From NCBI GenBank assembly GCA_903854335.1, contig CAINVY010000011.1, positions 3,007 through 67,006 on the forward strand: a DNA stretch of 64,000 nucleotides, in the 5' to 3' direction. The number at the start of each line of letters is the position of its first letter. Position 1 is the first letter of the stretch. The translations under genes and the position numbers were made by a program. The stretch comes from an uncultured Candidatus Peregrinibacteria bacterium (GTDB lineage: Bacteria > Patescibacteriota > Gracilibacteria > Peribacterales > Peribacteraceae). Under the pieces are notes generated by a model. It was given only the letters and a program-made list of their open reading frames with translations. It was not told where the DNA came from and searched no databases. This document shows, in pieces, positions 1 to 64,000 of the stretch.

Positions 1-558
1 CTTTGGAGTTCTTTCAGGAAGGAGGGCGATGGAATGTTGATTCGACATCCGTGGCCGACCGCGGTTGCTTCCGATGCTCAGGGGCAAGCGGCAGCCGGCA
101 ATTTTCAGATTATTGTTGATGTCATTACCGCTATCCGAAAGCTCCGCAGTGATCAGAGTGTGGAGCCTGGGAAGCAGGTCGATGTCACGATCGTGACGAG
201 CAAGCATAAGGATCTTCTCGCCTCCGAGCAGGAGCATATCAAGAGGATTTCTCGCGTTGGAACGCTTCACATTGCGATTAAGTCTGGAAATATTCAGAAC
301 GTCGCATCCGCTTTTCTTACGGATTTGGAAGTACACTTGTCGCTCGAAGGATTGATCGACATAGAGAAAGAGCGGGCAGGTTTGGAGAAGGAGCGTTCTC
401 AGTTACAGGGATATCTCGCAGCTTCGCAGGCGAAATTGCAGGATGATACGTTCATTTCCCGCGCCCCCGAGAGAGTAGTGCAAGCGGAGCGGGAAAAGAT
501 GAAGGAAATTGAGCAGAAGCTCTCGAAAATCGAGGAGAGATTCAAGAGTTTGTCTTAG
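1..558 (+). CDS. valS: Valyl-tRNA synthetase, C-terminal fragment (5' end outside the window)
   Basis: Frame 1 is open from base 1. The coiled-coil tail (QGYLAASQAKLQDDTFISRAPERVVQAEREKMKEIEQKL) is typical of the ValRS C-terminal domain. Confidence 0.75.
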   Translation, partial: LWSSFRKEGDGMLIRHPWPTAVASDAQGQAAAGNFQIIVDVITAIRKLRSDQSVEPGKQVDVTIVTSKHKDLLASEQEHIKRISRVGTLHIAIKSGNIQNVASAFLTDLEVHLSLEGLIDIEKERAGLEKERSQLQGYLAASQAKLQDDTFISRAPERVVQAEREKMKEIEQKLSKIEERFKSLS

Positions 559-580
559 TTACGAATTACAAGTCGCTGTA

Positions 581-1819
581 CTATTGTTTATAGTACGGCA
601 AACCGGGCTTCTTTGTTCCTGTTTGTACTTGCATGGCTGATCCTCTCGTTACGGAGTTCCTTCCGAACTTTTCGTGCAGTGCATCGATCGTGCTCTGCAC
701 ATTCTCTTCCCTGATTGCTTTTTTTGGTTCTTCGAAGAGGGAGAACTGAAGCGCGCCATGTGGGTGAAGGCCCCACAGTGCTATCCCTGCTTGCGTACAC
801 ATCTCATCTTTTCGTAGCAACTCAAGAAGACACTGACGTACAAACGGTTGAATGGTTTCTTCCGTTTCCAATGCGTGGGGCAGAGAGCAGTGGGCGCTGC
901 GATACGCATACTGTCCGTCGCGGATCCAAACTGAGACTCCTCTGCAGGAGAGGCGCTCGCGGCGCATTTTCAGGATCGCGTACTCGAGGTGCCGCAGTAC
1001 GTGTGCCCAGAGGAATGCATGGTCTCTCGAAGGTGGAAAGCTTCGGGCGCGGGAAATGGATTTTGGAGGCGTGGAGTCTACGACTAGTGCGTACATCGAT
1101 TCTCCGCGGAGCTCTGCCGCCAGTTCTATGCCCGGCCTTCCGAAGAGATGTTTCAATTTCTGCGCATCGGCTTGTGCGATATCCCAGGCCGTTTTCCATC
1201 CTTCTCCTTCGCATTTCGTCTGCCTGCGCGGTCCGATGCCCGGAATAGCCGCCGCCGGACGGTCGAGGAGGAAGGTTTGGAGATCCAGAGAATCAGTAAA
1301 CGTGTCATGGTGAGGAGGCCGAAGGTGACATGTTTTGATCACGGTGACGCCTCCCGGTTTTCGATATTCGCTCGCCATCTTGGCCAGCGTCTTGCTCGCG
1401 GCGATACCGACGGATACCGAGAGGCTTGTGGCGAGGAGAACGTTTTGGCGCAGAGTCTTGGCAAAGTCGGAAAGGTCTTTTGGCGTTCCTCCGACAACGG
1501 CAGAGAGATCGAGGAACCACTCGTCGATGGACATTTGTTCGATGTGCGGAGAAATGCCCTGTAAAACGGATTCGATCTGCTGCGACGCCAGTCCTGTTTC
1601 CTGGAAGTCCGAGGGGGCTCTGATCGCATCGGGAGCAAGATTGAGTGCGTCGCGAAGCGTCATGCCGGTCTTTATTCCCTTTGCTTTGGCCTCGTAGCTT
1701 GCGGCGATCACGCATTTTCCTCCCATGCCGAGAGCCAGGAGTTCTTTTCCCCTGAATGAGGGGTTTTTGCGCGCCAAGACAGACGCGAAAAAGGAATCGG
1801 CATCGACGTGTGCGATCAT
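581..1819 (-). CDS. dinB: Y-family DNA polymerase IV
   Basis: 412 aa. N-terminal MIAHVDADSFFASV...AASYEAKAKGIKTGM matches the ImpB/UmuC family signature. ATG at 1819. Lies 48 nt downstream of lexA on the same strand. Confidence 0.9.
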   Translation of the reverse strand: MIAHVDADSFFASVLARKNPSFRGKELLALGMGGKCVIAASYEAKAKGIKTGMTLRDALNLAPDAIRAPSDFQETGLASQQIESVLQGISPHIEQMSIDEWFLDLSAVVGGTPKDLSDFAKTLRQNVLLATSLSVSVGIAASKTLAKMASEYRKPGGVTVIKTCHLRPPHHDTFTDSLDLQTFLLDRPAAAIPGIGPRRQTKCEGEGWKTAWDIAQADAQKLKHLFGRPGIELAAELRGESMYALVVDSTPPKSISRARSFPPSRDHAFLWAHVLRHLEYAILKMRRERLSCRGVSVWIRDGQYAYRSAHCSLPHALETEETIQPFVRQCLLELLRKDEMCTQAGIALWGLHPHGALQFSLFEEPKKAIREENVQSTIDALHEKFGRNSVTRGSAMQVQTGTKKPGLPYYKQ

Positions 1820-1867
1820 AGGATGGCGCGGGAAGCGTCGGAAATTTCAAGCGCTTGCGATGTCCTC

Positions 1868-2473
1868 TCAGTATTTCCTCATCAGCCCCTTCACCACTCC
1901 CGCCACTTGCAATTCCTGCATCGCGAAGAGGTCCGGATAGGCCGGGTTCTCCGCTTGCAGATAGTACTTCCCCTTTTCTTTCTTCAATCGTTTCAGTGTG
2001 AATTCCCCGTCCAGGACGCCGACGACGATTTCGCCGACCTTCGGTTCTCTTCCACGCTCCACGATGACGAGATCTCCTTCGTTGATGCCGGCGTTGATCA
2101 TGCTGTCGCCTTTCACGCGCAGGAGGAACGTCGATGTCTTGTCTCTCACGAGGTAGTCCTCGATCGTGACGGTGTCTTCCGCCTGTTCTTCCACGGGTGC
2201 CGCGAATCCCGCGGTGATGGGGCCGAAGAGGGGGAGCGAGAGTGGTACGAAATCATTTTCCCGTTCGAGAATCTTGATGCGTCCCTTCGGATCTTTCTCG
2301 ATTTGCCTCTGGCGCGTGAGCGCGTTCACGACCTTGGCGACGGCGTTCTTGCTGCGTACGCCAAACGCGAGGGCGAGATCCTGCAGCGACGGCGAATAGC
2401 CGCGTTTCGTCTGGAATTCTCGGATGTAGCTGAGGACGGTGCGTTGGTGAGCGGTGAGCGTATCGACGGGCAT
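1868..2473 (-). CDS. lexA: LexA repressor (S24 peptidase)
   Basis: wHTH N-domain (LTAHQRTVLSYIREF..GYSPSLQDLA) plus S24 C-domain (GDSMINAGINEGDLVIVE...FTLKRL). The track start at 2527 is a TTG that coincides with the -35 hexamer. The first ATG (M19, 2473) is preferred. Confidence 0.85.
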   Translation of the reverse strand: MPVDTLTAHQRTVLSYIREFQTKRGYSPSLQDLALAFGVRSKNAVAKVVNALTRQRQIEKDPKGRIKILERENDFVPLSLPLFGPITAGFAAPVEEQAEDTVTIEDYLVRDKTSTFLLRVKGDSMINAGINEGDLVIVERGREPKVGEIVVGVLDGEFTLKRLKKEKGKYYLQAENPAYPDLFAMQELQVAGVVKGLMRKY

Positions 2474-2483
2474 ACGGCGGTGG

Positions 2484-2527
2484 GAACGAACGTGCACCAT
2501 GATAGGTGGACGTACGTTCACTGTCAA
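2484..2527 (-). promoter_or_regulatory. lexA promoter with two Cheo-type SOS boxes
   Basis: Minus strand reads TTGACA (2527-2522), a 17-nt spacer, then TATCAT (2504-2499). GAACGTACGTCC (2519-2508) fills the spacer and GCACGTTCGTTC (2495-2484) follows the -10. Each is a one-mismatch version of GAAC-N4-GTTC. Confidence 0.6.
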
Positions 2528-2563
2528 GATGCGCGAAAGGAAACCTTGTCGGTTTCCTCTCGC

Positions 2564-2629
2564 GGACTCTCTTTCCCTTCGAGGTATCGCTCCAGGCAGG
2601 CGGAGCCTGCCTTCGCGATGGTTTATTTT
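2564..2629. repeat. Intergenic hairpin repeat, about 66 nt (second copy at 26712-26778)
   Basis: ggactctctttcccttcgaggtatcgctccaggcaggcggagcctgccttcgcgatgg recurs nearly identically at 26712-26778 in the same orientation. The core hairpin is GGCAGGC-nnn-GCCTGCC. Confidence 0.8.
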
Positions 2630-2652
2630 GAATGAATCAGTGGGTCAATTCC

Positions 2653-3558
2653 TCATGCATCGATGACCGTCAGATCCTTGTTCTTCTTGAGCTCCAAATA
2701 GGTGATCGTCCACACCGCATCCTTGAAGACGTGGAGGTAGGCGAAGAAGTAGCTTGCGATGAAGATGAGGATCGTGCCGATGCCCGCTGCGACGAGAATC
2801 GTCATGAGCGGAGAGAGGATATTGATGAGAACGAAGCCGAGACCGATGATGATCGCCGGGATGAACAGGGCGAAGACGATGTTGATGATGATGCGGATGC
2901 TGATGACGAACAGGAGGAGCCACAGGAAGAGAATGTGTCCCGTGTAGCTCACGATGAATTTGAAGCTCGTACCAATGGCGGAGAAGATGCTTTCGCGGCT
3001 CACGACGACGGCGGGCTCGGCGAAGCTCGCAAGGAAGTGCAGCACGGAGGAGAGGAGCCAGAAGAAGGCGAGAATGCCGATGATGTAGAACTTCACGTCT
3101 CCGTCGATGTAGCGCAGGATGAGAGAGGAGAGCGTGACGACGTTCGTGATGCTGCCGAGGACGAAAATCTCGTGGATACCGACCATCGGGAAGAAGTTGT
3201 AGAAGGCGAGGATAGGTCCGCCCGTCAATTCTTCCTTCTTCGCCGCCTTCGCGCTGAGTCCGATGATCGCCCCCTTCGCGAGGCGCGGGAAAATCCACTC
3301 AATGACGAGCAGGAAGAGCACGGTGCCGATGATGGAGAAGAACGCCGTTTGTGAGACGTTATTTTGCAACCAGAAGACATCGTCGAAGAAGCCGACGGGA
3401 CGACCCTGGAAGTATCCCCAGATGAACCATGCTTGGTAGATGAGGAGCTTCGCGAGAAAGAGCGTTTCGAAGAAGGAGGAGAAGAGCCCCCACCGCCTCA
3501 GCGATTTCTCTCTGCGCGTAATCGTCCACGCCTCAGCGATGATCTCGCGTGGGGTCAT
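2653..3558 (-). CDS. Polytopic membrane protein, function unknown
   Basis: 301 aa with several hydrophobic helices. ATG start. The stop of the upstream LCP gene overlaps this gene's start by 4 nt. The antisense acidic ORF 2632-3354 is a shadow. Confidence 0.6.
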   Translation of the reverse strand: MTPREIIAEAWTITRREKSLRRWGLFSSFFETLFLAKLLIYQAWFIWGYFQGRPVGFFDDVFWLQNNVSQTAFFSIIGTVLFLLVIEWIFPRLAKGAIIGLSAKAAKKEELTGGPILAFYNFFPMVGIHEIFVLGSITNVVTLSSLILRYIDGDVKFYIIGILAFFWLLSSVLHFLASFAEPAVVVSRESIFSAIGTSFKFIVSYTGHILFLWLLLFVISIRIIINIVFALFIPAIIIGLGFVLINILSPLMTILVAAGIGTILIFIASYFFAYLHVFKDAVWTITYLELKKNKDLTVIDA

Positions 3559-5078
3559 TGCGGGGCCGGAAGGAGGTTTTGAATGGGGGAGTAGATGAAA
3601 TCTTTGCCGAGAACGATGGTGAGGCCGACGCCGGTCCCCGAAGCCTCAGGCGGTGGGGTAACGGGCATTTTGAAGAGAGTCGAGAAGAATTGCGCGAGAG
3701 CCATGCTCGCCGAGTCCTCGGGGAGGAGAGCAGATGTCAGTTGCACCTTCTTGTCAGGGGCATTACCGACATGCTGGGGAACGAAGTCATACCGCGTGAG
3801 TTCTGCTCCGAGCGTTCCTGCTATGCCGGGCTTACCACCTGCATTGGAGATCGTGATGGCCGGATGCGAGAGGTAGAGTGCTCGATCGCGGAAGATGAGA
3901 CGCGCGAAGCACTCGATCTGTTTCCAGGTGACGGGATTCTCGGGGATGGAAACAGGGAGCAGGACGGAGGCGCCGCCAAAGAGCGAGCGCGGAGGGTCGT
4001 AGAGGAAGCCGCCCGGCTGCGCGATGCTGCTGTAGAGGCCGTTGCTGTTCGTCAACTGCATCCCGAGGATGCGCGTTTGATCGATCTCCTGAGCCATGGA
4101 CGCGGCGCTGAGGAGATCGCTCGTCGTCATCGTGGTTTCCATGTTCGATGACAAAATCTGGTAGAGAGAAAGGATCTTTCCGGGGTTCTCGATAAGGCCC
4201 AAAGCGCGTGCCTTCTCGCCGAGTGCCTTGATTACCTGCTGCTGACGGGCCGAGCGCCCAAAGTCGCTCGTGGTGTGACGACTGCGCACGTACTTGAGCG
4301 CGGTCTCGCCGTCGAGATGCGCGGGGCCGGCACCGATGGTGAAGGTTTCATAGGAATAATTCGGTCCGGGGTAGGTGGTGTCGACGATGTTATAGGGGAC
4401 GGTGATGTTGATGCCGCCAAGCGCATCCACTGCTTGTACAAAACCGCTGAAATTGACGATCACCGCATGATGAATTTGCATATGGAGACGTCGTCCGAGT
4501 TCGTCGGAGAGTTCGTTGAGCGCGATCTTGGACGCAGCGAGCTTCGTGAGGTGTTGGGTCTTGATGAGAAGATCCTTGTAATCGCGGTAGAGCTCGTTGA
4601 TCCTTCCATTTCCCATTTTCTGGGTGTTGAGCATGTAGAGATCGCGCGGGATCGAGAGGAAGACGGCGCTGTGCGTCTTCGTGGGGTCGAGACTGACCAC
4701 CATGATCGTGTCGGTGAGGTCGATGCCGTCGTGATTGTCATCTCCGCGGCCGAGGAGAAGAAAATTCGTGTACCCGTCGCTATCGGTTGGGAGTGGAGAG
4801 GATGCGACGGACAGGAGGGAGTGCAGGCTGATGATGCGCAGGCTCATGAGCGCCTTCGCCATCCCGACGAAGAGGAGCAGTACCGTGCAGACGGAGATCA
4901 GGAGAATCGAGAACTTCTTCAAAAAGGATGCTCCTTGCCGTGGCGATTTCGTCTTATCCTTTGATGTATGTTTCGGAACGTTGGAAAGAACAGAGCGAAC
5001 GGAGGCGCCGATCTTTTTCGCGGTTTTCCATGTGCGCTTCGGCTTGTCTTCGCGGATGCGACGAGTCTTAAAAGTCAT
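3555..5078 (-). CDS. LytR-CpsA-Psr (LCP) family cell-envelope phosphotransferase
   Basis: N-terminal TM anchor followed by LLLGRGDDNHDGIDLTDTIMVVSLDP...FLSIPRDLYM, the LCP core motif. Confidence 0.85.
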   Translation of the reverse strand: MTFKTRRIREDKPKRTWKTAKKIGASVRSVLSNVPKHTSKDKTKSPRQGASFLKKFSILLISVCTVLLLFVGMAKALMSLRIISLHSLLSVASSPLPTDSDGYTNFLLLGRGDDNHDGIDLTDTIMVVSLDPTKTHSAVFLSIPRDLYMLNTQKMGNGRINELYRDYKDLLIKTQHLTKLAASKIALNELSDELGRRLHMQIHHAVIVNFSGFVQAVDALGGINITVPYNIVDTTYPGPNYSYETFTIGAGPAHLDGETALKYVRSRHTTSDFGRSARQQQVIKALGEKARALGLIENPGKILSLYQILSSNMETTMTTSDLLSAASMAQEIDQTRILGMQLTNSNGLYSSIAQPGGFLYDPPRSLFGGASVLLPVSIPENPVTWKQIECFARLIFRDRALYLSHPAITISNAGGKPGIAGTLGAELTRYDFVPQHVGNAPDKKVQLTSALLPEDSASMALAQFFSTLFKMPVTPPPEASGTGVGLTIVLGKDFIYSPIQNLLPAPQ

Positions 5079-5159
5079 CGGATGTGAGTGTAGAGGAAGC
5101 GATGGGATGCGTGAAGTCGATAGTGCGATGTTGGGTCGGCAAGTCGGTGCCCCTCTTCA

Positions 5160-5897
5160 TTATTTAAGGAACATCCACAGCAGCGCGAGAATGATCGGTT
5201 GATGCACCAGATAGATCAGCAGGGAATATCTACCGGGAAATGTGAGCGCGCGTTGCCATGGTTTCTCAAGCGGCAGATGGATCTGCAGAAGGGATCGACC
5301 GTAGAGGAGATTGCCAAGCGAAGCGCCTATCAGCACCGTGCCGAACCACGGAAAGAGAGGGAAGTAATCCACGGAAGCGAACGTTGATGGAGCAATTCCG
5401 AGCGGGAGCAGGAGGGAGGTCGAGACGGAAACGTCGTGAACCACCGGTGCGATCATGATGACGATCATTCCAAGGAGGAAATTCCATGCGCGAAGCGTGA
5501 AGAAGAATGGCAGGAGCAGGACGCTGGCTGCGATGAGGTGCAGGATGCCGAAGCGGACGTAGGTGTGAGGATCCACGATCGCCGTCGCGAGGCTTACGAG
5601 CATTCCGCAGACGAGAATCGCGAGGGCGCGGAGCGCGTACTTCTTCAGGCGAGCGTTGTAGGACGTTCCCTTTCGTTCCAACTTTTCCCAGGAGACAGCG
5701 AAGCTGACGCCGACGATCAGGAGGAAGAGATGCGCGGTGATGCGTTCGAGGAGGAGCCAGCCGAAGCTCCGGGGATCTATAGGAAAGGCGAAGAACGCGG
5801 AGAGATCGTAGACCGTGTGGTAGACGATCATCAGGAGGATGGCGAGTGCGCGCAGGAGATCGATTTCGCCGAAGCGTTCTAAGGTCGGATGCTTCAC
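5160..5897 (-). CDS. DUF1624-like integral membrane acyltransferase family protein
   Basis: 245 aa. RFGEIDLLRALAILLMIVYH N-terminal motif plus multiple TM helices. GTG start. Confidence 0.6.
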   Translation of the reverse strand: MKHPTLERFGEIDLLRALAILLMIVYHTVYDLSAFFAFPIDPRSFGWLLLERITAHLFLLIVGVSFAVSWEKLERKGTSYNARLKKYALRALAILVCGMLVSLATAIVDPHTYVRFGILHLIAASVLLLPFFFTLRAWNFLLGMIVIMIAPVVHDVSVSTSLLLPLGIAPSTFASVDYFPLFPWFGTVLIGASLGNLLYGRSLLQIHLPLEKPWQRALTFPGRYSLLIYLVHQPIILALLWMFLK

Positions 5898-5940
5898 GCG
5901 GAGAGTATAGGGGATCGTCGCCTTTCATTCTCGGGAGACC

Positions 5941-6012
5941 CTTGTCCTTCTTTCTCAAGGCGAGAAAGAAGGACGAAGAAAGCGCCTGCCTGCCGGCAGG
6001 CAGGCTCCGCGC
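5941..6012. repeat. 72-nt palindromic module (exact inverted copy at 36394-36465)
   Basis: I reverse-complemented 5941-6012 by hand and it equals 36394-36465 at 72/72 positions. It contains the palindrome CCTGCCTGCCGGCAGGCAGG and the hairpin TTCTTTCTC..GAGAAAGAA. Confidence 0.9.
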
Positions 6013-6120
6013 GCCAATGCTCCTCCGCTCGGCCCTGCGCCTTCCTCGTGGCAGCTCCAAGGTTTCGCTGCCGCTCGTCGGCGAAATGCCACGGCGGTTG
6101 CGACCGCCGTGGCACAGGGC
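6006..6120. repeat. gctccaaggtttcgc module (related copy at 36098-36205, same orientation)
   Basis: Both copies share ...gctccaaggtttcgc(t/a)gcc.. Each then ends in a different perfect hairpin: GCCACGGCGG..CCGCCGTGGC here and GTGTCCGCC..GGCGGACAC in the other copy. Confidence 0.7.
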
Positions 6121-6125
6121 GTTCC

Positions 6126-6330
6126 CCACCACCCCCCTGGCGCGCGGTTCCTACCGATGTGTGTTTTTTTGTGGGCGCCGCAGCGCGATAAATAAGAAAA
6201 ATTCCATGGTTCCCACTGGAAACCCCACCATCAATTTTGATAATTCCGCAAATTGTTACCGTTAGGAAGGTAACGGGGGTGTGGGGGGTGTAGGGAACCG
6301 AACAAGGTTCCCTCACCCCCCACGAAAAGA
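6126..6330. repeat. About 200-nt hairpin-rich element, copy A (candidate ncRNA or MITE; copy B at 52868-53068)
   Basis: Aligns with 52868-53068 over the whole length with scattered, mostly transition, differences. Hairpins: GCGC-CGCA-GCGC (6175-6186), ATGGT..ACCAT (6206-6231), GTTACC..GGTAAC (6255-6274), and GTGGGGGGTG-TA-GGGAACC-GAACAA-GGTTCCC-T-CACCCCCCAC (6281-6323). Confidence 0.8.
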
Positions 6331-6447
6331 TCATGACGAAGAATACGGTCAACTTCTTATTTAGCCCTGAGAAAGAAAGGCGATAATCATTTTCTCTCTT
6401 ACGAAGAAAGTGAAGAACTATCCGAGAAAAAGTGGCATAGTGTTCCC

Positions 6448-6900
6448 ATGCGTATCGTCCTTCAACGCGTTTCCTCCGCTTCTGTTTCCGTCGATGGCAG
6501 CATCATCGGATCTATCGGTCGAGGCTACGTACTTCTGCTTTGTGTGATGAAGGGGGACACCGAAGCGGATGTCGATCGTCTTGCGGAGAAGATCTGCGGT
6601 CTTCGTCTCTTTGATGGCGCGGACGGGAAGATCAATGATCGAAGTCTCCTCGAGATTGCCGGCGAGGTGCTCGTTATTTCGCAGTTCACGCTTGCTGCGG
6701 ATTTGGCGAAGGGACGCAGGCCCGATTACACGGCGGCAGCGGGTGCACAGGTTGCGCAGGAGCTCTATGAAGGTTTCCAAAAAAAGCTGTTGAGCTTAGG
6801 TGTGAAAATGGTGCAAGGGGGACGGTTTGGGGCCCTGATGCAGGTTTCCCTCGTCAATGACGGACCTGTCACTCTGTTGCTTGATACTGCGTTGTCGTAG
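6448..6900 (+). CDS. dtd: D-aminoacyl-tRNA deacylase
   Basis: 150 aa. MRIVLQRV...GRGYVLLLCV...VISQFTL...GRRP...NDGPVT are the canonical Dtd motifs. Confidence 0.9.
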   Translation: MRIVLQRVSSASVSVDGSIIGSIGRGYVLLLCVMKGDTEADVDRLAEKICGLRLFDGADGKINDRSLLEIAGEVLVISQFTLAADLAKGRRPDYTAAAGAQVAQELYEGFQKKLLSLGVKMVQGGRFGALMQVSLVNDGPVTLLLDTALS

Positions 6901-6964
6901 GCCAGGAAAGAGGCGATTTACTTGAACGGCAATTGCTCGTTTGTGATACGATTCTTCTCCCCCT

Positions 6965-8902
6965 ATGTCGCTTTGGACGTCCTCGGTGGCTCCGCTTCTC
7001 AAGGGCTTGAATGGGCCGCAATCGACCTTCGATGAGCAACGTTTGCGTGATGCTTTCCATCTCGCGGAGCAGCTCTATCGTGGGAAGGAACATTGGACGC
7101 ACGTGCCTCTCCTCGTTCACGCACTCGGTGTGACGCAGTTGCTCGCGCCATTCGAGCCGGATGAGGATACGATCATTGCCTGTCTCCTTCAGCATGCCCT
7201 CCAGTCCAGGCAGGTATCGTTGTCTGATATCGAGGAGCAGTTCGGCGCGGTGGTGCGCCGACTCGTGTCGGGGGTGCATTTGCTTTCGCACATCACACTT
7301 CGGGAGCGGCGCAATTCCGTCGAGGATCTGCGGGTGATGCTTCTCTCCGTCTCCGATGATGTTCGCGTGATTCTTATCATTCTCTGCGAACGGTGTTACG
7401 CGCTCGATCATCTCTGCCTCGTTCCCATAGAAGAGAAACGACACAACGCGCAGGATGTTCTCAATCTCTACGCGCCGGTGGCGGCCCGCCTCGGGATCCA
7501 CACACTTAAAGAACGCCTCGAAGGATTGGCGTTCCCCATCGTGTATCCGGCGGATGCGGACGGCGTCGAGGATCAGTTGAAGCAGGTGAAACAGCAGTAC
7601 GGATCGTTTCTCTCCGATGCATCCGCGAGTCTCGCGGGGGTGTTGGCAGAGCAGGGGATCGATGCTCGTGTCAGCGGACGCGAGAAACGGCCCTACAGCA
7701 TCTTCAACAAGATGCGTCAGAAGTCCGTGTCGCACATCGACAAGCTTCCCGATCTCTTCGGGCTGCGCGTCATCGTGGACAGCGAGGAGCAGTGTTACCA
7801 AACGCTCGGCCTCTTGCATCGGATGGGCGTACCGATCGCGAATCGATTCAAGGATTACATTTCTTTTCCGAAGCCCAACGGCTATCGCAGTCTCCACACG
7901 ACGATCGCGAAGATTCCCGGCATCCCCGGAGGGATCTTCGTGGAAGTGCAGGTGCGAACCGCTGACATGCATCGCGAGGCCGAGTTCGGTGTCGCTGCGC
8001 ACTGGAGTTACAAGGAGGGCGGGTCGACCGGACAGACCATGCGTCGCGTGCAGCTGAGCCAGGTGCTTACCCAACAGCAGGCACTGGAGGAGGGGGACGA
8101 GAGCGACACGACGCTCGCCGATCATATCTTCGTGCTCACACCCAGAGGAGACATCGTTGAATTGCCCGAGGGCGCGACGCCTCTCGATTTCGCATTTCAG
8201 ATTCATACGGAATTGGGTATCGGTTTCCGCGCCGCACGCGTGAACGGCAGTATCGTCGCGCTGGATTACGAACTGGAGAACGGCGATGTGGTGGAGATCC
8301 TCACGCATCGCTTTCCGAAGCCTTCTCCCGAATGGTTACAGCTGCTCAAAATGGCGTCTTCGAGGTCGCGTCTCAAAGGATATCTGTACGCACTTCATCG
8401 AGATGAATATGTGGTGCGGGGTCGAGAAATTCTCAACGAGGAATTGCGGCGTCTCCACGTTGCTCCATTGGATAACGAACTCACACTTCTCAAGCACTAC
8501 GATGGCAGGGCGCTGACCTTCTCGGAGCGCGAGGATTTGCTGATGAAAGCGGGTCAGGGATCCGAGAAAGTCGGTTCCATTATCCTTCACGTCGATGCGC
8601 TTGCGGCCGTCAGAACGCTTCGATCTCCGCCGAAGGTCTCCCAGAAGAAAATTCGTGGCGATCAAGTGGAAGTGGAAGGGGGCATGCCGATGCCTCTGAG
8701 GTTCGCGAAGTGCTGTAAAGCGAATCTGGGTGATCATCCGGAAATCATCGGTTGCATCACACGCGTCGGGGAAGTGATGGTGCATCGTGCGCGCTGTCAC
8801 ATGTTGAAGAACGCCAATCCTGAGAGACGGGTGCGAGTCAGTTGGGTGGGGGAGAGAGAGCCGGTGAAAGTCGCGAAACGAACAAAGCAGGTCCGACAAT
8901 GA
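6965..8902 (+). CDS. rel: Bifunctional (p)ppGpp synthetase/hydrolase (RelA/SpoT homologue)
   Basis: 645 aa. HD hydrolase region, synthetase motif (YRSLHTT), TGS (FVLTPRGDIVELPEGATPLDFAF) and a C-terminal ACT-like region. Confidence 0.9.
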   Translation: MSLWTSSVAPLLKGLNGPQSTFDEQRLRDAFHLAEQLYRGKEHWTHVPLLVHALGVTQLLAPFEPDEDTIIACLLQHALQSRQVSLSDIEEQFGAVVRRLVSGVHLLSHITLRERRNSVEDLRVMLLSVSDDVRVILIILCERCYALDHLCLVPIEEKRHNAQDVLNLYAPVAARLGIHTLKERLEGLAFPIVYPADADGVEDQLKQVKQQYGSFLSDASASLAGVLAEQGIDARVSGREKRPYSIFNKMRQKSVSHIDKLPDLFGLRVIVDSEEQCYQTLGLLHRMGVPIANRFKDYISFPKPNGYRSLHTTIAKIPGIPGGIFVEVQVRTADMHREAEFGVAAHWSYKEGGSTGQTMRRVQLSQVLTQQQALEEGDESDTTLADHIFVLTPRGDIVELPEGATPLDFAFQIHTELGIGFRAARVNGSIVALDYELENGDVVEILTHRFPKPSPEWLQLLKMASSRSRLKGYLYALHRDEYVVRGREILNEELRRLHVAPLDNELTLLKHYDGRALTFSEREDLLMKAGQGSEKVGSIILHVDALAAVRTLRSPPKVSQKKIRGDQVEVEGGMPMPLRFAKCCKANLGDHPEIIGCITRVGEVMVHRARCHMLKNANPERRVRVSWVGEREPVKVAKRTKQVRQ

Positions 8903-8920
8903 TGTTTTGTCTTCGTATGC

Positions 8921-10180
8921 TTACGGGAACCTCATGCTTGTTTTTATGCGAAGGAACATCACGTCGATTGTTTTCAGCGGCGTGATGTCTTTGAAGTCGG
9001 CGAAGGCGACGGAGGAGTCGACATAGTCTTCCTTCATCATGAGCGTCGATGAGGAGGTCATTGCAATGAGGCAGGTGCGCGTGTATTCGCCCTCGAGCCC
9101 CATCACTTCACACGTGCCCTTTCTGCCGTCGATCGTCACGTTCTCGACCGGATCGGCCGTGGGATGTTCGAAGAAGGACATCGGCTTTTGCGCTGTGTAG
9201 AAGGAAAATATCCAGTCTGCGAAGAGCGGCGTGCAGTGCTCGAAGAGCCCCGATTCTCCGCAGCGTTCATAGGGAAGGACATGGGAGAAGGCGAAGCCAG
9301 AGAGCATGAATGTGCCCCCCGACGTCTGCACCGTCGTCTGGCTTGGCGCGAAAACGTACGGCGGATCGGGCGGGGTGACAGTGATGCCGAGCGTCGTCTC
9401 GAGCGAAAACGGATGCGTGTATCCCATCCCGAGCGGTTCGCCATCCGTCTGTGCCGTCGGCATCACGAAGGATGGTTTGCCGTTTCGAAGTCTATAGATC
9501 ATCTCGGCCATTTCGTTTCGGTGGAGCATCTGTGCGAAGCTGCCTATCGTCGGAGCGGTGATGTTCTTCTTCCTGAGCGCTTCGGTATAGACGCGGTACC
9601 AGATCTGTTCGTTGCCGTAATTGGCATCCTTCAGATTGAGAGGAAGCGAGAAGGTCTTCGCGAGGATCTTACTGGCGTTGGCGAAGTTGATGGAGAGGCC
9701 GGGCTGAAATGTGCCGTCGGGGAAACCGCTGATGATTCCCTTCGCCTTCGCCGCGCAAACATACGGTGCGAACCATGCCGATGCGGGAACATCGGGGAAG
9801 GGGGAAAGGGCACAGGGCGGGGGTTCTTTTTCGCCGCTCCCGAGCCACGCCATCTTGGTGAATTCCGCGCGGTTCACTTCGTTCTTCGGCAGGAAGTTTC
9901 TTGTCGAGGGGTCAGCGGGATTTTGGACGCCCTGCACGATTCCTCTGTCGTACAACCACTGGATTGCGGGATAGTAGAGATCGCAACCGTGCACGTCCTG
10001 ATGCTGCGTGCTCCACCCGATACCGTTGCATCCCGCTGTTGCGTGCGCGACGCCGATGCCGCAGAAAATGATGCCGAGGGAAAGGGTGAGGGAGAGGAGG
10101 GGGCGGGGCATGCTTTGCAGTCTACTCCGGAAAGCAGCAATGTCGTCGTTATCAGCGTCATATCTTCTTTTCTCTTGCAT
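8921..10180 (-). CDS. Secreted SLH-domain protein
   Basis: Signal/anchor segment followed by two SLH-like repeats (YYPAIQWLYDRGIVQG...; FPDVPASAWFAPYVCAAKAKGIISGFPDGTFQP). Divergent from the giant gene with only a 56-nt spacer. Confidence 0.7.
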   Translation of the reverse strand: MQEKRRYDADNDDIAAFRSRLQSMPRPLLSLTLSLGIIFCGIGVAHATAGCNGIGWSTQHQDVHGCDLYYPAIQWLYDRGIVQGVQNPADPSTRNFLPKNEVNRAEFTKMAWLGSGEKEPPPCALSPFPDVPASAWFAPYVCAAKAKGIISGFPDGTFQPGLSINFANASKILAKTFSLPLNLKDANYGNEQIWYRVYTEALRKKNITAPTIGSFAQMLHRNEMAEMIYRLRNGKPSFVMPTAQTDGEPLGMGYTHPFSLETTLGITVTPPDPPYVFAPSQTTVQTSGGTFMLSGFAFSHVLPYERCGESGLFEHCTPLFADWIFSFYTAQKPMSFFEHPTADPVENVTIDGRKGTCEVMGLEGEYTRTCLIAMTSSSTLMMKEDYVDSSVAFADFKDITPLKTIDVMFLRIKTSMRFP

Positions 10181-10195
10181 ATGCGTAAAACGCTT

Positions 10196-10225
10196 CTTTC
10201 AAAATCATCGAAATTTTGGTATAAT
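10196..10225 (+). promoter_or_regulatory. Extended -10 promoter of the giant surface-protein gene
   Basis: TGgTATAAT at 10217-10225, with TTTCAA 17 nt upstream. The ATG at 10237 lies only 11 nt after the -10, so the leader is very short or absent. Confidence 0.5.
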
Positions 10226-10236
10226 GTCTGGGATTT

Positions 10237-13200
10237 ATGTTCCAACCAGTCGATATGTCGCTCCTCCTCTCTCGGCGCAAGCGCATCGCGCTTGGGCTCG
10301 GTCTGATCGTGGTGCCTTCGCTCGTGGCATTCATGATCTTCAACGCCGGACAACACGGCGCTCTCCATAGTGCAGCGCCACTCGGTGCGTCCCTTACTGG
10401 TGACTCCACATGTGACGGAGACGGCAACTGTGAAGTGACAGGCACCGCAAGTCTCGATGGCGATACGACGGTGGCGGGGACACTGTATATCGACAATGGC
10501 GCTTCTCTCAATCTGAATGGACATTCCATCACGGTCAGTGGCAATACCACGAATGAAGGATACATTATGGACATGGTCGGAGGTGGAGTCTTTGGTGGAT
10601 CTATTACGAACAACGCGACAGGAGTGATTAATGAAGGAATATTCACCAGCTCCGTGGACAACTACGGCGGCACCATTGGGGCGTTTCCCGTTACCGATAA
10701 TTCAACCATGACATTCTATGGTTCGGTGACAAATGAAAATTATGCGGACCTCAATCACGGAACCTTCTATAACGGTGTAACAAATACCTCCAATTCCTAC
10801 ATCTCCGGCGGTTCCTTTTCGGACAGTCTTACTGTCACGAACAGCAACGGCGCGCTCATCCAGGGCGGGACATTCGAATCTTCAACTACCATCTATAACT
10901 ATGCCACTATCAATGGTTCCTTCGAGATCGACGGAACCGTGTACAACTATGGCAACATCTCCGGCGGCAGCACGCACTTCACGGGCAGGGTACAAAACAG
11001 CTACATCATTGCCGGTGGCTGGTTCAGCGGCGGCGGGTCGGTGGAGAACGAAACACTCGGAAGCATCACCGGCGGAGCATTCGATACCCCTGTAAGCAAT
11101 TATGGAACCGTGTACTTCGGATATTTCTCGTATCCGGTGCAAAACGGGAATTCCTTTGATTCTTCGGCGTATATCTATGGTGGAACATTCTCAAGCACGG
11201 TCGATAACTATGGGACGATTGATATGACGAGATCGAACGGCCCCACTCCGGATTTCAGCTCCGCCATGGTCACGCGAGAATCCGGCGACACGGTTCTCTG
11301 TCCTTCGGACAATGATCAATGCTTCGCAGAGTATTCCGCATCCACCTCTTCGTCTGATTCCACTTCTACATCATCCTCAGACTCCACTTCTACATCTTCT
11401 TCTGATTCTACTTCTTCGAATTCCTCCGGTTCCATGTATCACTGGATTGGCGGAGATCCGAACACACCGCATGGGTGGAATGATCCCGCAAACTGGTTGG
11501 AAGGCGAAGTGCCCGGGGAATTTGCCGGTGCGGACATCCCCGTTACCGATGGGTATAACCCCTTTATTTGGCAGCAGGATTCTAATGATGGATCGAACGG
11601 TATTACTCTCGGCACCGTGACGATCGAGGACGGGGCGATGATCAAAAGTAACGGTACGATCCATGGGGGAACATTTCATGGAAGAATATTTAATGATATT
11701 TATGGTGTTATTCTTGGAGGGACATATACCGATGTGGATAACTACGGCGAAATCGATATGACGGGAAGCAGTTTCGGTCCCCCGGATTTCAGCGCCGCCA
11801 CCCTGACGCGAGAGAATGGCGATTCGCTTCTCTGCCCCGAAGGAAAAAATTGGGATGTGAATTCCAATCGGTGTGCCGCCCCAACGTTTCACTGGATCGG
11901 AGGCGATACGAGCAACGGATTCAATGCAAACTCTTGGGATAATCCGGCAAACTGGGCGGAAGTTATCAACGCGCCACCTCCAAGCGGAGCAAACATTGTC
12001 ATTGATGGTAATTCGAGCAATTCCCCACTTATTCCTTACGGTTATGCCAATGATAACGTCGGCGGCGTGACGCTCGGCGACGTGACGATTCGAGATACAA
12101 GTTGGGGCATACAAAACATCGGTACCATCACAGACATCACCGGAACATTCACAGATAATTTTACCGGTGATGGCATCGAAAACTTCGGTGTCATCATGGA
12201 TATCAGCGGTACATTTACGTATAGCGGTACTGGTCGCGGTATTTACAATGATGCAGGCACGATCAACCACTTCACCGGATCCTTCGAAAACAGTGGCAAT
12301 GGTATCGGAATCCAGCAGTACGAGGGTGGTTCCATCTACGATATCAGCGGAACGTTTACCAACGATGGTGTATACAATCCTAATACCGATACCACCGGTA
12401 TGGGTATCGATAATATCGATGGCACCATCACGAATATCAGTGGAACGTTCGTTAGTAGGGGTGCTGGCATCGGTATCAACAATGAAGCTGCTGGCACCAT
12501 TGCCAATATCAGCGGGACTTTTAATAATAGCGGGAATGGTATTGGCATTCACAACCACGGCTCTATTGTCGATCTCAGCGGTGGCGGAGTGGCGCATCCA
12601 TCAGGTGGCTTCACGAATAATGGTAATAGCTACATTGTCGAAAACGAAGGCTCCATAGCCGCTATCAGTGGAGCTGTTTGGAATAATAGTTACGGTGTCG
12701 GAATTTACAATATGAATATCATTACCGATATCAGCGGAAGTGAGACAAACTATGGGAATAATGAAGTCGTCGACAACGAAGGCACAATTGTCGACATTAG
12801 CGGAACCATTACAAACATTGGAGGTGGTGCCGGCATCGCCAACAATGGAGGAATTATCGTTAACATCAGCGGATCCCTTGCCAATAATGGTCTTGGTCTT
12901 GGTCATGGTATCGACAATGAATATGGCGTCATCAATAACATCACCGGGACGTTATCCAATACTAGCGGTGGGTATGGCGTATACAATGATGGTGCCGTTA
13001 ACGGCGGAAATTATCCGGTGCTGGTATATAACGCAACTGGGGGATTCATTTATGGTGGAACATTCTTAAGCACTGTCGATAACTTTGGTACGATTGATAT
13101 GACTGGCTCAAGCTACGGTCCTCCGAATTTCGATGTTGCTACAGTTGTACGAGAATTCGGTGATAGGATCATCTGCCCTCTTAGCAATGATCAGTGTGCC

Positions 13201-16200
13201 AGCGCATTTGGCTCTGCTTCCTCCTCTTCCGATTCCACCTCTTCTTCCTCCTCCCCAGTTATTTCTACGTACCATTGGGTCGGTGGAAATACGGATAATG
13301 GCTACAGCGCAGACTCTTGGGATAACCCGGCAAACTGGCTGGAAGCCTCTATCCCCCCAAGCGGAGCGAACGTAGAAATTGGAGCGGATGCAACGAACAG
13401 CCCGGTGATTCCGATTGGTTATTCGAATAGCGAGGATGGAGTGACGCTCGGTGATGTCACTATTATGAATACGAATGGATTTGGTATTATTAACCACGCC
13501 GTCATCAACGACATCAATGGTACTATCACCGTATATACCAACGTTGCTGGTATCGATAACTACGGAACGATTACCGATATCACCGGAACACTCAATAATA
13601 ATATAAACGGCATTGGTATTCTTAATGAAATTGGTGCCACCATTACCAATATCAGCGGATACGTTTTCAATAACGGTAACGATCCCTACAATCAAGGCGC
13701 TGGCATCCTAAACTTGGGAACGATTACCGATATCAAAGGTACGCTTACGAACGTTTACGTCGGGTCAGGCATCGAAAACGATTATGGGGGCACGATTACT
13801 GACATTAGTGGAAGTATTATGAACATTAATAGTGGTATTGGAATTTATAATGATGGCGGAATGATCACGGACATCAGCGGAACTATCACGAATAGCGACA
13901 ACGCCGTTGGTATCGAAAACATCGGCACCATTAGCGATATGAGTGGAACCTTCACCACTACGAGTAATGCGGATGGTATCGATAACTACAATACCATTGA
14001 CGACATCAGCGGTACGCTCAACTTAGACGTGGGCTATCACGAGTCTATGGGAATCTATAACGACAGTTCCGGCATCATCTACGATATCGGCGGCAACGTT
14101 ACCACGAGCGGAGCAGGCATCGGTATTAAAAATCTCGGGACAATGGTCGATATGCGTGGATCGTTTGCCAATGGTTCCCATGTTGGAATCGAAAATGATG
14201 GAATAGTCGTCGATATCAGCGGAATCTTTGAGAATACGGGGGGCGTCACCGGTATCGATAATGAAGGGTCAATGATCGACGTCAGCGGAATTGTGGGGGA
14301 CGGCGGTAATGGATTGGGAGTTTTCAATAACGGCACCATCTACGGAGGTCATTACGCGGGGAGTGTGAACAACGAGAACGGCACTATCGATGTGACAGCC
14401 AACCAAGGAGGAACGGGTCTCCTCGCGGGTACGGCAACGATCAGCGGCGGTAACGTTGCCGTTGAAACGGATGGAACGATTGATATGCGCAATGGGCTTA
14501 TGTTCAGCAGTTTGTCTTCCTTCGTCAATCATCATACGGGTAATGCAAACATCACGTGTACTGCAGGGCTGGTCTGGAATGCGACGTCTCATGTTTGCGC
14601 GGCACAGACTTGCTTGGTCGACACCGATTGTTCGATTGGTTCGCAGTACTGCGCATTCGGCACGTGCAGCAATGGTTGTCGTGGCGGCACCTCCAGCGGT
14701 GCATATCTCTGTAATGTCACCGCCACGCCGCACGCCTACTACACGTCCTGTTCCGGCAATTCCGCCTGTGTGAACGGCGGTTGGTGCGGGCAGGACAGTC
14801 TGTGCCATACAAGCAATACGACCTGTTCTTCCAGTGCCGTCTGCCCCACGGGTGCGATGTGCGGCCAAGACAGCGCTTGCCACAATTCCTGCACTGCCGA
14901 TAGCCAGTGCCCTGCGGGTGGTGCAGCGCCGACGCTGATCAACGTTGGTTCGTACCCCAGAAAAATCGTTCTCTCTCCTGACGGGTTGAAAGCGTATGTC
15001 TTGAACAGCGCAAGCAATACCGTTTCCGTCATCTCGACGCAAAGTAATGCGGTTACGGATACGGTGAGCGTGGGAGCCGGCCCTGCCGCCATAGCGTTTT
15101 CTCCTGACGGAACAAAAGCGTATGTGCTGAATGCAACCGATAAGAGTGTGACGATCTTCAATACGGGCGACACGTCACAGAAGACACTCGTGAGCAACAT
15201 CGGTTCGAGTCCCCAAAGCATTGCTATTTCTCCGGATGGGTTGAAAGGGTATGTCGCAGATGAGGGAGGGGGCTTGAAGATATTTGATACGAGCAATACC
15301 GCAAATAGGTCGTCCGTGAGCGTCACCTATCCCATCAACGTTGCTGTCTCTCCGGATGGATCGAAAATCTTTGTGACGAGTGCGTTTTACGGCTCAATTA
15401 CGATCATTGATGCCAACAATACCGCGAACAGAACCAGCGTGAACATGGGGAGTTATATGGATGCCATCGCTGTAACTCCGGATGGATCGAAAGTGTTCGC
15501 GCTGGATTATGGCGGCAATAGCGTGAAGATATTCGATCCGAGTTACCCCGCTGGCAAGACATCCGTTCCTGTCGGCCAGAGTCCTTCCGGCATTGTCTTC
15601 TCTTCAGATGGGTTGCAGGCGTATGTGTTGAATGGCAACAGCGGCAACATTTCCGTCATCTCGACGCAAAGCAATACCGTTACGAAAACCATTACGGTTG
15701 GCAGTAACTTCGTTGGTATTGCCGTCACGTCGGATAATGCGAAGGCTTATCTGACAAACAATCTGTCCACCGGCCGGGTTTCCGTCATCGATCTTCTTGG
15801 CTACGCCTGTGCCACGGACAACCAGTGTCATCTGCAGAGTTCCTGCACGTCGGATAGCGACTGCTCCGCGAGCAAGTACTGCAGTGCGGGCATATGCGTC
15901 ACGGGTTCCCGTTCAAGCTCCAGCTCCAGCTCTCAATCGAGTCTTGAGTCGCATGACATACAGAGTTCTCCATCGAGCTCAAGTTCCAGCACCAGCTCCA
16001 GTAGTTCTTCCTGCAGTGCGGATGATGAGTGTGCTGCAAATACGTACTGCAGCGCATCGAGCTGCATCGCGGGTTGTCGCACAGGCACATTCCAGGGTGG
16101 CTACGTTTGTGTGAATCACAGCTTCGCGGCTTCCTGTGCGGACAATACGTCCTGTGATGTGAGCGGCGGATACCGCTGCGCCACGGACGGCGCATGCCAC

Positions 16201-17184
16201 GCACTTGCGAGCTGCGGGAGTTCCGACAGCAATTGTCCCGTGAACTATTACTGCGATACCGGGACGCACGCCTGTAGCTCGGGTTGCCGTGCCTCGAGCG
16301 AATGTTCGGCTGGTTCCGTGTGTACGAATCATGTTTGCACCGTCTCGTCTTCCAGCTCCACATCGACTTCAAGTTCTAGTTCCACTTCGACGAGCTCTAG
16401 TTCGAGTTCTGTTACCGTTGCGGAATCTTCTGCCAGTTCTGCTGCGATTGTGAGCGGAGGCGGAGGAGGAGGTGGTGGAAACCGCGGGACGACGGGCGGA
16501 TCGAATGTCACGACGATCGGGGCTTCGGGAGTGAAGGGAGTGAAGGGTGCGAATCAGGATCTCGAGAGTAGCTCCACTTCCTCCTTAAGTGCCTCGGAAC
16601 GTATGGAAGAAAGACGCGAAGCAAGACTCCAGGCGCGTTCTGCGTCTGCTTCTTCCGCTTCGAGCTCCGTTCATGCTGTCGCGACCGCGCAGCCATCGGA
16701 ATCTTCCGCATCTGCCTCCTCGGCAGAGTCAGCTCTGCGCGATGTATCGCAGAGTGCATGGTATGCGCAGGCAGTAACCGAAGCCGTTGCGAAGGGATGG
16801 ATGACGGCTCCAAATGGTATCTTCTCTCCCGCGGGATTCGTGACGGTCAACGATATGGTCAAGGCGCTCAATGCACTTCACGTGCAGAGTCCCTTCCTTG
16901 ATCGTCTGTCGGACACGCGCACCCTCGCGCTCACGAAGGGTGGGTTTCTCCAGATTATCACCGATGCGTTCTCATCCGAGCTTCAAGCTCTCCTGAAGAC
17001 AAAGACGCCGGCGGATACTGCGAGAGTCTGGCATGCCATTCCGGTTTCAGTTTCTCACTACGCTGCCGTGCGCATGAGCATCCTCGCAGGATGGATCTCG
17101 ATGCCGCAGGGAAGCTTCCATGGTCTCGATCCCATCACCCGAGCGGAAATGGCGAAGATCCTCCTGAACGTGGTGGGGCTGTGA
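10237..17184 (+). CDS. Giant (2315 aa) multidomain cell-surface protein
   Basis: N-terminal TM anchor. Three HW(I/V)GG..W(D/N)(D/N)PANW modules of the PATR (autotransporter-associated beta-strand) type at about 11439, 11888 and 13270. Dozens of ISGT(F/I)xN..GxGIxN beta-helix-like repeats. YVTN-type beta-propeller repeats (SPDG.KAYV.N..sntVSVI) at about 14930-15790. Cys-rich modules, Ser/Thr linkers and a Gly8 run. Two C-terminal SLH-like repeats. Confidence 0.85.
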   Translation: MFQPVDMSLLLSRRKRIALGLGLIVVPSLVAFMIFNAGQHGALHSAAPLGASLTGDSTCDGDGNCEVTGTASLDGDTTVAGTLYIDNGASLNLNGHSITVSGNTTNEGYIMDMVGGGVFGGSITNNATGVINEGIFTSSVDNYGGTIGAFPVTDNSTMTFYGSVTNENYADLNHGTFYNGVTNTSNSYISGGSFSDSLTVTNSNGALIQGGTFESSTTIYNYATINGSFEIDGTVYNYGNISGGSTHFTGRVQNSYIIAGGWFSGGGSVENETLGSITGGAFDTPVSNYGTVYFGYFSYPVQNGNSFDSSAYIYGGTFSSTVDNYGTIDMTRSNGPTPDFSSAMVTRESGDTVLCPSDNDQCFAEYSASTSSSDSTSTSSSDSTSTSSSDSTSSNSSGSMYHWIGGDPNTPHGWNDPANWLEGEVPGEFAGADIPVTDGYNPFIWQQDSNDGSNGITLGTVTIEDGAMIKSNGTIHGGTFHGRIFNDIYGVILGGTYTDVDNYGEIDMTGSSFGPPDFSAATLTRENGDSLLCPEGKNWDVNSNRCAAPTFHWIGGDTSNGFNANSWDNPANWAEVINAPPPSGANIVIDGNSSNSPLIPYGYANDNVGGVTLGDVTIRDTSWGIQNIGTITDITGTFTDNFTGDGIENFGVIMDISGTFTYSGTGRGIYNDAGTINHFTGSFENSGNGIGIQQYEGGSIYDISGTFTNDGVYNPNTDTTGMGIDNIDGTITNISGTFVSRGAGIGINNEAAGTIANISGTFNNSGNGIGIHNHGSIVDLSGGGVAHPSGGFTNNGNSYIVENEGSIAAISGAVWNNSYGVGIYNMNIITDISGSETNYGNNEVVDNEGTIVDISGTITNIGGGAGIANNGGIIVNISGSLANNGLGLGHGIDNEYGVINNITGTLSNTSGGYGVYNDGAVNGGNYPVLVYNATGGFIYGGTFLSTVDNFGTIDMTGSSYGPPNFDVATVVREFGDRIICPLSNDQCASAFGSASSSSDSTSSSSSPVISTYHWVGGNTDNGYSADSWDNPANWLEASIPPSGANVEIGADATNSPVIPIGYSNSEDGVTLGDVTIMNTNGFGIINHAVINDINGTITVYTNVAGIDNYGTITDITGTLNNNINGIGILNEIGATITNISGYVFNNGNDPYNQGAGILNLGTITDIKGTLTNVYVGSGIENDYGGTITDISGSIMNINSGIGIYNDGGMITDISGTITNSDNAVGIENIGTISDMSGTFTTTSNADGIDNYNTIDDISGTLNLDVGYHESMGIYNDSSGIIYDIGGNVTTSGAGIGIKNLGTMVDMRGSFANGSHVGIENDGIVVDISGIFENTGGVTGIDNEGSMIDVSGIVGDGGNGLGVFNNGTIYGGHYAGSVNNENGTIDVTANQGGTGLLAGTATISGGNVAVETDGTIDMRNGLMFSSLSSFVNHHTGNANITCTAGLVWNATSHVCAAQTCLVDTDCSIGSQYCAFGTCSNGCRGGTSSGAYLCNVTATPHAYYTSCSGNSACVNGGWCGQDSLCHTSNTTCSSSAVCPTGAMCGQDSACHNSCTADSQCPAGGAAPTLINVGSYPRKIVLSPDGLKAYVLNSASNTVSVISTQSNAVTDTVSVGAGPAAIAFSPDGTKAYVLNATDKSVTIFNTGDTSQKTLVSNIGSSPQSIAISPDGLKGYVADEGGGLKIFDTSNTANRSSVSVTYPINVAVSPDGSKIFVTSAFYGSITIIDANNTANRTSVNMGSYMDAIAVTPDGSKVFALDYGGNSVKIFDPSYPAGKTSVPVGQSPSGIVFSSDGLQAYVLNGNSGNISVISTQSNTVTKTITVGSNFVGIAVTSDNAKAYLTNNLSTGRVSVIDLLGYACATDNQCHLQSSCTSDSDCSASKYCSAGICVTGSRSSSSSSSQSSLESHDIQSSPSSSSSSTSSSSSSCSADDECAANTYCSASSCIAGCRTGTFQGGYVCVNHSFAASCADNTSCDVSGGYRCATDGACHALASCGSSDSNCPVNYYCDTGTHACSSGCRASSECSAGSVCTNHVCTVSSSSSTSTSSSSSTSTSSSSSSVTVAESSASSAAIVSGGGGGGGGNRGTTGGSNVTTIGASGVKGVKGANQDLESSSTSSLSASERMEERREARLQARSASASSASSSVHAVATAQPSESSASASSAESALRDVSQSAWYAQAVTEAVAKGWMTAPNGIFSPAGFVTVNDMVKALNALHVQSPFLDRLSDTRTLALTKGGFLQIITDAFSSELQALLKTKTPADTARVWHAIPVSVSHYAAVRMSILAGWISMPQGSFHGLDPITRAEMAKILLNVVGL

Positions 17185-17220
17185 GATGGGAAGACGAAGT
17201 ATACAAAAAGGACATTGGAA

Positions 17221-17778
17221 TCAGGGACTACGAAAGCGGGGTCCCTGATTTTGAAAGTTTGTAAGTGAAGATCGTTCTTCTTTCTCAAGACGAGAGTTTC
17301 GCCTTTCTTTCTCAGGGCAAGAACGCGTATCGCTTCTCGATACGTTCCCGCGTGTCATGGTGAGGTGCTCGCGCTTTCGCCTTCGTGGCTTTTTGCTCAG
17401 CAAAAAGCACCTCAGGCTGACACGGGAAGAAACTGAAGGGAGAAGCGAGCCACGAACCATCACGCGGGAACAATGGTATTTCCTCGGTTTTCCTCCTCGT
17501 CTCCGAGAAAAATGTTCCAGTGCTTTCTGATCCCTTTTGATCAAGGCTTCCTTTTTCTTTCGAGCCCATCCCTTCACCTGCTTCTCAAAATCAATCGCAT
17601 CCGTGATCTCCGGGAACTCCGCGGCGTACACGAGTTCAACCGGACGGCGGCGATGCGTGTACGCCTTCGGGTCCCATCCTGTCTGGTGCTCCCCGATACG
17701 CTTCTCCAGGTCATTCGTCACGCCGACGTAGCATGAACCGTCGGCGCAGCGGAGCATGTAGACGAAATAAGAATTCAC
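17221..17778 (-). CDS. GIY-YIG nuclease superfamily protein with a repeat-derived C-terminal extension
   Basis: YFVYMLRCADGSCYVGVTNDLEKRIGEHQTG...PVELVYAAEF is a UPF0213-type GIY-YIG core. A GTG at 17778 sits just before the first beta strand. The frame then reads about 90 codons through repeat 17352-17423 before stopping. Confidence 0.55.
   Translation of the reverse strand: MNSYFVYMLRCADGSCYVGVTNDLEKRIGEHQTGWDPKAYTHRRRPVELVYAAEFPEITDAIDFEKQVKGWARKKKEALIKRDQKALEHFSRRRGGKPRKYHCSRVMVRGSLLPSVSSRVSLRCFLLSKKPRRRKREHLTMTRGNVSRSDTRSCPEKERRNSRLEKEERSSLTNFQNQGPRFRSP
17352..17423. repeat. GTGTCA..TGAGGTGCT / AGCACCTCA..TGACAC palindromic element, copy a (inverted relative to copies b and c)
   Basis: Its reverse complement aligns with 22093-22163 and 52794-52866. 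The outer arms are conserved. The inner hairpin is GCTTTTTGC..GCAAAAAGC. Confidence 0.85.
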
Positions 17779-17851
17779 GACGACAGAATACCCTCCCTCA
17801 AAAAAATCCCCCGCACTGCGGGGGATTTTCAAAAGCGAGGTTAGAAATCCA

Positions 17852-18142
17852 TCACTTTCCCTCTGCAGATCGCTGTGCCATGAAGCAATCCTTGCAGAGA
17901 ACGGGCTTGCCGCCCTCCTCGACTGGTCGAGGCTGGAAGGGGACCTCACATTGCGCACCGCACTTCGCGCACACTGCCGGATACATCTGGCGTGTGGTGA
18001 GGCGCTGCGACTTGCGTGCCGTGCGACAGTCCTTGCATCGCTGCGGGGCAGAGAGGTTCCGGGACGCGTAGAACTCCTGTTCGCCCTCCGTGAAGGCAAA
18101 CGTGTTCCCGCAATCGCGGCAGGTGAGCTGCTGATCAGCCAT
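17852..18142 (-). CDS. Zinc-ribbon protein (duplicated CxxC...CxxC)
   Basis: 96 aa. LTCRDCGNTFAFTEGEQEFYASRNLSAPQRCKDCR plus a second half, CAKCGAQCEVPF...CKDCF. ATG start. Confidence 0.7.
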   Translation of the reverse strand: MADQQLTCRDCGNTFAFTEGEQEFYASRNLSAPQRCKDCRTARKSQRLTTRQMYPAVCAKCGAQCEVPFQPRPVEEGGKPVLCKDCFMAQRSAEGK

Positions 18143-18232
18143 AAAAAAGAAAGAAGGAAGTAAAAGCGCAATGTTCCTTCCTCCATGTTTCTCGGGGACC
18201 GATAGGACTGGTTTGAAGGAAATGCCAAGGAC

Positions 18233-18321
18233 ACTGTAGGGATAAAGCCTTGTATTGTCAAATTTCTCTCATACTGGACGAGGAAGTGAGAAATTGACAA
18301 AGAAACATATATTGCTATGGT
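18233..18321. promoter_or_regulatory. Mirror-image divergent promoter pair
   Basis: TTGTCAAATTTCTC (18255-18268) and GAGAAATTGACAA (18288-18300) form an inverted repeat that carries two opposed TTGACA -35 boxes. Plus strand: TTGACA (18294-18299), 16 nt, TGcTATGGT (18313-18321). Minus strand: TTGACA (18262-18257), 18 nt, TACAGT (18238-18233). Confidence 0.5.
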
Positions 18322-18347
18322 GATCTCTGCCTTTCCCATCTTTATTT

Positions 18348-18584
18348 ATGACGCTACCAAGAGATCACGGGAATTTTCCCTTTCCTACATTCAGTCAGGA
18401 ATACGGTAAAGTGGTACGAAGGGAGCCATTATCAATAACTCCGGCTTTGGCAAAAGCCGTTGCGGTTGGTGCTCGGGTTACGGGTGAAGCGGTGAGAAAT
18501 ACCTTGGTACTCGATGAACGTGAAGAGCATCTTCGAAATCTGCAACAAAAGAGGGATGCTAAAACTGCCTCGGATGCTCATTAA
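18348..18584 (+). CDS. Small protein A (78 aa), a short paralogue of the N-terminus of protein D
   Basis: Monocistronic unit with its own promoter and terminator. It shares AVGARVTG and VL.E..(E/D)H.R with protein D. Confidence 0.55.
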   Translation: MTLPRDHGNFPFPTFSQEYGKVVRREPLSITPALAKAVAVGARVTGEAVRNTLVLDEREEHLRNLQQKRDAKTASDAH

Positions 18585-18599
18585 TTTGGAAGATAGAGG

Positions 18600-18625
18600 C
18601 CCCGCCAAGAGGCGGGGTTATTTTT
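18600..18625 (+). terminator. Intrinsic terminator after gene A
   Basis: CCCCGCC-AAGA-GGCGGGG followed by TTATTTTT. Confidence 0.65.
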
Positions 18626-18678
18626 CTATTCTGATTTCGCTCATCAATTCAGTGGATTATATGATCCGCATTCAATAT

Positions 18679-18706
18679 TTGACAAAAATAAATATATTGC
18701 TATGGT
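18679..18706 (+). promoter_or_regulatory. Promoter of gene B (near-copy of the gene A promoter)
   Basis: TTGACA (18679-18684), 16 nt, TGcTATGGT (18698-18706). The stretch atatattgctatggtg is shared with the gene A promoter. Confidence 0.55.
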
Positions 18707-18734
18707 GTGATAAATCTATTCCAATTCTCTCTTT

Positions 18735-19322
18735 ATGAAGCCCGCCCCCACTCTACGAAAAGGAGATTGTCCTGCATCTCTCAGTCAGGGGATGCCTGCT
18801 CTTCCGACTTCGGGAAGCGTTGTACCGACTCAAGCACAGGAAACCGGCACGGGGGTGAGAAAAGTTCTCAGCAAGATACCACTCAAATCTGTAGGCGTAC
18901 AGACGTTGCACGAGGGAGATGATATGCAAGCTTTGCTACAGAGAGAGTTTCGTAAGCAGTTGCAGATCTTTATCAATCAGATTGCACGTACAATTCTTCT
19001 CTGCACAGGGAACGAACCGGGGAAACAGAGGACTGTTACTAACAATGCGAGACAGATCGCAACGAGCGCAGTCACGATAGACGATTTCTGGCGCAGGTGT
19101 CCCGGATCGATTAAGCACGCTTTTCAGGCACTGCTACAGGCGAATGATTTAGTGGCTGAAAGGCTTGGACGGCCCAAAGAGACAGGTGACATTTTCCAGC
19201 CGATGGAATGCCTCAGGCCCGCATTGCAGACATGCAACGATGCGATCGTTTCGTATTTGGGGGGAATCACTGTTGTTACTGTCCCTTGCGAGCCGATAGC
19301 TGAGCCGACGGCACAAGCGTGA
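18735..19322 (+). CDS. Hypothetical protein B (195 aa), cassette family member
   Basis: ATG start in a lower-G+C region. Sequence pattern suggests helices. The C-terminal pattern (..ALLQ..., ..AIVSYLGG) resembles proteins C and D. Confidence 0.55.
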   Translation: MKPAPTLRKGDCPASLSQGMPALPTSGSVVPTQAQETGTGVRKVLSKIPLKSVGVQTLHEGDDMQALLQREFRKQLQIFINQIARTILLCTGNEPGKQRTVTNNARQIATSAVTIDDFWRRCPGSIKHAFQALLQANDLVAERLGRPKETGDIFQPMECLRPALQTCNDAIVSYLGGITVVTVPCEPIAEPTAQA

Positions 19323-19326
19323 ATAT

Positions 19327-19354
19327 TTGACAGGCCGCATGGGGCTGATAGCTT
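19327..19354 (+). promoter_or_regulatory. Possible promoter of gene C
   Basis: aatatTTGACA (as at the gene B promoter), 16 nt, then TAGCTT. The -10 is weak. Confidence 0.4.
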
Positions 19355-19381
19355 TGGGAGCAACCTCCCCGGCTCGCGATC

Positions 19382-19885
19382 ATGCATTATATTCATGACG
19401 GTCCCCTTGGTGAAGTTGTCAGTCGATCTACTGAGTCAAAGTCCTTGCCGGGTTTGGATGCTTTTCGATTCACCTATCAGAATCTCGTAATGGATCGGGT
19501 CTCTCAAACGAGTGAGGATGTGAGAGATCTGTTTGAGTTTGATACGCAAACTTGTCTTGGTCCGAAGCTCAATCAACTCAAAACTGTCCTTGATGATCTT
19601 CTTCACAAATGCGGTTTGTCTTCGGAATTTCCTTTGAAGGATGTCCTCGGTGATGCGACATCAATGTTGCATTCTGAGCAGACGGGCATTCCATTCTGGG
19701 AGCAAACTCGTCCGCTTGTGATCTCCAGTACGCTTCAAGTGTTACAGCGCACCGTTGCGCATCTTCAAGATCTTTTTTCGGACGGCAATGCTCCTCAGGC
19801 GCATGCAGAGAAGGGTTTCCTGATAGAAGGTATTGTTGCGGCAAGGCAGATCATCCGTCCCTTATTGGCATATGGTGCGTACTGA
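19382..19885 (+). CDS. Hypothetical protein C (167 aa), cassette family member
   Basis: ATG start. Sequence pattern suggests helices. The C-terminal ARQIIRPLLAYGAY resembles the C-termini of proteins B and D. Confidence 0.55.
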   Translation: MHYIHDGPLGEVVSRSTESKSLPGLDAFRFTYQNLVMDRVSQTSEDVRDLFEFDTQTCLGPKLNQLKTVLDDLLHKCGLSSEFPLKDVLGDATSMLHSEQTGIPFWEQTRPLVISSTLQVLQRTVAHLQDLFSDGNAPQAHAEKGFLIEGIVAARQIIRPLLAYGAY

Positions 19886-19932
19886 GGGGAGGGGGTACGA
19901 TTGATTCCTTTTGTATTCTTTCCCATATTACT

Positions 19933-20424
19933 ATGTCTCATGCACCTCTCAGCGCTGGCGAATCACTGACCTTAGAACGACCTGCCGCCAAGCCTGCGAG
20001 AGAAGCTGCTGTAGGAGCAAGAGTCACTGGTTGTTCAGAGGCATCTTGGGCGGCAACGCATAGAGTGCTTACTGAAGACAATGACCATGTTCGTGGAAGG
20101 CAGAGTCTCATTGATTTCGAAAACTCGCTTACTCGGGTGCGAGCGGAAGTGGTGGAAAATACCGATGTCGAAGCGACTCTTGAGAAGATATTGGCATTGA
20201 TGGGGCCTGCAATTAACGATCCATTTATTCGACAGCACTTTCCGACGAGGGTCCTCAATCCCATGAAAATGACGCATTATCTTGCTGTTGCGCTTCAAAA
20301 TCACTTAAGGGAGGGAGTTTCGGAGAGCAAGATTTTGCCCAGCATGCCTCATCTCCAAGAAGGAATGGAAATGTGTGCGCTATCGATTTTGGCGTACTGG
20401 GAACATGTGGCCGATCAGCCTTAA
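19933..20424 (+). CDS. Hypothetical protein D (163 aa), cassette family member
   Basis: The N-terminus carries AAVGARVTG and VLTEDNDHVR, both shared with protein A. The 5' motif ctttcccat is shared with genes A and E. Confidence 0.55.
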   Translation: MSHAPLSAGESLTLERPAAKPAREAAVGARVTGCSEASWAATHRVLTEDNDHVRGRQSLIDFENSLTRVRAEVVENTDVEATLEKILALMGPAINDPFIRQHFPTRVLNPMKMTHYLAVALQNHLREGVSESKILPSMPHLQEGMEMCALSILAYWEHVADQP

Positions 20425-20470
20425 GTTTTTTTCTTTCGCACGTCCAGACTCTTCTTTTCCCATCTTGGTT

Positions 20471-20695
20471 ATGGCCTACCCAGCCACTGAGTTACCTGAT
20501 TGGTTTGTAAGTCAGGCTCGTAAAGATCTTCAAGCTGCTCGTGAGACGACGGTGTCGACCGAAGCTGCACGTATGGATGATGGATTGCAACATAGGAGGG
20601 AGGAGAACGAGGCTATGGCACCCGTGGCGACTGGAAAAGATGAAACTGCTGAGGCAGCGAAAAAATTGCTTCGTTTCCTGTACACCGGACCTTAA
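20471..20695 (+). CDS. Small acidic protein E (74 aa)
   Basis: Internal ATG of ORF 20375-20695, chosen to avoid overlap with gene D. Preceded by ttttcccatcttggtt. Ends at the bidirectional terminator. Confidence 0.4.
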   Translation: MAYPATELPDWFVSQARKDLQAARETTVSTEAARMDDGLQHRREENEAMAPVATGKDETAEAAKKLLRFLYTGP

Positions 20696-20697
20696 GT

Positions 20698-20724
20698 AAA
20701 AACCCCGCCTGAGCGGGGTTTTTT
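20698..20724. terminator. Bidirectional intrinsic terminator (cassette gene E and rplL)
   Basis: AAAAA-CCCCGC-CTGA-GCGGGG-TTTTTT, with A and T tracts on both sides. Confidence 0.75.
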
Positions 20725-20744
20725 GCATCTGTGGAACCAAACGT

Positions 20745-21137
20745 TTACTTGAGAGAAACTTTCGCGCCTGCGGCTTCGAGCTTCGTCTTCATTTCGTCGG
20801 CCTCCTTCTTGGCGACGCCTTCCTTGACCATCTTCGGAGCGCCGTCGACGAGAGCCTTGGCCTCGCCGAGAGGGAGACCCGTGATCTCGCGGACGACCTT
20901 GATCACGGCGATCTTCTGCGCGCCGGAATCGGTGAGCTCCACATTGAAGCTCGTTTTCTCTTCGCCGGCATCGGCTGCGCCAGCGGCGGGGGCTGCGGCG
21001 ACTGCGGCGGGGGCTGCGGCGGAGATGCCGTATGTCAGCTCCATGTACTTCACGACGTTATTCAGCTGAACGACATTCAGCTTCTCGAGCGCGTCGATGA
21101 CTGCTTGCTCTTCTTTCACGAGGGTGGCGTCGGCCAT
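20745..21137 (-). CDS. rplL: 50S ribosomal protein L7/L12
   Basis: 130 aa. Ala-rich hinge and the C-terminal [36 protein letters not shown]. Confidence 0.95.
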
Positions 21138-21167
21138 GGGTAGAGGGGGAAAAGGTAGATAAGTGAT

Positions 21168-21195
21168 CAGTGTTCAGTGAACAGTGAACAGTGGA
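21168..21195. repeat. Tandem heptamer array CAGTG(T/A/G)(T/A), four units, in the rplJ-rplL spacer
   Basis: CAGTGTT CAGTGAA CAGTGAA CAGTGGA. It also contains the palindrome TGTTCAgTGAACA. Confidence 0.8.
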
Positions 21196-21197
21196 AA

Positions 21198-21737
21198 TTA
21201 GGAAGGTTGCTCAGCAGATTTCTTCTTCGCGAGTTCCGCGAGGGAACGGGCGAAGCCGGAGAGCGGGGAGGAACAGATTTGGGCGAAGGAACGGAGAGGT
21301 GATTGCAGCATTCCCGCGAACATCGCGAGCAACACCTGGCGGCCCGGGATCTGTGCGAGGATCTTGGCGTCGGACTGCGAGAGGAGCTTGCCGTCGAAGA
21401 GGGCGGCGAGAAACGAGACCTGCGGGTGATCCTTGGCAAACTTGTAGGCGATTTGCGCTCCGGCGATGGGATCGGTGTAACTGAAGATGCAGGCGACAGG
21501 GCCTTCCATCATCGCATCCTCGAACTCGGGGAGTCCCTGCTCCTGAGCGGCGATGCGGATGAGGGTTTTCTTCGCAACTTTCATCTCCGCGCCTCCCGCA
21601 CGCAATTTCTTGCGCAGATCACTCACGTCGGACACCTTCATGCCGATGTAGTGTGTGAAGATGACGGATGAGGCTTTCGAGAGCTTCTCCTTGATATCCT
21701 TGAGCTGCTCGGCTTTCTGCTGCTTTGTGAGGGCCAT
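21198..21737 (-). CDS. rplJ: 50S ribosomal protein L10
   Basis: 179 aa. The MALTKQQKAEQLKDIKEKL... L10 pattern, located directly upstream of rplL. Confidence 0.95.
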   Translation of the reverse strand: MALTKQQKAEQLKDIKEKLSKASSVIFTHYIGMKVSDVSDLRKKLRAGGAEMKVAKKTLIRIAAQEQGLPEFEDAMMEGPVACIFSYTDPIAGAQIAYKFAKDHPQVSFLAALFDGKLLSQSDAKILAQIPGRQVLLAMFAGMLQSPLRSFAQICSSPLSGFARSLAELAKKKSAEQPS

Positions 21738-21959
21738 GGTGTAGGGATGAAAGGTGTGAGAAGAGGGGAGATCGGGCTTAAAAAAGGTCTCCCTAGCGTT
21801 GAAGCGTCCGGGAGACCAGCGAGGAACACGGCACGAAGCACCAAGCCGGGGCCGAGTGACCGATGCTGTATTCCTCGGAGGGGCTTATTTCGGCCTGCGG
21901 CCTTGTGCCCTCGGTCTTCGGACGTGAGGGGAGTCTACTCCCGCGGCTGATTATGTCAA
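21738..21959 (-). promoter_or_regulatory. rplJ promoter plus about 190-nt leader with an attenuator-like terminator (L10 leader candidate)
   Basis: Minus strand: TTGACA (21959-21954), 16 nt, TAGACT (21937-21932). The leader contains GGTCTCCC, a 16-nt loop, GGGAGACC and then TTTTTT (21817-21780), placed 42 nt before the ATG. Confidence 0.55.
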
Positions 21960-22092
21960 GAGCAGTTCTCATCCGTTGCTCTTTTTTAGTTCCAATGAAA
22001 ACCGCCTGCGTCAGCTGGTGGGTGAAGAGGTAGCGATACGCTATGGCAAGCGTGATGGTTCGTGGCTCGCATCCCTTTTCAGTTTGTTTCCA

Positions 22093-22163
22093 TGTCAGCC
22101 TGAGGTGCTTTTTGCAAAGTAAAAAGCCACGAAGGCTTAGGCGCGAGCACCTCACCATGACAC
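22093..22163. repeat. GTGTCA..TGAGGTGCT palindromic element, copy b
   Basis: tgtcagcctgaggtgctttttgcaaagtaaaaagccacgaaggcttaggcgcgagcacctcaccatgacac. Lies between tig and the rplJ promoter. Confidence 0.85.
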
Positions 22164-22262
22164 GCTTGCTGGATGCCGGACAAGTGAAGCTTGCTTTGTA
22201 AGAACTCCGCCAGAGCACACTGGCAGTAGTTCATTTTTTGACGTTCCGTCGAGAAACGCCTT

Positions 22263-23543
22263 CTATGCGGAGAGCATCTGATCCGTCAGCTTCTCGACCC
22301 TGCGCTGCCATTTGAGCTGCTCGTAGGCGTCGTGGCCCGGCTTGAGGTTTTGCTCCATGGCTGCACGCTCCGCCTCCGGACTCTCTCCCAGCGTTTGCTG
22401 GATGAGGGTTTGCATTTCCTCGTCGGAGACAGCCGTCTCGCGCTGTTCTAGGAGCGCCTCCACTCCAAGTCGCAGCGTGATCCGTTGTTCCGCCTGTTTT
22501 CGCAACTCCTTGCCGAAATCTTCAGGGGTCTTCTTCGTGCGCTTCAGCCAATCCTCCAAGGTCGTACCCTGGCGGGTGAGTTGTTCGTTTCGTTCTTTGA
22601 AGAGGCGATGCTCTTCTTCCTCGATGAGTTCGTCGGGGAGGGAGACATTCGTCGCTTTTCCGATCGCTTCGAAGAGCGCCTGCTCTCGTCGTTGCTGGTC
22701 GATCGATTCTTCTTGCGTGCGCAGCGAGGTCTCGATGCGGGTGTGAAGATCTTTCACCGACTCGCCCAGCCCGTGCTCCTTCACGAACGCATCGGTCATT
22801 TCCGGAACGCTGACCTCCTCCACTTTCGTCACCTTTACGGAAAACGTGACGGGCTTCTTGCGCAGGTGTTCGGCGTGGTAGTCGTCGGGGAAGGTGAGCG
22901 TGAAGGATTTCTCCTCGTCCTTTCCAAGCCCCGTGAGCGCTTCCTCAAAGCCCGGGAGCAGCGTGGCGCTTCCGAGGATGACAGCGTAGTTGCGCGTCTT
23001 CGTACCCGGAACGTCTTTCCCTTCGCTGTCCGTTCCGTGGAAATCGATCGTCACCTGGTCTCCCTTCTGCGCTTTGCGCTCGACCTCCTTCGTCTTCTTA
23101 TCCTGCTCCTGCAAGTACGCGATCATGCGGTCGATGTCTTTCTGCTCGATCTTGATGTCCTTCTTGTCGATCTTGATGCGATCGGCGCCCTTGAGCGTCA
23201 CGGCCGGTTTCTCGACGAAGAGCAGCGACACTGAGAGGGGATCTTGGGCTGTGACGGAGATGCGCGGGGGGAGAATCGGATGGAGGTTGTGTTCCTCGAT
23301 GATGTTTCCCAGACGTTCCCCGAGCAGGGAGCGCACAGTTTCTTCGAGCAGGGATTCCGCGCCGATTTTCTCACGAATGATGTCCGCAGGCGCTTTCCCT
23401 TCTCGAAATCCGGGCACGCGAATCGATTTGCCGAGACGCTTCAGTGCGTCGGCTTCCGCCTTGGCTCGTTCCTCGCCTGTGAAGGCGACACGGCACTCCG
23501 TGCGTGAATTCGGCAGCTTCTTGATCTCTATGGATGATGGCAT
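22263..23543 (-). CDS. tig: Trigger factor
   Basis: 426 aa. N-terminal ribosome-binding region with GFREGKAP, a central FKBP-like region and a C-terminal helical arm. Confidence 0.9.
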   Translation of the reverse strand: MPSSIEIKKLPNSRTECRVAFTGEERAKAEADALKRLGKSIRVPGFREGKAPADIIREKIGAESLLEETVRSLLGERLGNIIEEHNLHPILPPRISVTAQDPLSVSLLFVEKPAVTLKGADRIKIDKKDIKIEQKDIDRMIAYLQEQDKKTKEVERKAQKGDQVTIDFHGTDSEGKDVPGTKTRNYAVILGSATLLPGFEEALTGLGKDEEKSFTLTFPDDYHAEHLRKKPVTFSVKVTKVEEVSVPEMTDAFVKEHGLGESVKDLHTRIETSLRTQEESIDQQRREQALFEAIGKATNVSLPDELIEEEEHRLFKERNEQLTRQGTTLEDWLKRTKKTPEDFGKELRKQAEQRITLRLGVEALLEQRETAVSDEEMQTLIQQTLGESPEAERAAMEQNLKPGHDAYEQLKWQRRVEKLTDQMLSA

Positions 23544-23619
23544 GGGCAGAGAGGATAGGGGAAAAAATCGCCGGAAGAAAGTCGAGACCCATCTTGTTTC
23601 CGTTCTCTCGCGAGAGGAT

Positions 23620-24591
23620 TTACCTCCAGTAGAGCAGCAGCGCGGAAGCGATGAAGAAGGAGGAGTACGTTCCGATGACCATGCCGAAGATGAGCGCCAG
23701 GATAAACCAGCGGATCGATTCGGATCCGAGGAAGAAGAGGGCGAAGAGCATGATCAGGACCGACATCATCGTGTTCATCGTTCGCGGAACGCTCTGCTTA
23801 AGGCCGCGCGCAGCGGTCTCCTCGAAGTTCTCGGAGCGATTCTCGAAGGAGAGGTTCGCGCGGATACGGTCGAAGATGACAATTGTATCGTTCGTCGAGT
23901 AGGCGAGGATCGTGAGGAGGGCCGTGACGAACAGTGTATCGAATTCGAAGTTCGTGAACTGTCCCAGCACAGTGAAGACGCCGGCGGTGATGACGACGTC
24001 ATGGAGGAAGGCGATGACGGCGAGGACGCCGAACTTCCACGGTTTGAATTTGCGGGGGAGTTTGCGGAACGCGAAGGCGAGATAGAGGATGATCGCTACG
24101 GAGGCGACGCCGAGCGCGATGAAGGATTGCTGTTTGAGGCTTGCGGAGACGCTCGGTCCGATGGTCGTGAATTGCAGCTCTTTCACGGTCGTGAATTTCT
24201 GCGTCAGGAAGTCGACGAGTTGCAGGTGTTCCTCATTACTGAGCGGTCGCATGCGAATGCTGTACGACGTTCCCTGGATGCCCGTGATGGCGGAGACGGA
24301 GACGTTCTGCAGCGGTGAGCCGCCCTTCGGAACGAACTGCGTGATCGCGGTGGCCAAATCGGTTTTCGTGTCCTTCGCGGGGAGCTGGACTTCCATCAGA
24401 GTTCCTCCGATGAACTCGATCGAGAATTTCGGTCCCGGCTTCCAGAGGAGCAGGACCAGGGAAACGACCACCGCACACGCGGAGAGCGTGAGAAAGAATT
24501 TGGAGAGGGATTTGAACGTCATGCGTGGGGAGCGTAGCGGGTTCTTTCCTCGATTGCCAGCGTCATCAATTCCTGTTGCTGCTTTCTCCAT
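23620..24591 (-). CDS. secF: Protein translocase subunit SecF
   Basis: 323 aa. FSIEFIGGT... followed by six TM helices of the SecD/F family. An alternative ATG at 24522 would remove the 26-nt overlap with the upstream gene. Confidence 0.85.
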   Translation of the reverse strand: MEKAATGIDDAGNRGKNPLRSPRMTFKSLSKFFLTLSACAVVVSLVLLLWKPGPKFSIEFIGGTLMEVQLPAKDTKTDLATAITQFVPKGGSPLQNVSVSAITGIQGTSYSIRMRPLSNEEHLQLVDFLTQKFTTVKELQFTTIGPSVSASLKQQSFIALGVASVAIILYLAFAFRKLPRKFKPWKFGVLAVIAFLHDVVITAGVFTVLGQFTNFEFDTLFVTALLTILAYSTNDTIVIFDRIRANLSFENRSENFEETAARGLKQSVPRTMNTMMSVLIMLFALFFLGSESIRWFILALIFGMVIGTYSSFFIASALLLYWR

Positions 24592-25960
24592 GAATGCTCA
24601 GTGTAACGAGGTTTCCTCCATTTCCGAGGGAGAAGGAAACGACGCCTTTCTCCTGTCCGAAATCGCGAAGGAGAGCGGTGAGGAGAGGGGAGGTGTTCAT
24701 GACGCGATTGAGGAAGGTTTGGGAGAGTGAGCCTCTGGCAAGGAGGGGCGTTTCTCCCGTCGGAGGAGGTGTTCTCAAATCCGAAATTGCCCGTGCGAGC
24801 CAGGACGCATCGTTACTGACGAGGAGCGTGTCGTCACTCTGCGCGGAATAGAGCCCACCGGTCACGCCTTTCTTTTCTGTGGCATCGAAGGTCCATTTGC
24901 CCAGAGTGTCTCTCGAGTTGGAGATGAGGTGCGGATCCGGTTCGATCGTTCTCGCGGAAAAATCATGCGTGAACGTTCGCTCCTTGATCGCGAAGGGCTG
25001 CAGCAGGGATTGCACGTCTTGGTGCAGGCGGGCAACGGCTGCCGTCGCTTCCCTTGTGGGCGAGGTTTCGATGAGAAATCGCAGCGCGAGGGCGCCGGTG
25101 CCGTCTCCAAGAGACAGTGACCCGGGAGAAGCGAAAAGCGGAGGAAGATCGTAGGCGAAGCTCGCATCTCTACCGAAGAGATCCTCCCACTTCTTGCGTA
25201 CGAATCCTTCCATGATCATCTGCTGTTCGCGAGGCAGGAGGTTTCGAAGTGCATTGAAGGAGTCCGAAGGTGAAGCGAAGGCGGCGGAGAAGGTTGGGGT
25301 GGGATCAAGTGTGAGGGGCAGCGTGAGCGAAGAGGGAAGGGAGGTGAAGTCCGTGTGTTTGGGCAAGAGCGAAAGCTCTACGCCGGAATCAGACCAATGC
25401 ATGGCCGCGAAAGGTGAGGAGGTCAGGGAAGAGAGAAGCAATGCGTCGCCGCTGCCCGAGGCAAGAAAGCGGAGATCGAAGAACGCTGACGGAGCCGGGG
25501 AATTTTGGGTGTGGAGAATGTTGTAAGCCTCAGAAGAAGAAAGAGGATTTTCTCCTTTCTCTTGGAATAAGATCGCAACATCGTTGCCGGAGAACGTGAC
25601 GGAGTATTGCTTTCCTTTGAACCGATCCCAAAACGAGGAGCCTTTCTGCGTACTTGGGGAAAATGATGCCCAGCCGATCGTATGATCTTTGAGTGCAAGG
25701 AAGGCGACGGTGGAATTCTTCTCGGCGGAAGTGAGAGGGAAGGAGGAGAAGATGGGAAAGGCGCGGACGATGCGGTTACGATCGGCCTTTGTGATTCCTT
25801 CAAAAAGTGCCACGGTCTCCTTTGCTGGTAGCAAATCGGCAGGCGTTTGTGACGTGTTCCCCATCGCAAAAATCCCTCCTCCCACGACCAATATCAGCAA
25901 AATTACCCCCAAAGACCCCCATAAAATGATGCGCCGTTTCTTGGAAAAGAGCTCCGTCAT
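24566..25960 (-). CDS. Membrane-anchored protein with a large extracytoplasmic domain, function unknown
   Basis: Single N-terminal TM (IILWGSLGVILLILVVGGGIFA). The track start at 25969 is a TTG; the first ATG is at 25960. It has no C-terminal TM bundle, so it is not SecD. Confidence 0.6.
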   Translation of the reverse strand: MTELFSKKRRIILWGSLGVILLILVVGGGIFAMGNTSQTPADLLPAKETVALFEGITKADRNRIVRAFPIFSSFPLTSAEKNSTVAFLALKDHTIGWASFSPSTQKGSSFWDRFKGKQYSVTFSGNDVAILFQEKGENPLSSSEAYNILHTQNSPAPSAFFDLRFLASGSGDALLLSSLTSSPFAAMHWSDSGVELSLLPKHTDFTSLPSSLTLPLTLDPTPTFSAAFASPSDSFNALRNLLPREQQMIMEGFVRKKWEDLFGRDASFAYDLPPLFASPGSLSLGDGTGALALRFLIETSPTREATAAVARLHQDVQSLLQPFAIKERTFTHDFSARTIEPDPHLISNSRDTLGKWTFDATEKKGVTGGLYSAQSDDTLLVSNDASWLARAISDLRTPPPTGETPLLARGSLSQTFLNRVMNTSPLLTALLRDFGQEKGVVSFSLGNGGNLVTLSIHGESSNRN

Positions 25961-26052
25961 TTGCCCCAATTGTAGCGCAAAATCTGTCTTTGTCTCGTCG
26001 AATCACTTTTGTATTCATAACCTTTTTCAGGCTCTATGGCTATTGCAACTTC

Positions 26053-26080
26053 TTGCAAAGAATCCCAGATCGAATACAAT
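26053..26080 (+). promoter_or_regulatory. Promoter-like element inside the ORF-free gap
   Basis: TTGCAA (26053-26058), 16 nt, TACAAT (26075-26080). No plus-strand gene lies downstream. Confidence 0.35.
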
Positions 26081-26650
26081 GCCCTGATTTGCCTAGTGCA
26101 GATCACGACACAAACAGTCACACACAAACCCCTGCCCCGGGGCACCACACAAAAAAGACAACGATCCTTCACATCACAGATACACTCATTCATTACTACT
26201 CTTCGCAGAGAGTACGGTGGCCGCAACTGCGGCTGCTCCCGCGTAGCGTTTCACTCATTCACGAATGGCTCCACTTGCCTCTGATGAGTACGCAAACGCC
26301 AATCAAACGGGACTCCTCCATGCATCCGGGGATGCTTGGACCGTCAGATGAGAGCCTTTCGGCTTTCGCCTGCGGCTACCGTTCTCTCTGCTCTGCAATG
26401 TCGTGTCACGGAAAGCGAGGATGCTCCAGTGACGCGCTACTGCTTCTCCCCAGTGCCTCCCGAGCGGCTTTGTCGCTCCGCGGTGGGCCGGTCCGGGGAC
26501 TTCGTTGGGTTACGAGGAGAAACAAGAAACCCGAGCAAGGCAGAGAAACGAGGTATCCTCACCTCAAGTCTTCCTCCATTGTTATAAGGCTCAGCGCTTG
26601 ACTCATGTGATTCGGCGCTGATAGTCACGGAGGACCGACACAAACACAAA

Positions 26651-26673
26651 AAGGCACCGAAAGGGGCCTTTTT
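26651..26673. terminator. Hairpin with flanking A and T tracts (bidirectional terminator-like)
   Basis: AAGGCACC-GAAA-GGGGCCTT followed by TTTG. The stem has one mismatch and a GNRA loop. A-rich on the 5' side. Confidence 0.5.
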
Positions 26674-26711
26674 GTTAAGCATGAGAAAGAAACCTACGGC
26701 TTCTCTCTCAT

Positions 26712-26778
26712 GGACTCTCTTTTCCCTCAATGGTGTCGCTCCAGGCAGGCAGAGCCTGCCTTCGCGACGGATTGTTTA
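26712..26778. repeat. Intergenic hairpin repeat (copy of 2564-2629)
   Basis: ggactctcttttccctcaatggtgtcgctccaggcaggcagagcctgccttcgcgacgg. Confidence 0.8.
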
Positions 26779-27153
26779 ATATAGGTGTGCAATGAGATTG
26801 AATACATCTTTGTTTGGTGAGCTCGCCAGTTCGCAGAAAAAAAAGAGAGACGCAGCCATGAAGACTGCGCCCCAAACCCTCCTGGGTTGGTGTGGCCAAG
26901 TGTCAGGAGAGAATGGAAGTGTAGACGAGTGGAAAATGTGTCTCAAGAGTGGATCCATGTTTTCAATTAAAGGGGCGCAATTCGCGAGAATTGTGCCCCG
27001 ATGGCCACTGTCTCTGGCTGATGAATCAGAACGAGACAGTAGGACGAGAAAATTTTATACCAAATTAAATTGATGACAACTTCTCTTGTTTTGCGTCTTC
27101 GCATCGCTTCTGCGCAATAGAAAAGTGCTTAGAAACGAAGATTCCAAAGGATT

Positions 27154-27177
27154 GAGGCGCAGCCGTAGCTGCGCCTC
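27154..27177 (-). terminator. Hairpin downstream of the TPR gene
   Basis: GAGGCGCAGC-CGTA-GCTGCGCCTC, a perfect 10-bp stem 75 nt after the stop. The U tract on the minus strand is weak. Confidence 0.45.
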
Positions 27178-27251
27178 TCCCCCTGCCCCCCACTACTCCC
27201 CAGAAGTCTGGGCAGAAGGAAAAGAAGCGTAGTCCCGGTGTCGAGGAAAAT

Positions 27252-28577
27252 CTACTTTGCGGCTCCCAGGTTGAGGAGGTTTTGCTTCGCGTCATCGAGC
27301 GTGGGATCGAGTTGCAGCGCTTTCTCGAACGCGGTTTCGGCGTCAGTTTTATTCTTCTGCGCGGCGAGAGTCCAACCGAGAATGTCGTAGGATTGCGCGT
27401 CGTCCGGCCACTTCTTCACCGCGTTTTGCGCCGTTTTCGATGCCTCATCAAAGTTCTGAAGTTGCAGTGCGACCTTCACGTAGTTCGCAATGCTCGGGAG
27501 ATCGGCACCGGACGCGGTGGCCAGCGAACGTAGCTGATCGAGAGCCATCGGAAGATCGCCCGAAATCTGTGCTTCGACCGCAATCATACGGCGGACTTCA
27601 TTCTCTGGTTGGAAGCCGTTCTTGAGTGCGTACTGGAGGAAGGTTGTAGCGTTATGGGGATCATTCAGGGCGGCGTAGGTGCGGCCGAGGAAGTACTGGA
27701 TCTCGGGTTTCTCGGGATCGAGTGCGTACGCGCGCTCGAGGGAGGAGAGGGCGCGGTCGTAGCGTTCGGTCGTGAGTTCGCAGTATCCCTGGACGATCCA
27801 GGCGTCGCGGTAGTCATCCTGCTTCTTCGTCACGTCCGCGAGGATGGGGAGGGCGATCTCGCATTCTTGTACCTCCGCGAGCGCGTGGGCGAGGAGGGTC
27901 TCGAGATGAATGTCGCGGCTCTCGGGGAAGAGGGCGAACTCGCTGTAGGCATCTTGGAGAATGCCGGCGTAGGTGCGAAGTGTTGGTTCCCAGCCGTTCG
28001 CAACGAGGGCGAGCTCGGTCTTGGCCGCGTCGTTATTTCCCTGAATGATCGAAAGGATGGCCAGGCCGTAGTGCTTCTGCGGCGAATCGCCCGCCTGCGC
28101 GAGGAGTGTTTTGGCCTGTTCGAGCTCTCCTGTGCGCAGGTCGATGAGGACGTTGAAGAGCAGGATGTCTTCGACTGCCGCGCCATTACTCTTCATTTGA
28201 TCGAGGGTTGAGCGTAACGCATCCATCTCGCGGCGCTGGAGCTGCGCTTCCGCCAGCTTCTTCAGAGCGGGAAGGCCCCCCTGCGCATCCACCGAAGCGC
28301 GATACTCTTGCTCGGCGGATTTGTAGTCACCTTCAAGTGCGAAAAGATCGCCCTGTCGCAGGTGGAGCAGCGCGCGGTCCGTTCCGTTGGTGATCGGTTC
28401 GTCGGCGTTCTGCGCCCTCTCGAAATCGGAAGCGAGCAGCGTCGAACCCGGTTGATGAGCGGACTGATTGGCGAGGTACGCTGCGCCGTGCAATTCGAAC
28501 CAGAAGTACGTGAAGAGTCCCGCGACCACGAGGAGCGCGGCCAAGAGGGGAACGACAATGCGGGGAGAGAGACGCAT
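27252..28577 (-). CDS. Membrane-anchored TPR-repeat protein
   Basis: 441 aa. N-terminal TM followed by repeated A..Y......G....A...F..AL..DP TPR patterns. Confidence 0.8.
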   Translation of the reverse strand: MRLSPRIVVPLLAALLVVAGLFTYFWFELHGAAYLANQSAHQPGSTLLASDFERAQNADEPITNGTDRALLHLRQGDLFALEGDYKSAEQEYRASVDAQGGLPALKKLAEAQLQRREMDALRSTLDQMKSNGAAVEDILLFNVLIDLRTGELEQAKTLLAQAGDSPQKHYGLAILSIIQGNNDAAKTELALVANGWEPTLRTYAGILQDAYSEFALFPESRDIHLETLLAHALAEVQECEIALPILADVTKKQDDYRDAWIVQGYCELTTERYDRALSSLERAYALDPEKPEIQYFLGRTYAALNDPHNATTFLQYALKNGFQPENEVRRMIAVEAQISGDLPMALDQLRSLATASGADLPSIANYVKVALQLQNFDEASKTAQNAVKKWPDDAQSYDILGWTLAAQKNKTDAETAFEKALQLDPTLDDAKQNLLNLGAAK

Positions 28578-28633
28578 GACAGGCGGCGAGATTACCTCGA
28601 TTTAAAGCGAAAATCCACCTCTCGTCTTCTCGT

Positions 28634-29254
28634 TTACTTCCCGAGCTGCGGGCTCATTTCGCCATCATCTCCATGCGCTGTTCCGCCTCCTCCCAATTTC
28701 TCCTTCGCGGCGGAGTCGGCGATGTGCTTGGGAATCACCGCTTCGACAGCCCCCCACTTCGCTTCGCCTTCCTGCGGCAGGAGCACGGTCACCTGATCAC
28801 CGACCTCGGCGCGGTAGAACGTGACGGATGCGAGCAGAACGCGGAAGGCTTTGCCCTCGGCGAGCACTTTGTACTGACCGTCCTCCTGGATGAGGAGGCC
28901 GAGCGCCGTGCGGCGCTGGATCGGGGCGATTTGTTTGTAGATGAATTTTCCTTCGTCGGTGATGGTCAGTTTCATGCCGTCTCCTTCGACGAGCTTGCTC
29001 TTCGATGCGTAGTTCGCCGGTACGGGATACGTCTGCCCCGCAGAGTCCATCATGTTCTGGCCGTCGAAGATCCCTTCGATCACGCGGCCCGTAGCCGCTG
29101 CGCCTCCGGAGAAGGAGGTGGCGCGCATCATGTTGCGTTCATGGCTGCTGTCGACGACACCCGTCACATCGCGCAGGAGTGCATGGGCGGTCTTGAGCGA
29201 AGACATCGCGGAGTCGATCAGTTCTTGTATCTGTACGAGTGTGTCGTCTGACAT
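28634..29254 (-). CDS. Hypothetical protein
   Basis: 206 aa with an ATG start. Compact spacing within the minus-strand operon. I recognised no motif. Confidence 0.55.
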   Translation of the reverse strand: MSDDTLVQIQELIDSAMSSLKTAHALLRDVTGVVDSSHERNMMRATSFSGGAAATGRVIEGIFDGQNMMDSAGQTYPVPANYASKSKLVEGDGMKLTITDEGKFIYKQIAPIQRRTALGLLIQEDGQYKVLAEGKAFRVLLASVTFYRAEVGDQVTVLLPQEGEAKWGAVEAVIPKHIADSAAKEKLGGGGTAHGDDGEMSPQLGK

Positions 29255-29272
29255 AGGAATGTGGGAATAGTT

Positions 29273-30280
29273 TTAGCGGATCTCACGGACAGAAAGAGGA
29301 GAAGTTTGGAGCCGGTTCGTCATCTCGATGTCTGTGAGGAGTCCTTTCTCAGCGCCGAGGTATTCCAGGACGCTGCAGGAGTTTATCGTACCTGCAGAGA
29401 GCGCTCTTGGCAAGTCAAAGCGGTGCAAGATGGCCCACGTGAAGCCGACCCCGAAGGCGTCGCCGGCACCGGTGGTGGAAAGAATCTGCGTGTTCTCGAG
29501 CGCGGGGCAGTGGAGAATGTTCTCTCCTTCCATGGCGGCGGATCCGTTCGCGCCGTCGGTGATGCATACGATGCGCACACCGGCCTTGCGCAGTGTGGAG
29601 AGCGAGTCCTCGACGGTGGATTCTCCCGTGAAAGCGAGTGCCTCCTCTTTATTGAGGAGGAGGATCGACGTGTGGGCGAGGAGACGGGCGATGCCGGCTT
29701 CGTGCATTCCTTTCTGGATTTGGCAGCCTCCGGGATTCCAGGTCAGGCCGAGGGCAGGGGAAGCGTCGAACACCGCATGGATGTCTTCGCCGATTTCACA
29801 GCTCTCCTCGTTCAGGTGGTTCAAGTAGATCCAATCGCACGCTTCCATCTTCTCGCGATCGAACGTGGCGTGGTGCAGGTGTGTGTTCGTTCCGGGCGTG
29901 TAGAGGATGATGCGATCACCGCTCCCGACCGACAGGATGATGGAGGAGCTGGTCGTTTCTCCTTCGGTGACGGTTGCCGCGCTCACATCCACCCCTTCGC
30001 TGCGCATGTTCTCGAGGAGGAGTTCGCCCCATTTATCGCTGCCGACAATGCCGCAGAACGAAGATGCGCACCCGAGCCTGGCGAGTCCCACGGCGGTATT
30101 CGATGCGCCGCCTCCGCAGGATTCGATCACTTCCTCAACGCGGATCTTGGCACCGACGGGGAGACTTAATGTTTCGACTTCCCCCTGTTTCGTCACGAGT
30201 TTTTTATCTGTGCGCACGAAGAGATCGAGCGTTGCTCCTCCGATCGACAGCGTGCGAAACGTTTGTGGCAGGGGAGACAT
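29273..30280 (-). CDS. PfkB-family carbohydrate/nucleoside kinase
   Basis: GGASNTAVGLARLG near the N-terminus and TTGAGDAFGVGF near the C-terminus, the ribokinase-like signatures. Confidence 0.85.
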   Translation of the reverse strand: MSPLPQTFRTLSIGGATLDLFVRTDKKLVTKQGEVETLSLPVGAKIRVEEVIESCGGGASNTAVGLARLGCASSFCGIVGSDKWGELLLENMRSEGVDVSAATVTEGETTSSSIILSVGSGDRIILYTPGTNTHLHHATFDREKMEACDWIYLNHLNEESCEIGEDIHAVFDASPALGLTWNPGGCQIQKGMHEAGIARLLAHTSILLLNKEEALAFTGESTVEDSLSTLRKAGVRIVCITDGANGSAAMEGENILHCPALENTQILSTTGAGDAFGVGFTWAILHRFDLPRALSAGTINSCSVLEYLGAEKGLLTDIEMTNRLQTSPLSVREIR

Positions 30281-30289
30281 GCGTGAGAG

Positions 30290-32755
30290 TTAGGAACCGC
30301 GGTAACGCGCTTCCATCGACCTCAGGAATTGCTGCGTCATCCGCTTCGAGCGCTTGCGCTGCCAGAGTCCGCCTGCGAGGAGAACGATGAGCCCGCCTGC
30401 CATCCACCAGGCGCCATCGGGAAGACCCGAGCTTGCCACGGAGGGAAGCGAGGAGAGCAAGCCGCTCAAACCGGCCGGATACACCGGGGACGTATCGCTT
30501 GGAGCGGGATGGAAGCCGTTGGTATCGAGAGGAACGCCCTGTCCCTTCGCGACGAGATCCGTGAGCGGTGTTCCTTTCGTCGCAATCGGTGTGACCGTAA
30601 CGTAGTAGGTGATGCCCGGGAGGAGATCGCGGAGCGTCAGTGTGCGTGCTTCGTCCGCCTGCATGTCACCGCCCGGCATGGAGCGGGTTTCGTTCAGAGC
30701 ATTGGGATCGGCGCCGTAGGCGATTTGGAACGACGCGACGGAAGTGTTCTCCGAGAAAGACCAGGTCAGTGAGAGCGATTCTACGTCCGGAGTCACGGTC
30801 AGCGTGAGGCCGGCGGGGCGCGCCGTCACGACGGCGGATTTGTCGCTTTCCAGTTTTCCCTTCAGCGTCGTCACGGCGAAGTAGTAGGTCGTGTTGGCTT
30901 GGAGGCCCGTGATGTGCGCACCCGGTGTCGCGGACACGGTGTCGATGGTGTAGGCGAACTCTCCTTCATGATCGCCGACGTAGACGCGGAACTTATCGAT
31001 CTTGTCAGACGTGATCGGATCCCAGGTGAGATTCACCGCTCCCGAGAGAGGCTCCGCCTTCAGATTCTGTGCGATGGGAAGCTCGGGAGAAACCGTCGTA
31101 AGCGGCACCATCATCTGGATGGAATTTTGCGCGGCATCCGTCGCCGTGATCTTCGGTTGATAGTCGCCGGCTTTCGGAGCGGAGAAGAGGAGTTGGTACG
31201 TGCCGAGCTTCGTCGTGTCTTCCTTCAGCGCCAGTTGCTGGCCGCCCAAATCCATTGTGACGGACGGGAGACCCGGTTCGCTCTCTACGACGAGGAGCAC
31301 CATGGAGCCTTCCTGCGGCTTATCGGGTGCGAAGGTCGCAGAGCGAACGGATGGGGGATCCGTGTCGCGGATGAGGTGGAGCGACGCGTCCGAGCCCTGG
31401 CTGTCGGTGACTTGTAACGTGTATTCGTTGTAGTCGGGATTGAGCGGAACGGAGAGGGAAAAGTGTCCGCTCGCGTCCGTATCGCCCGTCACTTTATCCA
31501 GTCCGCCGGTGATCTGAATGTTCGCGTAGGGCTGTCCTACACCTTCGATGGTGACAGGCTTCGCGCCGACGGTGGAATCTTGCTGGGGCGATGTGATCGT
31601 GAGGGCGTGCCCAGTTGTAGAAGAAGTGGCACCCGAAACATTTACTGTGACTTGGCTGCTGATGGGATGCGCGGGATCCGTCATGTCCGAGACGACGATC
31701 GTCTGGTTCCCCACTTGGGAGAAACTGAGACTCAGCGGCATGAATTTCTGTCCGAGATTCTTCGCAAGGAATGTCACGGAGCCTTGATTCGGATTCGAGC
31801 CGAATCCCGGGAGGTTTGCGGCAGGGTCCGTGGGAGAGGAAATTTCCACGGTCCCCGTGTAGTCCTGTACGGTCGATCCGTTCTTATCAATCGCGCGAAT
31901 CGTGAGATTGCCCTGTTCGTTCACTTGCAAGCTCGACGGATCCACCGTAATCACGAATCCCTGCAAGACGCCCATGCCGCCCGTGGTCGTGGTTGCGATA
32001 TCCGCGAGGAGGGGATTTGAGATGTTGCGCTGTGGAGGGGTGTAATCCGAGCCGGTTGAGAGCGGATTGGAACCGTCGGAAGGTCCGCCGACGGCGCCGC
32101 CTCCGGCAGCGATCGTCACTTGGCCGGTGAGTTGCGTGTCGCTCAAAATATCGAGCGCGCGAACGGTGATGGTGCCCGGCTCCGTGGATGTCACGGAGAA
32201 CTTCTGCGTACCCGTGTTGTCGGTTTCCGATGTCAGCGCATTGCTCTTGGCTTGCGGCAGGGAGAGTACGAGTTCCACGGGGCGGCCCGGAAGGGGATTG
32301 CCGTACTGGTCGTGGAGGGAAACGCTCACGGTCGCCGCATCCTGCCCGTCGGAATCGATGGAGGTCTTGGTTGCGGAAAGGGAGGATGCGTCGGCATCGG
32401 TCACGTCGGAGAGGATGTCGAATGCCTTCTCATCGGAGATGCGATTCCCCTGCGATCCGAGGAAGACGTGATACGTTCCGGCCTTCTCCGTGCTCGTGGC
32501 GGGAATGTGAAACTTTACGCTTCCCTGAGCGTCGAGAGACACGGGGAAAGCGACGAGATTGCCGGAGGGGGGGCGCAGCACGAGATCATCCTGCGCATTT
32601 GGTCCGAAGCTCGAGATCGTCACCTCGGCTCCGAGCCCCGCGACGGAGTCGGAAACGCTCACTGTTCCCGCACTGAGAACCGCTGTCGGGAAGAGCCCGA
32701 AGATGATGAGCGCCAAGGAAACGATGCTGATGTTGTTTTTCATATTTCGATTCAT
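30290..32755 (-). CDS. Large surface protein with Big (Ig-like) and fibronectin-III-like domains
   Basis: Signal peptide MNRNMKNNISIVSLALIIFG (internal ATGs at 32755 and 32743 preferred over 32836). Invasin-type Big_1 segment (DSDGQDAATVSVSLHDQYGNPLPGRPVEL). FN3-like segments (NLTWDP..FRVYVG..YYFAVTT). The C-terminal LPDGA, hydrophobic stretch and RKRSKR resemble a sortase-type sorting signal. Confidence 0.8.
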   Translation of the reverse strand: MNRNMKNNISIVSLALIIFGLFPTAVLSAGTVSVSDSVAGLGAEVTISSFGPNAQDDLVLRPPSGNLVAFPVSLDAQGSVKFHIPATSTEKAGTYHVFLGSQGNRISDEKAFDILSDVTDADASSLSATKTSIDSDGQDAATVSVSLHDQYGNPLPGRPVELVLSLPQAKSNALTSETDNTGTQKFSVTSTEPGTITVRALDILSDTQLTGQVTIAAGGGAVGGPSDGSNPLSTGSDYTPPQRNISNPLLADIATTTTGGMGVLQGFVITVDPSSLQVNEQGNLTIRAIDKNGSTVQDYTGTVEISSPTDPAANLPGFGSNPNQGSVTFLAKNLGQKFMPLSLSFSQVGNQTIVVSDMTDPAHPISSQVTVNVSGATSSTTGHALTITSPQQDSTVGAKPVTIEGVGQPYANIQITGGLDKVTGDTDASGHFSLSVPLNPDYNEYTLQVTDSQGSDASLHLIRDTDPPSVRSATFAPDKPQEGSMVLLVVESEPGLPSVTMDLGGQQLALKEDTTKLGTYQLLFSAPKAGDYQPKITATDAAQNSIQMMVPLTTVSPELPIAQNLKAEPLSGAVNLTWDPITSDKIDKFRVYVGDHEGEFAYTIDTVSATPGAHITGLQANTTYYFAVTTLKGKLESDKSAVVTARPAGLTLTVTPDVESLSLTWSFSENTSVASFQIAYGADPNALNETRSMPGGDMQADEARTLTLRDLLPGITYYVTVTPIATKGTPLTDLVAKGQGVPLDTNGFHPAPSDTSPVYPAGLSGLLSSLPSVASSGLPDGAWWMAGGLIVLLAGGLWQRKRSKRMTQQFLRSMEARYRGS

Positions 32756-32888
32756 TATAGCATTTTTGGCTTCCGGCCTCAATTCCCGAAGGCATATCCC
32801 AACCTCAAATATGTATTTGTCCATTACTTTTAACATGGGTTGGGCATCACGTTTGTACGTTTTGGAGCGCCGTCGGTATCATCGAGCC

Positions 32889-33467
32889 ATGCGTATTCCC
32901 GTCTCCTCAAGATCCTTTGTCGGCGTCCTGCTCGTCTCCGCTTTATTGGCAAGCTGCGGCGGAACAACCACTTCCAAGGTTACCTGCACACAGCAGTACT
33001 GGAATGGCACGGTGGGCATTTGTCTTCCCACGGATTGGCAAGTCATGGATAGGGAGCGCGTGGATCAATACGGTGTCGGAGCGGATACGGTTCTCTCCCT
33101 GCAGACGATGAAGCCCGTTTCCGGAACGCTCCCCACAATCGTCATCACGCAGGAAATGCTCAAACAACCCATGAACACGACGGCATACAGTGCGGCCAGC
33201 ATTCGCGCGGTTTCTACGCTCCCGGGGTACCAGTTGATCGATGAGCGCACGACGAACGTCGACGGAGTGTCGAGTGAGATCCACGTCTACAGCGCACAGC
33301 CCGCGACGGATCAACCGAAGAATCGTTACTATCAAGTGAGCGCGGTGTCGAAGGGGGTGGGGTATACGGCGACGGCGTATGCGCCCCTCTCCATTTCTCA
33401 GACGCTCGAACAACAGATCTTTCTGATGTTGGATTCGTTCACGTTCGTCGCGCCGAAATCGAAGTGA
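32889..33467 (+). CDS. Putative lipoprotein
   Basis: Internal ATG of ORF 32559-33467. MRIPVSSRSFVGVLLVSALLASCGG contains a lipobox (LLASC). Confidence 0.6.
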   Translation: MRIPVSSRSFVGVLLVSALLASCGGTTTSKVTCTQQYWNGTVGICLPTDWQVMDRERVDQYGVGADTVLSLQTMKPVSGTLPTIVITQEMLKQPMNTTAYSAASIRAVSTLPGYQLIDERTTNVDGVSSEIHVYSAQPATDQPKNRYYQVSAVSKGVGYTATAYAPLSISQTLEQQIFLMLDSFTFVAPKSK

Positions 33468-33545
33468 GGTTTGAGGATTCCTCGGTTTCCTTTTTTACCT
33501 TCCCCTTCAGCATCCACAAAAATTCCGTATACTGCAGTCGTCTTC

Positions 33546-33620
33546 GGTGCCGTAGCCAAGTAGTAAGGCAGGGGTCTGCAAAACCCCCATGCGTGGGTGC
33601 GATTCCCACCGGCACCTCCA
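33546..33620 (+). tRNA. tRNA-Cys (GCA), CCA encoded
   Basis: Acceptor stem GGTGCCG/CGGCACC. Anticodon stem GGGGT/ACCCC with loop CTGCAAA. T arm GTGGG-TGCGATT-CCCAC. 3' TCCA. Confidence 0.9.
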
Positions 33621-33650
33621 GAATTTTGCGTACGCAAAATTCTGGAGGTG
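33613..33650 (+). other. Perfect 38-nt palindrome that begins inside the tRNA-Cys 3' end
   Basis: CACCTCCAGAATTTTGCGT/ACGCAAAATTCTGGAGGTG. No U tract follows. Confidence 0.85.
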
Positions 33651-35417
33651 CGTTCGCGACTATGTCGCTCACTTTTATTTTATTGGGAGGAGAGCCTCCC
33701 AACCCCTCCCGTGGGAGCGAGAGATGTGGTGAATTCAGTGACGTTTGGGCTTCCAATTTTGGGGAGTTGAATCCGGAAGGCAGACTGGTACTCTTCCAGA
33801 GATTCTCCCAAATTTCATGAACAGTCCTAGAGCACTCGTGATGCGCGTGATAGCCGTAACCACTATTTTTCTTGGCGTCATAGCAGTTTCCTTTGTTGTT
33901 TTTTTCTCAGGTGGGATTGGCCTTGCCGAACTCATAAATATGAACGCGAAAAAGTCAGCTAATCCTTGTGGGAAATTGGTTCTAGACACCGAAACTGGTC
34001 TTTGTATGGAGCAGTCTGTCTGGGACTTGTTTAACAATGTCATCCATCCCAATCTTCAAACTTGTGCGGACTGTTCCAATTTACCCGTTCCAGTTATTTC
34101 ACTCAATAATGGCACGCAAACTTCAACATTTGCGGTGTATCTTAGCGGCAGGAAGTTACTGGATTGGGTAACGCCAGGTCTCACAGCAGATAGCATCGTC
34201 CAGAGTGATTCAGGAAACGTCCTTCCTCCCGGGAGTACAAGTGCACAAATTTTGCGAGTGACTGGTACAAATTCCATCAGGTATCTCATCCCGTCAGAGG
34301 GGCAGTATTTTCAGAATCGTTATGAAGTATTATCTCCTCAAAAAACAACGGAAGTCCATTATGACATTGTGAAGAAAACAGGGGTGTATGGGAGTGCGTA
34401 CTTTTTTGTCCAAGCAGCGCAGCCGCATGTAGACATGGACGCAGTCACTCGTAGTTTTGATGCGATTGCGTTAAGTGAGAGCAGGCTTGCGAATCTCTCA
34501 AAGCCTGACCCGTATTATGTTCTTGCCATGCCATATCTTATCGGAGGGGTCTTCGGAGGTGAGGGCGATTTCTATGTTGGGAATCATATATTAGAAGCCA
34601 ATTTCGGAGGTGAAAAATACAGTGATATGTTTCCAACTGTTCTCACACAGGAAGCGAGCCACGAGTACGTGCACGATTTGCAGGATAAAATGAATCTGGA
34701 AGCATCGTACACTGCCTCCTTTTGGGTGGAAGGGATGGCGGATGCCGTTTCGATTTTCAGTGGTTTCCGAACATGGAACGATGTTGGCTTTGGCACAGTA
34801 TTGGAGCCGGGATGTTCCGATGAAAATGGCAACGCTTCGGAGCCTCACTCTCTTGGCAGATGTGTGTTTAAGCATCTCGATCAAGAACACTATCTCACTG
34901 CAGATTTTTTCAGGCGGCTCTTCCACCCCCAAGGTCAATATCCTGGATTGAATTCTTGTACGTCAGACTTTTCGGATCCCACCTGCATTTCTGATTTGAC
35001 AAAACTTCTAACATTTTTGACTGGTAAGGACATGAGAACATTCGTCCAGACAGCATTATTAAAAGCCCCTCCTACTATTGATCCTTCAAAGTGCAAGCTT
35101 GGTGCCGAGTGTCTTCCGCAGTCCCAGATAGAACCTTGTTTCACGCCTCCCAAAAAATGTTCTCCGGCGAAGACGAGTGTGAAATGTGGTACGAATAATG
35201 GAGAAACGTATTTGTGTCAGGAATGCAAAAAAGGATCCTTTCTTGATTCCTCGCACCATCATTGTGAGTAATCATGTTCTTAGAACAAAGATTATTGCGA
35301 ACTGATACTGAGATATTTTGTTGGTACTGTTTCTTCACAACAGGGGAGCTATGGCGGTTGCGATACGGTGCAATGCGGACCTCCAGAATTTTGCGTACCT
35401 TCCCGTGGGAGCGAGAG
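33614..35417 (+). mobile_element. Candidate tRNA-Cys-associated islet bounded by direct repeats
   Basis: acctccagaattttgcgtac occurs at 33614-33633 and 35379-35398 (20/20). tcccgtgggagcgagag occurs at 33707-33723 and 35401-35417 (17/17). The enclosed gene is visibly lower in G+C. No integrase is present. Confidence 0.35.
33817..35271 (+). CDS. Secreted/anchored protein with an HExxH zinc-metallopeptidase-like motif and a Cys-rich tail
   Basis: Start moved to MNSPRALVMRVIAVTTIFLGVIAVSFVVFF (TM/signal). HEYVH with a downstream VEGMADA. Eight Cys in the last 60 aa. Confidence 0.6.
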   Translation: MNSPRALVMRVIAVTTIFLGVIAVSFVVFFSGGIGLAELINMNAKKSANPCGKLVLDTETGLCMEQSVWDLFNNVIHPNLQTCADCSNLPVPVISLNNGTQTSTFAVYLSGRKLLDWVTPGLTADSIVQSDSGNVLPPGSTSAQILRVTGTNSIRYLIPSEGQYFQNRYEVLSPQKTTEVHYDIVKKTGVYGSAYFFVQAAQPHVDMDAVTRSFDAIALSESRLANLSKPDPYYVLAMPYLIGGVFGGEGDFYVGNHILEANFGGEKYSDMFPTVLTQEASHEYVHDLQDKMNLEASYTASFWVEGMADAVSIFSGFRTWNDVGFGTVLEPGCSDENGNASEPHSLGRCVFKHLDQEHYLTADFFRRLFHPQGQYPGLNSCTSDFSDPTCISDLTKLLTFLTGKDMRTFVQTALLKAPPTIDPSKCKLGAECLPQSQIEPCFTPPKKCSPAKTSVKCGTNNGETYLCQECKKGSFLDSSHHHCE

Positions 35418-35480
35418 GAATATTGAGCTTATTAATGCTTGGAGTGCCCCCAGCCTCCAGAGCGCCCTCGTGAAGCCCTT

Positions 35481-35509
35481 TTGCTGATTCCGCCGTTTTC
35501 TGCTACAAT
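35481..35509 (+). promoter_or_regulatory. Extended -10 promoter
   Basis: TTGCTG (35481-35486), 17 nt including the TGc of the extended -10, then TACAAT (35504-35509), TGcTACAAT overall. The ATG follows 24 nt later. Confidence 0.5.
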
Positions 35510-35533
35510 GGATGCACATTCACACCCACATCT

Positions 35534-36028
35534 ATGACGAAGAAACATGCCAAAGGCGTCGTTGTCTGTAGCATCGTTGCCGGTCTCATCCTGACGGCGA
35601 GCGTCGTGAGTTCACATTCCGGAAGCGCACTTCTCGGGTCGGTGATTGGAACGCTTCCGATGGGATCGCAGCAGATTCCCATTCTCTCGCGTGGAGAAGT
35701 TCTGCGACGCGCAACGAATAGCGGATCGTCCTTTGTACCCGCCGTGACGCATGACTGTGCACTCGCGACGGAAATCTCTTCGGCATTCCTCTCCGCTGTT
35801 TCGGACAATGCCAATGCTCGAGGTCTGGCTGCACAGGTTCAGGCGAAATTCATGAGCACGTATTGCCCGCATGGTTCGGCTGCACTTTCTTCCTCTTCTT
35901 CTCTTTCTGCTTCCGAGCATTCGGTATCGATCGACAATCACTGCGCACGCTTCGATATGAAGTCGGCGCGCTTTACGGCGTGCATGGGAGCGCAGCAGAG
36001 CGGGATTTTGTATGAGCAGGGGAAGTGA
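35534..36028 (+). CDS. Small secreted protein, function unknown
   Basis: 164 aa with an N-terminal signal-like segment (KGVVVCSIVAGLILTASVVSS). Confidence 0.55.
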   Translation: MTKKHAKGVVVCSIVAGLILTASVVSSHSGSALLGSVIGTLPMGSQQIPILSRGEVLRRATNSGSSFVPAVTHDCALATEISSAFLSAVSDNANARGLAAQVQAKFMSTYCPHGSAALSSSSSLSASEHSVSIDNHCARFDMKSARFTACMGAQQSGILYEQGK

Positions 36029-36393
36029 TGTGAGGTGATCTCAGGGAAGAGGCTTCTCTTTCTTTGTAAGCGCGACAAAGAAAGAGAGAAAGAAAGCGCT
36101 GGCGCGCCGAAGCTCATCATCCGGCTCTGTGCCTTTGCTCCGGCTGCTCCAAGGTTTCGCAGCCGTCGCGTCGGCGTGGTGTCCGCCTGTGGCGGACACA
36201 GAGCCTCGCCTCTACCTTCAACAACTCGTTCTCGTGTGATAAGCAACGGCGCGCGACCGCGAAGGTTGTTCTACGTTCCATCAGCATATACAAAGAATGC
36301 CGGAGCCGCGCACCACGGGGTGGAATAGCACCGAATGGTTTGAGCTAAGCAAAAGATATTCTCTGAATCGGAATGGCACCCGTTAGCATTGGT

Positions 36394-36465
36394 GCGCGGA
36401 GCCTGCCTGCCGGCAGGCAGGCGCTTTCTTCGTCCTTCTTTCTCGCCTTGAGAAAGAAGGACAAG
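36394..36465. repeat. 72-nt palindromic module (exact reverse complement of 5941-6012)
   Basis: Hand-derived reverse complement is identical at 72/72 positions. The flanks remain similar for about 10 more nt. Confidence 0.9.
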
Positions 36466-36599
36466 AGATTCATGCAATAAAGATGTTGAATTGAGAAAGA
36501 AAGACAATATCCGTCGTCTTGAGAAAGATGGACGAGTAAAACTTAAAAGATTCCTCATTGAGTTCACATCGCTTCTCTGGTAACGTTTCCCGAAATCCT

Positions 36600-37649
36600 A
36601 TGTCTTCTTCCAATCAGAAGCCCCCATCGCGCAATCCCGACGATTACATCATCGCGACGCTCGGGAGCCATTCCGCCCTGCAGATTCTCAAGGGCGCGAG
36701 GGACGAAGGCATGCGCAACCTCACCATCTGCAAGCGCGGCAAGGAACGTCCGTATAAGAGTTTCCCCGTGGCGGACGAAATCGTCCTCGTCGATGATTGG
36801 AAGGAGTGGGATGATGACTTCGAGAAGAAGTTGATGGAGCGAAACGCGATCCTCATTCCTCACGGGTCGTTCATCTCGTACCTCGGCCACGAGCGTGTGA
36901 AGCGGATGAAGGCGATGTACTACGGGACGAAGGAAATTCTCGAGTGGGAGAGCGATCGCAGCATGGAACGGCAGTGGTTGGAGCAATCGCAACTGCGTCT
37001 TCCCCGCGTCTTCGAAAAGCCGGAGGACATCGACCGTCCCGTCATCATCAAATTCCACGGAGCGGGCGGGGGATTCGGGTACTTCGTCGTGAAGTCGCCG
37101 GAGCAATTTTACGAAGTGAAGAATCGCAAGTATCCCGACGAGCACGATTTCGTCATTCAGGAGTACATCATCGGTGCGCCGCTCTACATTCATTACTTCT
37201 ACTCGCCTCTCACGAAGGAGCTCGAGATCATGAGTATGGACAAGCGTTACGAATCCAATGCCGATTCCATCGGGCGCATCCGCGCGGAGGATCAGCTCGC
37301 CGCGAACATTCACACGTCCTACACGATTGTCGGCAACATGCCGGTCGTCGTCCGTGAGTCACTGCTTCCCGATCTCTTCGAGATGGGGGAGCGCGTGGTG
37401 GAGGTGAGCAAATCGCTCTGCGGCAAAGGACTCTTCGGTCCTTTCTGCCTCGAGGCGATCATCACCAGGAAGCTCGAAATCTTCGTCTTCGAAATCTCCG
37501 CGAGGATCGTCGCCGGCACGAATCCCTTCATCGAAGGTTCGCCCTACACCGCGCTCAAGTATCGTGAACCGATGAGCACAGGCCGTCGCCTGGTTCGGGA
37601 CATCAAAGAGGCAATTGTAGCGGGGAGGCTGGAGGAGGTGCTGGGGTGA
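36600..37649 (+). CDS. purP: Archaeal-type FAICAR synthetase-like ATP-grasp protein (PurP family), copy 1
   Basis: DYIIATLGSHSALQILKGARDEGM...ILIPHGSFISYLG...IIKFHGAGGG...EYIIGAPLYIHYFYSPL...EISARIVAGTN. The track start at 36558 is a TTG; the ATG is at 36600. Confidence 0.8.
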   Translation: MSSSNQKPPSRNPDDYIIATLGSHSALQILKGARDEGMRNLTICKRGKERPYKSFPVADEIVLVDDWKEWDDDFEKKLMERNAILIPHGSFISYLGHERVKRMKAMYYGTKEILEWESDRSMERQWLEQSQLRLPRVFEKPEDIDRPVIIKFHGAGGGFGYFVVKSPEQFYEVKNRKYPDEHDFVIQEYIIGAPLYIHYFYSPLTKELEIMSMDKRYESNADSIGRIRAEDQLAANIHTSYTIVGNMPVVVRESLLPDLFEMGERVVEVSKSLCGKGLFGPFCLEAIITRKLEIFVFEISARIVAGTNPFIEGSPYTALKYREPMSTGRRLVRDIKEAIVAGRLEEVLG

Positions 37650-37658
37650 GGTTCTGGA

Positions 37659-37883
37659 TTAATTCTTTCCTTCTTCCCGAACACCAAATTCATCTTTTAG
37701 GACTGCGATTAACGTCCTGATTTTTCGAATTTCTTGGTCCACTTCTTCAACGGATAAACGATTGATTTGCAATAAGACACTCTGGACGTTTTGCCTGTCA
37801 GCGTTTGTATTTTGAAGTTCCCTTTGGAGATTTGATTTGATTTCTCTGAGGTGAGGAAATAATTGAGTGTCGGGGTTAGACAT
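37659..37883 (-). CDS. 74-aa protein with a coiled-coil-like sequence pattern, paralogue 1
   Basis: Lower G+C. LREIKSNLQRELQ...INRLSVEEVDQEIRKIRTLIAVLKDEFG aligns with the neighbouring paralogue. Both share the upstream motif cttttcccTAATCCTCtATG. Confidence 0.5.
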   Translation of the reverse strand: MSNPDTQLFPHLREIKSNLQRELQNTNADRQNVQSVLLQINRLSVEEVDQEIRKIRTLIAVLKDEFGVREEGKN

Positions 37884-37923
37884 AGAGGATTAGGGAAAAG
37901 TTGGGATGAGGTTTTCTGAATAA

Positions 37924-38148
37924 TTATTCTTCATCGAGAGTACCTCCGTCTTTCAGATCGCGAATTCTCTGTCTGATGATACCGATATCTCGTAGGAGCC
38001 GATCCACGGGCAATTGATTGATGAGATCATGCGTGCTTTGAATGGCCAGTCCATTCCTGGCTACTTCGACTTTTACCTGCTTGAGTTCTTCGCGGAGATC
38101 ATCTTTGAGTGTGCCGAGGAGATCAAACAGTGTGTTGGAACTTTCCAT
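37924..38148 (-). CDS. 74-aa protein with a coiled-coil-like sequence pattern, paralogue 2
   Basis: The internal ATG at 38148 gives 74 aa. LGTLKDDLREELK...INQLPVDRLLRDIGIIRQRIRDLKDGG. Upstream motif ctttttcccAAATCCTCcATG. The track start at 38205 is a TTG. Confidence 0.5.
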   Translation of the reverse strand: MESSNTLFDLLGTLKDDLREELKQVKVEVARNGLAIQSTHDLINQLPVDRLLRDIGIIRQRIRDLKDGGTLDEE

Positions 38149-38296
38149 GGAGGATTTGGGAAAAAGTTTGGTTAGCATTGTCCTATCTAAAATGAAGAAT
38201 GTCAACTATACTCAACAGACAGAAACAGGGTGGGCGAGGGAGCTTGGACTCCTCGGCCTCATTCCAAATTCCCAAATCTCCATTACACTATCCACC

Positions 38297-39430
38297 ATGA
38301 ACATAGCAGACCTCCTTTCCGGCTACGATCTCAATCAACTGACGGTGGGCGTGCTCGGAGGGCACAGCGCGCTTGATGTGTGCCACGGAGCGAAGGAATT
38401 TGGCTTCAAGACGGTGGCGGTTGCGCGCGCCGGTAGAGACAAGACGTATTCTCAATACTTCAAGACGCGAGGCGAAAAGGGATGCATCGATGAGGTGATC
38501 GTCGTCGACGATTTCCAGGATGTCCTGGATGAGGAGGTGCAGGAGAAACTGCGGAAGATGAATACGGTTTTCGTCCACAATCGCTACTTCTGGGTCTACT
38601 TCGACGATTTCTCTCTGGTGGAAAGTGATTTCCGTGTGCCGATCTTCGGCTCGCGCACACTCCTGAAGCTTGAGGAGCGTGACCAGCCTTTCAATCAGTA
38701 TCATCTCCTGGACGCAGCCGGTATCCGCACGCCGAAAATTTTCGCGAAACCCGAGGATATCGATCGCCCCGTGCTCGTGAAGGCGGCGGAGGCGACGCGC
38801 GGATACGAGCGTGCATTCTTCGTCGTGGGAAGCGCGCAGGAGTGGGAGACGGTGGGATCGCAGTTGGAGAAGGATGGCAAGGTGACAGCCGATTGGCGTA
38901 CGGCGACGATCGAAGAGTTCATCGTCGGCGCGCCGATCAATTTCAATTTCTTCTACTCACCGCTCACGGAGGAGCTCGAGCTCCTCGGCACGGATACCAG
39001 GCGCCAGACCAACCTCGACGGGTTCCTGCGCATGACGGCTGCGGAGCAGGCGAAAGTGCAGAATCTTATTCCCCTGAAGCGCATCGAGACCGGCCACATC
39101 GCTTGCACGGTGAAGGAGTCGATCCTCGAGAAGGCATTCGATCTCGGGGAGAAGTTCGTCGAAGCGACGCAGAAGCTCCCGCGCGACATCGACCCGTCGC
39201 GCAACGGCATCATCGGTCCTTTCGCGCTGCAGGGGGCGGTGGTCGCGGAGGAGGGGCGCGAAGATATCGTTATCTTCGATGTCAGCATGCGCATTCCGGG
39301 TTCGCCCGGAACGGCAGCAACGCCGTACTCCGGCTATCTCTACGGCCAATCGATGAGTGTGGGGGAACGTGTGGCAATGGAGATCCACCAGGCGGTAGGA
39401 CAGGGAAGGGTGGAAGAAATTGTGACGTGA
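38297..39430 (+). CDS. PurP-family ATP-grasp protein, copy 2
   Basis: The internal ATG gives MNIADLLSGYDLNQLTVGVLGGHSALDVCHGAKEFGF..., collinear with copy 1 (..EFIVGAPINFNFFYSPL.., ..DVSMRIPGSPG..). Confidence 0.8.
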   Translation: MNIADLLSGYDLNQLTVGVLGGHSALDVCHGAKEFGFKTVAVARAGRDKTYSQYFKTRGEKGCIDEVIVVDDFQDVLDEEVQEKLRKMNTVFVHNRYFWVYFDDFSLVESDFRVPIFGSRTLLKLEERDQPFNQYHLLDAAGIRTPKIFAKPEDIDRPVLVKAAEATRGYERAFFVVGSAQEWETVGSQLEKDGKVTADWRTATIEEFIVGAPINFNFFYSPLTEELELLGTDTRRQTNLDGFLRMTAAEQAKVQNLIPLKRIETGHIACTVKESILEKAFDLGEKFVEATQKLPRDIDPSRNGIIGPFALQGAVVAEEGREDIVIFDVSMRIPGSPGTAATPYSGYLYGQSMSVGERVAMEIHQAVGQGRVEEIVT

Positions 39431-39464
39431 GTATTCTGACTGTTTTCTGTATCCTTGGTTTGTT

Positions 39465-39539
39465 GGGGCTGTAGCTCAGTGGTAGAGCACCTGCTTTGCA
39501 AGCAGGGGGTCAGGGGTTCGAGTCCCCTCAGCTCCACCA
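39465..39539 (+). tRNA. tRNA-Ala (UGC), CCA encoded
   Basis: GGGGCTG acceptor stem with the G3:U70 Ala identity pair (GGGGCTG/CAGCTCC). Anticodon stem CCTGC/GCAGG with loop TTTGCAA. T arm CAGGGGTTCGAGTCCCCT. Confidence 0.92.
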
Positions 39540-39593
39540 CGGCGTTCGCGAACGCCGTGGTCCACCAGGGTTCGCGAACGACGTGGTCCACCA
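39537..39593 (+). repeat. 24-nt palindrome starting at the CCA, then a tandem duplication ending in TCCACCA
   Basis: CCACGGCGTTCG/CGAACGCCGTGG (39537-39560). The units ggcgttcgcgaacgccgtggtccacca and gggttcgcgaacgacgtggtccacca follow in tandem. Confidence 0.8.
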
Positions 39594-39724
39594 ACATTCG
39601 TTTCGCGTTTGCTGGTGACGCACGCTTCATTTTTTTAACTGGGAAAACCCTCTCATAGGGTTAAATCCAGTGCACTTTGCAATGAATAGACAGAGTATGC
39701 AAAAGCACATATGCTCTGCCCCTT

Positions 39725-40135
39725 ATGTTGCTTGCCGACCTCCAAAGACCGCAGGATCCTGATGCGGACGAATCGAAGATTGCTGCCATGCGTCTGGCGC
39801 TTGAGGAGCTTTTCGCGTTGATGAAGACCAAGGTTGAGATATCCGCCCATGTTCGCTCATTGATTAAAGAGATTCTTGGTCCCGCATTGGTTACTCCCGA
39901 AAATAGTGACGAGAAGATCCGTGCGCTCAGGGGGCAAGTGGTGGAGTTTGCCGGAATCCAGGTGAGGTTCATTAGAGGCGAGCTCGAGCGGATTGGGGAG
40001 ATAGAAAAGCCTCGTACGGAACGTGGGATTGAGCTTCATGGGATGTTTGGAGGGATTATGTCCATTATGGGTGAGGTTATTCCTGATTTCCAAAGGAGCT
40101 TGAATGAGGATGCGGTGAGCGACATTCCATCATGA
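39725..40135 (+). CDS. Hypothetical protein (136 aa)
   Basis: ATG start, lower G+C, sequence pattern suggests helices. I recognised no motif. Confidence 0.4.
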   Translation: MLLADLQRPQDPDADESKIAAMRLALEELFALMKTKVEISAHVRSLIKEILGPALVTPENSDEKIRALRGQVVEFAGIQVRFIRGELERIGEIEKPRTERGIELHGMFGGIMSIMGEVIPDFQRSLNEDAVSDIPS

Positions 40136-40181
40136 GAGGAAATTCCTTGAATCTCTATGGAAGGAAGTTCACTCTTCTTAT

Positions 40182-41207
40182 GTGGACACGAATCAATCCA
40201 GTCAGCGTGGCGGTTCACTTCGACGGTATGTGGTGATCTTTCTTCTGGGAGGGGTATTCTTCTTCGGCGTAGAAGGAGCGTGGAACTATGTGCATTCCTG
40301 CCACGAGCACTTCGATTTGGTGAACCCGAGCCTACTGTGCTTCCAGAACAACGCTCTCTATAGAAATGAGTTGGATTACGAGCCTCTGCGCGACGATATT
40401 ATTCAGCAGATTGCCGCTCTCAAAGCCGCGAAGAAGGTGGAGAACATTTCCGTCTATTTCCGCGATCTCCAGAACGGACCCCGCTTCGGCGTGCAGGAGA
40501 ATGTGACCTACGATGCCGCGAGCCTTATGAAAGTTCCGGCCATGGTTTCCATTTTGCACATCGCGGATGCTCGTCCGAATTTCCTCGATGAACGCCTTAC
40601 GTCTCCCGCATCCTTTCCCAGTGGGATGAGCAATGTGGATCAGCCGAGCCAAACCATTTTTCCCAACGCTTCCTACACTGTGCGTGAACTTATGGAAAAG
40701 ATGATTAAGTATTCCGACAATCTGTCAGCGGCCGTCCTTTCGGACCAGATCATCAACAATCTTCGCTTCGATGAGGTGCCCGATACGTTCCAGGATCTCG
40801 GCATGATGCGCATGTTGAATGGGAAGCTCGGCGAGCTTTCGTTGCAGTCGTATGCCAGTCTCTTCGCCATTTTGTACAATACTTGGTACTTGTCCGACTC
40901 CATGTCGCAGTATGCCTTGAGTCTGCTTTCGCAGAGTACCTTTCCCGATGGAATTGTGGCGGGTGTCCCGAAGACGATCCGGGTGGCACACAAATTCGGG
41001 ACGTTCCAAACGGACAAGCATAGCGAATTGCACGATTGCGGGATCGTCTACCATCCTCAAACTCCCTATGTTCTCTGTATTATGACGAGCGGGTTCAATG
41101 TGAATGATGAGGCGGCATCCATTGCCCAGATTTCCCGCACGGTGTATTCCGACGTGGATTCCATCCAACAGCGTTCTTTTGCGGCCGAAAGTTCAGTATT
41201 GAAGTGA
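40182..41207 (+). CDS. Class A beta-lactamase-like serine hydrolase, membrane anchored
   Basis: N-terminal TM. SxxK (AASLMKV), SDN (KYSDN) and a KTG-like HKFG motif. The GTG start is uncertain. Confidence 0.7.
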   Translation: MDTNQSSQRGGSLRRYVVIFLLGGVFFFGVEGAWNYVHSCHEHFDLVNPSLLCFQNNALYRNELDYEPLRDDIIQQIAALKAAKKVENISVYFRDLQNGPRFGVQENVTYDAASLMKVPAMVSILHIADARPNFLDERLTSPASFPSGMSNVDQPSQTIFPNASYTVRELMEKMIKYSDNLSAAVLSDQIINNLRFDEVPDTFQDLGMMRMLNGKLGELSLQSYASLFAILYNTWYLSDSMSQYALSLLSQSTFPDGIVAGVPKTIRVAHKFGTFQTDKHSELHDCGIVYHPQTPYVLCIMTSGFNVNDEAASIAQISRTVYSDVDSIQQRSFAAESSVLK

Positions 41208-41301
41208 TGCATGGAGAAGAACTTTTCCCTGGACGAAGGATAAAACTGAGACATCGTGGTTTTTCCAGGGGGTACAATGTCGGTGCTTTTCCCCCCAAAT
41301 C

Positions 41302-41688
41302 ATGGCACCACGCAAAATGAAGAAAGCCAAGAAAAAGCCGGTAAAGGCCAAAAAGAAGGTCGTAAAGAAGAAAGTGAAGAAGGCTGTGCGTTCGAAGGTC
41401 AAGAAGACGGTGAAGAAGAAGGTAGCCAAGAAGCCTGCGAAGAAGCCGAAAGTCCTCGGGAAGATCTCGCATTACTACGATCGGATCGGCGTTGCCGTCG
41501 TGGACGTGGAGTCCACGCTCAAGCTCGGGGACAGAGTGTTGATCAAGCGCGGCAAGAAGGAGCTGAAGCAGAAGATCGCATCTCTCCAGGTCAATCGCAC
41601 GCCGATCAAGAGTGCAAATGCCGGAGAGACCGTAGGGCTCAAGGTCGATGCGGTTGTGGAGCGCGGCGCAACAATCTTCGCAGCTTGA
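41302..41688 (+). CDS. Lys-rich (histone H1-like) N-terminal tail fused to an EF-Tu-domain-2-like beta-barrel
   Basis: About 50 aa of K/A/P/V repeats, followed by KISHYYDRIGVAVVDVESTLKLGDRVLIKRG...GETVGLKVDAVVERGATIF. Confidence 0.6.
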   Translation: MAPRKMKKAKKKPVKAKKKVVKKKVKKAVRSKVKKTVKKKVAKKPAKKPKVLGKISHYYDRIGVAVVDVESTLKLGDRVLIKRGKKELKQKIASLQVNRTPIKSANAGETVGLKVDAVVERGATIFAA

Positions 41689-41714
41689 TCGATCTCATGC
41701 GTCGTTTCCGGTTA

Positions 41715-41972
41715 TCAAATCGTTGACGGTTGTGACGTGTGGAAGAACGGGAGCAGCATCCTGAGAGGAGAGAAAAGCACGTCGGTGGTGTTGGTGAGTT
41801 CCGCGATACTCCAGAAGAAGATCAGGATGGCCACGAGAATAATGATGTTGTAGATGCCTCCGATGCTCTTCATCCAGTCGGCTTCCCCCACCATATCTCC
41901 CACCTGCTGGCGGTACTTCAGGATATAAAATGCACCGATAATCCCGATGAGGCTGAGCACGTAATGCGTCAT
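41715..41972 (-). CDS. Small two-TM membrane protein
   Basis: 85 aa with two hydrophobic helices. Its start overlaps the trxA stop by 4 nt. Confidence 0.5.
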   Translation of the reverse strand: MTHYVLSLIGIIGAFYILKYRQQVGDMVGEADWMKSIGGIYNIIILVAILIFFWSIAELTNTTDVLFSPLRMLLPFFHTSQPSTI

Positions 41973-42295
41973 GCGGCGGTCATGGCGTCTTCGATTTCCT
42001 TCTTCATGTCTTCCTTCGAGCGTGCGCCGACAAACGATCGCTTCGCCTCGCCGCCGACGAAAATGACGAAGGTGGGAATGCTGAGGACGTTGAATTTGCT
42101 TGCGACTTCGCCGTTCTCATCCACGTTCATCTTCACGAACTTCACGCGATCGCCGTACTCGGCGGAAAGCTCCTCCACGATCGGGTTCATCATCTTGCAG
42201 GGGCCGCACCACGGAGCCCAAAAGTCCATGACGACGGGCACGGTGGATTGCTCAACTTCGGTCTGAAATTCTGCGTCAGTGATCGCTTTTGCCAT
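41969..42295 (-). CDS. trxA: Thioredoxin
   Basis: 108 aa with the WAPWCGPCKMM active site. Confidence 0.92.
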   Translation of the reverse strand: MAKAITDAEFQTEVEQSTVPVVMDFWAPWCGPCKMMNPIVEELSAEYGDRVKFVKMNVDENGEVASKFNVLSIPTFVIFVGGEAKRSFVGARSKEDMKKEIEDAMTAA

Positions 42296-42355
42296 GAGGA
42301 GAGGGGAACGGAAGGGAAGTATAAATCTCTGCGGAGAGTTTTCAAAGATCTTTCC

Positions 42356-43639
42356 TCACGAAGTTCTTCCGTGCGTCAGGATATCTTTCGTGATTTGCTT
42401 CCCCACCTCCACCGCGGGCTGGCCGTAGGGATCGATGCGATAGAGCTTCCCGAGAAGGACGACCTCGGAGAGGAGGAGGAAGAAGATTTGTCCGAGGTGG
42501 TAACTGTCCAAGCGTGTCATGGAGATCGTCACGTGGGGGCGTTTCGCGGATGTGAGGGCGGCGCACGTGCCGTCGAAACAGGCGTCGAGCAGCTGCCCCG
42601 TGGTCTTTCCGGCCAGATACTGGAAGGGGGGCGGGAGATCTTCGGGGAGGTGGAGACGCGGTTTCTCGATATCGCGAATGAAGATGTGCCAGGTTCTGCG
42701 CGGCCCGGCCATCCACTGCTGGAGGAGCGAATGCTGATCCTGCGTGCCGATCGCCGCGAGCGGAATCGGGTTGGCCGTTTCCTTCTTCCCGAGGCTTTCC
42801 GCGATGAGTTGCTGATTCCAGCGCGCGAGCGACGCGAGGCGCTGGCTGTAGGGCATGATGACGCGCACGTTGTATCCGCGCTTGGTGTCGAGCATGTACT
42901 GCACGCTCGCAAGGAGTGCGGCGGGATTGTCCTCGAGGGTCGTCTGCTGGCAGAGCGTGTCCATTTCCTTTGCTCCGCGCACGAAGCCGTCGAGGTCGGC
43001 GTCGAGCAGCGCGAGCGGCAAAAGTCCGATGGGTGTGAAGATGGAATATCGGCCTCCGACCGGTTCGGGAATCCCGAGGATTTGGATGTTCTGTTCGATG
43101 GCAAAATTGCGGAGGAAACCTTTCTCGGCGTCCGTAATGGCAATGACGCGTTCGCTGGCTCGTTCCTTGCGCGCTTTCTTCAGCTGTTCCCAGCAGAGGA
43201 AGAACGTGCTGATCGGCTCGAGCGTGTCGCCGGATTTGCTCGCGACGACGACGACGGTCGATTTCCAATTGATGATGGAGAGGTAGGCGGAGAGGACGGC
43301 GGGATCGAGAGTGTCCAGGATGATGAATTCCAAGGACTGCGGCCCCTCGAAGGCTTCGGCGATCACCCGCGGGCCGAGCCCGGATCCGCCGATGCCGATC
43401 CATACGACCGTCGTAACACCTTCACCTTTGATGCGAATCGCCGCTTCTTTGACGCGTTCGATGGATTGCTTGTCATAGGGATCCATCGACCACGCATGCT
43501 GACCGCGCGAACGTTCCGAGAGCCAATCGGAGATGTAACGGCGAAGGGAGGTGCGCAGCGCGACCATCTCCTGATCGGGGATGCCCATCGATGGCGTGAT
43601 GGACTTTGCGAGCGCGGCGGTGATATCGACGTGAAGCAT
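42356..43639 (-). CDS. pgi: Glucose-6-phosphate isomerase
   Basis: 427 aa. VWIGIGGSGLGPRV (SIS/PGI motif) and a PGI-like C-terminal half. The antisense ORF 42248-43654 is a shadow. Confidence 0.85.
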   Translation of the reverse strand: MLHVDITAALAKSITPSMGIPDQEMVALRTSLRRYISDWLSERSRGQHAWSMDPYDKQSIERVKEAAIRIKGEGVTTVVWIGIGGSGLGPRVIAEAFEGPQSLEFIILDTLDPAVLSAYLSIINWKSTVVVVASKSGDTLEPISTFFLCWEQLKKARKERASERVIAITDAEKGFLRNFAIEQNIQILGIPEPVGGRYSIFTPIGLLPLALLDADLDGFVRGAKEMDTLCQQTTLEDNPAALLASVQYMLDTKRGYNVRVIMPYSQRLASLARWNQQLIAESLGKKETANPIPLAAIGTQDQHSLLQQWMAGPRRTWHIFIRDIEKPRLHLPEDLPPPFQYLAGKTTGQLLDACFDGTCAALTSAKRPHVTISMTRLDSYHLGQIFFLLLSEVVLLGKLYRIDPYGQPAVEVGKQITKDILTHGRTS

Positions 43640-43655
43640 GAGGTGAGGACGTAGG

Positions 43656-44237
43656 TTAGAGGGAGCGTAGGGCCGCTGCGACGCGATCTTCGGTGGATCG
43701 CAGGTCGGATGGGAGATTGCGCAGGACGTTCATGATCGTAGGGGAATCGTAACCGAGCTGCGAGAGCGCGGCGATGGCGTCTTGGTCGAAGATGCCGGCG
43801 AATTCCTGCATCGTGTCTGTGGATCCGAGGAGGAGGGGATGTTTCTCGAGGAGGGAGCGGAGTTCGATCACCAATTTCTCCGCGGTTTTCTTCCCGATGC
43901 CCTTCACGCCGGAGAGGATGCGCGGGTCTTGGTCCTGCCCCGCCTTGAAGAGGAGCATGCGCGGGACGTTGCAGAGTTCCAGGGCGGTACGCGGGCCGAT
44001 CCCGGATATCTTGAGGAGTTCCTCGAAAAGGATCTGCCCCGCACGATCCAAAAATCCGTAGAGGTCGAACCGATCTTCGCGCACGTACGTCGAAATCCAA
44101 AGCATTACCGGCGTATCCTCGTGCAATTTCTCGAATACATCGAGCGGCACCAAAACGCGATAGCCCACTCCCGCAACATCAATCGTCACCTCTCCCAGGT
44201 CGCATCGATGCACGGTGCCGCGAAGATGCGCAAACAT
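43656..44237 (-). CDS. ruvA: Holliday junction DNA helicase RuvA
   Basis: 193 aa. MFAHLRGTV...VAGVGYRVLVP..., HhH motifs (ISGIGPRTA, VKGIGKKTAE) and a C-terminal domain III. Confidence 0.9.
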   Translation of the reverse strand: MFAHLRGTVHRCDLGEVTIDVAGVGYRVLVPLDVFEKLHEDTPVMLWISTYVREDRFDLYGFLDRAGQILFEELLKISGIGPRTALELCNVPRMLLFKAGQDQDPRILSGVKGIGKKTAEKLVIELRSLLEKHPLLLGSTDTMQEFAGIFDQDAIAALSQLGYDSPTIMNVLRNLPSDLRSTEDRVAAALRSL

Positions 44238-44313
44238 ACCGCGAGGATAGCAGATGCTTCGGGAGGGAAAAAGCAGATGGCAGGATATCCCCCGTGGCGG
44301 CTTCGCTACGTCC

Positions 44314-44985
44314 TCAGGGCGTTCCCAGCATGACGACGAACTCTCCTTTCTTTATCAGCTTTTTTGCAACATCGGGGAGATTTCGGATGTCCGTCGCGAT
44401 GAATTCTTCGTGCATTTTCGTCAGCTCTCTCGCGATGACGATGCGGCGGTCGGGTTGATCGCGGAGCGACTGCGCGAGTTCGCTGAGCGTCTTCTCGATG
44501 CGGTGTACCGACTCGTAGAAGACGACGGTTCGTTCCTTCTTCCCAAACGATTCCAATAAAGTCTTCCTCCCTTTCTTCAGGGGGAGGAAGCCGAGGTAGA
44601 CGAATTGGTTAATGGGAAGGCCGCTTCCCGAGAGCGCGGCGAGGAAGGCGGACGGGCCCGGCACCACTTCCATCGAAATGTTCTGCTCACGTGCCCGCGA
44701 CACGATCGCGAATCCCGGATCGGAGATGCCCGGCGTTCCAGCGTCCGTCGTCAACGCCAGGTGATCGCCGCGTTTCAATCGCTCGAGGATGAAGGAAATC
44801 TTTCCTTCGTCGCTGTAGCCGTGGAAGCTGATCAGTTCCTTCTTCCCGATTCCCAGTTGTTTCAGGAGGTTTCCCGTAACGCGCGTGTCCTCGCACACGA
44901 TGGCATCGCACTTTTTCAGGGTTTCGATCGCGCGCAGCGTGATGTCGCCGAGGTTGCCGATGGGAGTGGAGACGACGGAGAGCAT
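44314..44985 (-). CDS. rsmI: 16S rRNA (cytidine1402-2'-O)-methyltransferase
   Basis: [35 protein letters not shown] tetrapyrrole-methylase-fold signature. The internal ATG at 44985 is preferred because the longer form translates the nonamer repeat. Confidence 0.85.
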
Positions 44986-45000
44986 GGGGGAATGATAGAG

Positions 45001-45036
45001 GAAGACAGGGAAGACAAGGAAGACAGGGGTGACAAG
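45001..45036. repeat. Tandem nonamer array, four units, in the rsmI-gyrA divergent spacer
   Basis: GAAGACAGG GAAGACAAG GAAGACAGG GGTGACAAG. Confidence 0.8.
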
Positions 45037-45129
45037 GAGATCTCTGTCCTCTTTTTTCCGCCCCACCCCTTTTCACTTCCGCGAAATCCGCTATCATCCC
45101 CCAGAACAACCTTTCCCGCCGTTTTTCCC

Positions 45130-47799
45130 ATGGCAGACAAGAAGAGCGATTCCAGTAAGAAACCCGAGCAACAGCCCCTCTCCGGAGGTGGTGAGACGCT
45201 TTCGAGCATCGGTCGGCTCGCGCCGCGTGCGATCGTGACGGAGATGGAGGAGAGCTATCTGAACTACGCCATGAGCGTCATCGTGTCGCGCGCTCTTCCC
45301 GATGCGCGAGACGGACTCAAGCCCGTGCATCGTCGCATTCTCTTCTCGATGCACGAGCTCGGACTGCGCTCGGCCAGCAAGTATCGCAAATCCGCGCTGG
45401 TTGTAGGAGACGTGCTCGGAAAATATCACCCGCACGGCGATTTATCAGTCTACGACGCTCTCGTGCGTATGGCGCAGGAATTCTCGATGCGCTACACGCT
45501 CGTGGATGGCCAGGGAAACTTCGGATCGATCGACGGGGACGGCGCGGCCGCCATGCGTTATACGGAGTGTCGCATGGACAAGATCGCGGACGAAATGCTC
45601 GGAGATATCGAGAAGAACACGGTCGATTTCCTCCCGAACTACGATGCGTCCCGCAAGGAACCGTCGGTGCTTCCGTCCAAAATTCCGGTGCTCCTCCTCA
45701 ATGGAACGGTCGGGATTGCGGTCGGTATGGCGACGAACATCCCGCCCCACAATTTGGGCGAGCTCGTGGATGCGACGACTCACCTCATGGATCACGAGGA
45801 CGCCACGGTGGAAGATCTGCTGGAATTCGTGAAGGGGCCGGACTTCCCGACGCGAGGGATCGTGTACAACAAAGAGGCGATCCGACAGGCGTACCTGACG
45901 GGACGGGGGAGCGTGATCATCCGCGGGAAGGCGGAGATCGAAGAGATGGGGAACGGCCGCTACCAAATCCGCATCAATGAGATTCCTTACCAGGTGAACA
46001 AGTCCTCGATGATCGAGCGCATGGCCGAACTCGTGACCGAGAAGATCATCGTCGGTGTTTCCGATATCCGCGACGAGTCCGACCGCGACGGCATCCGCAT
46101 CATCATCGAGCTGAAGAAGGACGCTTATCCACAGAAAGTGTTGAACCAACTCTTCAAGCTCACCGATCTCCAGACGAGTTTCGGCTACAACATGATCGCG
46201 CTCGCCGACGGTTTGCAGCCCCGTCTCTTGAATCTCCTGGAACTCCTCGAGATTTTCGTGGGACATCGGCGCGTCGTCGTGCGCAGACGCATCACGTTCG
46301 AACGCGATCGCGCGATGGAGCGTGCCCACATCCTCGAAGGACTCAAGAAGGCGCTCGATCACATCGATGAGATCATCGCCGTCATCAAGAAGAGTGAGAC
46401 CAAGGAGATCGCGAAGGTGAACCTCGTCGGCAAATTCAAGCTTTCCGAGATCCAGGCGGATGCGATTCTCCAGATGCGTCTCCAGACGCTGGCGGGTCTC
46501 GAACGCAAGAAAATCGAGGACGAGCTCAAGGAGAAGAAGAAATTCATCGCGGAGTGCGAGGAGCTGCTCAAGAGCCAGAAGAAGATGGACGATGTCATCA
46601 GAGCTGAATTGCAGCTCATGAAGGAGACGTACGACGACGGACGCCGCACGACGGTGGTGCCCTACGAGGTTGGGCAATTCTCCGCCAAGGACACGATCCC
46701 CAATGCTCCGATGATGGTCACGCTGACGCTCGCCGGATACGTGAAGCGTCTCAGCCCGTCCCAATTCCGTTCGCAGCATCGCGGCGGCAAGGGCGTTATC
46801 GGCATGGCGACGAAGGACGATGACGAGGTGCTCTCGCTCCTGCACGTCATGAACCACGACGATCTCCTCTACTTCACGAACACGGGTCGCATCTTCCGTC
46901 ATCCGGTCTACGAATTGCCGCAGGCGGGAAGGGCGGCGAAGGGTCAGGCGATCGTGAACATGCTCCAGCTGCAGCCGGAGGAGCGCATCACGGCGATCCT
47001 CAAGGCCGATCTCAGTGAATCGAAATATCTCTTCATGGCGACGAACAAGGGAACGGTGAAGCGCACGGAAGTCTCCGAATTCGAGAATATCCGACGCTCC
47101 GGCCTGATCGCGCAGAAGCTTCCGCCCGGCGACGAACTCCAGTGGGTCGTCGCGACGAGCGGCAAGGACGAACTCTTCCTCCTCACCAGGAAGGGCAAGG
47201 CGATTCGTTTCAAGGAGGATGACGTGCGTTCGATGGGACGCAGTGCGGCGGGCGTGCGCGGCATCAAACTGTCCGCGGGCGATTACGTGGTGGAGGCGGC
47301 GCTGATTCGAGATCCTTCGCACAGCCAGCTCATGGTCGTGATGGAGAACGGGCTCGGCAAAATGACGCCGGTCACCGAGTATCGTTTCCAGGGAAGGGGA
47401 GGCACGGGCGTGAAGGTGGCTCAACTGACGGCGAAAACGGGCGATATCGTCGGGGGGTGCGTGCTGCAGCAGGGCGAGGACGGCGATCTCCTGTGTATCA
47501 GCAAGCAGGGACAGATGATCCGCATGCGTCTCTCGGATATTCCCTCGCGCGGCCGTGCCACGCAGGGCGTGATCGTCATGCGACTCAATGCCCGCGACAA
47601 AGTGGCGACGATGAACGTGGTCATGGAGGACAAGGAGAGCCAGGAGGCGATCCTGCAGGCAGCTGAGGATCTGCGTGAGGAGGAGGTGGAAGCGATCGAG
47701 AAAGAAGGTCGTCGTGTCCAGAGGGTGGCGAAGAAGATGGCGACGGAGGCTCTGACGTCTGTGGCTCCCGTGAAGAAGAAGTCGAGCTCGAAGAAATAA
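45130..47799 (+). CDS. gyrA: DNA gyrase subunit A
   Basis: The internal ATG gives MADKK...[34 protein letters not shown]..., the catalytic region (AAMRYTE), C-terminal beta-pinwheel repeats and an acidic/Lys-rich tail. Confidence 0.95.
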
Positions 47800-47859
47800 G
47801 AACGGAGGATCCTTCGACTGTGCTCAGGACAGGTTCCGAAGATGCCGAGGTACGGCGGG

Positions 47860-48255
47860 CTATGTGTTTTTCTTCTTCTGCAGATGGGGATGGTCTAGAA
47901 GAGCGAGAATGCGAGGATCTACTCCTAAGATGGAATGTTCGATGGCTTTTGGCAGATGGTCCAAGACGCATGTGCAGGTATCCTGCATCAAAAATTTAAT
48001 TCTTTTTTCTGCCTCGTCACCTGTTCCGGATACCACGAAGTTTGCCTCTATCCAAGGGTCGATAGAGAGGCCGATGAGATTTCCGCCCAGGAGAGCATCG
48101 ATATTTTCCCAGGTTTTCGCGGAAATCATGCCGAATGGACGCATGACCGCTTCCACTTCCTCGGGGGACGGACGTACATCTGGATCTGGGAAAGCCGAAC
48201 GAACTTTCTCTACGACTTGCTGCGCTTGCGAAGGAGACTTATGCAATGACCACAT
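47860..48255 (-). CDS. Hypothetical protein (131 aa)
   Basis: ATG start, lower G+C, no recognised motif. Confidence 0.45.
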   Translation of the reverse strand: MWSLHKSPSQAQQVVEKVRSAFPDPDVRPSPEEVEAVMRPFGMISAKTWENIDALLGGNLIGLSIDPWIEANFVVSGTGDEAEKRIKFLMQDTCTCVLDHLPKAIEHSILGVDPRILALLDHPHLQKKKNT

Positions 48256-48374
48256 TGGAGGGAAAGTCTATTAGCACCGTTCCGTTTGTCAATTTTCAGC
48301 ACAATGAGCATTTCCGACATGCCCGCTTTCGATCCTGTTGCAAAATATCGGATCTTCGTTACAATCCCTCGGCT

Positions 48375-48587
48375 ATGAAACAGGGTATCCATCCGGAAGT
48401 ATTTCCCAAGGCAAAGACGACCTGCCAGACGTGCGGAGCCATTTTCTTGATTCCGTCGACGGTGGAGACGCAAACGGTTGAAATTTGCCGTAGCTGTCAC
48501 CCGATCTACACGGGCAAGGCGCAGAAGGATATCAAGGGTGGTCGCGTCGAGCGATTCCGCAAGCGTATGGCTGCGGGGAAGTCGTAA
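48375..48587 (+). CDS. rpmE: 50S ribosomal protein L31 (Zn-ribbon type)
   Basis: MKQGIHPEV...CQTCG...CRSCHPIYTGK. Internal ATG of ORF 48246-48587. Confidence 0.9.
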   Translation: MKQGIHPEVFPKAKTTCQTCGAIFLIPSTVETQTVEICRSCHPIYTGKAQKDIKGGRVERFRKRMAAGKS

Positions 48588-48616
48588 GCGGACGAAGGTA
48601 TTGATGATCCTCTTCC

Positions 48617-48643
48617 TTGGCACTCTTTCGTCATGAGTGCTAT
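48617..48643 (+). promoter_or_regulatory. CIRCE operator overlapping the hrcA start codon
   Basis: TTGGCACTC-TTTCGTCAT-GAGTGCTAT compared with the consensus TTAGCACTC-N9-GAGTGCTAA (two mismatches). The hrcA ATG is at 48633. Confidence 0.75.
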
Positions 48644-49364
48644 GCTGCTTCGTATGAACGAACGGCAGGGCAGATTGCTCGTCGCCATCATCGACCAATT
48701 CATCCAGACAGCGGTGCCTGTCGGATCGAAGCGTCTCCTGGAAGGGGCCGATTTCAGCCTTTCCTCAGCGACGATCCGCAGCGAGATGGGTGCGCTTGAG
48801 GACGAGGGATTCTTGGAGCAACCCCACGTCTCCTCCGGACGCATTCCGACGGCGAAGGGATACCGCGTCTTCGTGAGGGAGTTCCTGCATCCGTCGCCCC
48901 ACGAACGTCAAGTCAGGCACAAGTTCGCCGAACTTCGGGAGCAGTATTTCCAGCGCAAGGATCAGGAATTCGTCTACGAAGCCGTCGCGCTCCTCTCGCG
49001 CATGATTCCCAACATCGCGTTCGCAACGGTTCCGCACAAGCCGGGTGTCTATTATTTGGGTCTTTCAAACGTTCTCCGCCAACCCGAATTCCAAGTGGAT
49101 CCAGCACTTGCCACGGGTGTGGCCGAAGTGCTCGAGAGTCGGCTCTCCACACTTCTCGAGAAGATCGAGGTAGATGAACGGATCCGTTTCTACATTGGCG
49201 ATGAGAATCTCCTGCCTCAGATTCAAAGTTGCAGCTTGATGGTTACCGAGTACCACCTGCGCGGCGGTCGTGGTGCCATCGGCGTCCTCGGACACATGCG
49301 TATGGATTATGCATACAATTCGGTGGCACTGGAGCTGGTGGCGGATTTACTGAGGAAGGCGTGA
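48633..49364 (+). CDS. hrcA: Heat-inducible transcription repressor HrcA (short form)
   Basis: RQGRLLVAIIDQFIQTAVPVGSKRL...SSATIRSEMGALEDEGFLEQPHVSSGRIPT. At 243 aa it is shorter than typical HrcA. Confidence 0.85.
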   Translation: MSAMLLRMNERQGRLLVAIIDQFIQTAVPVGSKRLLEGADFSLSSATIRSEMGALEDEGFLEQPHVSSGRIPTAKGYRVFVREFLHPSPHERQVRHKFAELREQYFQRKDQEFVYEAVALLSRMIPNIAFATVPHKPGVYYLGLSNVLRQPEFQVDPALATGVAEVLESRLSTLLEKIEVDERIRFYIGDENLLPQIQSCSLMVTEYHLRGGRGAIGVLGHMRMDYAYNSVALELVADLLRKA

Positions 49365-49375
49365 TGGGGAGGGGG

Positions 49376-49476
49376 TAGGACGTAGGACAGAGGACGTAGG
49401 ACGTAGAATCTTGTGGAGATTCCTCTTTTTCTTACGTCCGCAGCCCTATGTCCTACGTCCTACGTCCTCTGTCCTC
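49376..49476. repeat. Opposed heptamer arrays, 4 direct plus 4 inverted (T/G)AGGAC(G/A) units
   Basis: TAGGACG TAGGACA GAGGACG TAGGACG (49376-49403). Loop containing GAATCT-tgtgg-AGATTC followed by CTCTTTTTCTT. Then TGTCCTA CGTCCTA CGTCCTC TGTCCTC (49449-49476). Confidence 0.85.
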
Positions 49477-49497
49477 ATTCCCTGTATACTCCCTGCG

Positions 49498-52212
49498 ATG
49501 CCCCCCGCAAAAAGCAACACCGTACTTCTCCGTATCCGTCCGTCGCTTCCCGATCCCGATGAAACCAGCGCCGCGCGCGGTCCGATCATGATGGAGGCGG
49601 TGCTCTCGACGTTGCACTCGCTGAGAGGCAAGAACGCCGTGATCAGTTTGGAGATTGGAATCAGCGAGGGGAAGATCGCGCTCTTTGCGAGATCCGCCGC
49701 TGCATCCGCTTCGCTCATCGAGAGTCAGATCTACGCGCAGTTTCCCGATGCAGAAATCGATCGCGTTTCCGTCGATTTGCTCGATCCGCGGGAAGGGGAG
49801 TCGGTTTTCGTGAGTGATCTCACGCTCACCCATGCCGAGCTCTATCCGATCAAGCGCTATCCGCAGTTCGTCGATCTGGTGACGCGGCAGAATATCGATA
49901 CGATTGCGGGAATACTCTCGTCTCTCGTTCGCTATCCGAAGCCGCAAATGCGCGGTTACATCCAAGTGGTCATCGCTCCGACGTCACATAGATACCGACG
50001 TCGTGCGTTGGCATTCTTCCCGTTGATTCTTCGCGGTATCAGCAAAATGTCGCCCGCCTATGCTCGCCTCTTCACGCGTGTGCACATGGCGCGAGGCTGG
50101 AACAGAGTGTTGCTCCTTCCCGCTGACATCCTCATGGGAGGATTTCGTGCGTGGTTCGGCAAACCGGCGACGAAGAACATTTCTCTGCTCACGGGAGAAG
50201 AGACGCAGGATGAAAATGTGGATGAGGACCACAAGGTTGGCATGCGCAGCCACGATCGTGAGGATGCGGCGACGGCTGCGGTGGACAAGATCAATCATCT
50301 CCTCTTCGATGCCTGCGTGCGCGTGAATGTCACCGCTCCCGAGAAGTACGCGGAGGAGGCGAAGGCAAAGGCGGAGGAAATCGCTTCGAGTTTTCGACAA
50401 TTCACCCTACCGCAGTGCAACGGTTTTTCGGCCACACCCTGCCGCATGCGGTCGCAGTACGTCCGCGGTCTCTCCTCGCCGTTTGCGCTCTCCGTAGAGG
50501 AAGTCGCCACACTCTGGCACGTGCCGAACATCCTCGTGAAGACGCCGAATTTCGATTGGGTCGTCAGCAAGAAATTGGAACCGCCCGTGGATTTGCCCGT
50601 CCTCGAGGACGAAGTTTCAGACCCCGATTTGACGGTGCTCGGAGAAGCAGTGTTCCGCGGTCAGCGTCAGAAATTTGGTATTCGCACGGACGATCGTCGC
50701 CGCCACATGTACACGATTGGAAAGACCGGCATGGGCAAATCGACGCTCCTCGAGAACATGATCTTTTCGGATATCCATGCGGGGCGCGGCGTTGCTGTCA
50801 TCGATCCGCACGGCGATCTCGTGGAGGCGGTTATGCGCTTCATCCCCGCGAGCCGCACGAATGATGTCATCCTCTTCGATCCGGCAGATCGCGATTATCC
50901 CGTCTCGTTCAACATGCTCAATTGCCCCAATCCCGAGCAGCGCCCCCTCGTCGCGTCGGGGCTCATGAGCGTCTTCAAAAAGCTCTGGCCCGACGCCTTT
51001 TCCGGGCGCATGGAATACATCCTCCGCAATGCGTTACTTGCGCTTCTGGATGCGGAAAACAACTCCATGCTCGGGATCATGCGCATCTTTGTGGACGATG
51101 CATTCCGTGCCAAGATCATGGAGCGCGTAACGAATCATCTCGTGAAGAGTTTCTGGGAGGACGAGTACACGAGCTGGTCGGACAAGTACCGCACCGAGGC
51201 GATCGCGGCGGTGCAGAACAAGATCGGGCAGCTCGTCACGACGCCGCTGATCCGTAATATCGTGGGGCAGGTGGTTTCCAAGGTGGATATTCGCCATGCG
51301 ATGGACACGGGCAAGATCATTCTGATGAATTTAAGCAAGGGAAAGCTCGGTGAGGATAATTCCGCGTTCCTTGGCTCGATGATGGTCACGAAGTTCCAGC
51401 TCGATGCCATGAGCCGGGCGGATATTCCGGAGAAGGATCGACGGGATTTCTTCCTCTACGTCGACGAGTTCCAGAACTTCGCTACCGAATCCTTCGCCAC
51501 GATCCTCTCGGAGGCGCGTAAGTACCGCCTCAATCTCACGATGGCCAATCAGTACGTGAATCAGCTCCTCATCGGGGAGGGGAATGGCAATACGATGCTT
51601 CGGGATGCGGTTTTCGGCAACGTGGGCTCCATGGTGTGCTTCCAGGTCGGATCCGACGACGCGGAGCCCCTCAGCCTGCAATTCGAGGAAATGGTGCTGC
51701 CCAAAGACATTCTAAGTCTTCCCAAGTACCACGCGTACACGCGCCTGATGATCCGCGGCGTGCCCTCGAAGCCGTTCTCCGTGAGCACGCTCCCTCCGCC
51801 CGATTTTGAGCAGGATGACGGGCGCATGGAGACGATTCGTCGTCTCTCCCGTGAGCGGTATTCCGAGAAAGCGTCGGTCGTCGAGGAGAAGATCACGAAG
51901 TGGATTGCGAGCGGGCGTGCCTCCGCGAAGGATGCCAAACACTCCGAGAAGGCCAAGGAGAAGGAAGAAGAAGAGTTGAAGAAAGCCAAGAAGAAGGGTT
52001 TGACGCTCGCGCAGTACCGCGAATGGCGCGATCGTGAACTTCGGACAAACGAATTCAACGCGCTTCGCAAAAAAGAATTCCTGGGTGAAACGCTTTCAGA
52101 GGAGGAAGTGAAGGCAAAAGCCGCATTGGCCGAGATGCTCGAAAAGACTGGCGGGATCCCTCCTCCAAGCAAGACGATGCTGGATATGAAGGAGAAGAAG
52201 AAAGCCTCCTGA
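49498..52212 (+). CDS. Type IV coupling protein-like (VirD4/TraD/HerA-type) P-loop ATPase
   Basis: Walker A IGKTGMGKSTLLENM, Walker B FFLYVDEFQNFAT, a long N-terminal domain and a K/E-rich C-terminal tail. Start moved to ATG 49498, downstream of the repeat array. Confidence 0.75.
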   Translation: MPPAKSNTVLLRIRPSLPDPDETSAARGPIMMEAVLSTLHSLRGKNAVISLEIGISEGKIALFARSAAASASLIESQIYAQFPDAEIDRVSVDLLDPREGESVFVSDLTLTHAELYPIKRYPQFVDLVTRQNIDTIAGILSSLVRYPKPQMRGYIQVVIAPTSHRYRRRALAFFPLILRGISKMSPAYARLFTRVHMARGWNRVLLLPADILMGGFRAWFGKPATKNISLLTGEETQDENVDEDHKVGMRSHDREDAATAAVDKINHLLFDACVRVNVTAPEKYAEEAKAKAEEIASSFRQFTLPQCNGFSATPCRMRSQYVRGLSSPFALSVEEVATLWHVPNILVKTPNFDWVVSKKLEPPVDLPVLEDEVSDPDLTVLGEAVFRGQRQKFGIRTDDRRRHMYTIGKTGMGKSTLLENMIFSDIHAGRGVAVIDPHGDLVEAVMRFIPASRTNDVILFDPADRDYPVSFNMLNCPNPEQRPLVASGLMSVFKKLWPDAFSGRMEYILRNALLALLDAENNSMLGIMRIFVDDAFRAKIMERVTNHLVKSFWEDEYTSWSDKYRTEAIAAVQNKIGQLVTTPLIRNIVGQVVSKVDIRHAMDTGKIILMNLSKGKLGEDNSAFLGSMMVTKFQLDAMSRADIPEKDRRDFFLYVDEFQNFATESFATILSEARKYRLNLTMANQYVNQLLIGEGNGNTMLRDAVFGNVGSMVCFQVGSDDAEPLSLQFEEMVLPKDILSLPKYHAYTRLMIRGVPSKPFSVSTLPPPDFEQDDGRMETIRRLSRERYSEKASVVEEKITKWIASGRASAKDAKHSEKAKEKEEEELKKAKKKGLTLAQYREWRDRELRTNEFNALRKKEFLGETLSEEEVKAKAALAEMLEKTGGIPPPSKTMLDMKEKKKAS

Positions 52213-52793
52213 TTTCCAAAAAATGGTTCAGGTTTCCCATCGGCTGTTAGCTGATTTGAATCAATGGCAGAGAGAGGAGTAGCCACGCAGGCTTCCAAGA
52301 CGGTCGCTATACCCAGGTGATGCAGTAGGTGTGCAGGAGTTGGCCGGGAGGAACGTTTGTTGGTCACGTGGCCATTCCTATCTCTGCGAACGATGGTGGA
52401 GAAAGAACAGGAATTGTTTGTATGGATTCTTTATGTCTTGATCTCCTATTGGGTGGGGGATCGTGTAATCCTATCTTCGAATTCCGATTACTCAAGGAGT
52501 CTGGGTAGAGGGAACTGCCAGAGAGGATACGAATACAAAATGTGCACATAAATAAACAAATAAAATATGGCTTTTGTAAGCCATAAAAGTCATGAATGAA
52601 TAAATAAATTGACCATTTGGATTATGCTCCTTGCATTCGCATTTATGAACAGTTTTGAACTATTCATCTGTGAAGATTTATTTACTATTCTCTTTCTTTG
52701 TCTGGGCGACAGGAATCGCCTTTCTTTCTCCGGTCTAGAACAACGAAGCGTGTCTACGGTTCGTGGCTCGCTTCCTTTTTATGGAAAAAACCT

Positions 52794-52866
52794 GTGTCAG
52801 CCTGAGGTGCTCCAAGCGAAGCGAGGAGCCACGAAGGCTTGGGCCGCTCGCACCTCACCATGACAC
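52794..52866. repeat. GTGTCA..TGAGGTGCT palindromic element, copy c
   Basis: Same outer arms as copies a and b. The inner hairpin is replaced by GCTCC..GGAGC, so pairing is kept with a different sequence. It abuts the 200-nt element. Confidence 0.85.
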
Positions 52867-52867
52867 G

Positions 52868-53068
52868 CCACCTCCTGGAGCACGGCTCCAACCGATGTGT
52901 GTTTGTTTTTGTGTGCGCCGCAGCGCAATAAAAAAGAAAAATTCCATGGTTCCCACTGGAAATCCCACCATTAACTCCGAAAATTCCACAAATTGTTACC
53001 GTTAGGAGGGTAACGGGGGTGTGGGTGTGTAGGGAACCGAACAAGGTTCCCTCACCCCCCACGAAAGA
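52868..53068. repeat. About 200-nt hairpin-rich element, copy B
   Basis: Collinear with 6126-6330. Ends 5 nt before the glyA stop codon (convergent side). Confidence 0.8.
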
Positions 53069-53073
53069 ATAAA

Positions 53074-54342
53074 TTAATTCCAGTTCATCGGATCGATCCC
53101 GGGACAGGGGAAGCTCTTGCAGAGTTCCTTCACTTCTCCCTTGATGCGCGCGAGGACGTTGTCATCCTTGGCATTCGTGACCGCCTCATTCATCCAGTCG
53201 CCGATCTTCGCCATTTCCGCCTCCTTCATTCCACGCGAGGTGACGGCCGGCGTGCCGATGCGCACGCCCGCGGGGTTGGCCGGCGGGCTTTGATCGAACG
53301 GAATCGTATTCATATTGGCTTCGATCCCGGCTTTTTCGAGCGCGATGGATGCCTCTTTGCCGCTCACGCCCTTGGACTTCGTCGTTTCGAAGAGGATGAG
53401 GTGATTGTCTGTGCCGCCGCTGATGAGGCGGAACTGGTGTCGGATGAGACTCTCGGCAAGCGCCTTCGCATTCGCAACGATTTGCATCGCATACTCCTTG
53501 AATTCGGGTTTTTCCGCTTCCTTGAAGGCAACGGCGATGGCGGCGGTCGTTTGATTGTGCGGGCCACCCTGGAGCCCCGGCATGATCGCTTTGTCGACGG
53601 CCTGAGCGTATTGCGCTTTGCAGACGATGAGGGCGCCCCTGGGACCGCGCAGCGACTTGTGGGAGGTGGTGATGCCGGTGTCCGCCATCGGGAAGGGGCT
53701 GGGATGCGCTCCGCCGAGGATGAGACCGGTGATATGCGAGATGTCGGCATGGAAGAGCGCGCCGACATCGGTGCAGATTTCGCGGAATTTCGCGAAATCA
53801 ATGGTGCGAGGATACGCGGTGTATCCCGCGATGATGAGTTTCGGTTTCACCTCCTTCGCGAGTTTCCAGATGGTGTCGTAATTGAGCATCTCGGTCTTGG
53901 GATCGAGTTCGTAGGGAACGGAGTGATACGTCTTTCCCGAAAAATTCACTTTCCAGCCGTGCGTCAGGTGGCCGCCGTGCGGCAGCGTCAAACCCATGAT
54001 CGTATCTCCGTGCTCGAGGACGGCGTGATAGACGGCCATATTGGCCGGACTGCCTGAGTACGGCTGGACGTTTGCGTGGTCCATGCCGAATGCCTTCTTC
54101 GCCCTCTCGATGGCTATCGTTTCGATTTTGTCTGTGAATTCCTGTCCACCGTAGTACCGCTTTCCCGGATACCCCTCGGAGTACTTGTTCGTGAGGACGC
54201 TTCCGGAGGCTTCGAAGATGGCGCTCGATGCGTAGTTTTCGGAGGGGATGAGCCGGATCGTATCCCATTCTCGTTTCTCTTCTCCGATGATGGCATCGCG
54301 GATCTCGGGATCGGTTTGGGCGAGGGCGGGGAGGTAGGTCAT
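53074..54342 (-). CDS. glyA: Serine hydroxymethyltransferase
   Basis: The internal ATG gives MTYLPALAQTDPEIRDAIIGEEKREW...LIPSENY...TTSHKSLRGPRG (PLP-Lys motif). Confidence 0.95.
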   Translation of the reverse strand: MTYLPALAQTDPEIRDAIIGEEKREWDTIRLIPSENYASSAIFEASGSVLTNKYSEGYPGKRYYGGQEFTDKIETIAIERAKKAFGMDHANVQPYSGSPANMAVYHAVLEHGDTIMGLTLPHGGHLTHGWKVNFSGKTYHSVPYELDPKTEMLNYDTIWKLAKEVKPKLIIAGYTAYPRTIDFAKFREICTDVGALFHADISHITGLILGGAHPSPFPMADTGITTSHKSLRGPRGALIVCKAQYAQAVDKAIMPGLQGGPHNQTTAAIAVAFKEAEKPEFKEYAMQIVANAKALAESLIRHQFRLISGGTDNHLILFETTKSKGVSGKEASIALEKAGIEANMNTIPFDQSPPANPAGVRIGTPAVTSRGMKEAEMAKIGDWMNEAVTNAKDDNVLARIKGEVKELCKSFPCPGIDPMNWN

Positions 54343-54439
54343 GGGAGCGGGGAGGAGATGTATCAAGACTACAGCAGCTGCTATGTCTCGCAAAATATCC
54401 GTGCTGGATTCGTCAAAGGTTCCCTCATCGCTGCCAACA

Positions 54440-55006
54440 TCAATCGTCGGACGCGATGACGCGATCCATGCGTTGGTCGTGGGCGTCTTCGGGGACTTGC
54501 GGAAAAATCTGACACCCGAAGGCGATGCCGAGGAATTGCGTCAGGGGATTTGCGGCTCTCTGCCTTGCGATCCAGGCGTCGTACGCCCCCTTTCCGCGAC
54601 CGACCCTGTGTCCGGCAAGGTCGAATGCGCGTCCCGGGACGAGTGCGAAGCGAAGCGAAGCGGGATCGAGGGGCGGGAGGTGCGGATGGGGTTCTCGAAT
54701 GCCGGCGTGTCCGGGATGGAGTTCTTCTTCGAGGGAAGATACGGCGTGAAACGCGAGAGTGTTCTTCGCGTAGCGCGGGAGATAGAGCGCGCACTTGCGG
54801 CGAAGTGCCTCGTGAAGAATGGGAAGGATGTCCGCTTCATCGCCCATTGGCATGTAGCCGCAAATCTCGAACGTCCCCGGCGGCAGGAGTGCCAGGATTT
54901 TTCGACAGAGATCATCGCTCTTCCTTCGCCGCTCCTCATCACTCATGGTGGCGATACGCGCGGAGGTAATGGAGCGCAGAGCGGTCTTTTCCTCGGAAAT
55001 ACCCAT
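54440..55006 (-). CDS. 5-formyltetrahydrofolate cyclo-ligase
   Basis: 188 aa. YMPMGDEADI... and GRGKGAYD (GxGxGyYD-type) motifs. Located between dnaX and glyA. Confidence 0.75.
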   Translation of the reverse strand: MGISEEKTALRSITSARIATMSDEERRRKSDDLCRKILALLPPGTFEICGYMPMGDEADILPILHEALRRKCALYLPRYAKNTLAFHAVSSLEEELHPGHAGIREPHPHLPPLDPASLRFALVPGRAFDLAGHRVGRGKGAYDAWIARQRAANPLTQFLGIAFGCQIFPQVPEDAHDQRMDRVIASDD

Positions 55007-55025
55007 GATAAATAAGGAAGAGCGA

Positions 55026-56507
55026 TCAGAAGATTTCTGACACTGCGTCCGCGAGATTCACGAGAGCGCTATCGGTGATCGGCGTGGCGTTCTTTTCTTC
55101 CTCAGTCGTACATTCGATGCGGATTTGGCGCTTGAAGTGTTCCGCGAGCAGATGCTCGATCAGATGGTTTGCTTCGTTCTGGGCGACGCGATCGCGATGG
55201 AACTTCGATGCGAAGGCGATAGTCACGCCTTTCTCGCTCACCCCGGTCACGCGTCCGTTCTTGAGGGATTGCTTGAGGGCGGGCGGGGTGGCTTTCGAAA
55301 CGATGTCCGGCCACACCGCAATCATTGTCTGCATCGTGAGGTCCGGCGCCTCGATGATGGCACCCTTCGTTACATGTTCCTTCGCTTCTTGTGCGACCTC
55401 CGTGATCGCTTCCTTCTTTGCTTGCTCGAGCTTCGTCGATTCCACCTGCGCCGATTCTTCAACTTTCTGTTTCTTGGCGTGGCGCGATTCCTTCTTTGTC
55501 GAAGCGTCATCGATGCAGAGCGAGAGCAGGGCAGCCTCGAGCACGAGGGCGGGGACGGGAGCAATGCGCATGTCGCGAACCGTGCGAAGCAGGGCATCGA
55601 GCAGGGTCGTCAGGTGATCGATCGGCTCGTTTGAGGCGATTGCGGCATGCAATCGCACGCGCGCTTCGCCGAGGACTTGCCGCACGAATGTATCCAGAGG
55701 CGTGGCGGTTTCCTCGAGGCGTTGTACGAGGGCGAGGATGTCCTTCCTGTCCGCTTTCTCCCATGCGACGAAGAGCAATTCCACGAACTCCTGCCCCGTT
55801 TCGCCGATGCGCTGCTGGACGTCTTCGAGCGAAATTTTCTCGAGAGAGCGCACCTGGTCAAGCAGGGAGATGGCGTCGCGCATGCCGCCTTGGGCGTGGC
55901 GGGCGATGGCGCGAAGCGCTAAGCGATCGATGGGGATCTTCTCCTGATCGGCGATGAACTGGAGACGCCGGATGATGTCTTCATCGCGGATGAAGCGGAA
56001 CGTGAAACGTTGGCAGCGCGATTGAATTGTTGCGGGGATCTTGTGGAGCTCGGTGGTGCAGAGAATGAAATACGCGTAGGCGGGGGGTTCCTCGAGCGTT
56101 TTTAGGAGCGCATTGAATGCCCCTTTGGAGAGCATGTGCACTTCGTCGATGATGTAGACCTTCGCGCCGGCGGCGACGGGGGAAAATTGCACTTTTTCGA
56201 TAAGATCGCGGATATTGTCGACGCCCGTATTCGAAGCGGCATCGATCTCAATCAAGTCGATGATCGATCCCTCCGCAACGCCCTCTCCGATATGACGTTT
56301 CACCGTCTCATCCGTGACTCCCTGCACCAGGAGATGCTTGGCGAGAATGCGCGCGATTGATGTCTTCCCCGTGCCGCGCGATCCGGAGAAGAGGTACGCG
56401 TGGGAGATCTTCCCCTGTGCGACGGCGTTCTCCAATGTCGTGACGATCGGTTCCTGCCCCACGACATCCGCGAACGTTTGCGGCCGGTAAGTGCGGTAGA
56501 GAGACAT
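55026..56507 (-). CDS. dnaX: DNA polymerase III subunit gamma/tau
   Basis: MSLYRTYRPQTFADVVGQE...GSRGTGKTS...IIDEVHMLS. The ATG at 56507 is preferred. The 56597 start would leave only 12 nt to the divergent gene. Confidence 0.9.
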   Translation of the reverse strand: MSLYRTYRPQTFADVVGQEPIVTTLENAVAQGKISHAYLFSGSRGTGKTSIARILAKHLLVQGVTDETVKRHIGEGVAEGSIIDLIEIDAASNTGVDNIRDLIEKVQFSPVAAGAKVYIIDEVHMLSKGAFNALLKTLEEPPAYAYFILCTTELHKIPATIQSRCQRFTFRFIRDEDIIRRLQFIADQEKIPIDRLALRAIARHAQGGMRDAISLLDQVRSLEKISLEDVQQRIGETGQEFVELLFVAWEKADRKDILALVQRLEETATPLDTFVRQVLGEARVRLHAAIASNEPIDHLTTLLDALLRTVRDMRIAPVPALVLEAALLSLCIDDASTKKESRHAKKQKVEESAQVESTKLEQAKKEAITEVAQEAKEHVTKGAIIEAPDLTMQTMIAVWPDIVSKATPPALKQSLKNGRVTGVSEKGVTIAFASKFHRDRVAQNEANHLIEHLLAEHFKRQIRIECTTEEEKNATPITDSALVNLADAVSEIF

Positions 56508-56609
56508 GAGGGTGGGAGTATAGCGGGTGAGTGGGGGATGGGAGAAGGAAGATGAGGAATCCGGGGTTTCCTTGTCGATCTTCTTCTCCTCTGCCATACT
56601 CTCCGAACT

Positions 56610-57242
56610 ATGAAACGACTCCTCTCCATTCTCCCGGTATTTCTCCTTCTCGCGGCTTGCGTCGACACCACGGGTATCTCCGCGGCAACGAGCAAGGAGC
56701 CTCGCGGCAATCTCAACTCTTCCGTCATAGTGACGGAGTACGGAGATTTCCAGTGCCCGGCGTGCATTGTGGCGAATGATCTCATCACGAAGCCGCTCTT
56801 CCAGAAGTACGCGTCACGCGTACGTTTCGAGTTCAAGCAATTTCCGCTCCTGACCATTCACGAGTTTTCCATGCCGCTTGCGCAGGCGTCGGAGTGTGCC
56901 GCGGATCAGGGGAAGTTCTGGGAATTCGTGGACATGGCATACGGAGAGCAGCTTAAGATGGGTAAGGCGAATCCTCCGCAGACATTCCAAGCGTCCGATA
57001 TCGCCGTTTGGGCCACCAATCTTGGCTTGAACAAGGATCTCTTCGATCGCTGCACGAGTTCCGGGATCAAGCAGAAAGCCATCATGGCGGATTTTGACGC
57101 CGGTCGGAGTATCGGCATCAATGGCACGCCGACATTCCTCGTGAATGATCAGAAGATCGAGAAGAATGATCTTGCTCTCATCAGTGCTGCGATCGACACG
57201 GCATTGAAGACCGCGCCCGCGAAGGCACCGGTCAAACTGTGA
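56610..57242 (+). CDS. DsbA-like thiol:disulfide oxidoreductase lipoprotein
   Basis: Lipobox LLLAAC and the active site GDFQCPAC. Confidence 0.8.
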   Translation: MKRLLSILPVFLLLAACVDTTGISAATSKEPRGNLNSSVIVTEYGDFQCPACIVANDLITKPLFQKYASRVRFEFKQFPLLTIHEFSMPLAQASECAADQGKFWEFVDMAYGEQLKMGKANPPQTFQASDIAVWATNLGLNKDLFDRCTSSGIKQKAIMADFDAGRSIGINGTPTFLVNDQKIEKNDLALISAAIDTALKTAPAKAPVKL

Positions 57243-57248
57243 TCGGCA

Positions 57249-57836
57249 TCATTGCAATTGCACGAAACCGTAGATGCGGCTGAGATCCGTGTCGTAGAGG
57301 ACGGCCGTGCGCAATGCCGTGACGTTCTTTCCGGGGACCGGATATTGCTGTGCGCCGTACGGGGAGGCCAGCTTTCCGAGATCCGTACTCGTTTTGTCGG
57401 GGAATGACCCGTTGCGCGGATCCACCGATTGCGTGAGGTAGAGGTGAAGGGAGGAGCCGGGAACGGTCTCAAAATCCGGCGAGAAGTAGAGGATATTGTT
57501 CAGGAGAAGGACGGAGCCGTTCGTCTGTTCTTTTATTGTCAGAAATTGCCCCTCTTTTCCGCCGTGCATCAGCAGTGAAATGGTTTGTGCTTTTTCGAGC
57601 GCGTTGCGCCTCAGCGTGTCGACGGCGGCCAGTTTCTGCTGATTTCCCACGATGTCCTTATCCTTGTTGATCTGAATATTCACCATGGTTTCGGTGAGAT
57701 CCTCCCAGTAGCGTTGTGCGTAGAGGGGATTGGTCATCATCTTATCGAAGCTTATGGGATTGCTTGTATCGACCGATGTCGCGCAGCCCACTACGGCGAA
57801 CAGTGCGAGGAGAGGGAGGAGAGAAGATGTTTTCAT
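57249..57836 (-). CDS. Lipoprotein with a C-terminal DM13-like domain
   Basis: Lipobox AVVGC. FSPDFETVPGSSLHLYL resembles the DM13 pattern. The family assignment is tentative. Confidence 0.5.
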   Translation of the reverse strand: MKTSSLLPLLALFAVVGCATSVDTSNPISFDKMMTNPLYAQRYWEDLTETMVNIQINKDKDIVGNQQKLAAVDTLRRNALEKAQTISLLMHGGKEGQFLTIKEQTNGSVLLLNNILYFSPDFETVPGSSLHLYLTQSVDPRNGSFPDKTSTDLGKLASPYGAQQYPVPGKNVTALRTAVLYDTDLSRIYGFVQLQ

Positions 57837-57864
57837 AGAAAAAAATGGAAAAAGAAATGGGGTA

Positions 57865-59757
57865 TCAGGCGGCTTTCGAAGACGCTTTGGAAACAGGTTT
57901 CGTCGTGCTTTTGGGAACCGACGTGAGCGGCACAGAAGCGGACATTCTCTGGTAGGGGACGTCCAACTCCTTGAGACGCCGCATGCCAGACTTCAGTGCC
58001 GGTTGTATATGATGGATGATGAATTGAAGGTCTGCAAAGGGAATCTGCTTCTCCACGATGCGTGTCCAATACCACACACTGCGATTGTCCTTGTTCTGCT
58101 TGATGTACTCGACGAGGTTGTAGTTATTCGTCGTCTCATCCACGTTGAGCACCTGCGGGGAACGTGTGTCGTTCGCCGAGCGGCCCGCGGGCTTCTCCGA
58201 TGTATCCGTGGTGAAGTCGTTATTTGCCTGTCCTCTCGGCTGGCCGTGCTTAAGGTGAAGGCGGGTATCTTCCTTGGCTCGTGTGCGCATAGTTTCGTCG
58301 ACTGAGTCCGAGCTGTATCCACGGGTGCGGCACCATTCCCAGTTGTAGTTCATCGTGCAGAGCGCCCATAGCGTCTGATAGTCGCGGCTCATCGCTTCTT
58401 CGAAGCGGACACGGATGCTCTGGTGGGGGATGAGACGCAGCATCTGATGCATCTTTGCCATCACCTCCTTTGCGGCGGGCTTCTCTGAGCTACTCATGGC
58501 TGTTTCGGGGCGGTGTTGCTTCAGGTATTCCTGCATGGAGGAGAGCTTCTTGCGGTCGGTGGGATTGAGACTCTGCCAGGATACTTGCGCGATGAGTGCA
58601 TGCGCTCCCTCCCAGTCTTCGGCGTCGAGTTCGTGTCGGATGCGAAGGAAATCTTCACGTTCTCCTCCGATCATATCCATGGCTTCGAGACGATGCAGTG
58701 CCTCCTGCACGTATGCTTCCCGTTGATCGAAGTTTCGGTTCCCGAGGAAGACATCCAGCGATACGAAATGGAAGCTAGCCGGCGTGCCTTTTTTCTCTCG
58801 TTCCCGCTCCACTCTGTCGAATTGTCCGCGGACTTTCGCCCAATTCTTCATAAGCTTCGCAAGCGTAGGCTCTGTTGCATTGTCTCTTCCGTTGATGAAG
58901 TGCGCGATGTTCTCCCGTGATGCGTTGCTCTCGAAAATACGTCGCAGCCACGAACCGACTTTCTCGGGTGCGAGGATGCGAAGTTTAGGATTGCTCGCAC
59001 TCGCCGCTTTCTCCAGCATCGCCTTCGCATCGCCGAAGAGTGTGCGCATCTCCTTACTCTCGGTTGGTTTCTTCCCTTTGTCTCTCTCGTGTGCCTTCAC
59101 GCATGCGATGGCTTTATCCACGAGGTGGCGCCGTTCGGAATAGTTGAGCGATCCGTTCAGGAAGGCGGCGGAGTGCAGAACGGCAAGATCGGGGATGTCT
59201 TTGGTGTCTTCCTCTTTCAGGCCGAGCCCCTTCTCTCGATTCAGTACGTCTTTGTGATCCTTCGCGAGTCGTTCCCAATTTTGTTTGTACTCGGGCAAGG
59301 TATTTTCGATGAACGCTCGCTTTTCCAACCATGTTCCTTCCTTCAGGCGCGCTCGCCATTTCGCCGCGCTGACGGGGGCTATCCATTTGTTTCGCTCTGC
59401 TTCGTCAATCGACGCGAGTGCTTTTTGTCCTGCATCCTCTGCCTGTCGGATGAATTGCGGGACAAACTGATCGCGGTATTGCATCAGCGTTTGCGTCTTC
59501 TCCTTCTCGGATCGCGCAAAGTGGAGCGCCGCCTCCGAGAGACCCTTGCGGTAAAATTCATTCACGTCGTGCATCGTCATCGCCGAGCGCTCGCTGAGTG
59601 CGCTTCGCATCAGCGCAGTTTGGCACTCATTGCGGATCGTATCGCGGATGACGAAGTGATCTCGTGACGAGGCTCGATCCTCTCGGGATGGGTCTGATTC
59701 TTGGGCAGAACGTGTCTGCGTTGCCCCATCCAGCGACGAAAAATCCCGAAACGCCAT
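57865..59757 (-). CDS. Large hypothetical protein (630 aa)
   Basis: Long clean ORF with an ATG start. Charged sequence whose pattern suggests helices, with a Lys/Ser-rich C-terminus. No recognised motif. Confidence 0.6.
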   Translation of the reverse strand: MAFRDFSSLDGATQTRSAQESDPSREDRASSRDHFVIRDTIRNECQTALMRSALSERSAMTMHDVNEFYRKGLSEAALHFARSEKEKTQTLMQYRDQFVPQFIRQAEDAGQKALASIDEAERNKWIAPVSAAKWRARLKEGTWLEKRAFIENTLPEYKQNWERLAKDHKDVLNREKGLGLKEEDTKDIPDLAVLHSAAFLNGSLNYSERRHLVDKAIACVKAHERDKGKKPTESKEMRTLFGDAKAMLEKAASASNPKLRILAPEKVGSWLRRIFESNASRENIAHFINGRDNATEPTLAKLMKNWAKVRGQFDRVEREREKKGTPASFHFVSLDVFLGNRNFDQREAYVQEALHRLEAMDMIGGEREDFLRIRHELDAEDWEGAHALIAQVSWQSLNPTDRKKLSSMQEYLKQHRPETAMSSSEKPAAKEVMAKMHQMLRLIPHQSIRVRFEEAMSRDYQTLWALCTMNYNWEWCRTRGYSSDSVDETMRTRAKEDTRLHLKHGQPRGQANNDFTTDTSEKPAGRSANDTRSPQVLNVDETTNNYNLVEYIKQNKDNRSVWYWTRIVEKQIPFADLQFIIHHIQPALKSGMRRLKELDVPYQRMSASVPLTSVPKSTTKPVSKASSKAA

Positions 59758-59840
59758 GGTACGACGAGTGTATCACAGCGCCAACATGAGGAAGAAAGTT
59801 CCTCCCAACTTTTCGGCATGTTCTGGTATGCTCGGTTTCC

Positions 59841-60425
59841 ATGATTCTCTGCGACAGGGACATCCGCGATGCAATCGCGAAAGGCAGGGTGAAGATCGAG
59901 CCGTCGGAAGCGGAGGGGGAGTGGCATATCCACGCGTCGAGCATGGATTTGAGGCTCGGCAATGTCTTCAAGCTCTACGAACACAGCGCGTTTGCCATCC
60001 TCGATCCCAAAGCCCCCGAAAGCTTCCTCGGCAACGTGCGCACGGTGACCGTCACCGATGACAAGCCGTTCATCGTGCAGCCCGGCGAGTTCGTCTTGGG
60101 CGTGACGCGGGAGACGATCACGGTGCCGGATGACTTGGTGGTTCGGGTCGAGGGTCGCAGCTCGCTGGGGCGGCTTGGAATCATCGTTCACTCCACCGCC
60201 GGATACGTGGATCCGGGATTCTCGGGCACGATTACGCTCGAAATCAGCAATTTGAATCGACTTCCGGTCGCGCTCTATCCTGGTATGCGCGTCTGCCAGA
60301 TCGCGTTTGAGCAATTGTCGGGCCCCGCGGACATGCCCTACAACAAGAAACCGGGGAGTAAGTACCAGGGGCAGTCGTTGCCGGAGGAGAGCCGGCTTTC
60401 CATGGATCCGGAATTTCAATCGTAG
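59841..60425 (+). CDS. dcd: dCTP deaminase
   Basis: MILCDRDI...VEGRSSLGRLGIIVHSTAGYVDPGFSGTITLEISN. Confidence 0.92.
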   Translation: MILCDRDIRDAIAKGRVKIEPSEAEGEWHIHASSMDLRLGNVFKLYEHSAFAILDPKAPESFLGNVRTVTVTDDKPFIVQPGEFVLGVTRETITVPDDLVVRVEGRSSLGRLGIIVHSTAGYVDPGFSGTITLEISNLNRLPVALYPGMRVCQIAFEQLSGPADMPYNKKPGSKYQGQSLPEESRLSMDPEFQS

Positions 60426-60426
60426 A

Positions 60427-60543
60427 GCAGTGTCACCCTGAGGAGCTCCGAAGGAGCGTCACGAAGGGGGCACGTCTTCATGGCAGTCGGTCGCATTTCG
60501 TGACGCCCCGCATGCGCGGGGCTCCTCAATGTGACACGACTGC
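60427..60543. repeat. Long palindromic element related to the GTGTCA family, copy d
   Basis: GCAGTGTCACCCTGAGGAGC...GCTCCTCAATGTGACACGACTGC outer arms enclosing two inner hairpins. Starts 2 nt after the dcd stop. Confidence 0.75.
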
Positions 60544-60584
60544 TCGTGCCTCATCGAAAAATACTGCTATTATGTGTGCGACGT

Positions 60585-60661
60585 GGACGATTAGCTCAGC
60601 TGGTTAGAGCGTGCGATTCACATTCGCAAGGTCACTGGTTCGAATCCAGTATCGTCCACCA
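60585..60661 (+). tRNA. tRNA-Val (CAC), CCA encoded
   Basis: Acceptor stem GGACGAT/ATCGTCC. D arm GCTCAGCTGGTTAGAGC. Anticodon stem TGCGA/TCGCA with loop TTCACAT. T arm ACTGGTTCGAATCCAGT. Confidence 0.92.
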
Positions 60662-60704
60662 CGCCTTTTTGGCTTACTAAGGACAAAAATGTTTTCCGAA
60701 ATTA

Positions 60705-60713
60705 TGGTATAAT
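60705..60713 (+). promoter_or_regulatory. Extended -10 (TGgTATAAT) 9 nt before an ATG, predicting a leaderless mRNA
   Basis: The same 9-mer as at 10217-10225. The ATG is at 60723. Confidence 0.5.
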
Positions 60714-60722
60714 ACTTATGAC

Positions 60723-61367
60723 ATGAAACAAAATAATGAAATCAAAGTGCTGTATGGCGGGGAAGCATCCGAGAGAATGGAGGGTCAGGATACTCGGCTT
60801 CTGGAATTTATTCTGAGTTTTCCTAGTGTGCGCCAAAGGCTTAATGCTTTGCTTACAGACCAGCAAAGGGAATCGATTATTGAAGGGTACATGCAGCGGG
60901 AGCGGGTAGCATTTCGAGAGGGAAGATCTGCAGTCGCTACAATGGATGGCGAAGTTGTTGCGAAAGCAACTCACGAGTCTATTGGCGTATGGAATGATGG
61001 GAGGCCTGTGTACGAAATAGGTGGCGTTGTGACGCTGGAAGATGAACGATTCCGAGGCAAACACCTGTCATCTCTTGTGCAAGATCGATGCATGCAAGAA
61101 GTCATTCTCCAAGATCCGCTGGCATTGTTCCTTGTTGTCACATCGAACCTCTCGCTTATAGCAAGATATTCTCAGTGGGGACACGAGAAGCTAGGCCTTT
61201 GTACAGAAATAGGCGTGGAGGGCTGGACGCAGATTCTTCGTAGAAGAAATGGTGTGTCCAAAAGCATGACTACTGCTGAGATTATGAGAGTTAGGAAGCA
61301 ATATCCTGATCATAGATCTTTTCTTATTGATATGAGACAAGGGAAAAAACAGGAGGTTCAGCAATAA
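60723..61367 (+). CDS. Hypothetical protein, weak GNAT-like motif
   Basis: 214 aa, lower G+C. VVTLEDERFRGKHLSSLV loosely resembles GNAT motif A. Tentative. Confidence 0.4.
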   Translation: MKQNNEIKVLYGGEASERMEGQDTRLLEFILSFPSVRQRLNALLTDQQRESIIEGYMQRERVAFREGRSAVATMDGEVVAKATHESIGVWNDGRPVYEIGGVVTLEDERFRGKHLSSLVQDRCMQEVILQDPLALFLVVTSNLSLIARYSQWGHEKLGLCTEIGVEGWTQILRRRNGVSKSMTTAEIMRVRKQYPDHRSFLIDMRQGKKQEVQQ

Positions 61368-61494
61368 CAATAGCAGCATAGCAAAGAAAAGCCTTCCTCC
61401 ATCCGTTTGTTTGCGACGCAAATCTGATTCAGCACGTCGTACGGGCTCGTCCACCAATTGTCTTTGCTCAGACAAAAAATTCTGTTTTGAGAAG

Positions 61495-62007
61495 TTAAGA
61501 ACAGGTACAGCTTGTTGAAGTGATGGGCTTATTTTTGCTTGTGTCGCAATTGTTTGAATCCGTGCAGGTTCTGGTTTTCGTTGCGGTGGAGGATCCGATG
61601 ACGCAGGCACTCCATCCGCCGCAGGTCCATTTTGGAGTACAAGTACATGATCGTGATAGGGCTCCAGTACCAGTAGAAGGGGAGCATTTGCTTGCATTCC
61701 TATCAACGGCAGTTCTGACCTGAGAGCCAGTACCGCTATGCACGTTGTTGCAAGGACCCCAATTCGAATAATGCCAACTAGCATGACAAGCGCAACTTCC
61801 AGAAGCAGTTCGAGGTACGTTTGTAGGAGGACTGCAATTATTTGTATCCGTGCAGGTTTGAGTGTGCCACGAATTTAAACAAATCCCATATGCACATGAC
61901 CAATGCGACGTGCAGGTGGCAGCTGCTTTTGTCACCGTGAAAGCCGCAACAGCCACGGCGAAAAGAACAAAAACTATCGAGAAGAGTGGGGAAAATCGAA
62001 TCCGCAT
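61495..62007 (-). CDS. Secreted Cys-rich protein with three thrombospondin-type-1-like repeats
   Basis: Signal/anchor segment followed by three repeats of C..W.C..W..C...(Q/K)TRTC.D.NNC....SC (for example KWTCGGWSACVIGSSTATKTRTCTDSNNC). Confidence 0.6.
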   Translation of the reverse strand: MRIRFSPLFSIVFVLFAVAVAAFTVTKAAATCTSHWSCAYGICLNSWHTQTCTDTNNCSPPTNVPRTASGSCACHASWHYSNWGPCNNVHSGTGSQVRTAVDRNASKCSPSTGTGALSRSCTCTPKWTCGGWSACVIGSSTATKTRTCTDSNNCDTSKNKPITSTSCTCS

Positions 62008-62191
62008 AGGTGAGTGAAAAATTCGGAGAAATTTTACATCCGATTATGTATTTGTATAGATTAAATGATTTGGCTTCTCGTGCCTCCTCCATCTTGCCAA
62101 TGAACAGGTATCACACGTGAATCTCAGTGCGGACGTCGTACAGAGACTCCCGACGTCTTGAAAAATACAAATACTGTGCTATAAATGTACT

Positions 62192-62623
62192 ATGGGTTTT
62201 GGACATAAGAAAAACCATGTAAGTGGTGATCGGGTGAGCGGCGGGCACACGACGCTGATCGATGGCGCGGATCGTGTTGTGAAGAAGCTGGGGAATACGT
62301 CTTGGTTCCACTTGGTACAGCCGGGTGTTATTCGCAACGCACGCAGAGGGAAGGCTTCCGTGACGATTCGTTTTCACATCGATGAGGCTCACAAGGAGAC
62401 GCTCAAGCTCATTTTTCGAAGGCCCGGCTCCGCGCAGAATGTCTATCTTCATGTTCCCGGTCTTCACGAAAAACTCGGAGAAGTTGTTGCCGATATTACG
62501 AGGGTTGTCGGTGAGAAGCTCCGCGGCATCGCGATATATGACAGGACGGCGGAGCGCATCACAGAGGATGTGAGGGGGGAGAGAGATGGTGTTATGGATG
62601 GGGATGATGATTTGGCGAAATGA
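62192..62623 (+). CDS. Hypothetical protein (143 aa)
   Basis: ATG start with balanced composition. Preferred over the antisense ORF 62111-62704. Confidence 0.5.
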   Translation: MGFGHKKNHVSGDRVSGGHTTLIDGADRVVKKLGNTSWFHLVQPGVIRNARRGKASVTIRFHIDEAHKETLKLIFRRPGSAQNVYLHVPGLHEKLGEVVADITRVVGEKLRGIAIYDRTAERITEDVRGERDGVMDGDDDLAK

Positions 62624-64000
62624 TCCAGAATCCATTCTAGAAGCAGAGGATTTGAACTTGTCTCGTATTGTAGCTTTCACTACAATGACTCCCTTTCTTA
62701 TCATCTCTATGAGTCCCGAGCCCGTACTTGCCGAGGCGATAGACCGACCTGAAGTATTAAAACCTTTGAATAATCATGCAAAAGGTGCCATCGCGAAATT
62801 GAGTGACGATCAGCGTCAGCTTTTTGAGCGGTTGCTGAGAGCGGAGGGTGACAAGGGGCCGACGGGCGGGAGTATCTCATCAGAAGATCTGAAGGCGTTG
62901 ATGGCGGTCGATTCGCCGCTGGCGCAGGTGGCGTTCTTGATCTGGGCTGGACGAATCAAAATTGGTGAGTGGGAGAGAGGAGTTGGCGCGGATGAGTTTC
63001 GGAAGGAAGTCCCCGATCTCCTCATCCAGTATCCGCATTTGCGGGAGATAGGCTACGGCGCATATTTCGATGGATACTGCTATGGGCTTACAACTGATGA
63101 CGGCCAAAAAGACAACATTCCCAGAGCGTACTGGGCGCATTACATGATGGACAAGAATCCCGATATGAAAGATGCGATGATCGAGCGACTGAAAGAGTAC
63201 GAGAGCAAAACGTATCTGGCGAAGGCGCTGGAAGATAAGCGTTTCGCCACCGATGCAGCCAAGGCTTTGCTGGAGTTGCCCGAGGATCCAAGCGATTTGC
63301 CGCGTGAGATGGAGCTTGGCGATCGTATCATCGCGCAATTCCCCGACTCTCCCGAGGCGCTAAAGGCGCAACAGAGAATTGACACCCTCTTCACGTCAGC
63401 TATCGAAAAGGGAGTCCAGTTCAAACCGAAATTCTTGGAACAACTCATCTACGGTAGGCCCAAGTATCAGGAGCGGGGGTTCCAGCTCGCTTTGAAGGCC
63501 AATGCCTCTCCTTCTGATCAAATCGCTTTAAACGAACGGCTTGTTACTGATCCTCCGACTTCCGTTATCCAGATGAAGATGGCGCGGCACCTGCTGAGTG
63601 TTTTTGCGAATGACATGCATAATTATTGGGGGCACATGTCCCATTGCATGTTTATCTTCGCCAATCTTCCTGCTCTTCGCGAGGAGGCTTTTGCGATATT
63701 GAGAGACAAAGCACAGCGCCATCATCTTATGGAGTCCCTGCGTGCCGTTCCGGAGTATGCAACCCGTATTATGGATGTTATTGAAACTGAGGATGCGAGA
63801 TGCCTTGCTGCAAACAAAAGTGCGGAGAGTGAGCGACACAGCTGGTATCCGCCCATCAGCTCAACGGATGTGAGTCCGTACTTCGATGGGGTGACGGCAG
63901 CGATGAATGATACGGTGAATCCTGAAGTTGCCACTCGGCTAGGGGGAGAGGCCGAAGCCGCTACGCTCGCCGATCGTTTGGGCAAGTACATGAATGCTTC
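62586..64000 (+). CDS. Hypothetical protein, 3' end outside the window (ORF absent from the supplied track)
   Basis: My own translation of this frame shows no stop from the TGA at 62571 to base 64000. Candidate ATGs lie at 62586, 62598, 62604, 62685 and 62709. It overlaps the upstream gene's stop. Confidence 0.55.
   Translation, partial: MVLWMGMMIWRNDPESILEAEDLNLSRIVAFTTMTPFLIISMSPEPVLAEAIDRPEVLKPLNNHAKGAIAKLSDDQRQLFERLLRAEGDKGPTGGSISSEDLKALMAVDSPLAQVAFLIWAGRIKIGEWERGVGADEFRKEVPDLLIQYPHLREIGYGAYFDGYCYGLTTDDGQKDNIPRAYWAHYMMDKNPDMKDAMIERLKEYESKTYLAKALEDKRFATDAAKALLELPEDPSDLPREMELGDRIIAQFPDSPEALKAQQRIDTLFTSAIEKGVQFKPKFLEQLIYGRPKYQERGFQLALKANASPSDQIALNERLVTDPPTSVIQMKMARHLLSVFANDMHNYWGHMSHCMFIFANLPALREEAFAILRDKAQRHHLMESLRAVPEYATRIMDVIETEDARCLAANKSAESERHSWYPPISSTDVSPYFDGVTAAMNDTVNPEVATRLGGEAEAATLADRLGKYMNA

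Follow-up and report, generated by a model that had tools for sequence, protein, structure and literature searches.

The window analysed here is a stretch of 64,000 nucleotides (C11:3007-67006) of a 1.17-Mb genome (G000) that is 96.6% complete in 13 contigs. Relatives of the RelA, trigger factor and PurP proteins encoded in it all come from Candidatus Peribacteria/Peregrinibacteria MAGs, which places the genome among the CPR bacteria. Palindromic modules recur between the genes (Table 1), and the mosaic that they form is explained by two nested hairpin families, a scaffold and a "Russian-doll" unit. The scaffold is composed of a terminal "TTCTTTCT" hairpin (H), a linker, a GC-rich closing stem and an exchangeable interior. 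The conserved interior, referred to as the core, is a three-way junction of ~130 nt with the invariant loop TCCAAGGTTTC. The Russian-doll unit, GTGATGGTTCG...CACCATGACAC, constitutes the C family; it ranges from 27 to 136 nt in length and contains inverted copies of itself.

Table 1. Repeat modules and an adjacent gene in the window (positions are those of the window)
Feature	Position	Strand	Details and basis
D module	2564..2629	+	TCGC..GCGA stem around GGCAGGC-GGA-GCCTGCC hairpin; fold computed
H hairpin, composite left terminus	5943..5975	+	GTCCTTCTTTCTC AAGGC GAGAAAGAAGGAC; copies aligned; the genome has 32 full TTCTTT hairpins, including this one
P, perfect 22-nt palindrome	5984..6005	.	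GCCTGCCTGCCGGCAGGCAGGC; 11 exact copies
Core three-way junction	6006..6148	+	Closing stem P1, stem P2, hairpin P3 (loop TCCAAGGTTTC), variable hairpin V GCCACGGCGG/CCGCCGTGGC; covariance-model match C11:9012-9154, E = 3e-22
E module	6133..6330	+	Ends in GGGGGGTGTAGGGAACC..GGTTCCCTCACCCCCC hairpin; fold z = -5.1
Composite tail with terminal H half-unit	6331..6421	+	CCCTGAGAAAGAAAGGCGA; self-match interval to 6421; alignment
Two H-type half units	17272..17331	.	Family D5; self-match interval
C module, 112-nt form	17352..17463	-	Outer unit with inverted inner unit and GCTTTTTGC/GCAAAAAGC hairpin; ~10 nt 3' of GIY-YIG gene
Small GIY-YIG nuclease gene	17479..17778	-	Pfam GIY-YIG matches; intact C7 paralogue compared
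C module, 112-nt form	22052..22163	+	Between tig and rplJ leader; gcaagc/gcttgc flanks; fold z = -4.4
D module, second copy	26712..26778	+	Self-comparison
Full-length type-I composite	36054..36465	+	H1 hairpin 36054-36086; core 36099-36257; R interior 36301-36402; P palindrome 36401-36422; inverted H2 hairpin 36431-36463; alignment; core model match C11:39105-39263
Additional H half-units outside composite	36466..36532	.	Self-match interval; alignment
C variant	52791..52870	+	Inner hairpin GCTCCAAGC/GCGAGGAGC; self-comparison, unit alignment
E module, second copy in the window	52868..53066	+	90% identical to 6158-6285 (D3)
C-family composite relative	60427..60543	+	Includes mini-unit-like TCGTGACGCCCCGCATGCGCGGGGCTCCTCA..TGACAC; genome self-comparison

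Architecture of the two hairpin families

The original prediction had described separate intergenic modules, and comparison of the copies recovered each of its matches. Every position of 5941-6012 (72/72) matches 36394-36465 read as its reverse complement, and the match grows to 81 nt at 99% identity in the self-comparison (inverted pair I2). The module reported as shared by the same two regions was located through GCTCCAAGGTTTCGC at 6054-6068 and 36146-36160. Alignment of the copies together with their flanks showed that these first two modules (A and B) are pieces of one composite of ~410 nt with inverted termini, a relationship overlooked previously. Of this type-I composite the genome holds ~11 copies. 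It starts with the hairpin CTCTTTCTTTGT..ACAAAGAAAGAG, followed by a purine-rich linker and an optional 22-nt palindrome. The middle consists of a GC-rich closing stem around the CTCCAAGGTTTCG hairpin and a variable hairpin, then a spacer, and the right half has another closing stem, the interior of which (R) differs, followed by the optional palindrome once more and the inverted terminal hairpin. The type-I composite is two scaffolds placed head to head, and the copy at 36053-36465 folds much better than shuffled sequence (z = -5.9). The optional palindrome amounts to 20 nt inserted between GC dinucleotides, and paralogous composites either have or lack it at the identical site. The inverted terminal repeats of the composite are ~81 nt long; the compact unit of other species has the hairpin at one end only.

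At the locus from 5941 to ~6421, the left scaffold is the same as in the composite and the right part is replaced by module E, a fifth module that had also been missed. E is present in ~17 copies, each of which follows a closing stem or a C unit on the 3' side. H half-units flank the composites, and the half-hairpins found on the two sides, beyond the terminal hairpins, are often complementary to each other, as would be seen if an older hairpin carried the element in its loop. The GGCAGGC modules pair at 84% identity over 57 nt (2572-2628 vs. 26721-26777, D14), and further D modules lie at C13:116339 and C5:101415. The alternative that all modules are embedded in one larger mobile element holds in part: several modules are pieces of an element with inverted ends, but no transposase is aboard.

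The C unit has the layout GTG-ATGGT-TCGTGGC...GCACCTC-ACCAT-GA-CAC. The arms GTGTCA....GAGGTGC / GCACCTC....TGACAC named in the prediction were located at 17352-17423, 22147-22163 and 52794-52866, and its "longer relative" is a composite relative of this family (Table 1). The nesting of the family and its 27-, 46- and 98-nt forms had not been noticed. The smallest forms are a 27-nt micro unit and a 46-nt mini unit (~7 copies, inner hairpin GCTCCG/CGGAGC). The 98-nt and 112-nt forms enclose a second, oppositely oriented unit that carries a further hairpin (GCTTTTTGC/GCAAAAAGC, GCTCCAAGC/GCGAGGAGC or GCCCCGC/GCGGGGC), and the 132-136-nt forms have an extra 24-nt insert. Every layer is bordered by a short inverted repeat of its own (gcaac/gttgc, cctag/ctagg, gcaagc/gcttgc, cccgc/gcggg). 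Conserved outer arms around exchanged self-complementary interiors, as had been proposed, are seen in the alignments of both the scaffold and the C family. According to BLAST, the long C form is restricted to G000 and its closest relative (G002); another genus has a micro C-like unit.

A C module lies ~10 nt after the stop codon of each of two near-identical small GIY-YIG genes, one in the window and one on contig C7. The window gene (~100 aa) has lost its stop (TAA -> TAC) and reads into the C module, giving a spurious 372-aa ORF at 17221-18339 on the minus strand. Since this long ORF results from the loss of a stop codon, it does not support the idea that the modules are coding repeats, which is ruled out by indels and the absence of a conserved frame. 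A separate small zinc-ribbon-like ORF lies at ~17852-18142.

Copy number, distribution and turnover

Self-comparison and a module map of the genome revealed 58 module loci on 10 contigs, with a total length of 10.5 kb. The placement of the modules is as had been predicted from the window, namely genome-wide, intergenic, mosaic and in both orientations: module orders recur, no locus lies in a called gene, and 0/58 loci have their midpoint inside a gene of the home-made, codon-usage based gene map used for these counts. A simple local duplication is rejected because the copies are spread over 10/13 contigs in the whole-genome self-comparison. The 22-nt palindrome has 11 exact genomic copies (~0 expected), and the word CTCCAAGGTTTCGC occurs 12 times in the genome (0.01 expected). 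The copies are dispersed singly among housekeeping genes, in every arrangement relative to them (sense, antisense, divergent and convergent). Between convergent genes the loci are doubled (17 vs. 8.4 expected, p = 0.005), a pattern usual for tolerated intergenic repeats. Modules are often located at contig ends. Certain copies are 99-100% identical to each other, which is consistent with recent copying.

A covariance model of the core matched 56 of the 121 sampled genomes (41 of 84 genera) of the family; the copy number per genome ranges from 1 to at least 28. Among 201 genomes sampled from the phylum, none from beyond the family gave a match. By BLAST, the left ~120 nt of the scaffold are shared by most genomes of the genus and by several other genera, and more distant genomes have the 22-nt palindrome by itself. 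The single core copies of four genomes all have different neighbouring genes, and a conserved master locus was rejected on these non-syntenic single copies.

Comparison of G000 with G002 (~80% protein identity) showed that the slots upstream of dtd and downstream of tig are filled in both genomes with different modules. One composite occupies an orthologous site in the two genomes in opposite orientation, and one C copy is present in G002 and not in G000; alignment of this filled-versus-empty site was not possible and gave no clean empty site. One orthologous C copy keeps 108/112 positions, with changes in loops and linkers only, while the flanking coding DNA is ~89% identical. The better conservation of the C copy than of its coding flanks would also fit a host function. 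At 23 other Peribacteria loci there is no module upstream of purP, and the flanks and neighbours differ and are not alignable. No target-site duplication was found: the elements end with inverted repeats or H half-units, and no direct repeats are present. The elements are multi-copy, intergenic, patchy across genera and non-syntenic, and closely related species have them rearranged and inverted.

The synteny between G000 and its relative ends exactly at an H half-unit (L001:165-190 vs. window ~21986), and at this break the closest relative has the rplJ leader joined to the dtd-relA region. PurP (window 36600-37649) is 99% identical to the copy of the closest relative (L167, AlinenLipids_bin-9222 contig 016), whose contig ends inside purP; RelA and trigger factor are only 79-80% identical. 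This difference suggests that the region was exchanged recently or that the bin is mixed.

Core fold and orientation relative to replication

The unit shared with six other species is compact (~190 nt). It is arranged in the order hairpin, linker, P1, C-rich strand, P2 and P3 with its loop, followed in the 3' part by a variable hairpin and another C-rich strand, and then by the 3' strand of P1. The 11-nt loop is invariant, whereas the stem sequences vary between copies with their complementarity kept. RNAalifold, run on a plain MAFFT alignment of 20 core copies from 7 species, finds P1-P3 unaided, with double changes in 13/23 pairs. Pair counting showed that 98.1% of the cells are paired, compared with 87% after shuffling and 30-48% with slid partners. 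Two-sided changes occur in 12 pairs vs. 4.3 +- 1.3 in shuffles, a value reached by 0/500 shuffles, and the covariation score of the core is 0.324 vs. 0.100 in shuffles. The picture is repeated by 47 further copies from two genomes, in an alignment fitted to the model. The core helices are preserved by compensatory changes.

The claim that structure is kept over sequence is thus supported for the core by covariation across species. However, selection is not the sole possible cause of such patterns, as self-complementary swaps would also be obtained from nested insertion into hairpin tips or from arm-templated quasi-palindrome repair.

Strong covariation, an invariant loop and C-rich single strands resembling an anti-Shine-Dalgarno sequence (CCUCC) are features expected if the fold were selected as RNA, either in a structured ncRNA family or in cis-acting elements such as UTR stabilisers, terminators or translational regulators. 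The conservation of the orthologous C copy above its coding flanks, the enrichment of loci at 3' ends between convergent genes, and the position of certain copies directly upstream of genes in sense orientation would agree with this. However, G:U pairs are nearly absent (2/420 and 9/969 cells) and not commoner than A:C mismatches, and the wobble pairs show no strand asymmetry in the 20-copy and 47-copy core sets, which fits DNA pairing better than RNA pairing. Rfam reported tRNAs only at the gathering score and nothing credible over the elements even at E<=1, and no U-tract follows the hairpins in the C-family copies inspected. Nested copies occur in both orientations, all gene contexts are represented, the distribution is patchy and non-syntenic, and the orientation of the core tracks GC skew rather than genes. 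Selection of the fold as RNA therefore appears unlikely.

The sense strand of the core lies on the G-rich strand in 11/14 copies of G000, in 15/18 copies of G003 when assigned by replichore (skew windows of 20 kb are noisy in this genome), and in 22/28 of G046 among the matches listed. Pooling the three genomes, with G046 represented by the matches listed, places 48/60 copies on the G-rich strand (p = 3e-6), whereas 44-52% of the long ORFs lie on it, so that genes are distributed ~50:50. The C family shows no replichore bias (13:11). By convention, the G-rich strand is the leading strand and has the same sequence as the lagging-strand template. In three Peribacteraceae genomes dnaA lies away from the GC-skew switch (G000:C3:33080-33559; G003:C1:338450; G046:C3:42905) and was dropped as an origin marker. 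The orientation of the core follows the replichore rather than the genes; the leading or lagging label given to its strand is set by the skew convention only, since dnaA does not mark the switch.

The replichore polarity of the core, the high conservation of the orthologous C copy, and an invariant loop carried on variable stems, which suggests protein recognition of a folded single strand, would also be expected of DNA sites that serve the host on the lagging-strand template (primosome or primase loading, or other initiation signals) or that bind nucleoid or recombination proteins, and that were secondarily amplified. The elements, however, are lacking in about half of the family genomes and throughout the rest of the phylum; several genomes have a single copy, a distribution hard to square with a core role in replication. 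Their positions are non-syntenic, and the mosaic, nested and rearranged forms look selfish. A primary host function is in our view quite unlikely.

Proposed mobilisation and relation to known repeat systems

The window contains no transposase, as had been noted, and the genome also lacks Y1/RAYT (PF01797), IS110 and TnpB genes, within an assembly of the completeness given above. The enzyme searches covered Y1, IS110, TnpB, tyrosine recombinases and GIY-YIG. The only tyrosine recombinases of G000 are two of Xer size. Inverted copy pairs enclose ordinary genes (ychF etc.), and no autonomous transposase copy was found between them. GIY-YIG nucleases were rejected as mobilisers, with homologues in 118/121 genomes and no relation to the presence of the elements. 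Close homologues of the small GIY-YIG protein are multi-copy (up to 8 per genome), several of them with internal stops, a selfish-family pattern. Y1 genes are present in 79/121 family genomes, with up to 10 per genome, and are absent from the genus of G000. Across the family, their association with the elements is negative (odds ratio 0.38, p = 0.014), and Y1 was likewise rejected as the mobiliser. Y1 is missing from 12/20 element-rich genomes, including two 99%-complete genomes with 18 and at least 28 copies. Some Y1 genes of the family are embedded in frames of ~1000 aa.

The prediction had assigned the modules to a REP/BIME-like system. REP units are imperfect palindromes of 30-40 nt in which a conserved GTAG precedes the stem foot on its 5' side (PMC3333891). 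The Peribacteria repeats resemble REP/BIME/REPIN in being high-copy, intergenic and palindromic, with mosaic combinations of units and linkers, both orientations, head-to-head doublets and compensatory differences between unit types (PMC3333891). In contrast to REP/BIME, their units are 27-410 nt long and nested, and the core forms a three-way junction whose loop is invariant. The alignments inspected by eye show no conserved GTAG beside the hairpins, and G000 has no RAYT. Membership is further opposed by the negative association with Y1 across the family. On the best reading, the Peribacteria repeats work like REP/BIME and are not members of that family.

A related possibility is that the elements are relics of a REP/RAYT (REPIN) system, spread by a Y1 enzyme now lost from the genus or acting from a different replicon. 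The frequency of Y1 in the family, the REPIN-like head-to-head doublet of the type-I composite, the match between the polarity and ssDNA chemistry of the Y1 type, and the presence of the 22-nt palindrome by itself in two Y1-rich genomes (G016 and G017) would favour such an origin. However, the absence of Y1 from most of the element-rich genomes and the lack of a GTAG-type guide in the alignments inspected oppose it, and the near-identical copies in a Y1-less genome point to recent copying. We regard this origin as very unlikely. In G016 and G017, the lone 22-nt palindrome might be a REP of these genomes.

Hairpin-dependent ssDNA transposons are a known case of orientation linked to replication (PMC5027513). 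The Peribacteria elements share with IS200/IS605 and its palindrome-associated derivatives the dependence on hairpins and the orientation bias relative to the replication fork (PMC5027513). They differ in that neither Y1 nor TnpB is present in G000 and no fixed target tetranucleotide was recognised.

Other systems show partial similarity. Correia elements of Neisseria, BOX and ERIC are non-autonomous, modular intergenic repeats of 100-400 nt. As in MITEs and these repeats, the type-I composite has inverted termini of ~80 nt, which the compact unit of other species lacks, and optional inserts occur at fixed internal sites. Unlike MITEs, the elements show no target-site duplication, and no parent IS with matching ends was found among the Y1, IS110 and TnpB elements searched. 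Integron attC sites are recognised by their fold as ssDNA and have conserved outer parts around a variable self-complementary centre. Unlike attC, the Peribacteria copies do not lie in cassette arrays and have no integron integrase context, the two Xer-sized enzymes being the only tyrosine recombinases present.

Taken together, the elements are best explained, with a probability of roughly 55%, as non-coding, non-autonomous, fold-defined DNA repeats that are maintained or moved as ssDNA by some enzyme. The core fold would matter in ssDNA; in the simplest case, an enzyme specific for structure and loop could copy or move the units at the fork, on the template of the lagging strand. In G000 this enzyme would be one other than Y1/RAYT, IS110 or TnpB. 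Fresh units may land preferentially in the tips of existing hairpins, and landing there would generate the nested, mosaic architecture; recombination between shared stems would then shuffle and invert the modules. Tentatively, the core may represent a new replication-polarised, fold-defined ssDNA element, either one with an enzyme class new to CPR transposition and hairpin tips as targets, or a domesticated site within the template of the lagging strand.

CPR bacteria have tiny, streamlined genomes that are usually described as poor in mobile DNA. No paper on REP- or MITE-type repeats in CPR bacteria was found in the literature, and a family-wide set of nested hairpins in these ultra-small bacteria is apparently so far undescribed. 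The repeat system covers the whole family and disrupts assemblies and synteny, and the repeats offer an explanation for contig breaks and rearrangements in Peribacteria MAGs. The covariance model of the core is usable for annotating Peribacteria genomes. The question raised is which enzyme recognises a three-way DNA junction with this loop; should the activity that mobilises the units prove to be new, the few hairpin-dependent DNA transactions known would gain a further mechanism.

Three further repeats were observed in the window. A 2315-aa ORF at 10237-17184 on the plus strand contains many diverged repeats with a 66-nt period (D1, D2, D4, D6, D10 and D12) and likely encodes a large repetitive surface protein. 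The start of the ORF at 49411-52212 holds a dense inverted repeat of GGACGTAGGAC-type words (49369-49475; I4 and I9). The tRNA-Ala gene together with ~50 nt downstream (39463-39591) matches six other sites in the genome.

Follow-up and report, generated by a model that had tools for sequence, protein, structure and literature searches.

Intergenic hairpin modules of a Candidatus Peribacteraceae genome as a candidate family of mosaic repeats

What kind of object is a hairpin-rich sequence of about 200 nt that occurs twice, between unrelated genes, in the genome of a Candidatus Peribacteraceae bacterium? CPR bacteria, to which this organism belongs, have small, streamlined genomes of ~1 Mb. The literature searched contained no account of palindromic or MITE-like repeats interspersed in the genomes of CPR bacteria or Peribacteria; in the paper on five complete Peribacteria genomes, the only repeats mentioned are a single direct repeat and some short ones close to the origin. 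A preliminary description of the 64-kb window (the whole stretch of DNA analysed here) regarded the two sequences as a candidate non-coding RNA or a non-autonomous mobile element. Here, the extent of the repeat, termed X, its further copies, its predicted fold and its surroundings are described, and the explanations that they allow are weighed.

Two copies of X and the modules around them

The core common to both copies of X lies at 6133-6327 (copy A) and 52871-53066 (copy B), both on the plus strand; the two align in direct orientation with 89.8% identity over 197 nt (blastn, E 3.9e-69). The end-to-end alignment that had been claimed for 6126-6330 and its counterpart was thus reproduced, and the sequence beside copy A is unrelated to that beside copy B (blastn and MAFFT). 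The differences between the copies, previously called mostly transitions, comprise 11 transitions, 6 transversions and 4 indel events over 8 columns, so that this wording was roughly right. In the MAFFT alignment, the similarity ends at ~6126/52868 on the left and at 6327-6330/53066-53068 on the right. Both copies are intergenic, and their gene contexts are those given earlier. Copy A is located between a HGSNAT_cat/DUF1624 gene (5160-5897, minus strand) and dtd (6448-6900, plus strand). Copy B begins ~650 nt after a TrwB/VirD4-like gene (49411-52212, plus strand) and ends 5-7 nt (5 nt in the preliminary description) before the stop codon (53074-53076) of the minus-strand gene glyA, which encodes SHMT.

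The limits of the ~200-nt unit, on the other hand, had to be redrawn on both sides. Its first ~20 nt (6126-6146) are part of a neighbouring module, termed W-HP, and the sequence belonging to copy A extends rightwards to 6381. In a relative whose glyA is 90% identical (L011), W-HP is followed by CACCCCCCGTGGCGCGCC, which is homologous to 6132-6146, and the sequences then diverge; thus, 6126-6146 is the tail of W-HP and not X proper. To the right of copy A lies a 36-nt extension (6328-6363, plus strand) that is common to two further copies described below (L008 and P0002) and is present neither in copy B nor in the related contig L009. X is one module among several hairpin modules and not a self-contained 200-nt unit.

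Copy A lies inside a 438-nt block (5944-6381) in which a motif hairpin (5944-5974), modules Z and W, the hairpin HP (6087-6114), X, the extension and a boundary motif (6364-6381) follow one another; at locus B the order is boundary motif (52718-52731), module Y, X and the glyA stop codon. The ends of block A carry an 18-nt motif, GCCTTTCTTTCTCAGGGC, in inverted orientation: the right boundary motif, GCCCTGAGAAAGAAAGGC (6364-6381, plus strand), matches at 15/18 positions the inverse of 5944-5961, which is part of the left motif hairpin (GTCCTTCTTTCTCAAGGC / GAGAAAGAAGGAC, 5944-5974). The region 5935-6385 is predicted to fold with its ends paired (z -7.9). At the left of the copy B block, the motif appears as GGAGAAAGAAAGGC on the minus strand (52718-52731). 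The 14-nt form, TGAGAAAGAARGNC, has 17 matches in the window, where 3.5 would be expected, and these are clustered at repeat edges; exact copies were found only in loci of the same species. Because the motif is itself dispersed, the 18-mer is only a candidate for the true terminus of block A.

The remaining modules are repeated as well. Z (5941-6021, minus strand) consists of a perfect palindrome, GCCTGCCTGCCGGCAGGCAGGC, a T-rich tail and the motif hairpin, and was called terminator-like on the minus strand by the consensus scan. When the window was compared with itself, a second, inverted copy emerged at 36385-36465 (plus strand) with 99% identity, and the 22-nt Z core has a similar hairpin or palindrome in L009. 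W-HP (6047-6127, plus strand), which adjoins copy A, is made up of the W hairpin with its invariant loop AAGGTTTC, the hairpin HP and the tail that runs into 6126-6146. A covariance model of this module (R2) matched the window at 6047-6127 and 36139-36211, L011 at 2515-2587 and L009 at 2701-2781, and the self-comparison placed the W repeat at 6009-6083 and 36102-36176. HP is a hairpin of 24-28 nt that differs in sequence and keeps the same position in each copy of W-HP. Y (52746-52868), which adjoins copy B on the left, is a palindromic module of ~120 nt with imperfect terminal inverted repeats of 21-23 nt, and has further copies at 17350-17465 and 22050-22165 (inverted); an additional repeat, V, is found at 2537-2628 and 26686-26777. 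Modules also occur apart from one another, since W-HP is missing from copy B, and X is missing from the 36-kb locus and from L011. The order varies (Z-W-HP-X, W-HP-...-Z and Y-X), and the palindrome clusters (Z core, HP, W and motif hairpin) represent several unrelated sequence classes inside longer modules.

Further copies and rearranged loci

The same population is represented in several ENA assemblies (BUCK21-1 series, ERZ27313xxx). The junctions X-dtd (L001-L004) and glyA-X-Y (L005-L007) recur in independent assemblies from other samples. Besides the window, four assemblies of the population break inside X, in the region of the 43-nt hairpin of copy A, which is what a sequence with several copies would lead one to expect. 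In a 1.8-kb contig from the same sample series (L008), the stop codon of a CAP/SLH gene is followed directly by an A-type block that is 100% identical to 5941-6349 (409 nt) and then ~75% identical over 6350-6378. The distinct right end of this block shows it to be a third insertion context of X, and the population contains at least three X copies. Since the identity to copy A is complete over 409 nt, the contig may be partly a chimera of short-read assembly; the perfect match could thus be due to gene conversion or to such a chimera.

Diverged X copies are present in two other organisms. The first was recognized as an ORF (P0002) that runs across an X copy between secE and a signal-peptidase gene in another species (sample ERZ1426827); the same sample also contains a Peribacteraceae dtd at 71% identity. 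As judged from translated frames, this copy keeps the left motif hairpin, Z, a GCGC hairpin, the central hairpin of X (as GTMEF), the X 3′ domain, the extension and the right motif. Its 3′ domain has amino acids identical to those of copy A over ~30 codons, and the motif of 6364-6381 is found at both of its ends. The second is a JGI contig with 60% GC (L009), in which the element lies between the end of groEL and the end of clpB. It comprises a 68-nt X 3′ domain with ~86% identity, together with one W-HP module and a palindrome resembling the Z core, and has an interior that is not alignable to X; W-HP and the X 3′ domain have the same order and the same orientation in locus A and L009. A covariance model of the 3′ domain (R1) scored 97 bits at 6261-6328 and 86 bits at L009 2412-2478.

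In public data, copies are few: among 5.8 billion proteins, just two ORF clusters correspond to the element, and a single metagenome contig adds to these. The 3′-hairpin pattern had 0 matches in GTDB species genomes; in the JGI metagenomes, L009 was the only true homologue, beside a chance hairpin (L010); four patterns gave either no match or 17-nt chance matches in IMG/VR; and the plasmid and phage collections gave no match. In the kind of covariance-model search proposed in the preliminary description, R1 matched L009 and R2 matched L009 and L011, and over ~317 kb of related and other loci the two models revealed no further copies.

The glyA gene of the window shares 86-90% identity with its counterparts in MAGs that bear the names Candidatus Peribacteraceae or Peribacteria (Peregrinibacteria, CPR), and the closest relatives of the window's dtd, at most 71% identical, go under the same names. 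Downstream of glyA, X is absent in four relatives (L011-L014), where a short spacer leads to a gene with the same direction; in a fifth (L015), glyA is followed by a palindromic element that resembles Y and has the opposite orientation. In a related Peribacteraceae contig from the same samples (L024), the gene order is LytR, HGSNAT, a zinc-finger gene, rplL, rplJ, dtd and relA, and neither X nor another repeat was found in 20 kb, including the region upstream of dtd. The rplJ-rplL pair, which separates HGSNAT from dtd in L024, lies at 20745-21737 in the window; a copy of Y (22050-22165) stands just upstream of the relocated pair, and mosaic A fills the gap between HGSNAT and dtd. Furthermore, a strain variant (L005) is 98.4% identical over 4 kb, and its colinear alignment ends at window position 52685, ~33 nt beyond the boundary motif 52718-52731. 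This divergence point near the locus B motif and the move of rplJL indicate that the repeat blocks coincide with synteny breakpoints. Because the corresponding loci of the relatives are also rearranged, they provide no precise empty site for X.

Predicted fold and the case for a functional RNA

Both copies of X fold more stably than shuffled sequences, with z values of -5.6 (plus strand) and -5.05 (minus strand) for copy A and -3.97 and -2.26, respectively, for copy B; for 6080-6335, z is -6.2. The folding energies of the two strands are equal (-90.2 vs -88.2 kcal/mol in copy A and -73.3 vs -72.7 kcal/mol in copy B), and neither these nor the G-U counts gave a signal for assigning X to a strand. 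Four hairpins had been drawn in each copy, of which only three are unchanged between A and B. These are the central hairpin TTCCATGGTTCCCACTGGAAA (6202-6222 and 52942-52962 on the plus strand), which is identical in both copies; the plus-strand hairpin GTTACC-GTTAGGAA-GGTAAC (6255-6274 and 52995-53014), the loop of which carries AGGAGG in copy B and in L009; and a 43-nt compound hairpin with the loop GAACAA (6281-6323 and 53021-53062, plus strand). In the left half, the two copies form different stems, and copy B has lost the ATCAA..TTGAT hairpin. The 43-nt compound stem is perfect in copy A, as had been described, but its 5′ arm in copy B has suffered a 1-nt deletion and a G>T change, both uncompensated. 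The 43-nt hairpin belongs to a conserved 3′ domain, which in copy A (6261-6328, plus strand) is composed of the loop GTTAGGAAGG, the 43-nt hairpin and then GAAAA, and which in copy B (53001-53067, plus strand) has its outer stem weakened by those two changes. In addition, the multiloop of X is closed in copy A by a long-range pairing, CACCCCC/GGGGGUG, which copy B retains via a G-U pair that is workable on the plus strand only.

The differences between A and B are distributed in proportion to paired and unpaired positions (13 in 118 vs 10 in 87). Among the 13 pairs of the copy A fold that are touched, 10 are broken, 3 are kept as G-U and none is compensated, and the minus strand behaves alike. 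Copies A and B have drifted apart regardless of the predicted fold. Some evidence of structural constraint comes from more distant copies. In L009, the 43-nt stem is kept by a paired insertion of C and G, which is the one compensated change found among the homologues that the preliminary description had called for, although the few diverged copies of X fall short of a statistical test. The W stems around the invariant AAGGTTTC loop read GGCAGC/GCTGCC, GGCTGC/GCAGCC, GGCTCC/GGAGCC and CACGGA/TCCGTG in four sequences from three organisms; of the 17 pairs that RNAalifold predicted for W-HP, 7 have changes on both sides, 3 of these 7 lying within the W stem, four sequences being below the number for a statistical test. 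This compensated pattern of W and the 3′ domain fits recognition of the hairpins at either the RNA or the DNA level. Compensated stems are also known in palindromic repeats that act as DNA (REP/REPIN).

A coding function of X was rejected. Between the ORFs drawn across the copies (5894-6352 and 52754-53062) there is a frameshift, and their other differences are mostly non-synonymous, in agreement with the earlier view that they are non-coding. When 5.8 billion proteins were searched twice with translated frames and 1.84 billion representatives once with a profile, the matches were confined to P0001 and P0002, which are spurious ORFs on the element in L008 and in another species, respectively, and to unrelated repetitive proteins. 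Known RNA families, including HEARO, ribozymes and sRNAs, were rejected too: at gathering thresholds, Rfam detected three tRNAs only in the whole window, and a permissive search (E up to 10) of L008, which covers the whole A block, 35900-36700 and 52200-53100 gave chance matches to miRNA and FsrA families with E of at least 0.05. Thus, the Rfam comparison suggested for the element yielded no credible match.

The specific RNA that had been proposed, a minus-strand transcript of ~135 nt ending at an intrinsic terminator formed by an ATGGT..ACCAT hairpin, is not borne out. The hairpin was flagged as a terminator in neither copy, its T-run lying 5-6 nt past a weak stem, and the proposed RNA has no promoter or terminator called there, equal folding energies on both strands, no Rfam match and no structure-preserving substitutions between A and B. 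The consensus scan detected no terminator inside X in either copy and only a single promoter-like site, which is sigma70-like and lies just 5′ of the 3′ domain of copy A (6217-6244, plus strand).

More generally, X, or the longer stretch from W-HP to X, might be a gene for a structured non-coding RNA with few paralogues, whose loops AAGGUUUC, GUUAGGAGG and GAACAA would serve as binding sites. This explanation, which we consider rather unlikely, would account for the strong fold of copy A and of 6080-6335, the 3′ domain that L009 conserves with its compensated insertion, the shared order and orientation of W-HP and the 3′ domain in locus A and L009, the covarying W stem, the plus-strand-only G-U pair in the multiloop closure and the position of the sigma70-like site. 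However, it would have to accommodate the lack of any Rfam match up to an E of 10, copies without a common pair of promoter and terminator (consensus scan), strands of equal folding energy, and the loss of 10 of the 13 pairs touched by differences between A and B, none of which shows a double change. Likewise, the modules are separable and reordered, their orientation to the neighbouring genes is inconstant, and compensated stems are found in REP/REPIN DNA repeats as well.

A second explanation takes X for a cis-acting RNA element that is co-transcribed with a neighbouring gene, either as a 3′-UTR stabilizer or unconventional terminator on the minus strand, or as the source of a short plus-strand transcript that would run antisense into the end of the adjacent gene. 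Each of the five known contexts has a gene no more than ~120 nt from the hairpin end of X, and in three of these contexts (glyA, CAP/SLH and groEL) the minus strand of X is directly downstream of a gene: it starts 5 nt past the glyA stop codon, ~65 nt past that of groEL and, in L008, right after the CAP/SLH stop, with the boundary motif. A U-rich run also follows the central hairpin on the minus strand. By contrast, it is the starts of genes, not their ends, that lie opposite copy A and the copy of P0002; in L009, a canonical terminator already stands between groEL and X; the consensus scan shows no terminator in X; and the glyA genes of relatives do without it. We consider this explanation rather unlikely; such a role would be a by-product of a repeat and not an alternative origin.

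The conserved 3′ domain of L009 and the invariant W loop with its covarying stems would also fit a functional RNA. Under a more far-reaching proposal, W-HP and the X 3′ domain would constitute a structured RNA family of 300-440 nt that is specific to Peribacteraceae-like CPR bacteria and carried on a mobile unit; the AAGGUUUC, GUUAGGAGG and GAACAA loops would be putative binding sites for protein or RNA, and the RNA might, for example, regulate the genes beside it or serve an unrecognized enzyme of a mobile element as guide or scaffold. We regard this as improbable.

A probable mosaic repeat family and its known counterparts

At a probability of roughly 0.55, the best explanation is that X is a module of a lineage-specific, non-coding and non-autonomous family of mosaic hairpin repeats resembling MITEs, BIMEs or BOX elements, and that the intergenic repeats of this Candidatus Peribacteraceae (CPR) genome are mosaics of palindromic units. 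The copies are dispersed, the order of modules varies and the boundary motifs of block A are inverted; X is absent from the corresponding loci of relatives, and the blocks lie at rearrangement breakpoints. Of the two possibilities raised at the outset, a non-coding RNA or a mobile element, the latter, understood as a mobile or repeat element, is the better supported, on account of the at least three copies, the assembly breaks, the mosaics, the absence in relatives, the synteny breakpoints and the uncompensated differences, whereas the specific RNA proposal found no support. The sizes of X (~200 nt) and of block A (438 nt), both non-coding, are within the range of MITEs (<~600 bp).

A feasible model may be that the copies spread as DNA, by means of a trans-acting enzyme that is encoded elsewhere in the genome and has the terminal motif or the hairpins as its substrate, or alternatively by recombination between repeats, and that they decay afterwards. 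The end-proximal hairpins (X 3′ domain, W and HP) would be conserved with compensated stems because they are recognized by the spreading machinery or by a host protein. As a side effect, like that of REP sequences, the 43-nt hairpin may come to lie in the 3′ UTR after glyA, CAP/SLH and groEL, where it could block 3′ exonucleases or pause transcription. Some observations speak against a mobile repeat: X has no terminal inverted repeats and no target-site duplication, the copy number observed is low, and no mobilizing gene occurs within 64 kb. The check for target-site duplications suggested by the preliminary description found none at the boundaries of X or of the blocks in A, B and L008, where clean junctions are few and a duplication of 2-3 nt could escape. 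Pfam and NCBIfam revealed no transposase, integrase, reverse transcriptase, or Y1/RAYT-like or TnpA/TnpB/IscB-like gene in the window, in which several ORFs belong to no family.

Another idea, very unlikely in our judgement, is that X is the end module of a larger autonomous element located elsewhere, as a non-autonomous derivative of the IS200/IS605 type with subterminal hairpins and possibly a guide-RNA scaffold. X has sharp boundaries without inverted repeats (left end CCACCACCCCCC, right end CACCCCCCACGAAA) or target duplication, its ends are rich in hairpins, and in copy B and L009 the conserved domain is exactly at one end beside variable flanks. Nevertheless, the window contains no TnpA, TnpB or IscB-like gene, neither HEARO nor any other Rfam family matches, the left and right hairpins are mutually unrelated, and the three readable left junctions of X share no conserved flanking tetra- or pentanucleotide. 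The right extension, moreover, is common to three copies and hence is not a variable guide. That the pair is a trivial product, namely a gene-containing segmental duplication, the att sites of an integrated element or island, or an assembly artefact, can be dismissed as extremely unlikely: the copies are direct repeats 46.7 kb apart, but the interval holds housekeeping genes (rplJL, gyrA, ruvA, hrcA and two tRNAs), the identity is 90% and not ~100%, independent assemblies have the same junctions (L005-L007 for glyA-X-Y and L001-L004 for X-dtd), and the flanking genes are unrelated, so that the segmental duplication by which the preliminary description might have been refuted does not apply. 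A template/variable pair of a DGR was also rejected, as the substitutions involve all four bases, both copies are intergenic and the window has no reverse transcriptase.

The sequences match no known family, while interspersed hairpin repeats as such are well known in other bacteria; what is unusual here is the host, not the kind of object. A modular repeat family at synteny breakpoints would help to explain rearrangement and assembly fragmentation in these lineages, would supply markers for strain typing and would point to a mobilizing activity that is still unidentified. Should the conserved hairpins prove to be RNA or protein-binding elements, they would rank with the first regulatory or mobile RNAs of a lineage-specific kind to be described in this phylum.

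Several known systems are close to the mosaic repeats. The non-autonomous IS200/IS605 elements (PATEs) and the omega/reRNA scaffolds resemble X in their sharp ends without inverted repeats or duplications, their subterminal hairpins and a conserved, structured domain that reaches right up to one of the ends. They differ in that the end hairpins of X are dissimilar, with no conserved target tetranucleotide, no HEARO match in Rfam and no tnpA, tnpB or iscB gene within the window. With MITEs, such as Correia elements (CREE) of Neisseria and ERIC/IRU, the mosaics share a non-coding, dispersed nature and end-to-end folding; the 18-nt inverted motifs of block A (15/18), as candidate termini, and the terminal inverted repeats of Y are also MITE-like. 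X itself, however, has no terminal inverted repeats, no target-site duplication was seen, and no parent IS with the same ends is known. The BOX elements of Streptococcus pneumoniae (boxA-boxB-boxC) are likewise built from a few modules in varying number and order, with units of 100-450 nt, and are strongly folding, intergenic and non-coding, without a transposase of their own. Their sequences are unrelated to those described here, and their order is fixed as A-Bn-C, whereas order and orientation are variable in the present repeats. Finally, in comparison with the BIME/REP clusters of Enterobacteria and Pseudomonas, including REPINs, the present units are larger and more varied (hairpins of 20-43 nt in modules of 75-200 nt), have a low copy number and no sequence similarity to known REP, and are found in a CPR genome of roughly 1 Mb, in a window without a gene for RAYT (REP-associated Y1 transposase). 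Both kinds of repeat nonetheless consist of intergenic, GC-rich, imperfect palindromes in variable order and orientation, joined by short linker motifs; both often lie just past gene ends and can show compensated stem changes, and both may have by-functions as a terminator, an mRNA stabilizer or a recombination site.

The W-HP module and the region upstream of a purP-like gene

As a candidate for a structure under selection, the dispersed intergenic module W-HP is better than X itself, the ~200-nt hairpin-rich repeat. W-HP occurs twice in the window (6047-6127 and 36139-36211) and on the (-) strand of two other loci, namely the glyA locus of a relative (L011, 2515-2587) and a JGI contig (L009, 2701-2781). 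Among these four sequences from three organisms, the loop of the W hairpin, AAGGTTTC, is invariant and the changes in its stem are compensated. A second hairpin, unrelated in sequence from copy to copy, follows the first at the same position in each. No Rfam family matched W-HP.

The region at 36035-36560, which comprises 520 nt devoid of genes upstream of a purP-like gene (DUF1246/DUF1297), is composed of a motif hairpin, W-HP, approximately 200 nt of unique structured sequence, the repeat module Z and a motif array; on the + strand, Z is a GC hairpin that ends in a T-rich tail. The fold of the whole region has a z of -4.7, and no match to it was found in Rfam. The region could represent a transcription unit that ends at Z.

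The boundary motif, the V repeat and palindromes at tRNA 3′ ends

The boundary motif TGAGAAAGAARGNC occurs 17 times in the window, compared with 3.5 expected occurrences, at sites that include 5920-5974, 6368-6381, 17274-17314, 26682-26695, 36085-36098, 36432-36533 and 52718-52731. Copies occur in either orientation and as irregular tandem arrays at the edges of repeat blocks, and they often precede a gene start by 25-150 nt; only loci of the species to which the window belongs contain exact copies. The motif may be a terminal repeat, a protein-binding site or a recombination site. It also precedes one copy of the V repeat, a 92-nt element (82% identity between copies) that includes the hairpin AGGCAGGC-GGA-GCCTGCCT. 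This copy (26686-26777) is immediately upstream of an ORF at 26792-27073, and the other (2537-2628) is located at the 3′ end of an ORF at 1808-2635.

Two palindromes are associated with tRNA genes. The HP palindrome, CCACGGCGTTCGCGAACGCCGTGG, begins precisely at the CCA terminus of tRNA-Ala, and behind it lies another, degenerate copy (39533-39590 in total); because of this arrangement, the last 7 nt of the tRNA (TCCACCA) appear three times within 58 nt. The spacer behind HP at locus A (…CCCCACCA) resembles the tRNA-Ala/HP arrangement in shortened form. A perfect 40-nt palindrome at 33612-33651 uses the 3′ end of tRNA-Cys as its 5′ arm (CACCTCCAG...CTGGAGGTG).

Y elements and breaks in synteny

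The Y family (17350-17465, 22050-22165 and 52746-52868) consists of palindromic elements of ~120 nt with imperfect terminal inverted repeats of 21-23 nt (GCGTGTCATGGTGAGGTGCTCGC...). Two of the copies also have mutually complementary stretches of 4-5 nt immediately beyond their ends, but the sequence of these differs from copy to copy. A Y-like element is located after glyA in the relative L015 (1286-1394), in the opposite orientation.

Synteny with the related Peribacteraceae locus L024 is broken across 5160-22220. The order in L024 is HGSNAT, a zinc-finger gene, rplL, rplJ, dtd and relA, whereas in the window it is HGSNAT, mosaic A (the block holding one X copy), dtd and relA, with rplL-rplJ ~14 kb away and adjoining the Y copy at 22050-22165. 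The strain variant L005 also diverges from the window: colinear alignment stops at 52685, near the boundary motif that adjoins locus B, where the other X copy is located. The gene-free stretch on the left of locus B contains a promoter-like site (TTCATA-17-CATAAT) and, ~35 nt downstream of it, a hairpin and T-run (TATGGCTTACAAAAGCCATATTTTATTT; 52566-52649, (-) strand); this arrangement might represent a very short transcript or just a terminator.

An ORF of 2315 aa at 10237-17184 (+), which adjoins an SLH-domain gene and contains many internal repeats, both 66-nt-periodic and longer (families D1, D3-D5, D8 and D10), probably encodes a giant surface protein. The ORF at 17221-18339 (-) carries a GIY-YIG nuclease domain (aa 191-263), with weak similarity to group I intron endonucleases. 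The final ~120 codons of this ORF cross the Y copy at 17350-17465 as well as two boundary motifs; thus, the repeat either lengthened the ORF or was inserted within it.

What the first reader, a model, noticed from the sequence alone, without database searches (positions are those of the whole stretch)
18348..20695. Lower-G+C cassette of four tandem paralogous small proteins plus an acidic mini-protein, with an AVGARVTG motif kept through different codons
Five same-strand genes lie between the zinc-ribbon gene and rplL: A (78 aa), B (195 aa), C (167 aa), D (163 aa) and E (74 aa). I recognise no family for any of them.

- Proteins A and D share AVGARVTG, followed by VL(D/T)E..(E/D)H(L/V)R.
- At the DNA level the motif is GCG GTT GGT GCT CGG GTT ACG GGT in A and GCT GTA GGA GCA AGA GTC ACT GGT in D. 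Seven of its eight codons differ (the final GGT is shared), yet the peptide is identical. That is direct evidence of purifying selection on the peptide.
- Proteins B, C and D end with similar motifs (..AIVSYLGG, ..IIRPLLAYGAY, ..LSILAYWEHV).
- Genes A and B have near-identical promoters (aTTGACA, 16 nt, TGcTATGGT). Gene C reuses aatatTTGACA.
- Genes A, D and E share a ctttcccat 5' motif.
- Gene A has its own terminator, and the cassette ends in a bidirectional terminator.

Taken together this looks like an independently regulated accessory module. A conserved N-terminal peptide on variable helical bodies is reminiscent of a targeting, processing or secretion tag on a family of effector-like or immunity-like proteins. 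That functional idea is speculation.
Basis: partly seen in the sequence, partly recalled or inferred. Interest (0 to 1): 0.7.

Follow-up and report, generated by a model that had tools for sequence, protein, structure and literature searches.

The report
Fast-turnover orphan gene array in Peribacteria
A 2.6-kb block of five small genes with no known relatives sits between two conserved housekeeping genes of an uncultured Peribacteria (CPR) bacterium; it is real, is shared only with the closest sequenced relative, and turns over far faster than its surroundings, but its function is unknown.

Summary
The observation largely holds. ORFs A-E, the G+C dip, two near-identical promoters, both terminators and the AVGARVTG peptide (7 of 8 codons different) are all present. 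The window is from a Candidatus Peribacteria genome.

In most Peribacteria the zinc-ribbon gene follows rplL by 200-300 bp. Here, and in the closest relative (L004), an opposite-strand gene array is inserted there.

"Four tandem paralogues" is only partly right:
- A matches only D's N-terminal tail.
- B and D are linked through L004 proteins.
- C is a weak candidate.
- E is a separate family.

B, C and D have a roughly 60-residue, probably disordered tail followed by a roughly 120-residue, probably four-helix domain.

No relative turned up in billions of proteins, nor in Pfam, NCBIfam, PHROGs, PADLOC, PDB or phage collections.

Flanking genes are 95-98% identical between the two genomes (dS 0.2-0.6). 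The array proteins are 21-39% identical, with dS saturated. Only the promoter-plus-leader "heads" still align (68-77%), and head-body pairings differ between the genomes.

Best reading: a lineage-restricted array of head-plus-ORF units under birth-and-death or recombinational turnover. It encodes soluble, fast-diverging proteins, plausibly conflict-related. That function is inference. The ctttcccat motif largely reflects this genome's usual leaders without a Shine-Dalgarno (SD) site.

The parts
18143..18347 (.). Divergent promoter region. It holds the zinc-ribbon gene's promoter and leader on the minus strand (TTGACA at 18261, TACAGT at 18233). On the plus strand it holds the first cassette 'head': -35 TTGACA at 18294, TG-extended -10 TATGGT ending at 18321, and the C/U-rich leader with TTTCCCAT at 18332-18339.
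   Evidence: Promoter scan. 77% DNA identity to L004 4187-3979 over 211 nt (alignment).
18348..18584 (+). Gene A (78 aa, basic). It is a stand-alone copy of the family's N-terminal tail module and contains AVGARVTG. It has no helical-bundle domain.
   Evidence: ORF. Similar to the D tail (p 3e-4) and to the N-terminus of L004 protein L4_1 (p 6e-3; BLASTP E 0.005). No match to the domain HMM.
18598..18625 (+). Intrinsic terminator after A: GGCCCCGCC-AAGA-GGCGGGGTT followed by a T-run.
18614..18734 (+). Second 'head': ATATTTGACA (18675-18684), TG-extended TATGGT (ending at 18706) and a C/U-rich leader. It is a near-copy of A's promoter and matches the head in front of L4_185 in L004.
   Evidence: 68% identity over 121 nt to L004 2239-2121. 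Head-to-head z-score about 16-17.
18735..19322 (+). Gene B (195 aa): a tail of about 60 aa, probably disordered, then a helical domain of about 120 aa. The domain carries three family-conserved Cys (LLC, FW..CP, L..AL..C..AI).
   Evidence: ORF. Homology to L004 L4_1 and L4_171. Family alignment A1. AF2 models with pLDDT 42 (full length) and 57 (domain), all-helical.
19323..19381 (+). Partial head in front of C: ATATTTGACA at 19323-19332 with a weak -10 (TAGCTT). It lacks the TTTCCCAT-type leader.
19382..19885 (+). Gene C (167 aa, acidic). A weakly supported, divergent member of the helical-domain family. It keeps IPFWEQ..P and a C-terminal ..IIRPLLAY.
   Evidence: ORF. Its domain-HMM score is reached by 3 of 500 shuffles, and it aligns in a co-linear register. 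Pairwise tests are not significant.
19933..20424 (+). Gene D (163 aa, acidic): an N-terminal tail with AVGARVTG plus the helical domain. Its closest relative is L4_185 of L004. It is preceded by a TTTCCCAT leader (19919-19926) with no clear promoter of its own.
   Evidence: D vs L4_185: 21% identity over 104 aa, E 5e-5, p 5e-5. The HMM score is reached by 0 of 500 shuffles.
20446..20695 (+). The E leader (TTTCCCAT at 20456-20463) and gene E (20471-20695, 74 aa, acidic). E is not related to B, C or D. Only its leader and first 25 or so codons are conserved with L004's last gene (MA[YH]P.T.LPDWF.S).
   Evidence: 56% identity over 25 aa, E 2e-8; 71% DNA identity over 110 nt.
20697..20728 (.). Shared bidirectional terminator between E and the convergent rplL: AAAAACCCCGC-CTGA-GCGGGGTTTTTT.
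   Evidence: Read directly from the sequence. Conserved in L004. Weak terminator-type Rfam partial matches only.

Best explanation
This is a real, lineage-restricted accessory gene array in a Candidatus Peribacteria (CPR) genome. It lies on the opposite strand, in the normally short spacer between rplL and a treble-clef zinc-ribbon gene.

The array is built from repeated units. Each unit has a roughly 70-120-nt 'head' (an AT-rich stretch, a TTGACA -35, a TG-extended -10, and an SD-less leader of the TTTCC[C/A]AT type). The head is followed by an ORF.

B, D and probably C belong to one previously undescribed protein family. Its members have a loosely conserved tail of about 60 aa, probably disordered, and a soluble domain of about 120 aa, probably a four-helix bundle, with up to three conserved cysteines. 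A is a detached copy of the tail module. E is a separate small acidic protein.

The array evolves by birth-and-death and recombination among units. Heads drift at about the neutral rate, while the ORF bodies in the two known genomes are non-orthologous or have been exchanged. The result is 21-39% protein identity next to flanking proteins that are 95-98% identical.

What is shown: the genes, the family, the insertion site, the modular heads and the excess divergence.

What is inferred: the proteins are expressed from their own promoters and act as diversifying binding proteins in a biological conflict, for example as immunity- or antitoxin-like neutralisers or as host- or phage-interaction factors. 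The confidence given is for the structural and evolutionary description. The conflict function alone I put at about 0.25.
For: GENES AND FAMILY
- The ORFs and their coding-like GC1>GC2 pattern.
- Protein-level homologues at the same site and in the same orientation in L004.
- Shuffle-tested similarities: B-L4_1 and B-L4_171 p 4e-8, D-L4_185 p 5e-5, E-L4_E p 3.5e-7, A-D p 3e-4.
- A co-linear seven-sequence domain alignment.

INSERTION SITE
- In most Peribacteria loci that carry both genes, the zinc-ribbon gene follows rplL by about 200-300 bp. Other lineages carry unrelated inserts at the same spot.

HEADS
- Nine upstream regions from the two genomes align. Six have TTGACA at the same distance from the ATG and eight have a TTTCC[C/A]AT-like leader.
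- ATATTTGACA is found only in the cassette within the 64-kb window.

TURNOVER
- Flank dS is 0.20-0.60 with dN about 0.02-0.03. Cassette dS is 1.1-3.9 (saturated for B and D) and dN is 0.65-0.86.
- The only alignable DNA is the three head regions, at 68-77%.
- B's head matches the L4_185 head (z about 16-17), but B's body matches L4_1 and L4_171, while D's body matches L4_185.
- A strain variant contig (L165) is identical over about 1.2 kb, then has 12 SNPs within 65 nt inside B.

SOLUBLE AND HELICAL
- No hydrophobic segment.
- AF2 secondary structure is all helices.
Against: - Only two genomes carry the family, so every evolutionary inference rests on one comparison.
- C's membership is weak, and A's coding status by codon statistics is equivocal.
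- Structure models are low-confidence (pLDDT 42 and 57). The fold search gives only generic four-helix-bundle matches, none at E below 0.07.
- There is no expression data.
- Nothing links the proteins to a toxin, a secretion system, a phage or a defence system, so the conflict function is inference from the evolutionary pattern alone.
- Low GC3 equals the intergenic G+C of this clade. This also fits weakly constrained, dispensable genes.
- The L165 SNP cluster lies at a contig end and could be an assembly artefact.
Confidence: 0.6

Rival explanations
1. These are young or weakly constrained lineage-born genes with no important function. An expanded intergenic spacer duplicated its promoter-leader head several times. 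The ORFs behind the heads are proto-genes, or decaying genes, drifting close to neutrality.
For: - GC3 of 0.35-0.52 matches the 0.45-0.50 G+C of the short rplL-zf spacers in other Peribacteria rather than host coding GC3.
- No relatives anywhere.
- A looks like a gene fragment.
- E is conserved only over its first 25 codons.
- The host-codon-model log-odds are negative for all five ORFs.
Against: - Three ORFs of 163-195 aa lie on one strand with tight spacing.
- The domain alignment is co-linear, with conserved Cys, FW..CP and a C-terminal helix, despite saturated dS (pN about 0.5 against pS about 0.7-0.75).
- AVGARVTG is kept through 7 synonymous codon changes.
- Consensus-strength promoters are maintained in both genomes.
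- The genome is a reduced CPR genome, in which useless DNA is usually lost (general knowledge).
Confidence: 0.2
2. This is a horizontally acquired mobile or phage-derived block: moron-like promoter-gene-terminator units or a prophage remnant dropped into an insertion hot spot.
For: - Atypical G+C and codon usage.
- Gene A is a self-contained promoter-ORF-terminator unit.
- The rplL-zf spacer holds different inserts in other lineages.
- A GIY-YIG gene and a 116-nt dispersed repeat lie nearby.
Against: - No match in PHROGs, GenBank phages or IMG/VR.
- No integrase, transposase or flanking direct repeats at the cassette borders.
- Promoters and SD-less leaders are of the host's own type.
- The array was present in the common ancestor of the window genome and L004, at the same site.
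Confidence: 0.1
3. These are spurious ORFs in a non-coding or RNA-coding region.
For: - No database homologues.
- Low host-codon scores.
Against: - Protein-level but not DNA-level conservation with L004.
- Frame 0 is the best frame for B-E.
- No Rfam match except terminator-like fragments.
- No long ORFs conserved on the other strand.
Confidence: 0.03

Closest known systems
Replacement-type flexible genomic islands, i.e. hypervariable loci between conserved core genes (concept recalled from the prokaryotic pangenome literature; not tested against a database)
   Same: The chromosomal site is fixed between conserved core genes. Contents differ radically between close relatives whose flanks are about 90-94% identical at the DNA level. 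G+C is atypical. Different lineages carry different inserts at the same spot.
   Different: Classic examples encode surface glycans, receptors or defence systems and span tens of kilobases. This one is 2.6-3 kb of small soluble orphan proteins arranged as repeated promoter-plus-ORF units.
Tandem arrays of divergent immunity genes next to polymorphic toxins (CDI, Rhs, T6SS or T7SS 'orphan immunity' clusters; colicin Im proteins are small four-helix proteins). Recalled knowledge.
   Same: Small, soluble, probably helical proteins in same-strand tandem arrays, with extreme divergence among paralogues and between strains.
   Different: No toxin gene, toxin C-terminal fragment or secretion system lies nearby. 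There is no match to any Pfam immunity family, including Colicin_Pyocin, and no PADLOC match. Each unit has its own promoter rather than riding behind a toxin gene.
Phage 'morons' (autonomous promoter-ORF-terminator units). Recalled knowledge.
   Same: Gene A is exactly such a unit, and the other units carry their own promoters.
   Different: There is no phage context and no phage homologues. The location is chromosomal, and the array was inherited vertically at least since the split from L004.
Generic up-down four-helix bundles (cytochrome b562/BRIL, FAT domain, designed helical bundles)
   Same: The predicted secondary structure has four to five helices over about 120 aa. The best Foldseek and PDB-profile matches are of this type.
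   Different: The matches are non-significant (Foldseek E at least 0.07) or are to designed repeat proteins. There is no haem- or metal-ligand pattern, and the model confidence is low. This is a resemblance of fold class only, not membership.

Membership tests
Any curated protein family (Pfam-A, NCBIfam) | Score at or above the family's curated cut-off | tested here: not met
   A-E and the four L004 proteins give no match above cut-off. The best are DUF7276 at E 0.26, Peptidase_S31 at 0.07 and DUF6987 at 0.054, all far below gathering scores.
Anti-phage defence system components (PADLOC-DB) | HMM match to a known or candidate defence protein | tested here: not met
   0 families for all nine proteins at E up to 0.1.
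Phage protein families (PHROGs), phage genomes and IMG/VR | A homologue in a phage family or on a phage contig | tested here: not met
   Only two weak hits for A, of unknown function (E 0.016 and 0.032). tblastn of B against 50,697 phage records found no match. IMG/VR scans with B and D found no relative.
Polymorphic-toxin immunity array | Adjacent upstream toxin gene or toxin C-terminal domain on the same strand | tested here: not met
   The upstream plus-strand gene is a 2315-aa beta-propeller surface protein whose C-terminal sequence I judge, by eye, to look SLH-like (Pfam reported no SLH hit for it). A GIY-YIG gene and the zinc-ribbon gene lie between it and the array on the other strand. 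No toxin domain was detected.
Polymorphic-toxin immunity array | Physical binding to, and neutralisation of, a cognate toxin | not testable with these tools
   Requires experiment.
Secreted effector with an N-terminal signal | Sec or Tat signal peptide, or a transmembrane anchor | tested here: not met
   The maximum 19-residue Kyte-Doolittle hydropathy is 1.44 or lower for all nine proteins, and no N-terminal hydrophobic core is visible. A non-classical signal cannot be excluded.
WXG100 / T7SS substrates (considered because of the central FW.G motif) | A helix-turn-helix of about 100 aa with WXG in the turn, a Pfam WXG100 match, and an EssC/EccC ATPase nearby | tested here: not met
   No Pfam match. 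The domain is predicted to have 4-5 helices. W-x-G is present in only 2 of 7 domains. None of the window's larger ORFs that were scanned has an FtsK-type ATPase (only part of the window was scanned).
New B/C/D helical-domain family (defined here) | A co-linear domain of about 120 aa: L..RE.R helix, Cys at its end, FW..CP, and a C-terminal L..AL..C..AI..YL helix | tested here: met
   B, L4_1 (two copies), L4_171 and L4_185 are significant. D is significant via L4_185 and the HMM. C is inconclusive on its own (3 of 500 shuffles).
Known RNA families (Rfam 15) | Covariance-model match at or above the gathering score | tested here: not met
   Nothing in 17100-20800 except sub-threshold terminator-like fragments.

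The most novel reading that the evidence does not exclude
The array is a new kind of diversification cassette in an ultra-small CPR bacterium. Conserved promoter-leader 'heads' act as portable recombination anchors that shuffle and replace variable four-helix 'bodies'. This would generate a strain-specific repertoire of soluble proteins, with the loosely conserved N-terminal tail serving as a non-classical export or partner-recognition signal. Those proteins would mediate interaction with the host cell, with competitors or with phages.
Probability: 0.12. Interest if true: 0.7.

Novelty: new member of a known kind. Interest (0 to 1): 0.38.

Why it matters
CPR bacteria have tiny genomes and are thought to live attached to, or dependent on, other cells, yet the genes that mediate those interactions are mostly unknown.

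A strongly promoted gene array inserted in a conserved ribosomal-protein neighbourhood, with contents that outpace neutral divergence of the flanks, is the kind of locus where strain-specific interaction or conflict genes would be expected.

If these proteins prove to be expressed and to bind partners, they would be a handle on Peribacteria ecology. They would also define a new small-protein fold family.

If they are merely drifting orphan genes, the locus would still be a clean example of gene birth-and-death in a reduced genome.

At present this is a well-delimited orphan family with an interesting evolutionary pattern. It is not a demonstrated new mechanism.

Tried and rejected
HOMOLOGY SEARCHES
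1. Word-seeded HMMER searches of 5.8 billion clusters with D, with B and with the seven-sequence family profile returned only the window's own proteins.
2. A full HMMER profile search of 1.84 billion representatives gave two extra hits. P0006 is a TPR-repeat protein. P0007 is an internally repeated sequence matching only 'IPFWE..P'. I rejected both as spurious on inspection.
3. The family profile that included the L004 sequences could not be submitted to that search or to structure prediction, because the tool only accepts window sequences.

STRUCTURE
4. AF2 on full-length B gave pLDDT 42.
5. AF2 on the B domain gave pLDDT 57.
6. Foldseek against PDB then gave only BRIL/cytochrome b562-type generic bundles at E of 0.07 or higher. 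This is not interpretable as homology.
7. The PDB sequence-profile search hit only designed helical repeat proteins.

RELATED GENOMES
8. 80 genome loci and 79 metagenome loci anchored on rplJ contained no further family members. The JGI metagenome collection held no close relative; the best rplJ match was 74% identical.
9. The viral-contig scan with the family alignment failed because no stretch was conserved enough.

IDEAS CONSIDERED AND DROPPED
10. HEPN domain: no Rx4-6H motif.
11. Haem, ferritin or hemerythrin bundles: no ligand pattern.
12. ZAS anti-sigma factor: no HxxxCxxC.
13. Encapsulin or microcompartment cargo tag: the motif does not resemble known targeting peptides, and I did not look for a shell gene.
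14. WXG100: see the membership test.

OTHER
16. Population dN/dS was impossible. Seven of the eight metagenome contigs are identical or differ by one synonymous SNP; only L165 differs more (12 SNPs).
Full report
**What is there.** The five plus-strand ORFs exist exactly as described:

| Gene | Coordinates | Length |
|---|---|---|
| A | 18348-18584 | 78 aa |
| B | 18735-19322 | 195 aa |
| C | 19382-19885 | 167 aa |
| D | 19933-20424 | 163 aa |
| E | 20471-20695 | 74 aa |

They lie between a treble-clef zinc-ribbon gene (zf_Tbcl + zf_Tbcl_2, 17852-18142, minus strand) and the convergent rplL (20745-21137, minus strand). G+C falls to 44-50% against 55-60% on either side. The drop is concentrated at third codon positions: GC3 is 0.35-0.52 against 0.66-0.77 in twelve host genes. 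GC1>GC2 stays coding-like.

- Two TTGACA-16-TG-TATGGT promoters are 26/29 identical.
- ATATTTGACA occurs only twice in 64 kb, ahead of B and of C. Chance expectation is 0.06.
- TTTCCCAT lies 8-12 nt upstream of the A, D and E start codons.
- A strong terminator follows A.
- A bidirectional hairpin is shared with rplL.
- AVGARVTG is encoded by GCG GTT GGT GCT CGG GTT ACG GGT in A and by GCT GTA GGA GCA AGA GTC ACT GGT in D.

**Organism and site.** The rplJ protein retrieves only Candidatus Peribacteria/Peregrinibacteria genomes. The closest is CAIJNU010000026.1 (bin AlinenLipids_bin-9222, locus L004) at 95% identity, and the next is at 74%. In most of the Peribacteria loci that contain both genes, the zinc-ribbon gene follows rplL on the same strand after only about 200-300 bp. 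A minority carry unrelated inserts there, including beta-rich secreted proteins, membrane proteins and HTH regulators. The spacer is therefore a recurrent insertion spot. The window genome has 2.6 kb there and L004 has 3.06 kb. In both, the insert is on the strand opposite to rplL.

**Are A-E paralogues?** Within the window alone, only A and D show significant similarity. It is 45% over 40 aa; 0 of 1000 shuffles reach its score, p about 3e-4. B, C and D are not pairwise significant.

The picture changes with L004. Its insert encodes four proteins:
- L4_1 (369 aa from the ATG that follows the conserved leader) has an A-like N-terminus followed by two B-like domains.
- L4_171.
- L4_185.
- L4_E, an E-like last gene.

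Shuffle-calibrated Smith-Waterman tests give:

| Pair | p |
|---|---|
| B - L4_1 | 4e-8 |
| B - L4_171 | 4e-8 |
| L4_171 - L4_185 | 6e-5 |
| D - L4_185 | 5e-5 |
| A - L4_1 N-terminus | 6e-3 |
| E - L4_E | 3.5e-7 |

BLASTP for D against L4_185 gives E 5e-5 with 21% identity over 104 aa.

An HMM built without C and D places both in the correct C-terminal register. No shuffle of 500 reaches D's score, and 3 of 500 reach C's.

The seven-domain alignment (A1) is co-linear. It runs from an L..RE.R helix ending in Cys, through a second helix and an FW..CP.S motif, to a third helix, a loop and a C-terminal L..AL..C..AI..YL helix.

In summary, B and D are paralogues, C is a probable but weakly supported one, A is only the N-terminal tail module, and E is a different protein. 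The exact octapeptide is confined to A and D. Other tails show only a loose ...G....(R/H)(R/K)(V/I)L equivalent.

**No known relatives.**
- Pfam, NCBIfam, PHROGs and PADLOC gave nothing above threshold for the five window proteins or the four L004 proteins.
- Word-seeded HMMER over 5.8 billion clusters with D, B or the family profile returned only the queries.
- A full profile scan of 1.84 billion representatives added only two artefactual hits, a TPR protein and an internal-repeat sequence.
- The PDB sequence profile hit only designed helical repeats.
- GenBank phages and IMG/VR gave nothing.
- The family HMM found no member in about 160 Peribacteria loci or elsewhere in the window.
B has residues 1-60 unstructured and then helices at 61-90, 95-110, 112-121, 124-144 and 155-177 (pLDDT 42). 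The domain alone gave pLDDT 57 and pTM 0.44.
- Foldseek returned only generic up-down bundles such as BRIL/cytochrome b562 and FAT, none at E below 0.07.
- None of the proteins has a hydrophobic segment.

**Evolutionary pattern.** This is the most informative result.

| Comparison, window vs L004 | Protein identity | dS | dN |
|---|---|---|---|
| rplJ, rplL, zinc-ribbon (flanks) | 95-98% | 0.20-0.60 | about 0.02-0.03 |
| B, D, E vs nearest L004 counterpart | 25-39% (global alignment; 21% in D's BLASTP local alignment) | 1.1-3.9 (saturated for B and D) | 0.65-0.86 |

Sensitive blastn aligns only three stretches across the whole insert:
- the zf-promoter and first head (18143-18350, 77%);
- the head in front of B (18614-18731, 68%), which matches the head in front of L4_185;
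- the E leader plus about 27 codons (20446-20552, 71%).

These identities are what neutral divergence at the flanks' dS would give. The heads are therefore plausibly orthologous DNA. The ORF bodies are far beyond that level, so they are not simple orthologues.

Head and body affinities also disagree. B's head pairs with L4_185's head (z about 16-17). B's body is closest to L4_1 and L4_171, and it is D's body that is closest to L4_185.

Aligning the nine upstream regions shows a common module, GTGAG.ATTTGACAA...ATATTG.TAT..TG...TCTTTTCCCAT.TT..TTATG. Six of the nine keep TTGACA at about 53 nt from the start codon.

The simplest account is an array of duplicated head-plus-ORF units undergoing unequal or homologous recombination at the heads. 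It would also involve differential loss of old paralogues, and possibly allele exchange within the population.

One strain-variant contig (L165) is identical to the window over about 1.2 kb, then shows 12 SNPs within 65 nt inside B. This is compatible with a mosaic breakpoint, but it lies at a contig end and is weak evidence. The other seven metagenome contigs are identical or differ by one synonymous SNP, so no population dN/dS was possible.

**What is not special.** The 'ctttcccat' leader is a sharper version of this organism's normal translation-initiation context. rplL, rplJ, tig and the zinc-ribbon gene all lack a Shine-Dalgarno sequence and have C/U-rich leaders, for example ccttttccccctctacccATG. 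The low G+C equals that of the short rplL-zf spacers in other Peribacteria (0.45-0.50). It may therefore reflect weak codon-level constraint rather than foreign origin.

**Function.** Nothing in the neighbourhood suggests a partner system. The surrounding genes encode an ImpB-type polymerase, LytR-CpsA-Psr, RelA/SpoT, an SLH protein, a 2315-aa beta-propeller surface protein, GIY-YIG, SecDF, TPR, PfkB and a Big_1/fn3 surface protein.

I therefore commit only to the following, marked as inference. The proteins are soluble and cytoplasmic, or non-classically exported, with a conserved helical core and fast-changing surfaces. They are expressed from strong individual promoters. Their turnover pattern is the one usually seen for genes involved in conflict, such as immunity- or antitoxin-like binders or host- or phage-interaction factors. 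I give this function about 0.25.

The main rival is weakly constrained lineage-born genes, at about 0.2. A mobile or phage origin is about 0.1. Spurious ORFs are essentially excluded, because conservation with L004 is at the protein level but not the DNA level.

**Verdict.** The accessory-module interpretation is supported, and the targeting-tag and effector/immunity idea is untested. This is a new orphan protein family in a familiar kind of locus, a hypervariable island between core genes, made somewhat more interesting by its modular head-plus-body organisation and by occurring in a reduced CPR genome. Interest 0.38.

Noticed in passing
window 21806-21923 (minus strand), with a promoter at about 21930-21961 and a terminator hairpin at about 21775-21815, upstream of the rplJ start at 21737: A roughly 118-nt element (GTCCGAAGACCGAGGGCACAAGG...GGTCTCCCGGAC) is 89-99% identical at the DNA level (mostly above 93%) across about 30 Peribacteria whose rplJ proteins are only 55-74% identical. 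RNAalifold predicts a three-way junction of 41 pairs, 6 of them with compensatory changes. It has its own -35/-10 and is followed by a variable terminator. There is no Rfam match even at E of 1 or lower. It is a candidate divergent L10-leader-type attenuator or a novel structured small RNA.
   Followed up: partly
window 17350-17465 (+), 22050-22165 (inverted, 89%), 52758-52868 (73%): A dispersed 116-nt repeat with an internal palindrome (GCCTTCGTGGCTTTTTGCT / AGCAAAAAGCACCTCAGGC). Two copies form an inverted pair 4.6 kb apart, bracketing GIY-YIG, the zinc-ribbon gene, the cassette, rplL and rplJ. It could be a MITE-like element or a small RNA. No link to the cassette borders was seen.
   Followed up: partly
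window-wide; examples upstream of 21137 (rplL), 21737 (rplJ), 23543 (tig) and 18142 (zf): Conserved genes lack Shine-Dalgarno sequences and instead have pyrimidine-rich (C/U) leaders. Some genes (the giant protein at 10237; the ORF at 60723) have a TGGTATAAT -10 box only about 6-12 nt before the ATG, which suggests very short leaders or leaderless mRNAs.
   Followed up: partly
loci L005-L083, the spacer between rplL and the zf_Tbcl gene: Across Peribacteria the rplJ-rplL pair is followed by a conserved treble-clef zinc-ribbon gene instead of rpoB/rpoC. The rplL-zf spacer is a recurrent insertion site holding unrelated genes in different lineages, for example a DUF-like membrane protein in L063, L072 and L082, secreted beta-rich proteins in L018 and L027, and HTH proteins in L024 and L032.
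   Followed up: partly
window 17221-18339 (minus strand): A 372-codon ORF overlaps the zinc-ribbon gene in another frame. Only its central part (about residues 191-263) matches a GIY-YIG nuclease domain, so the true gene is probably much shorter (about 17.5-17.8 kb). It sits next to one copy of the 116-nt repeat.
   Followed up: no
L001 1789-1817 against window 20724 onward: One metagenome contig carrying an identical cassette diverges completely from the window 29 nt before its end, just past the shared terminator. This is either a strain with a different downstream context or an assembly-end artefact.
   Followed up: no
window 10237-17184 (+): A 2315-aa protein with Ser/Thr-rich linkers, repeated Cys-rich modules and a YVTN/lactonase-type beta-propeller. 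Its C-terminal sequence looks SLH-like to me by eye, but Pfam reported no SLH hit for this protein; the adjacent ORF at 8921-10180 does carry an SLH domain. It is probably a giant S-layer-anchored surface protein, on the same strand as the cassette but separated from it by two minus-strand genes.
   Followed up: partly
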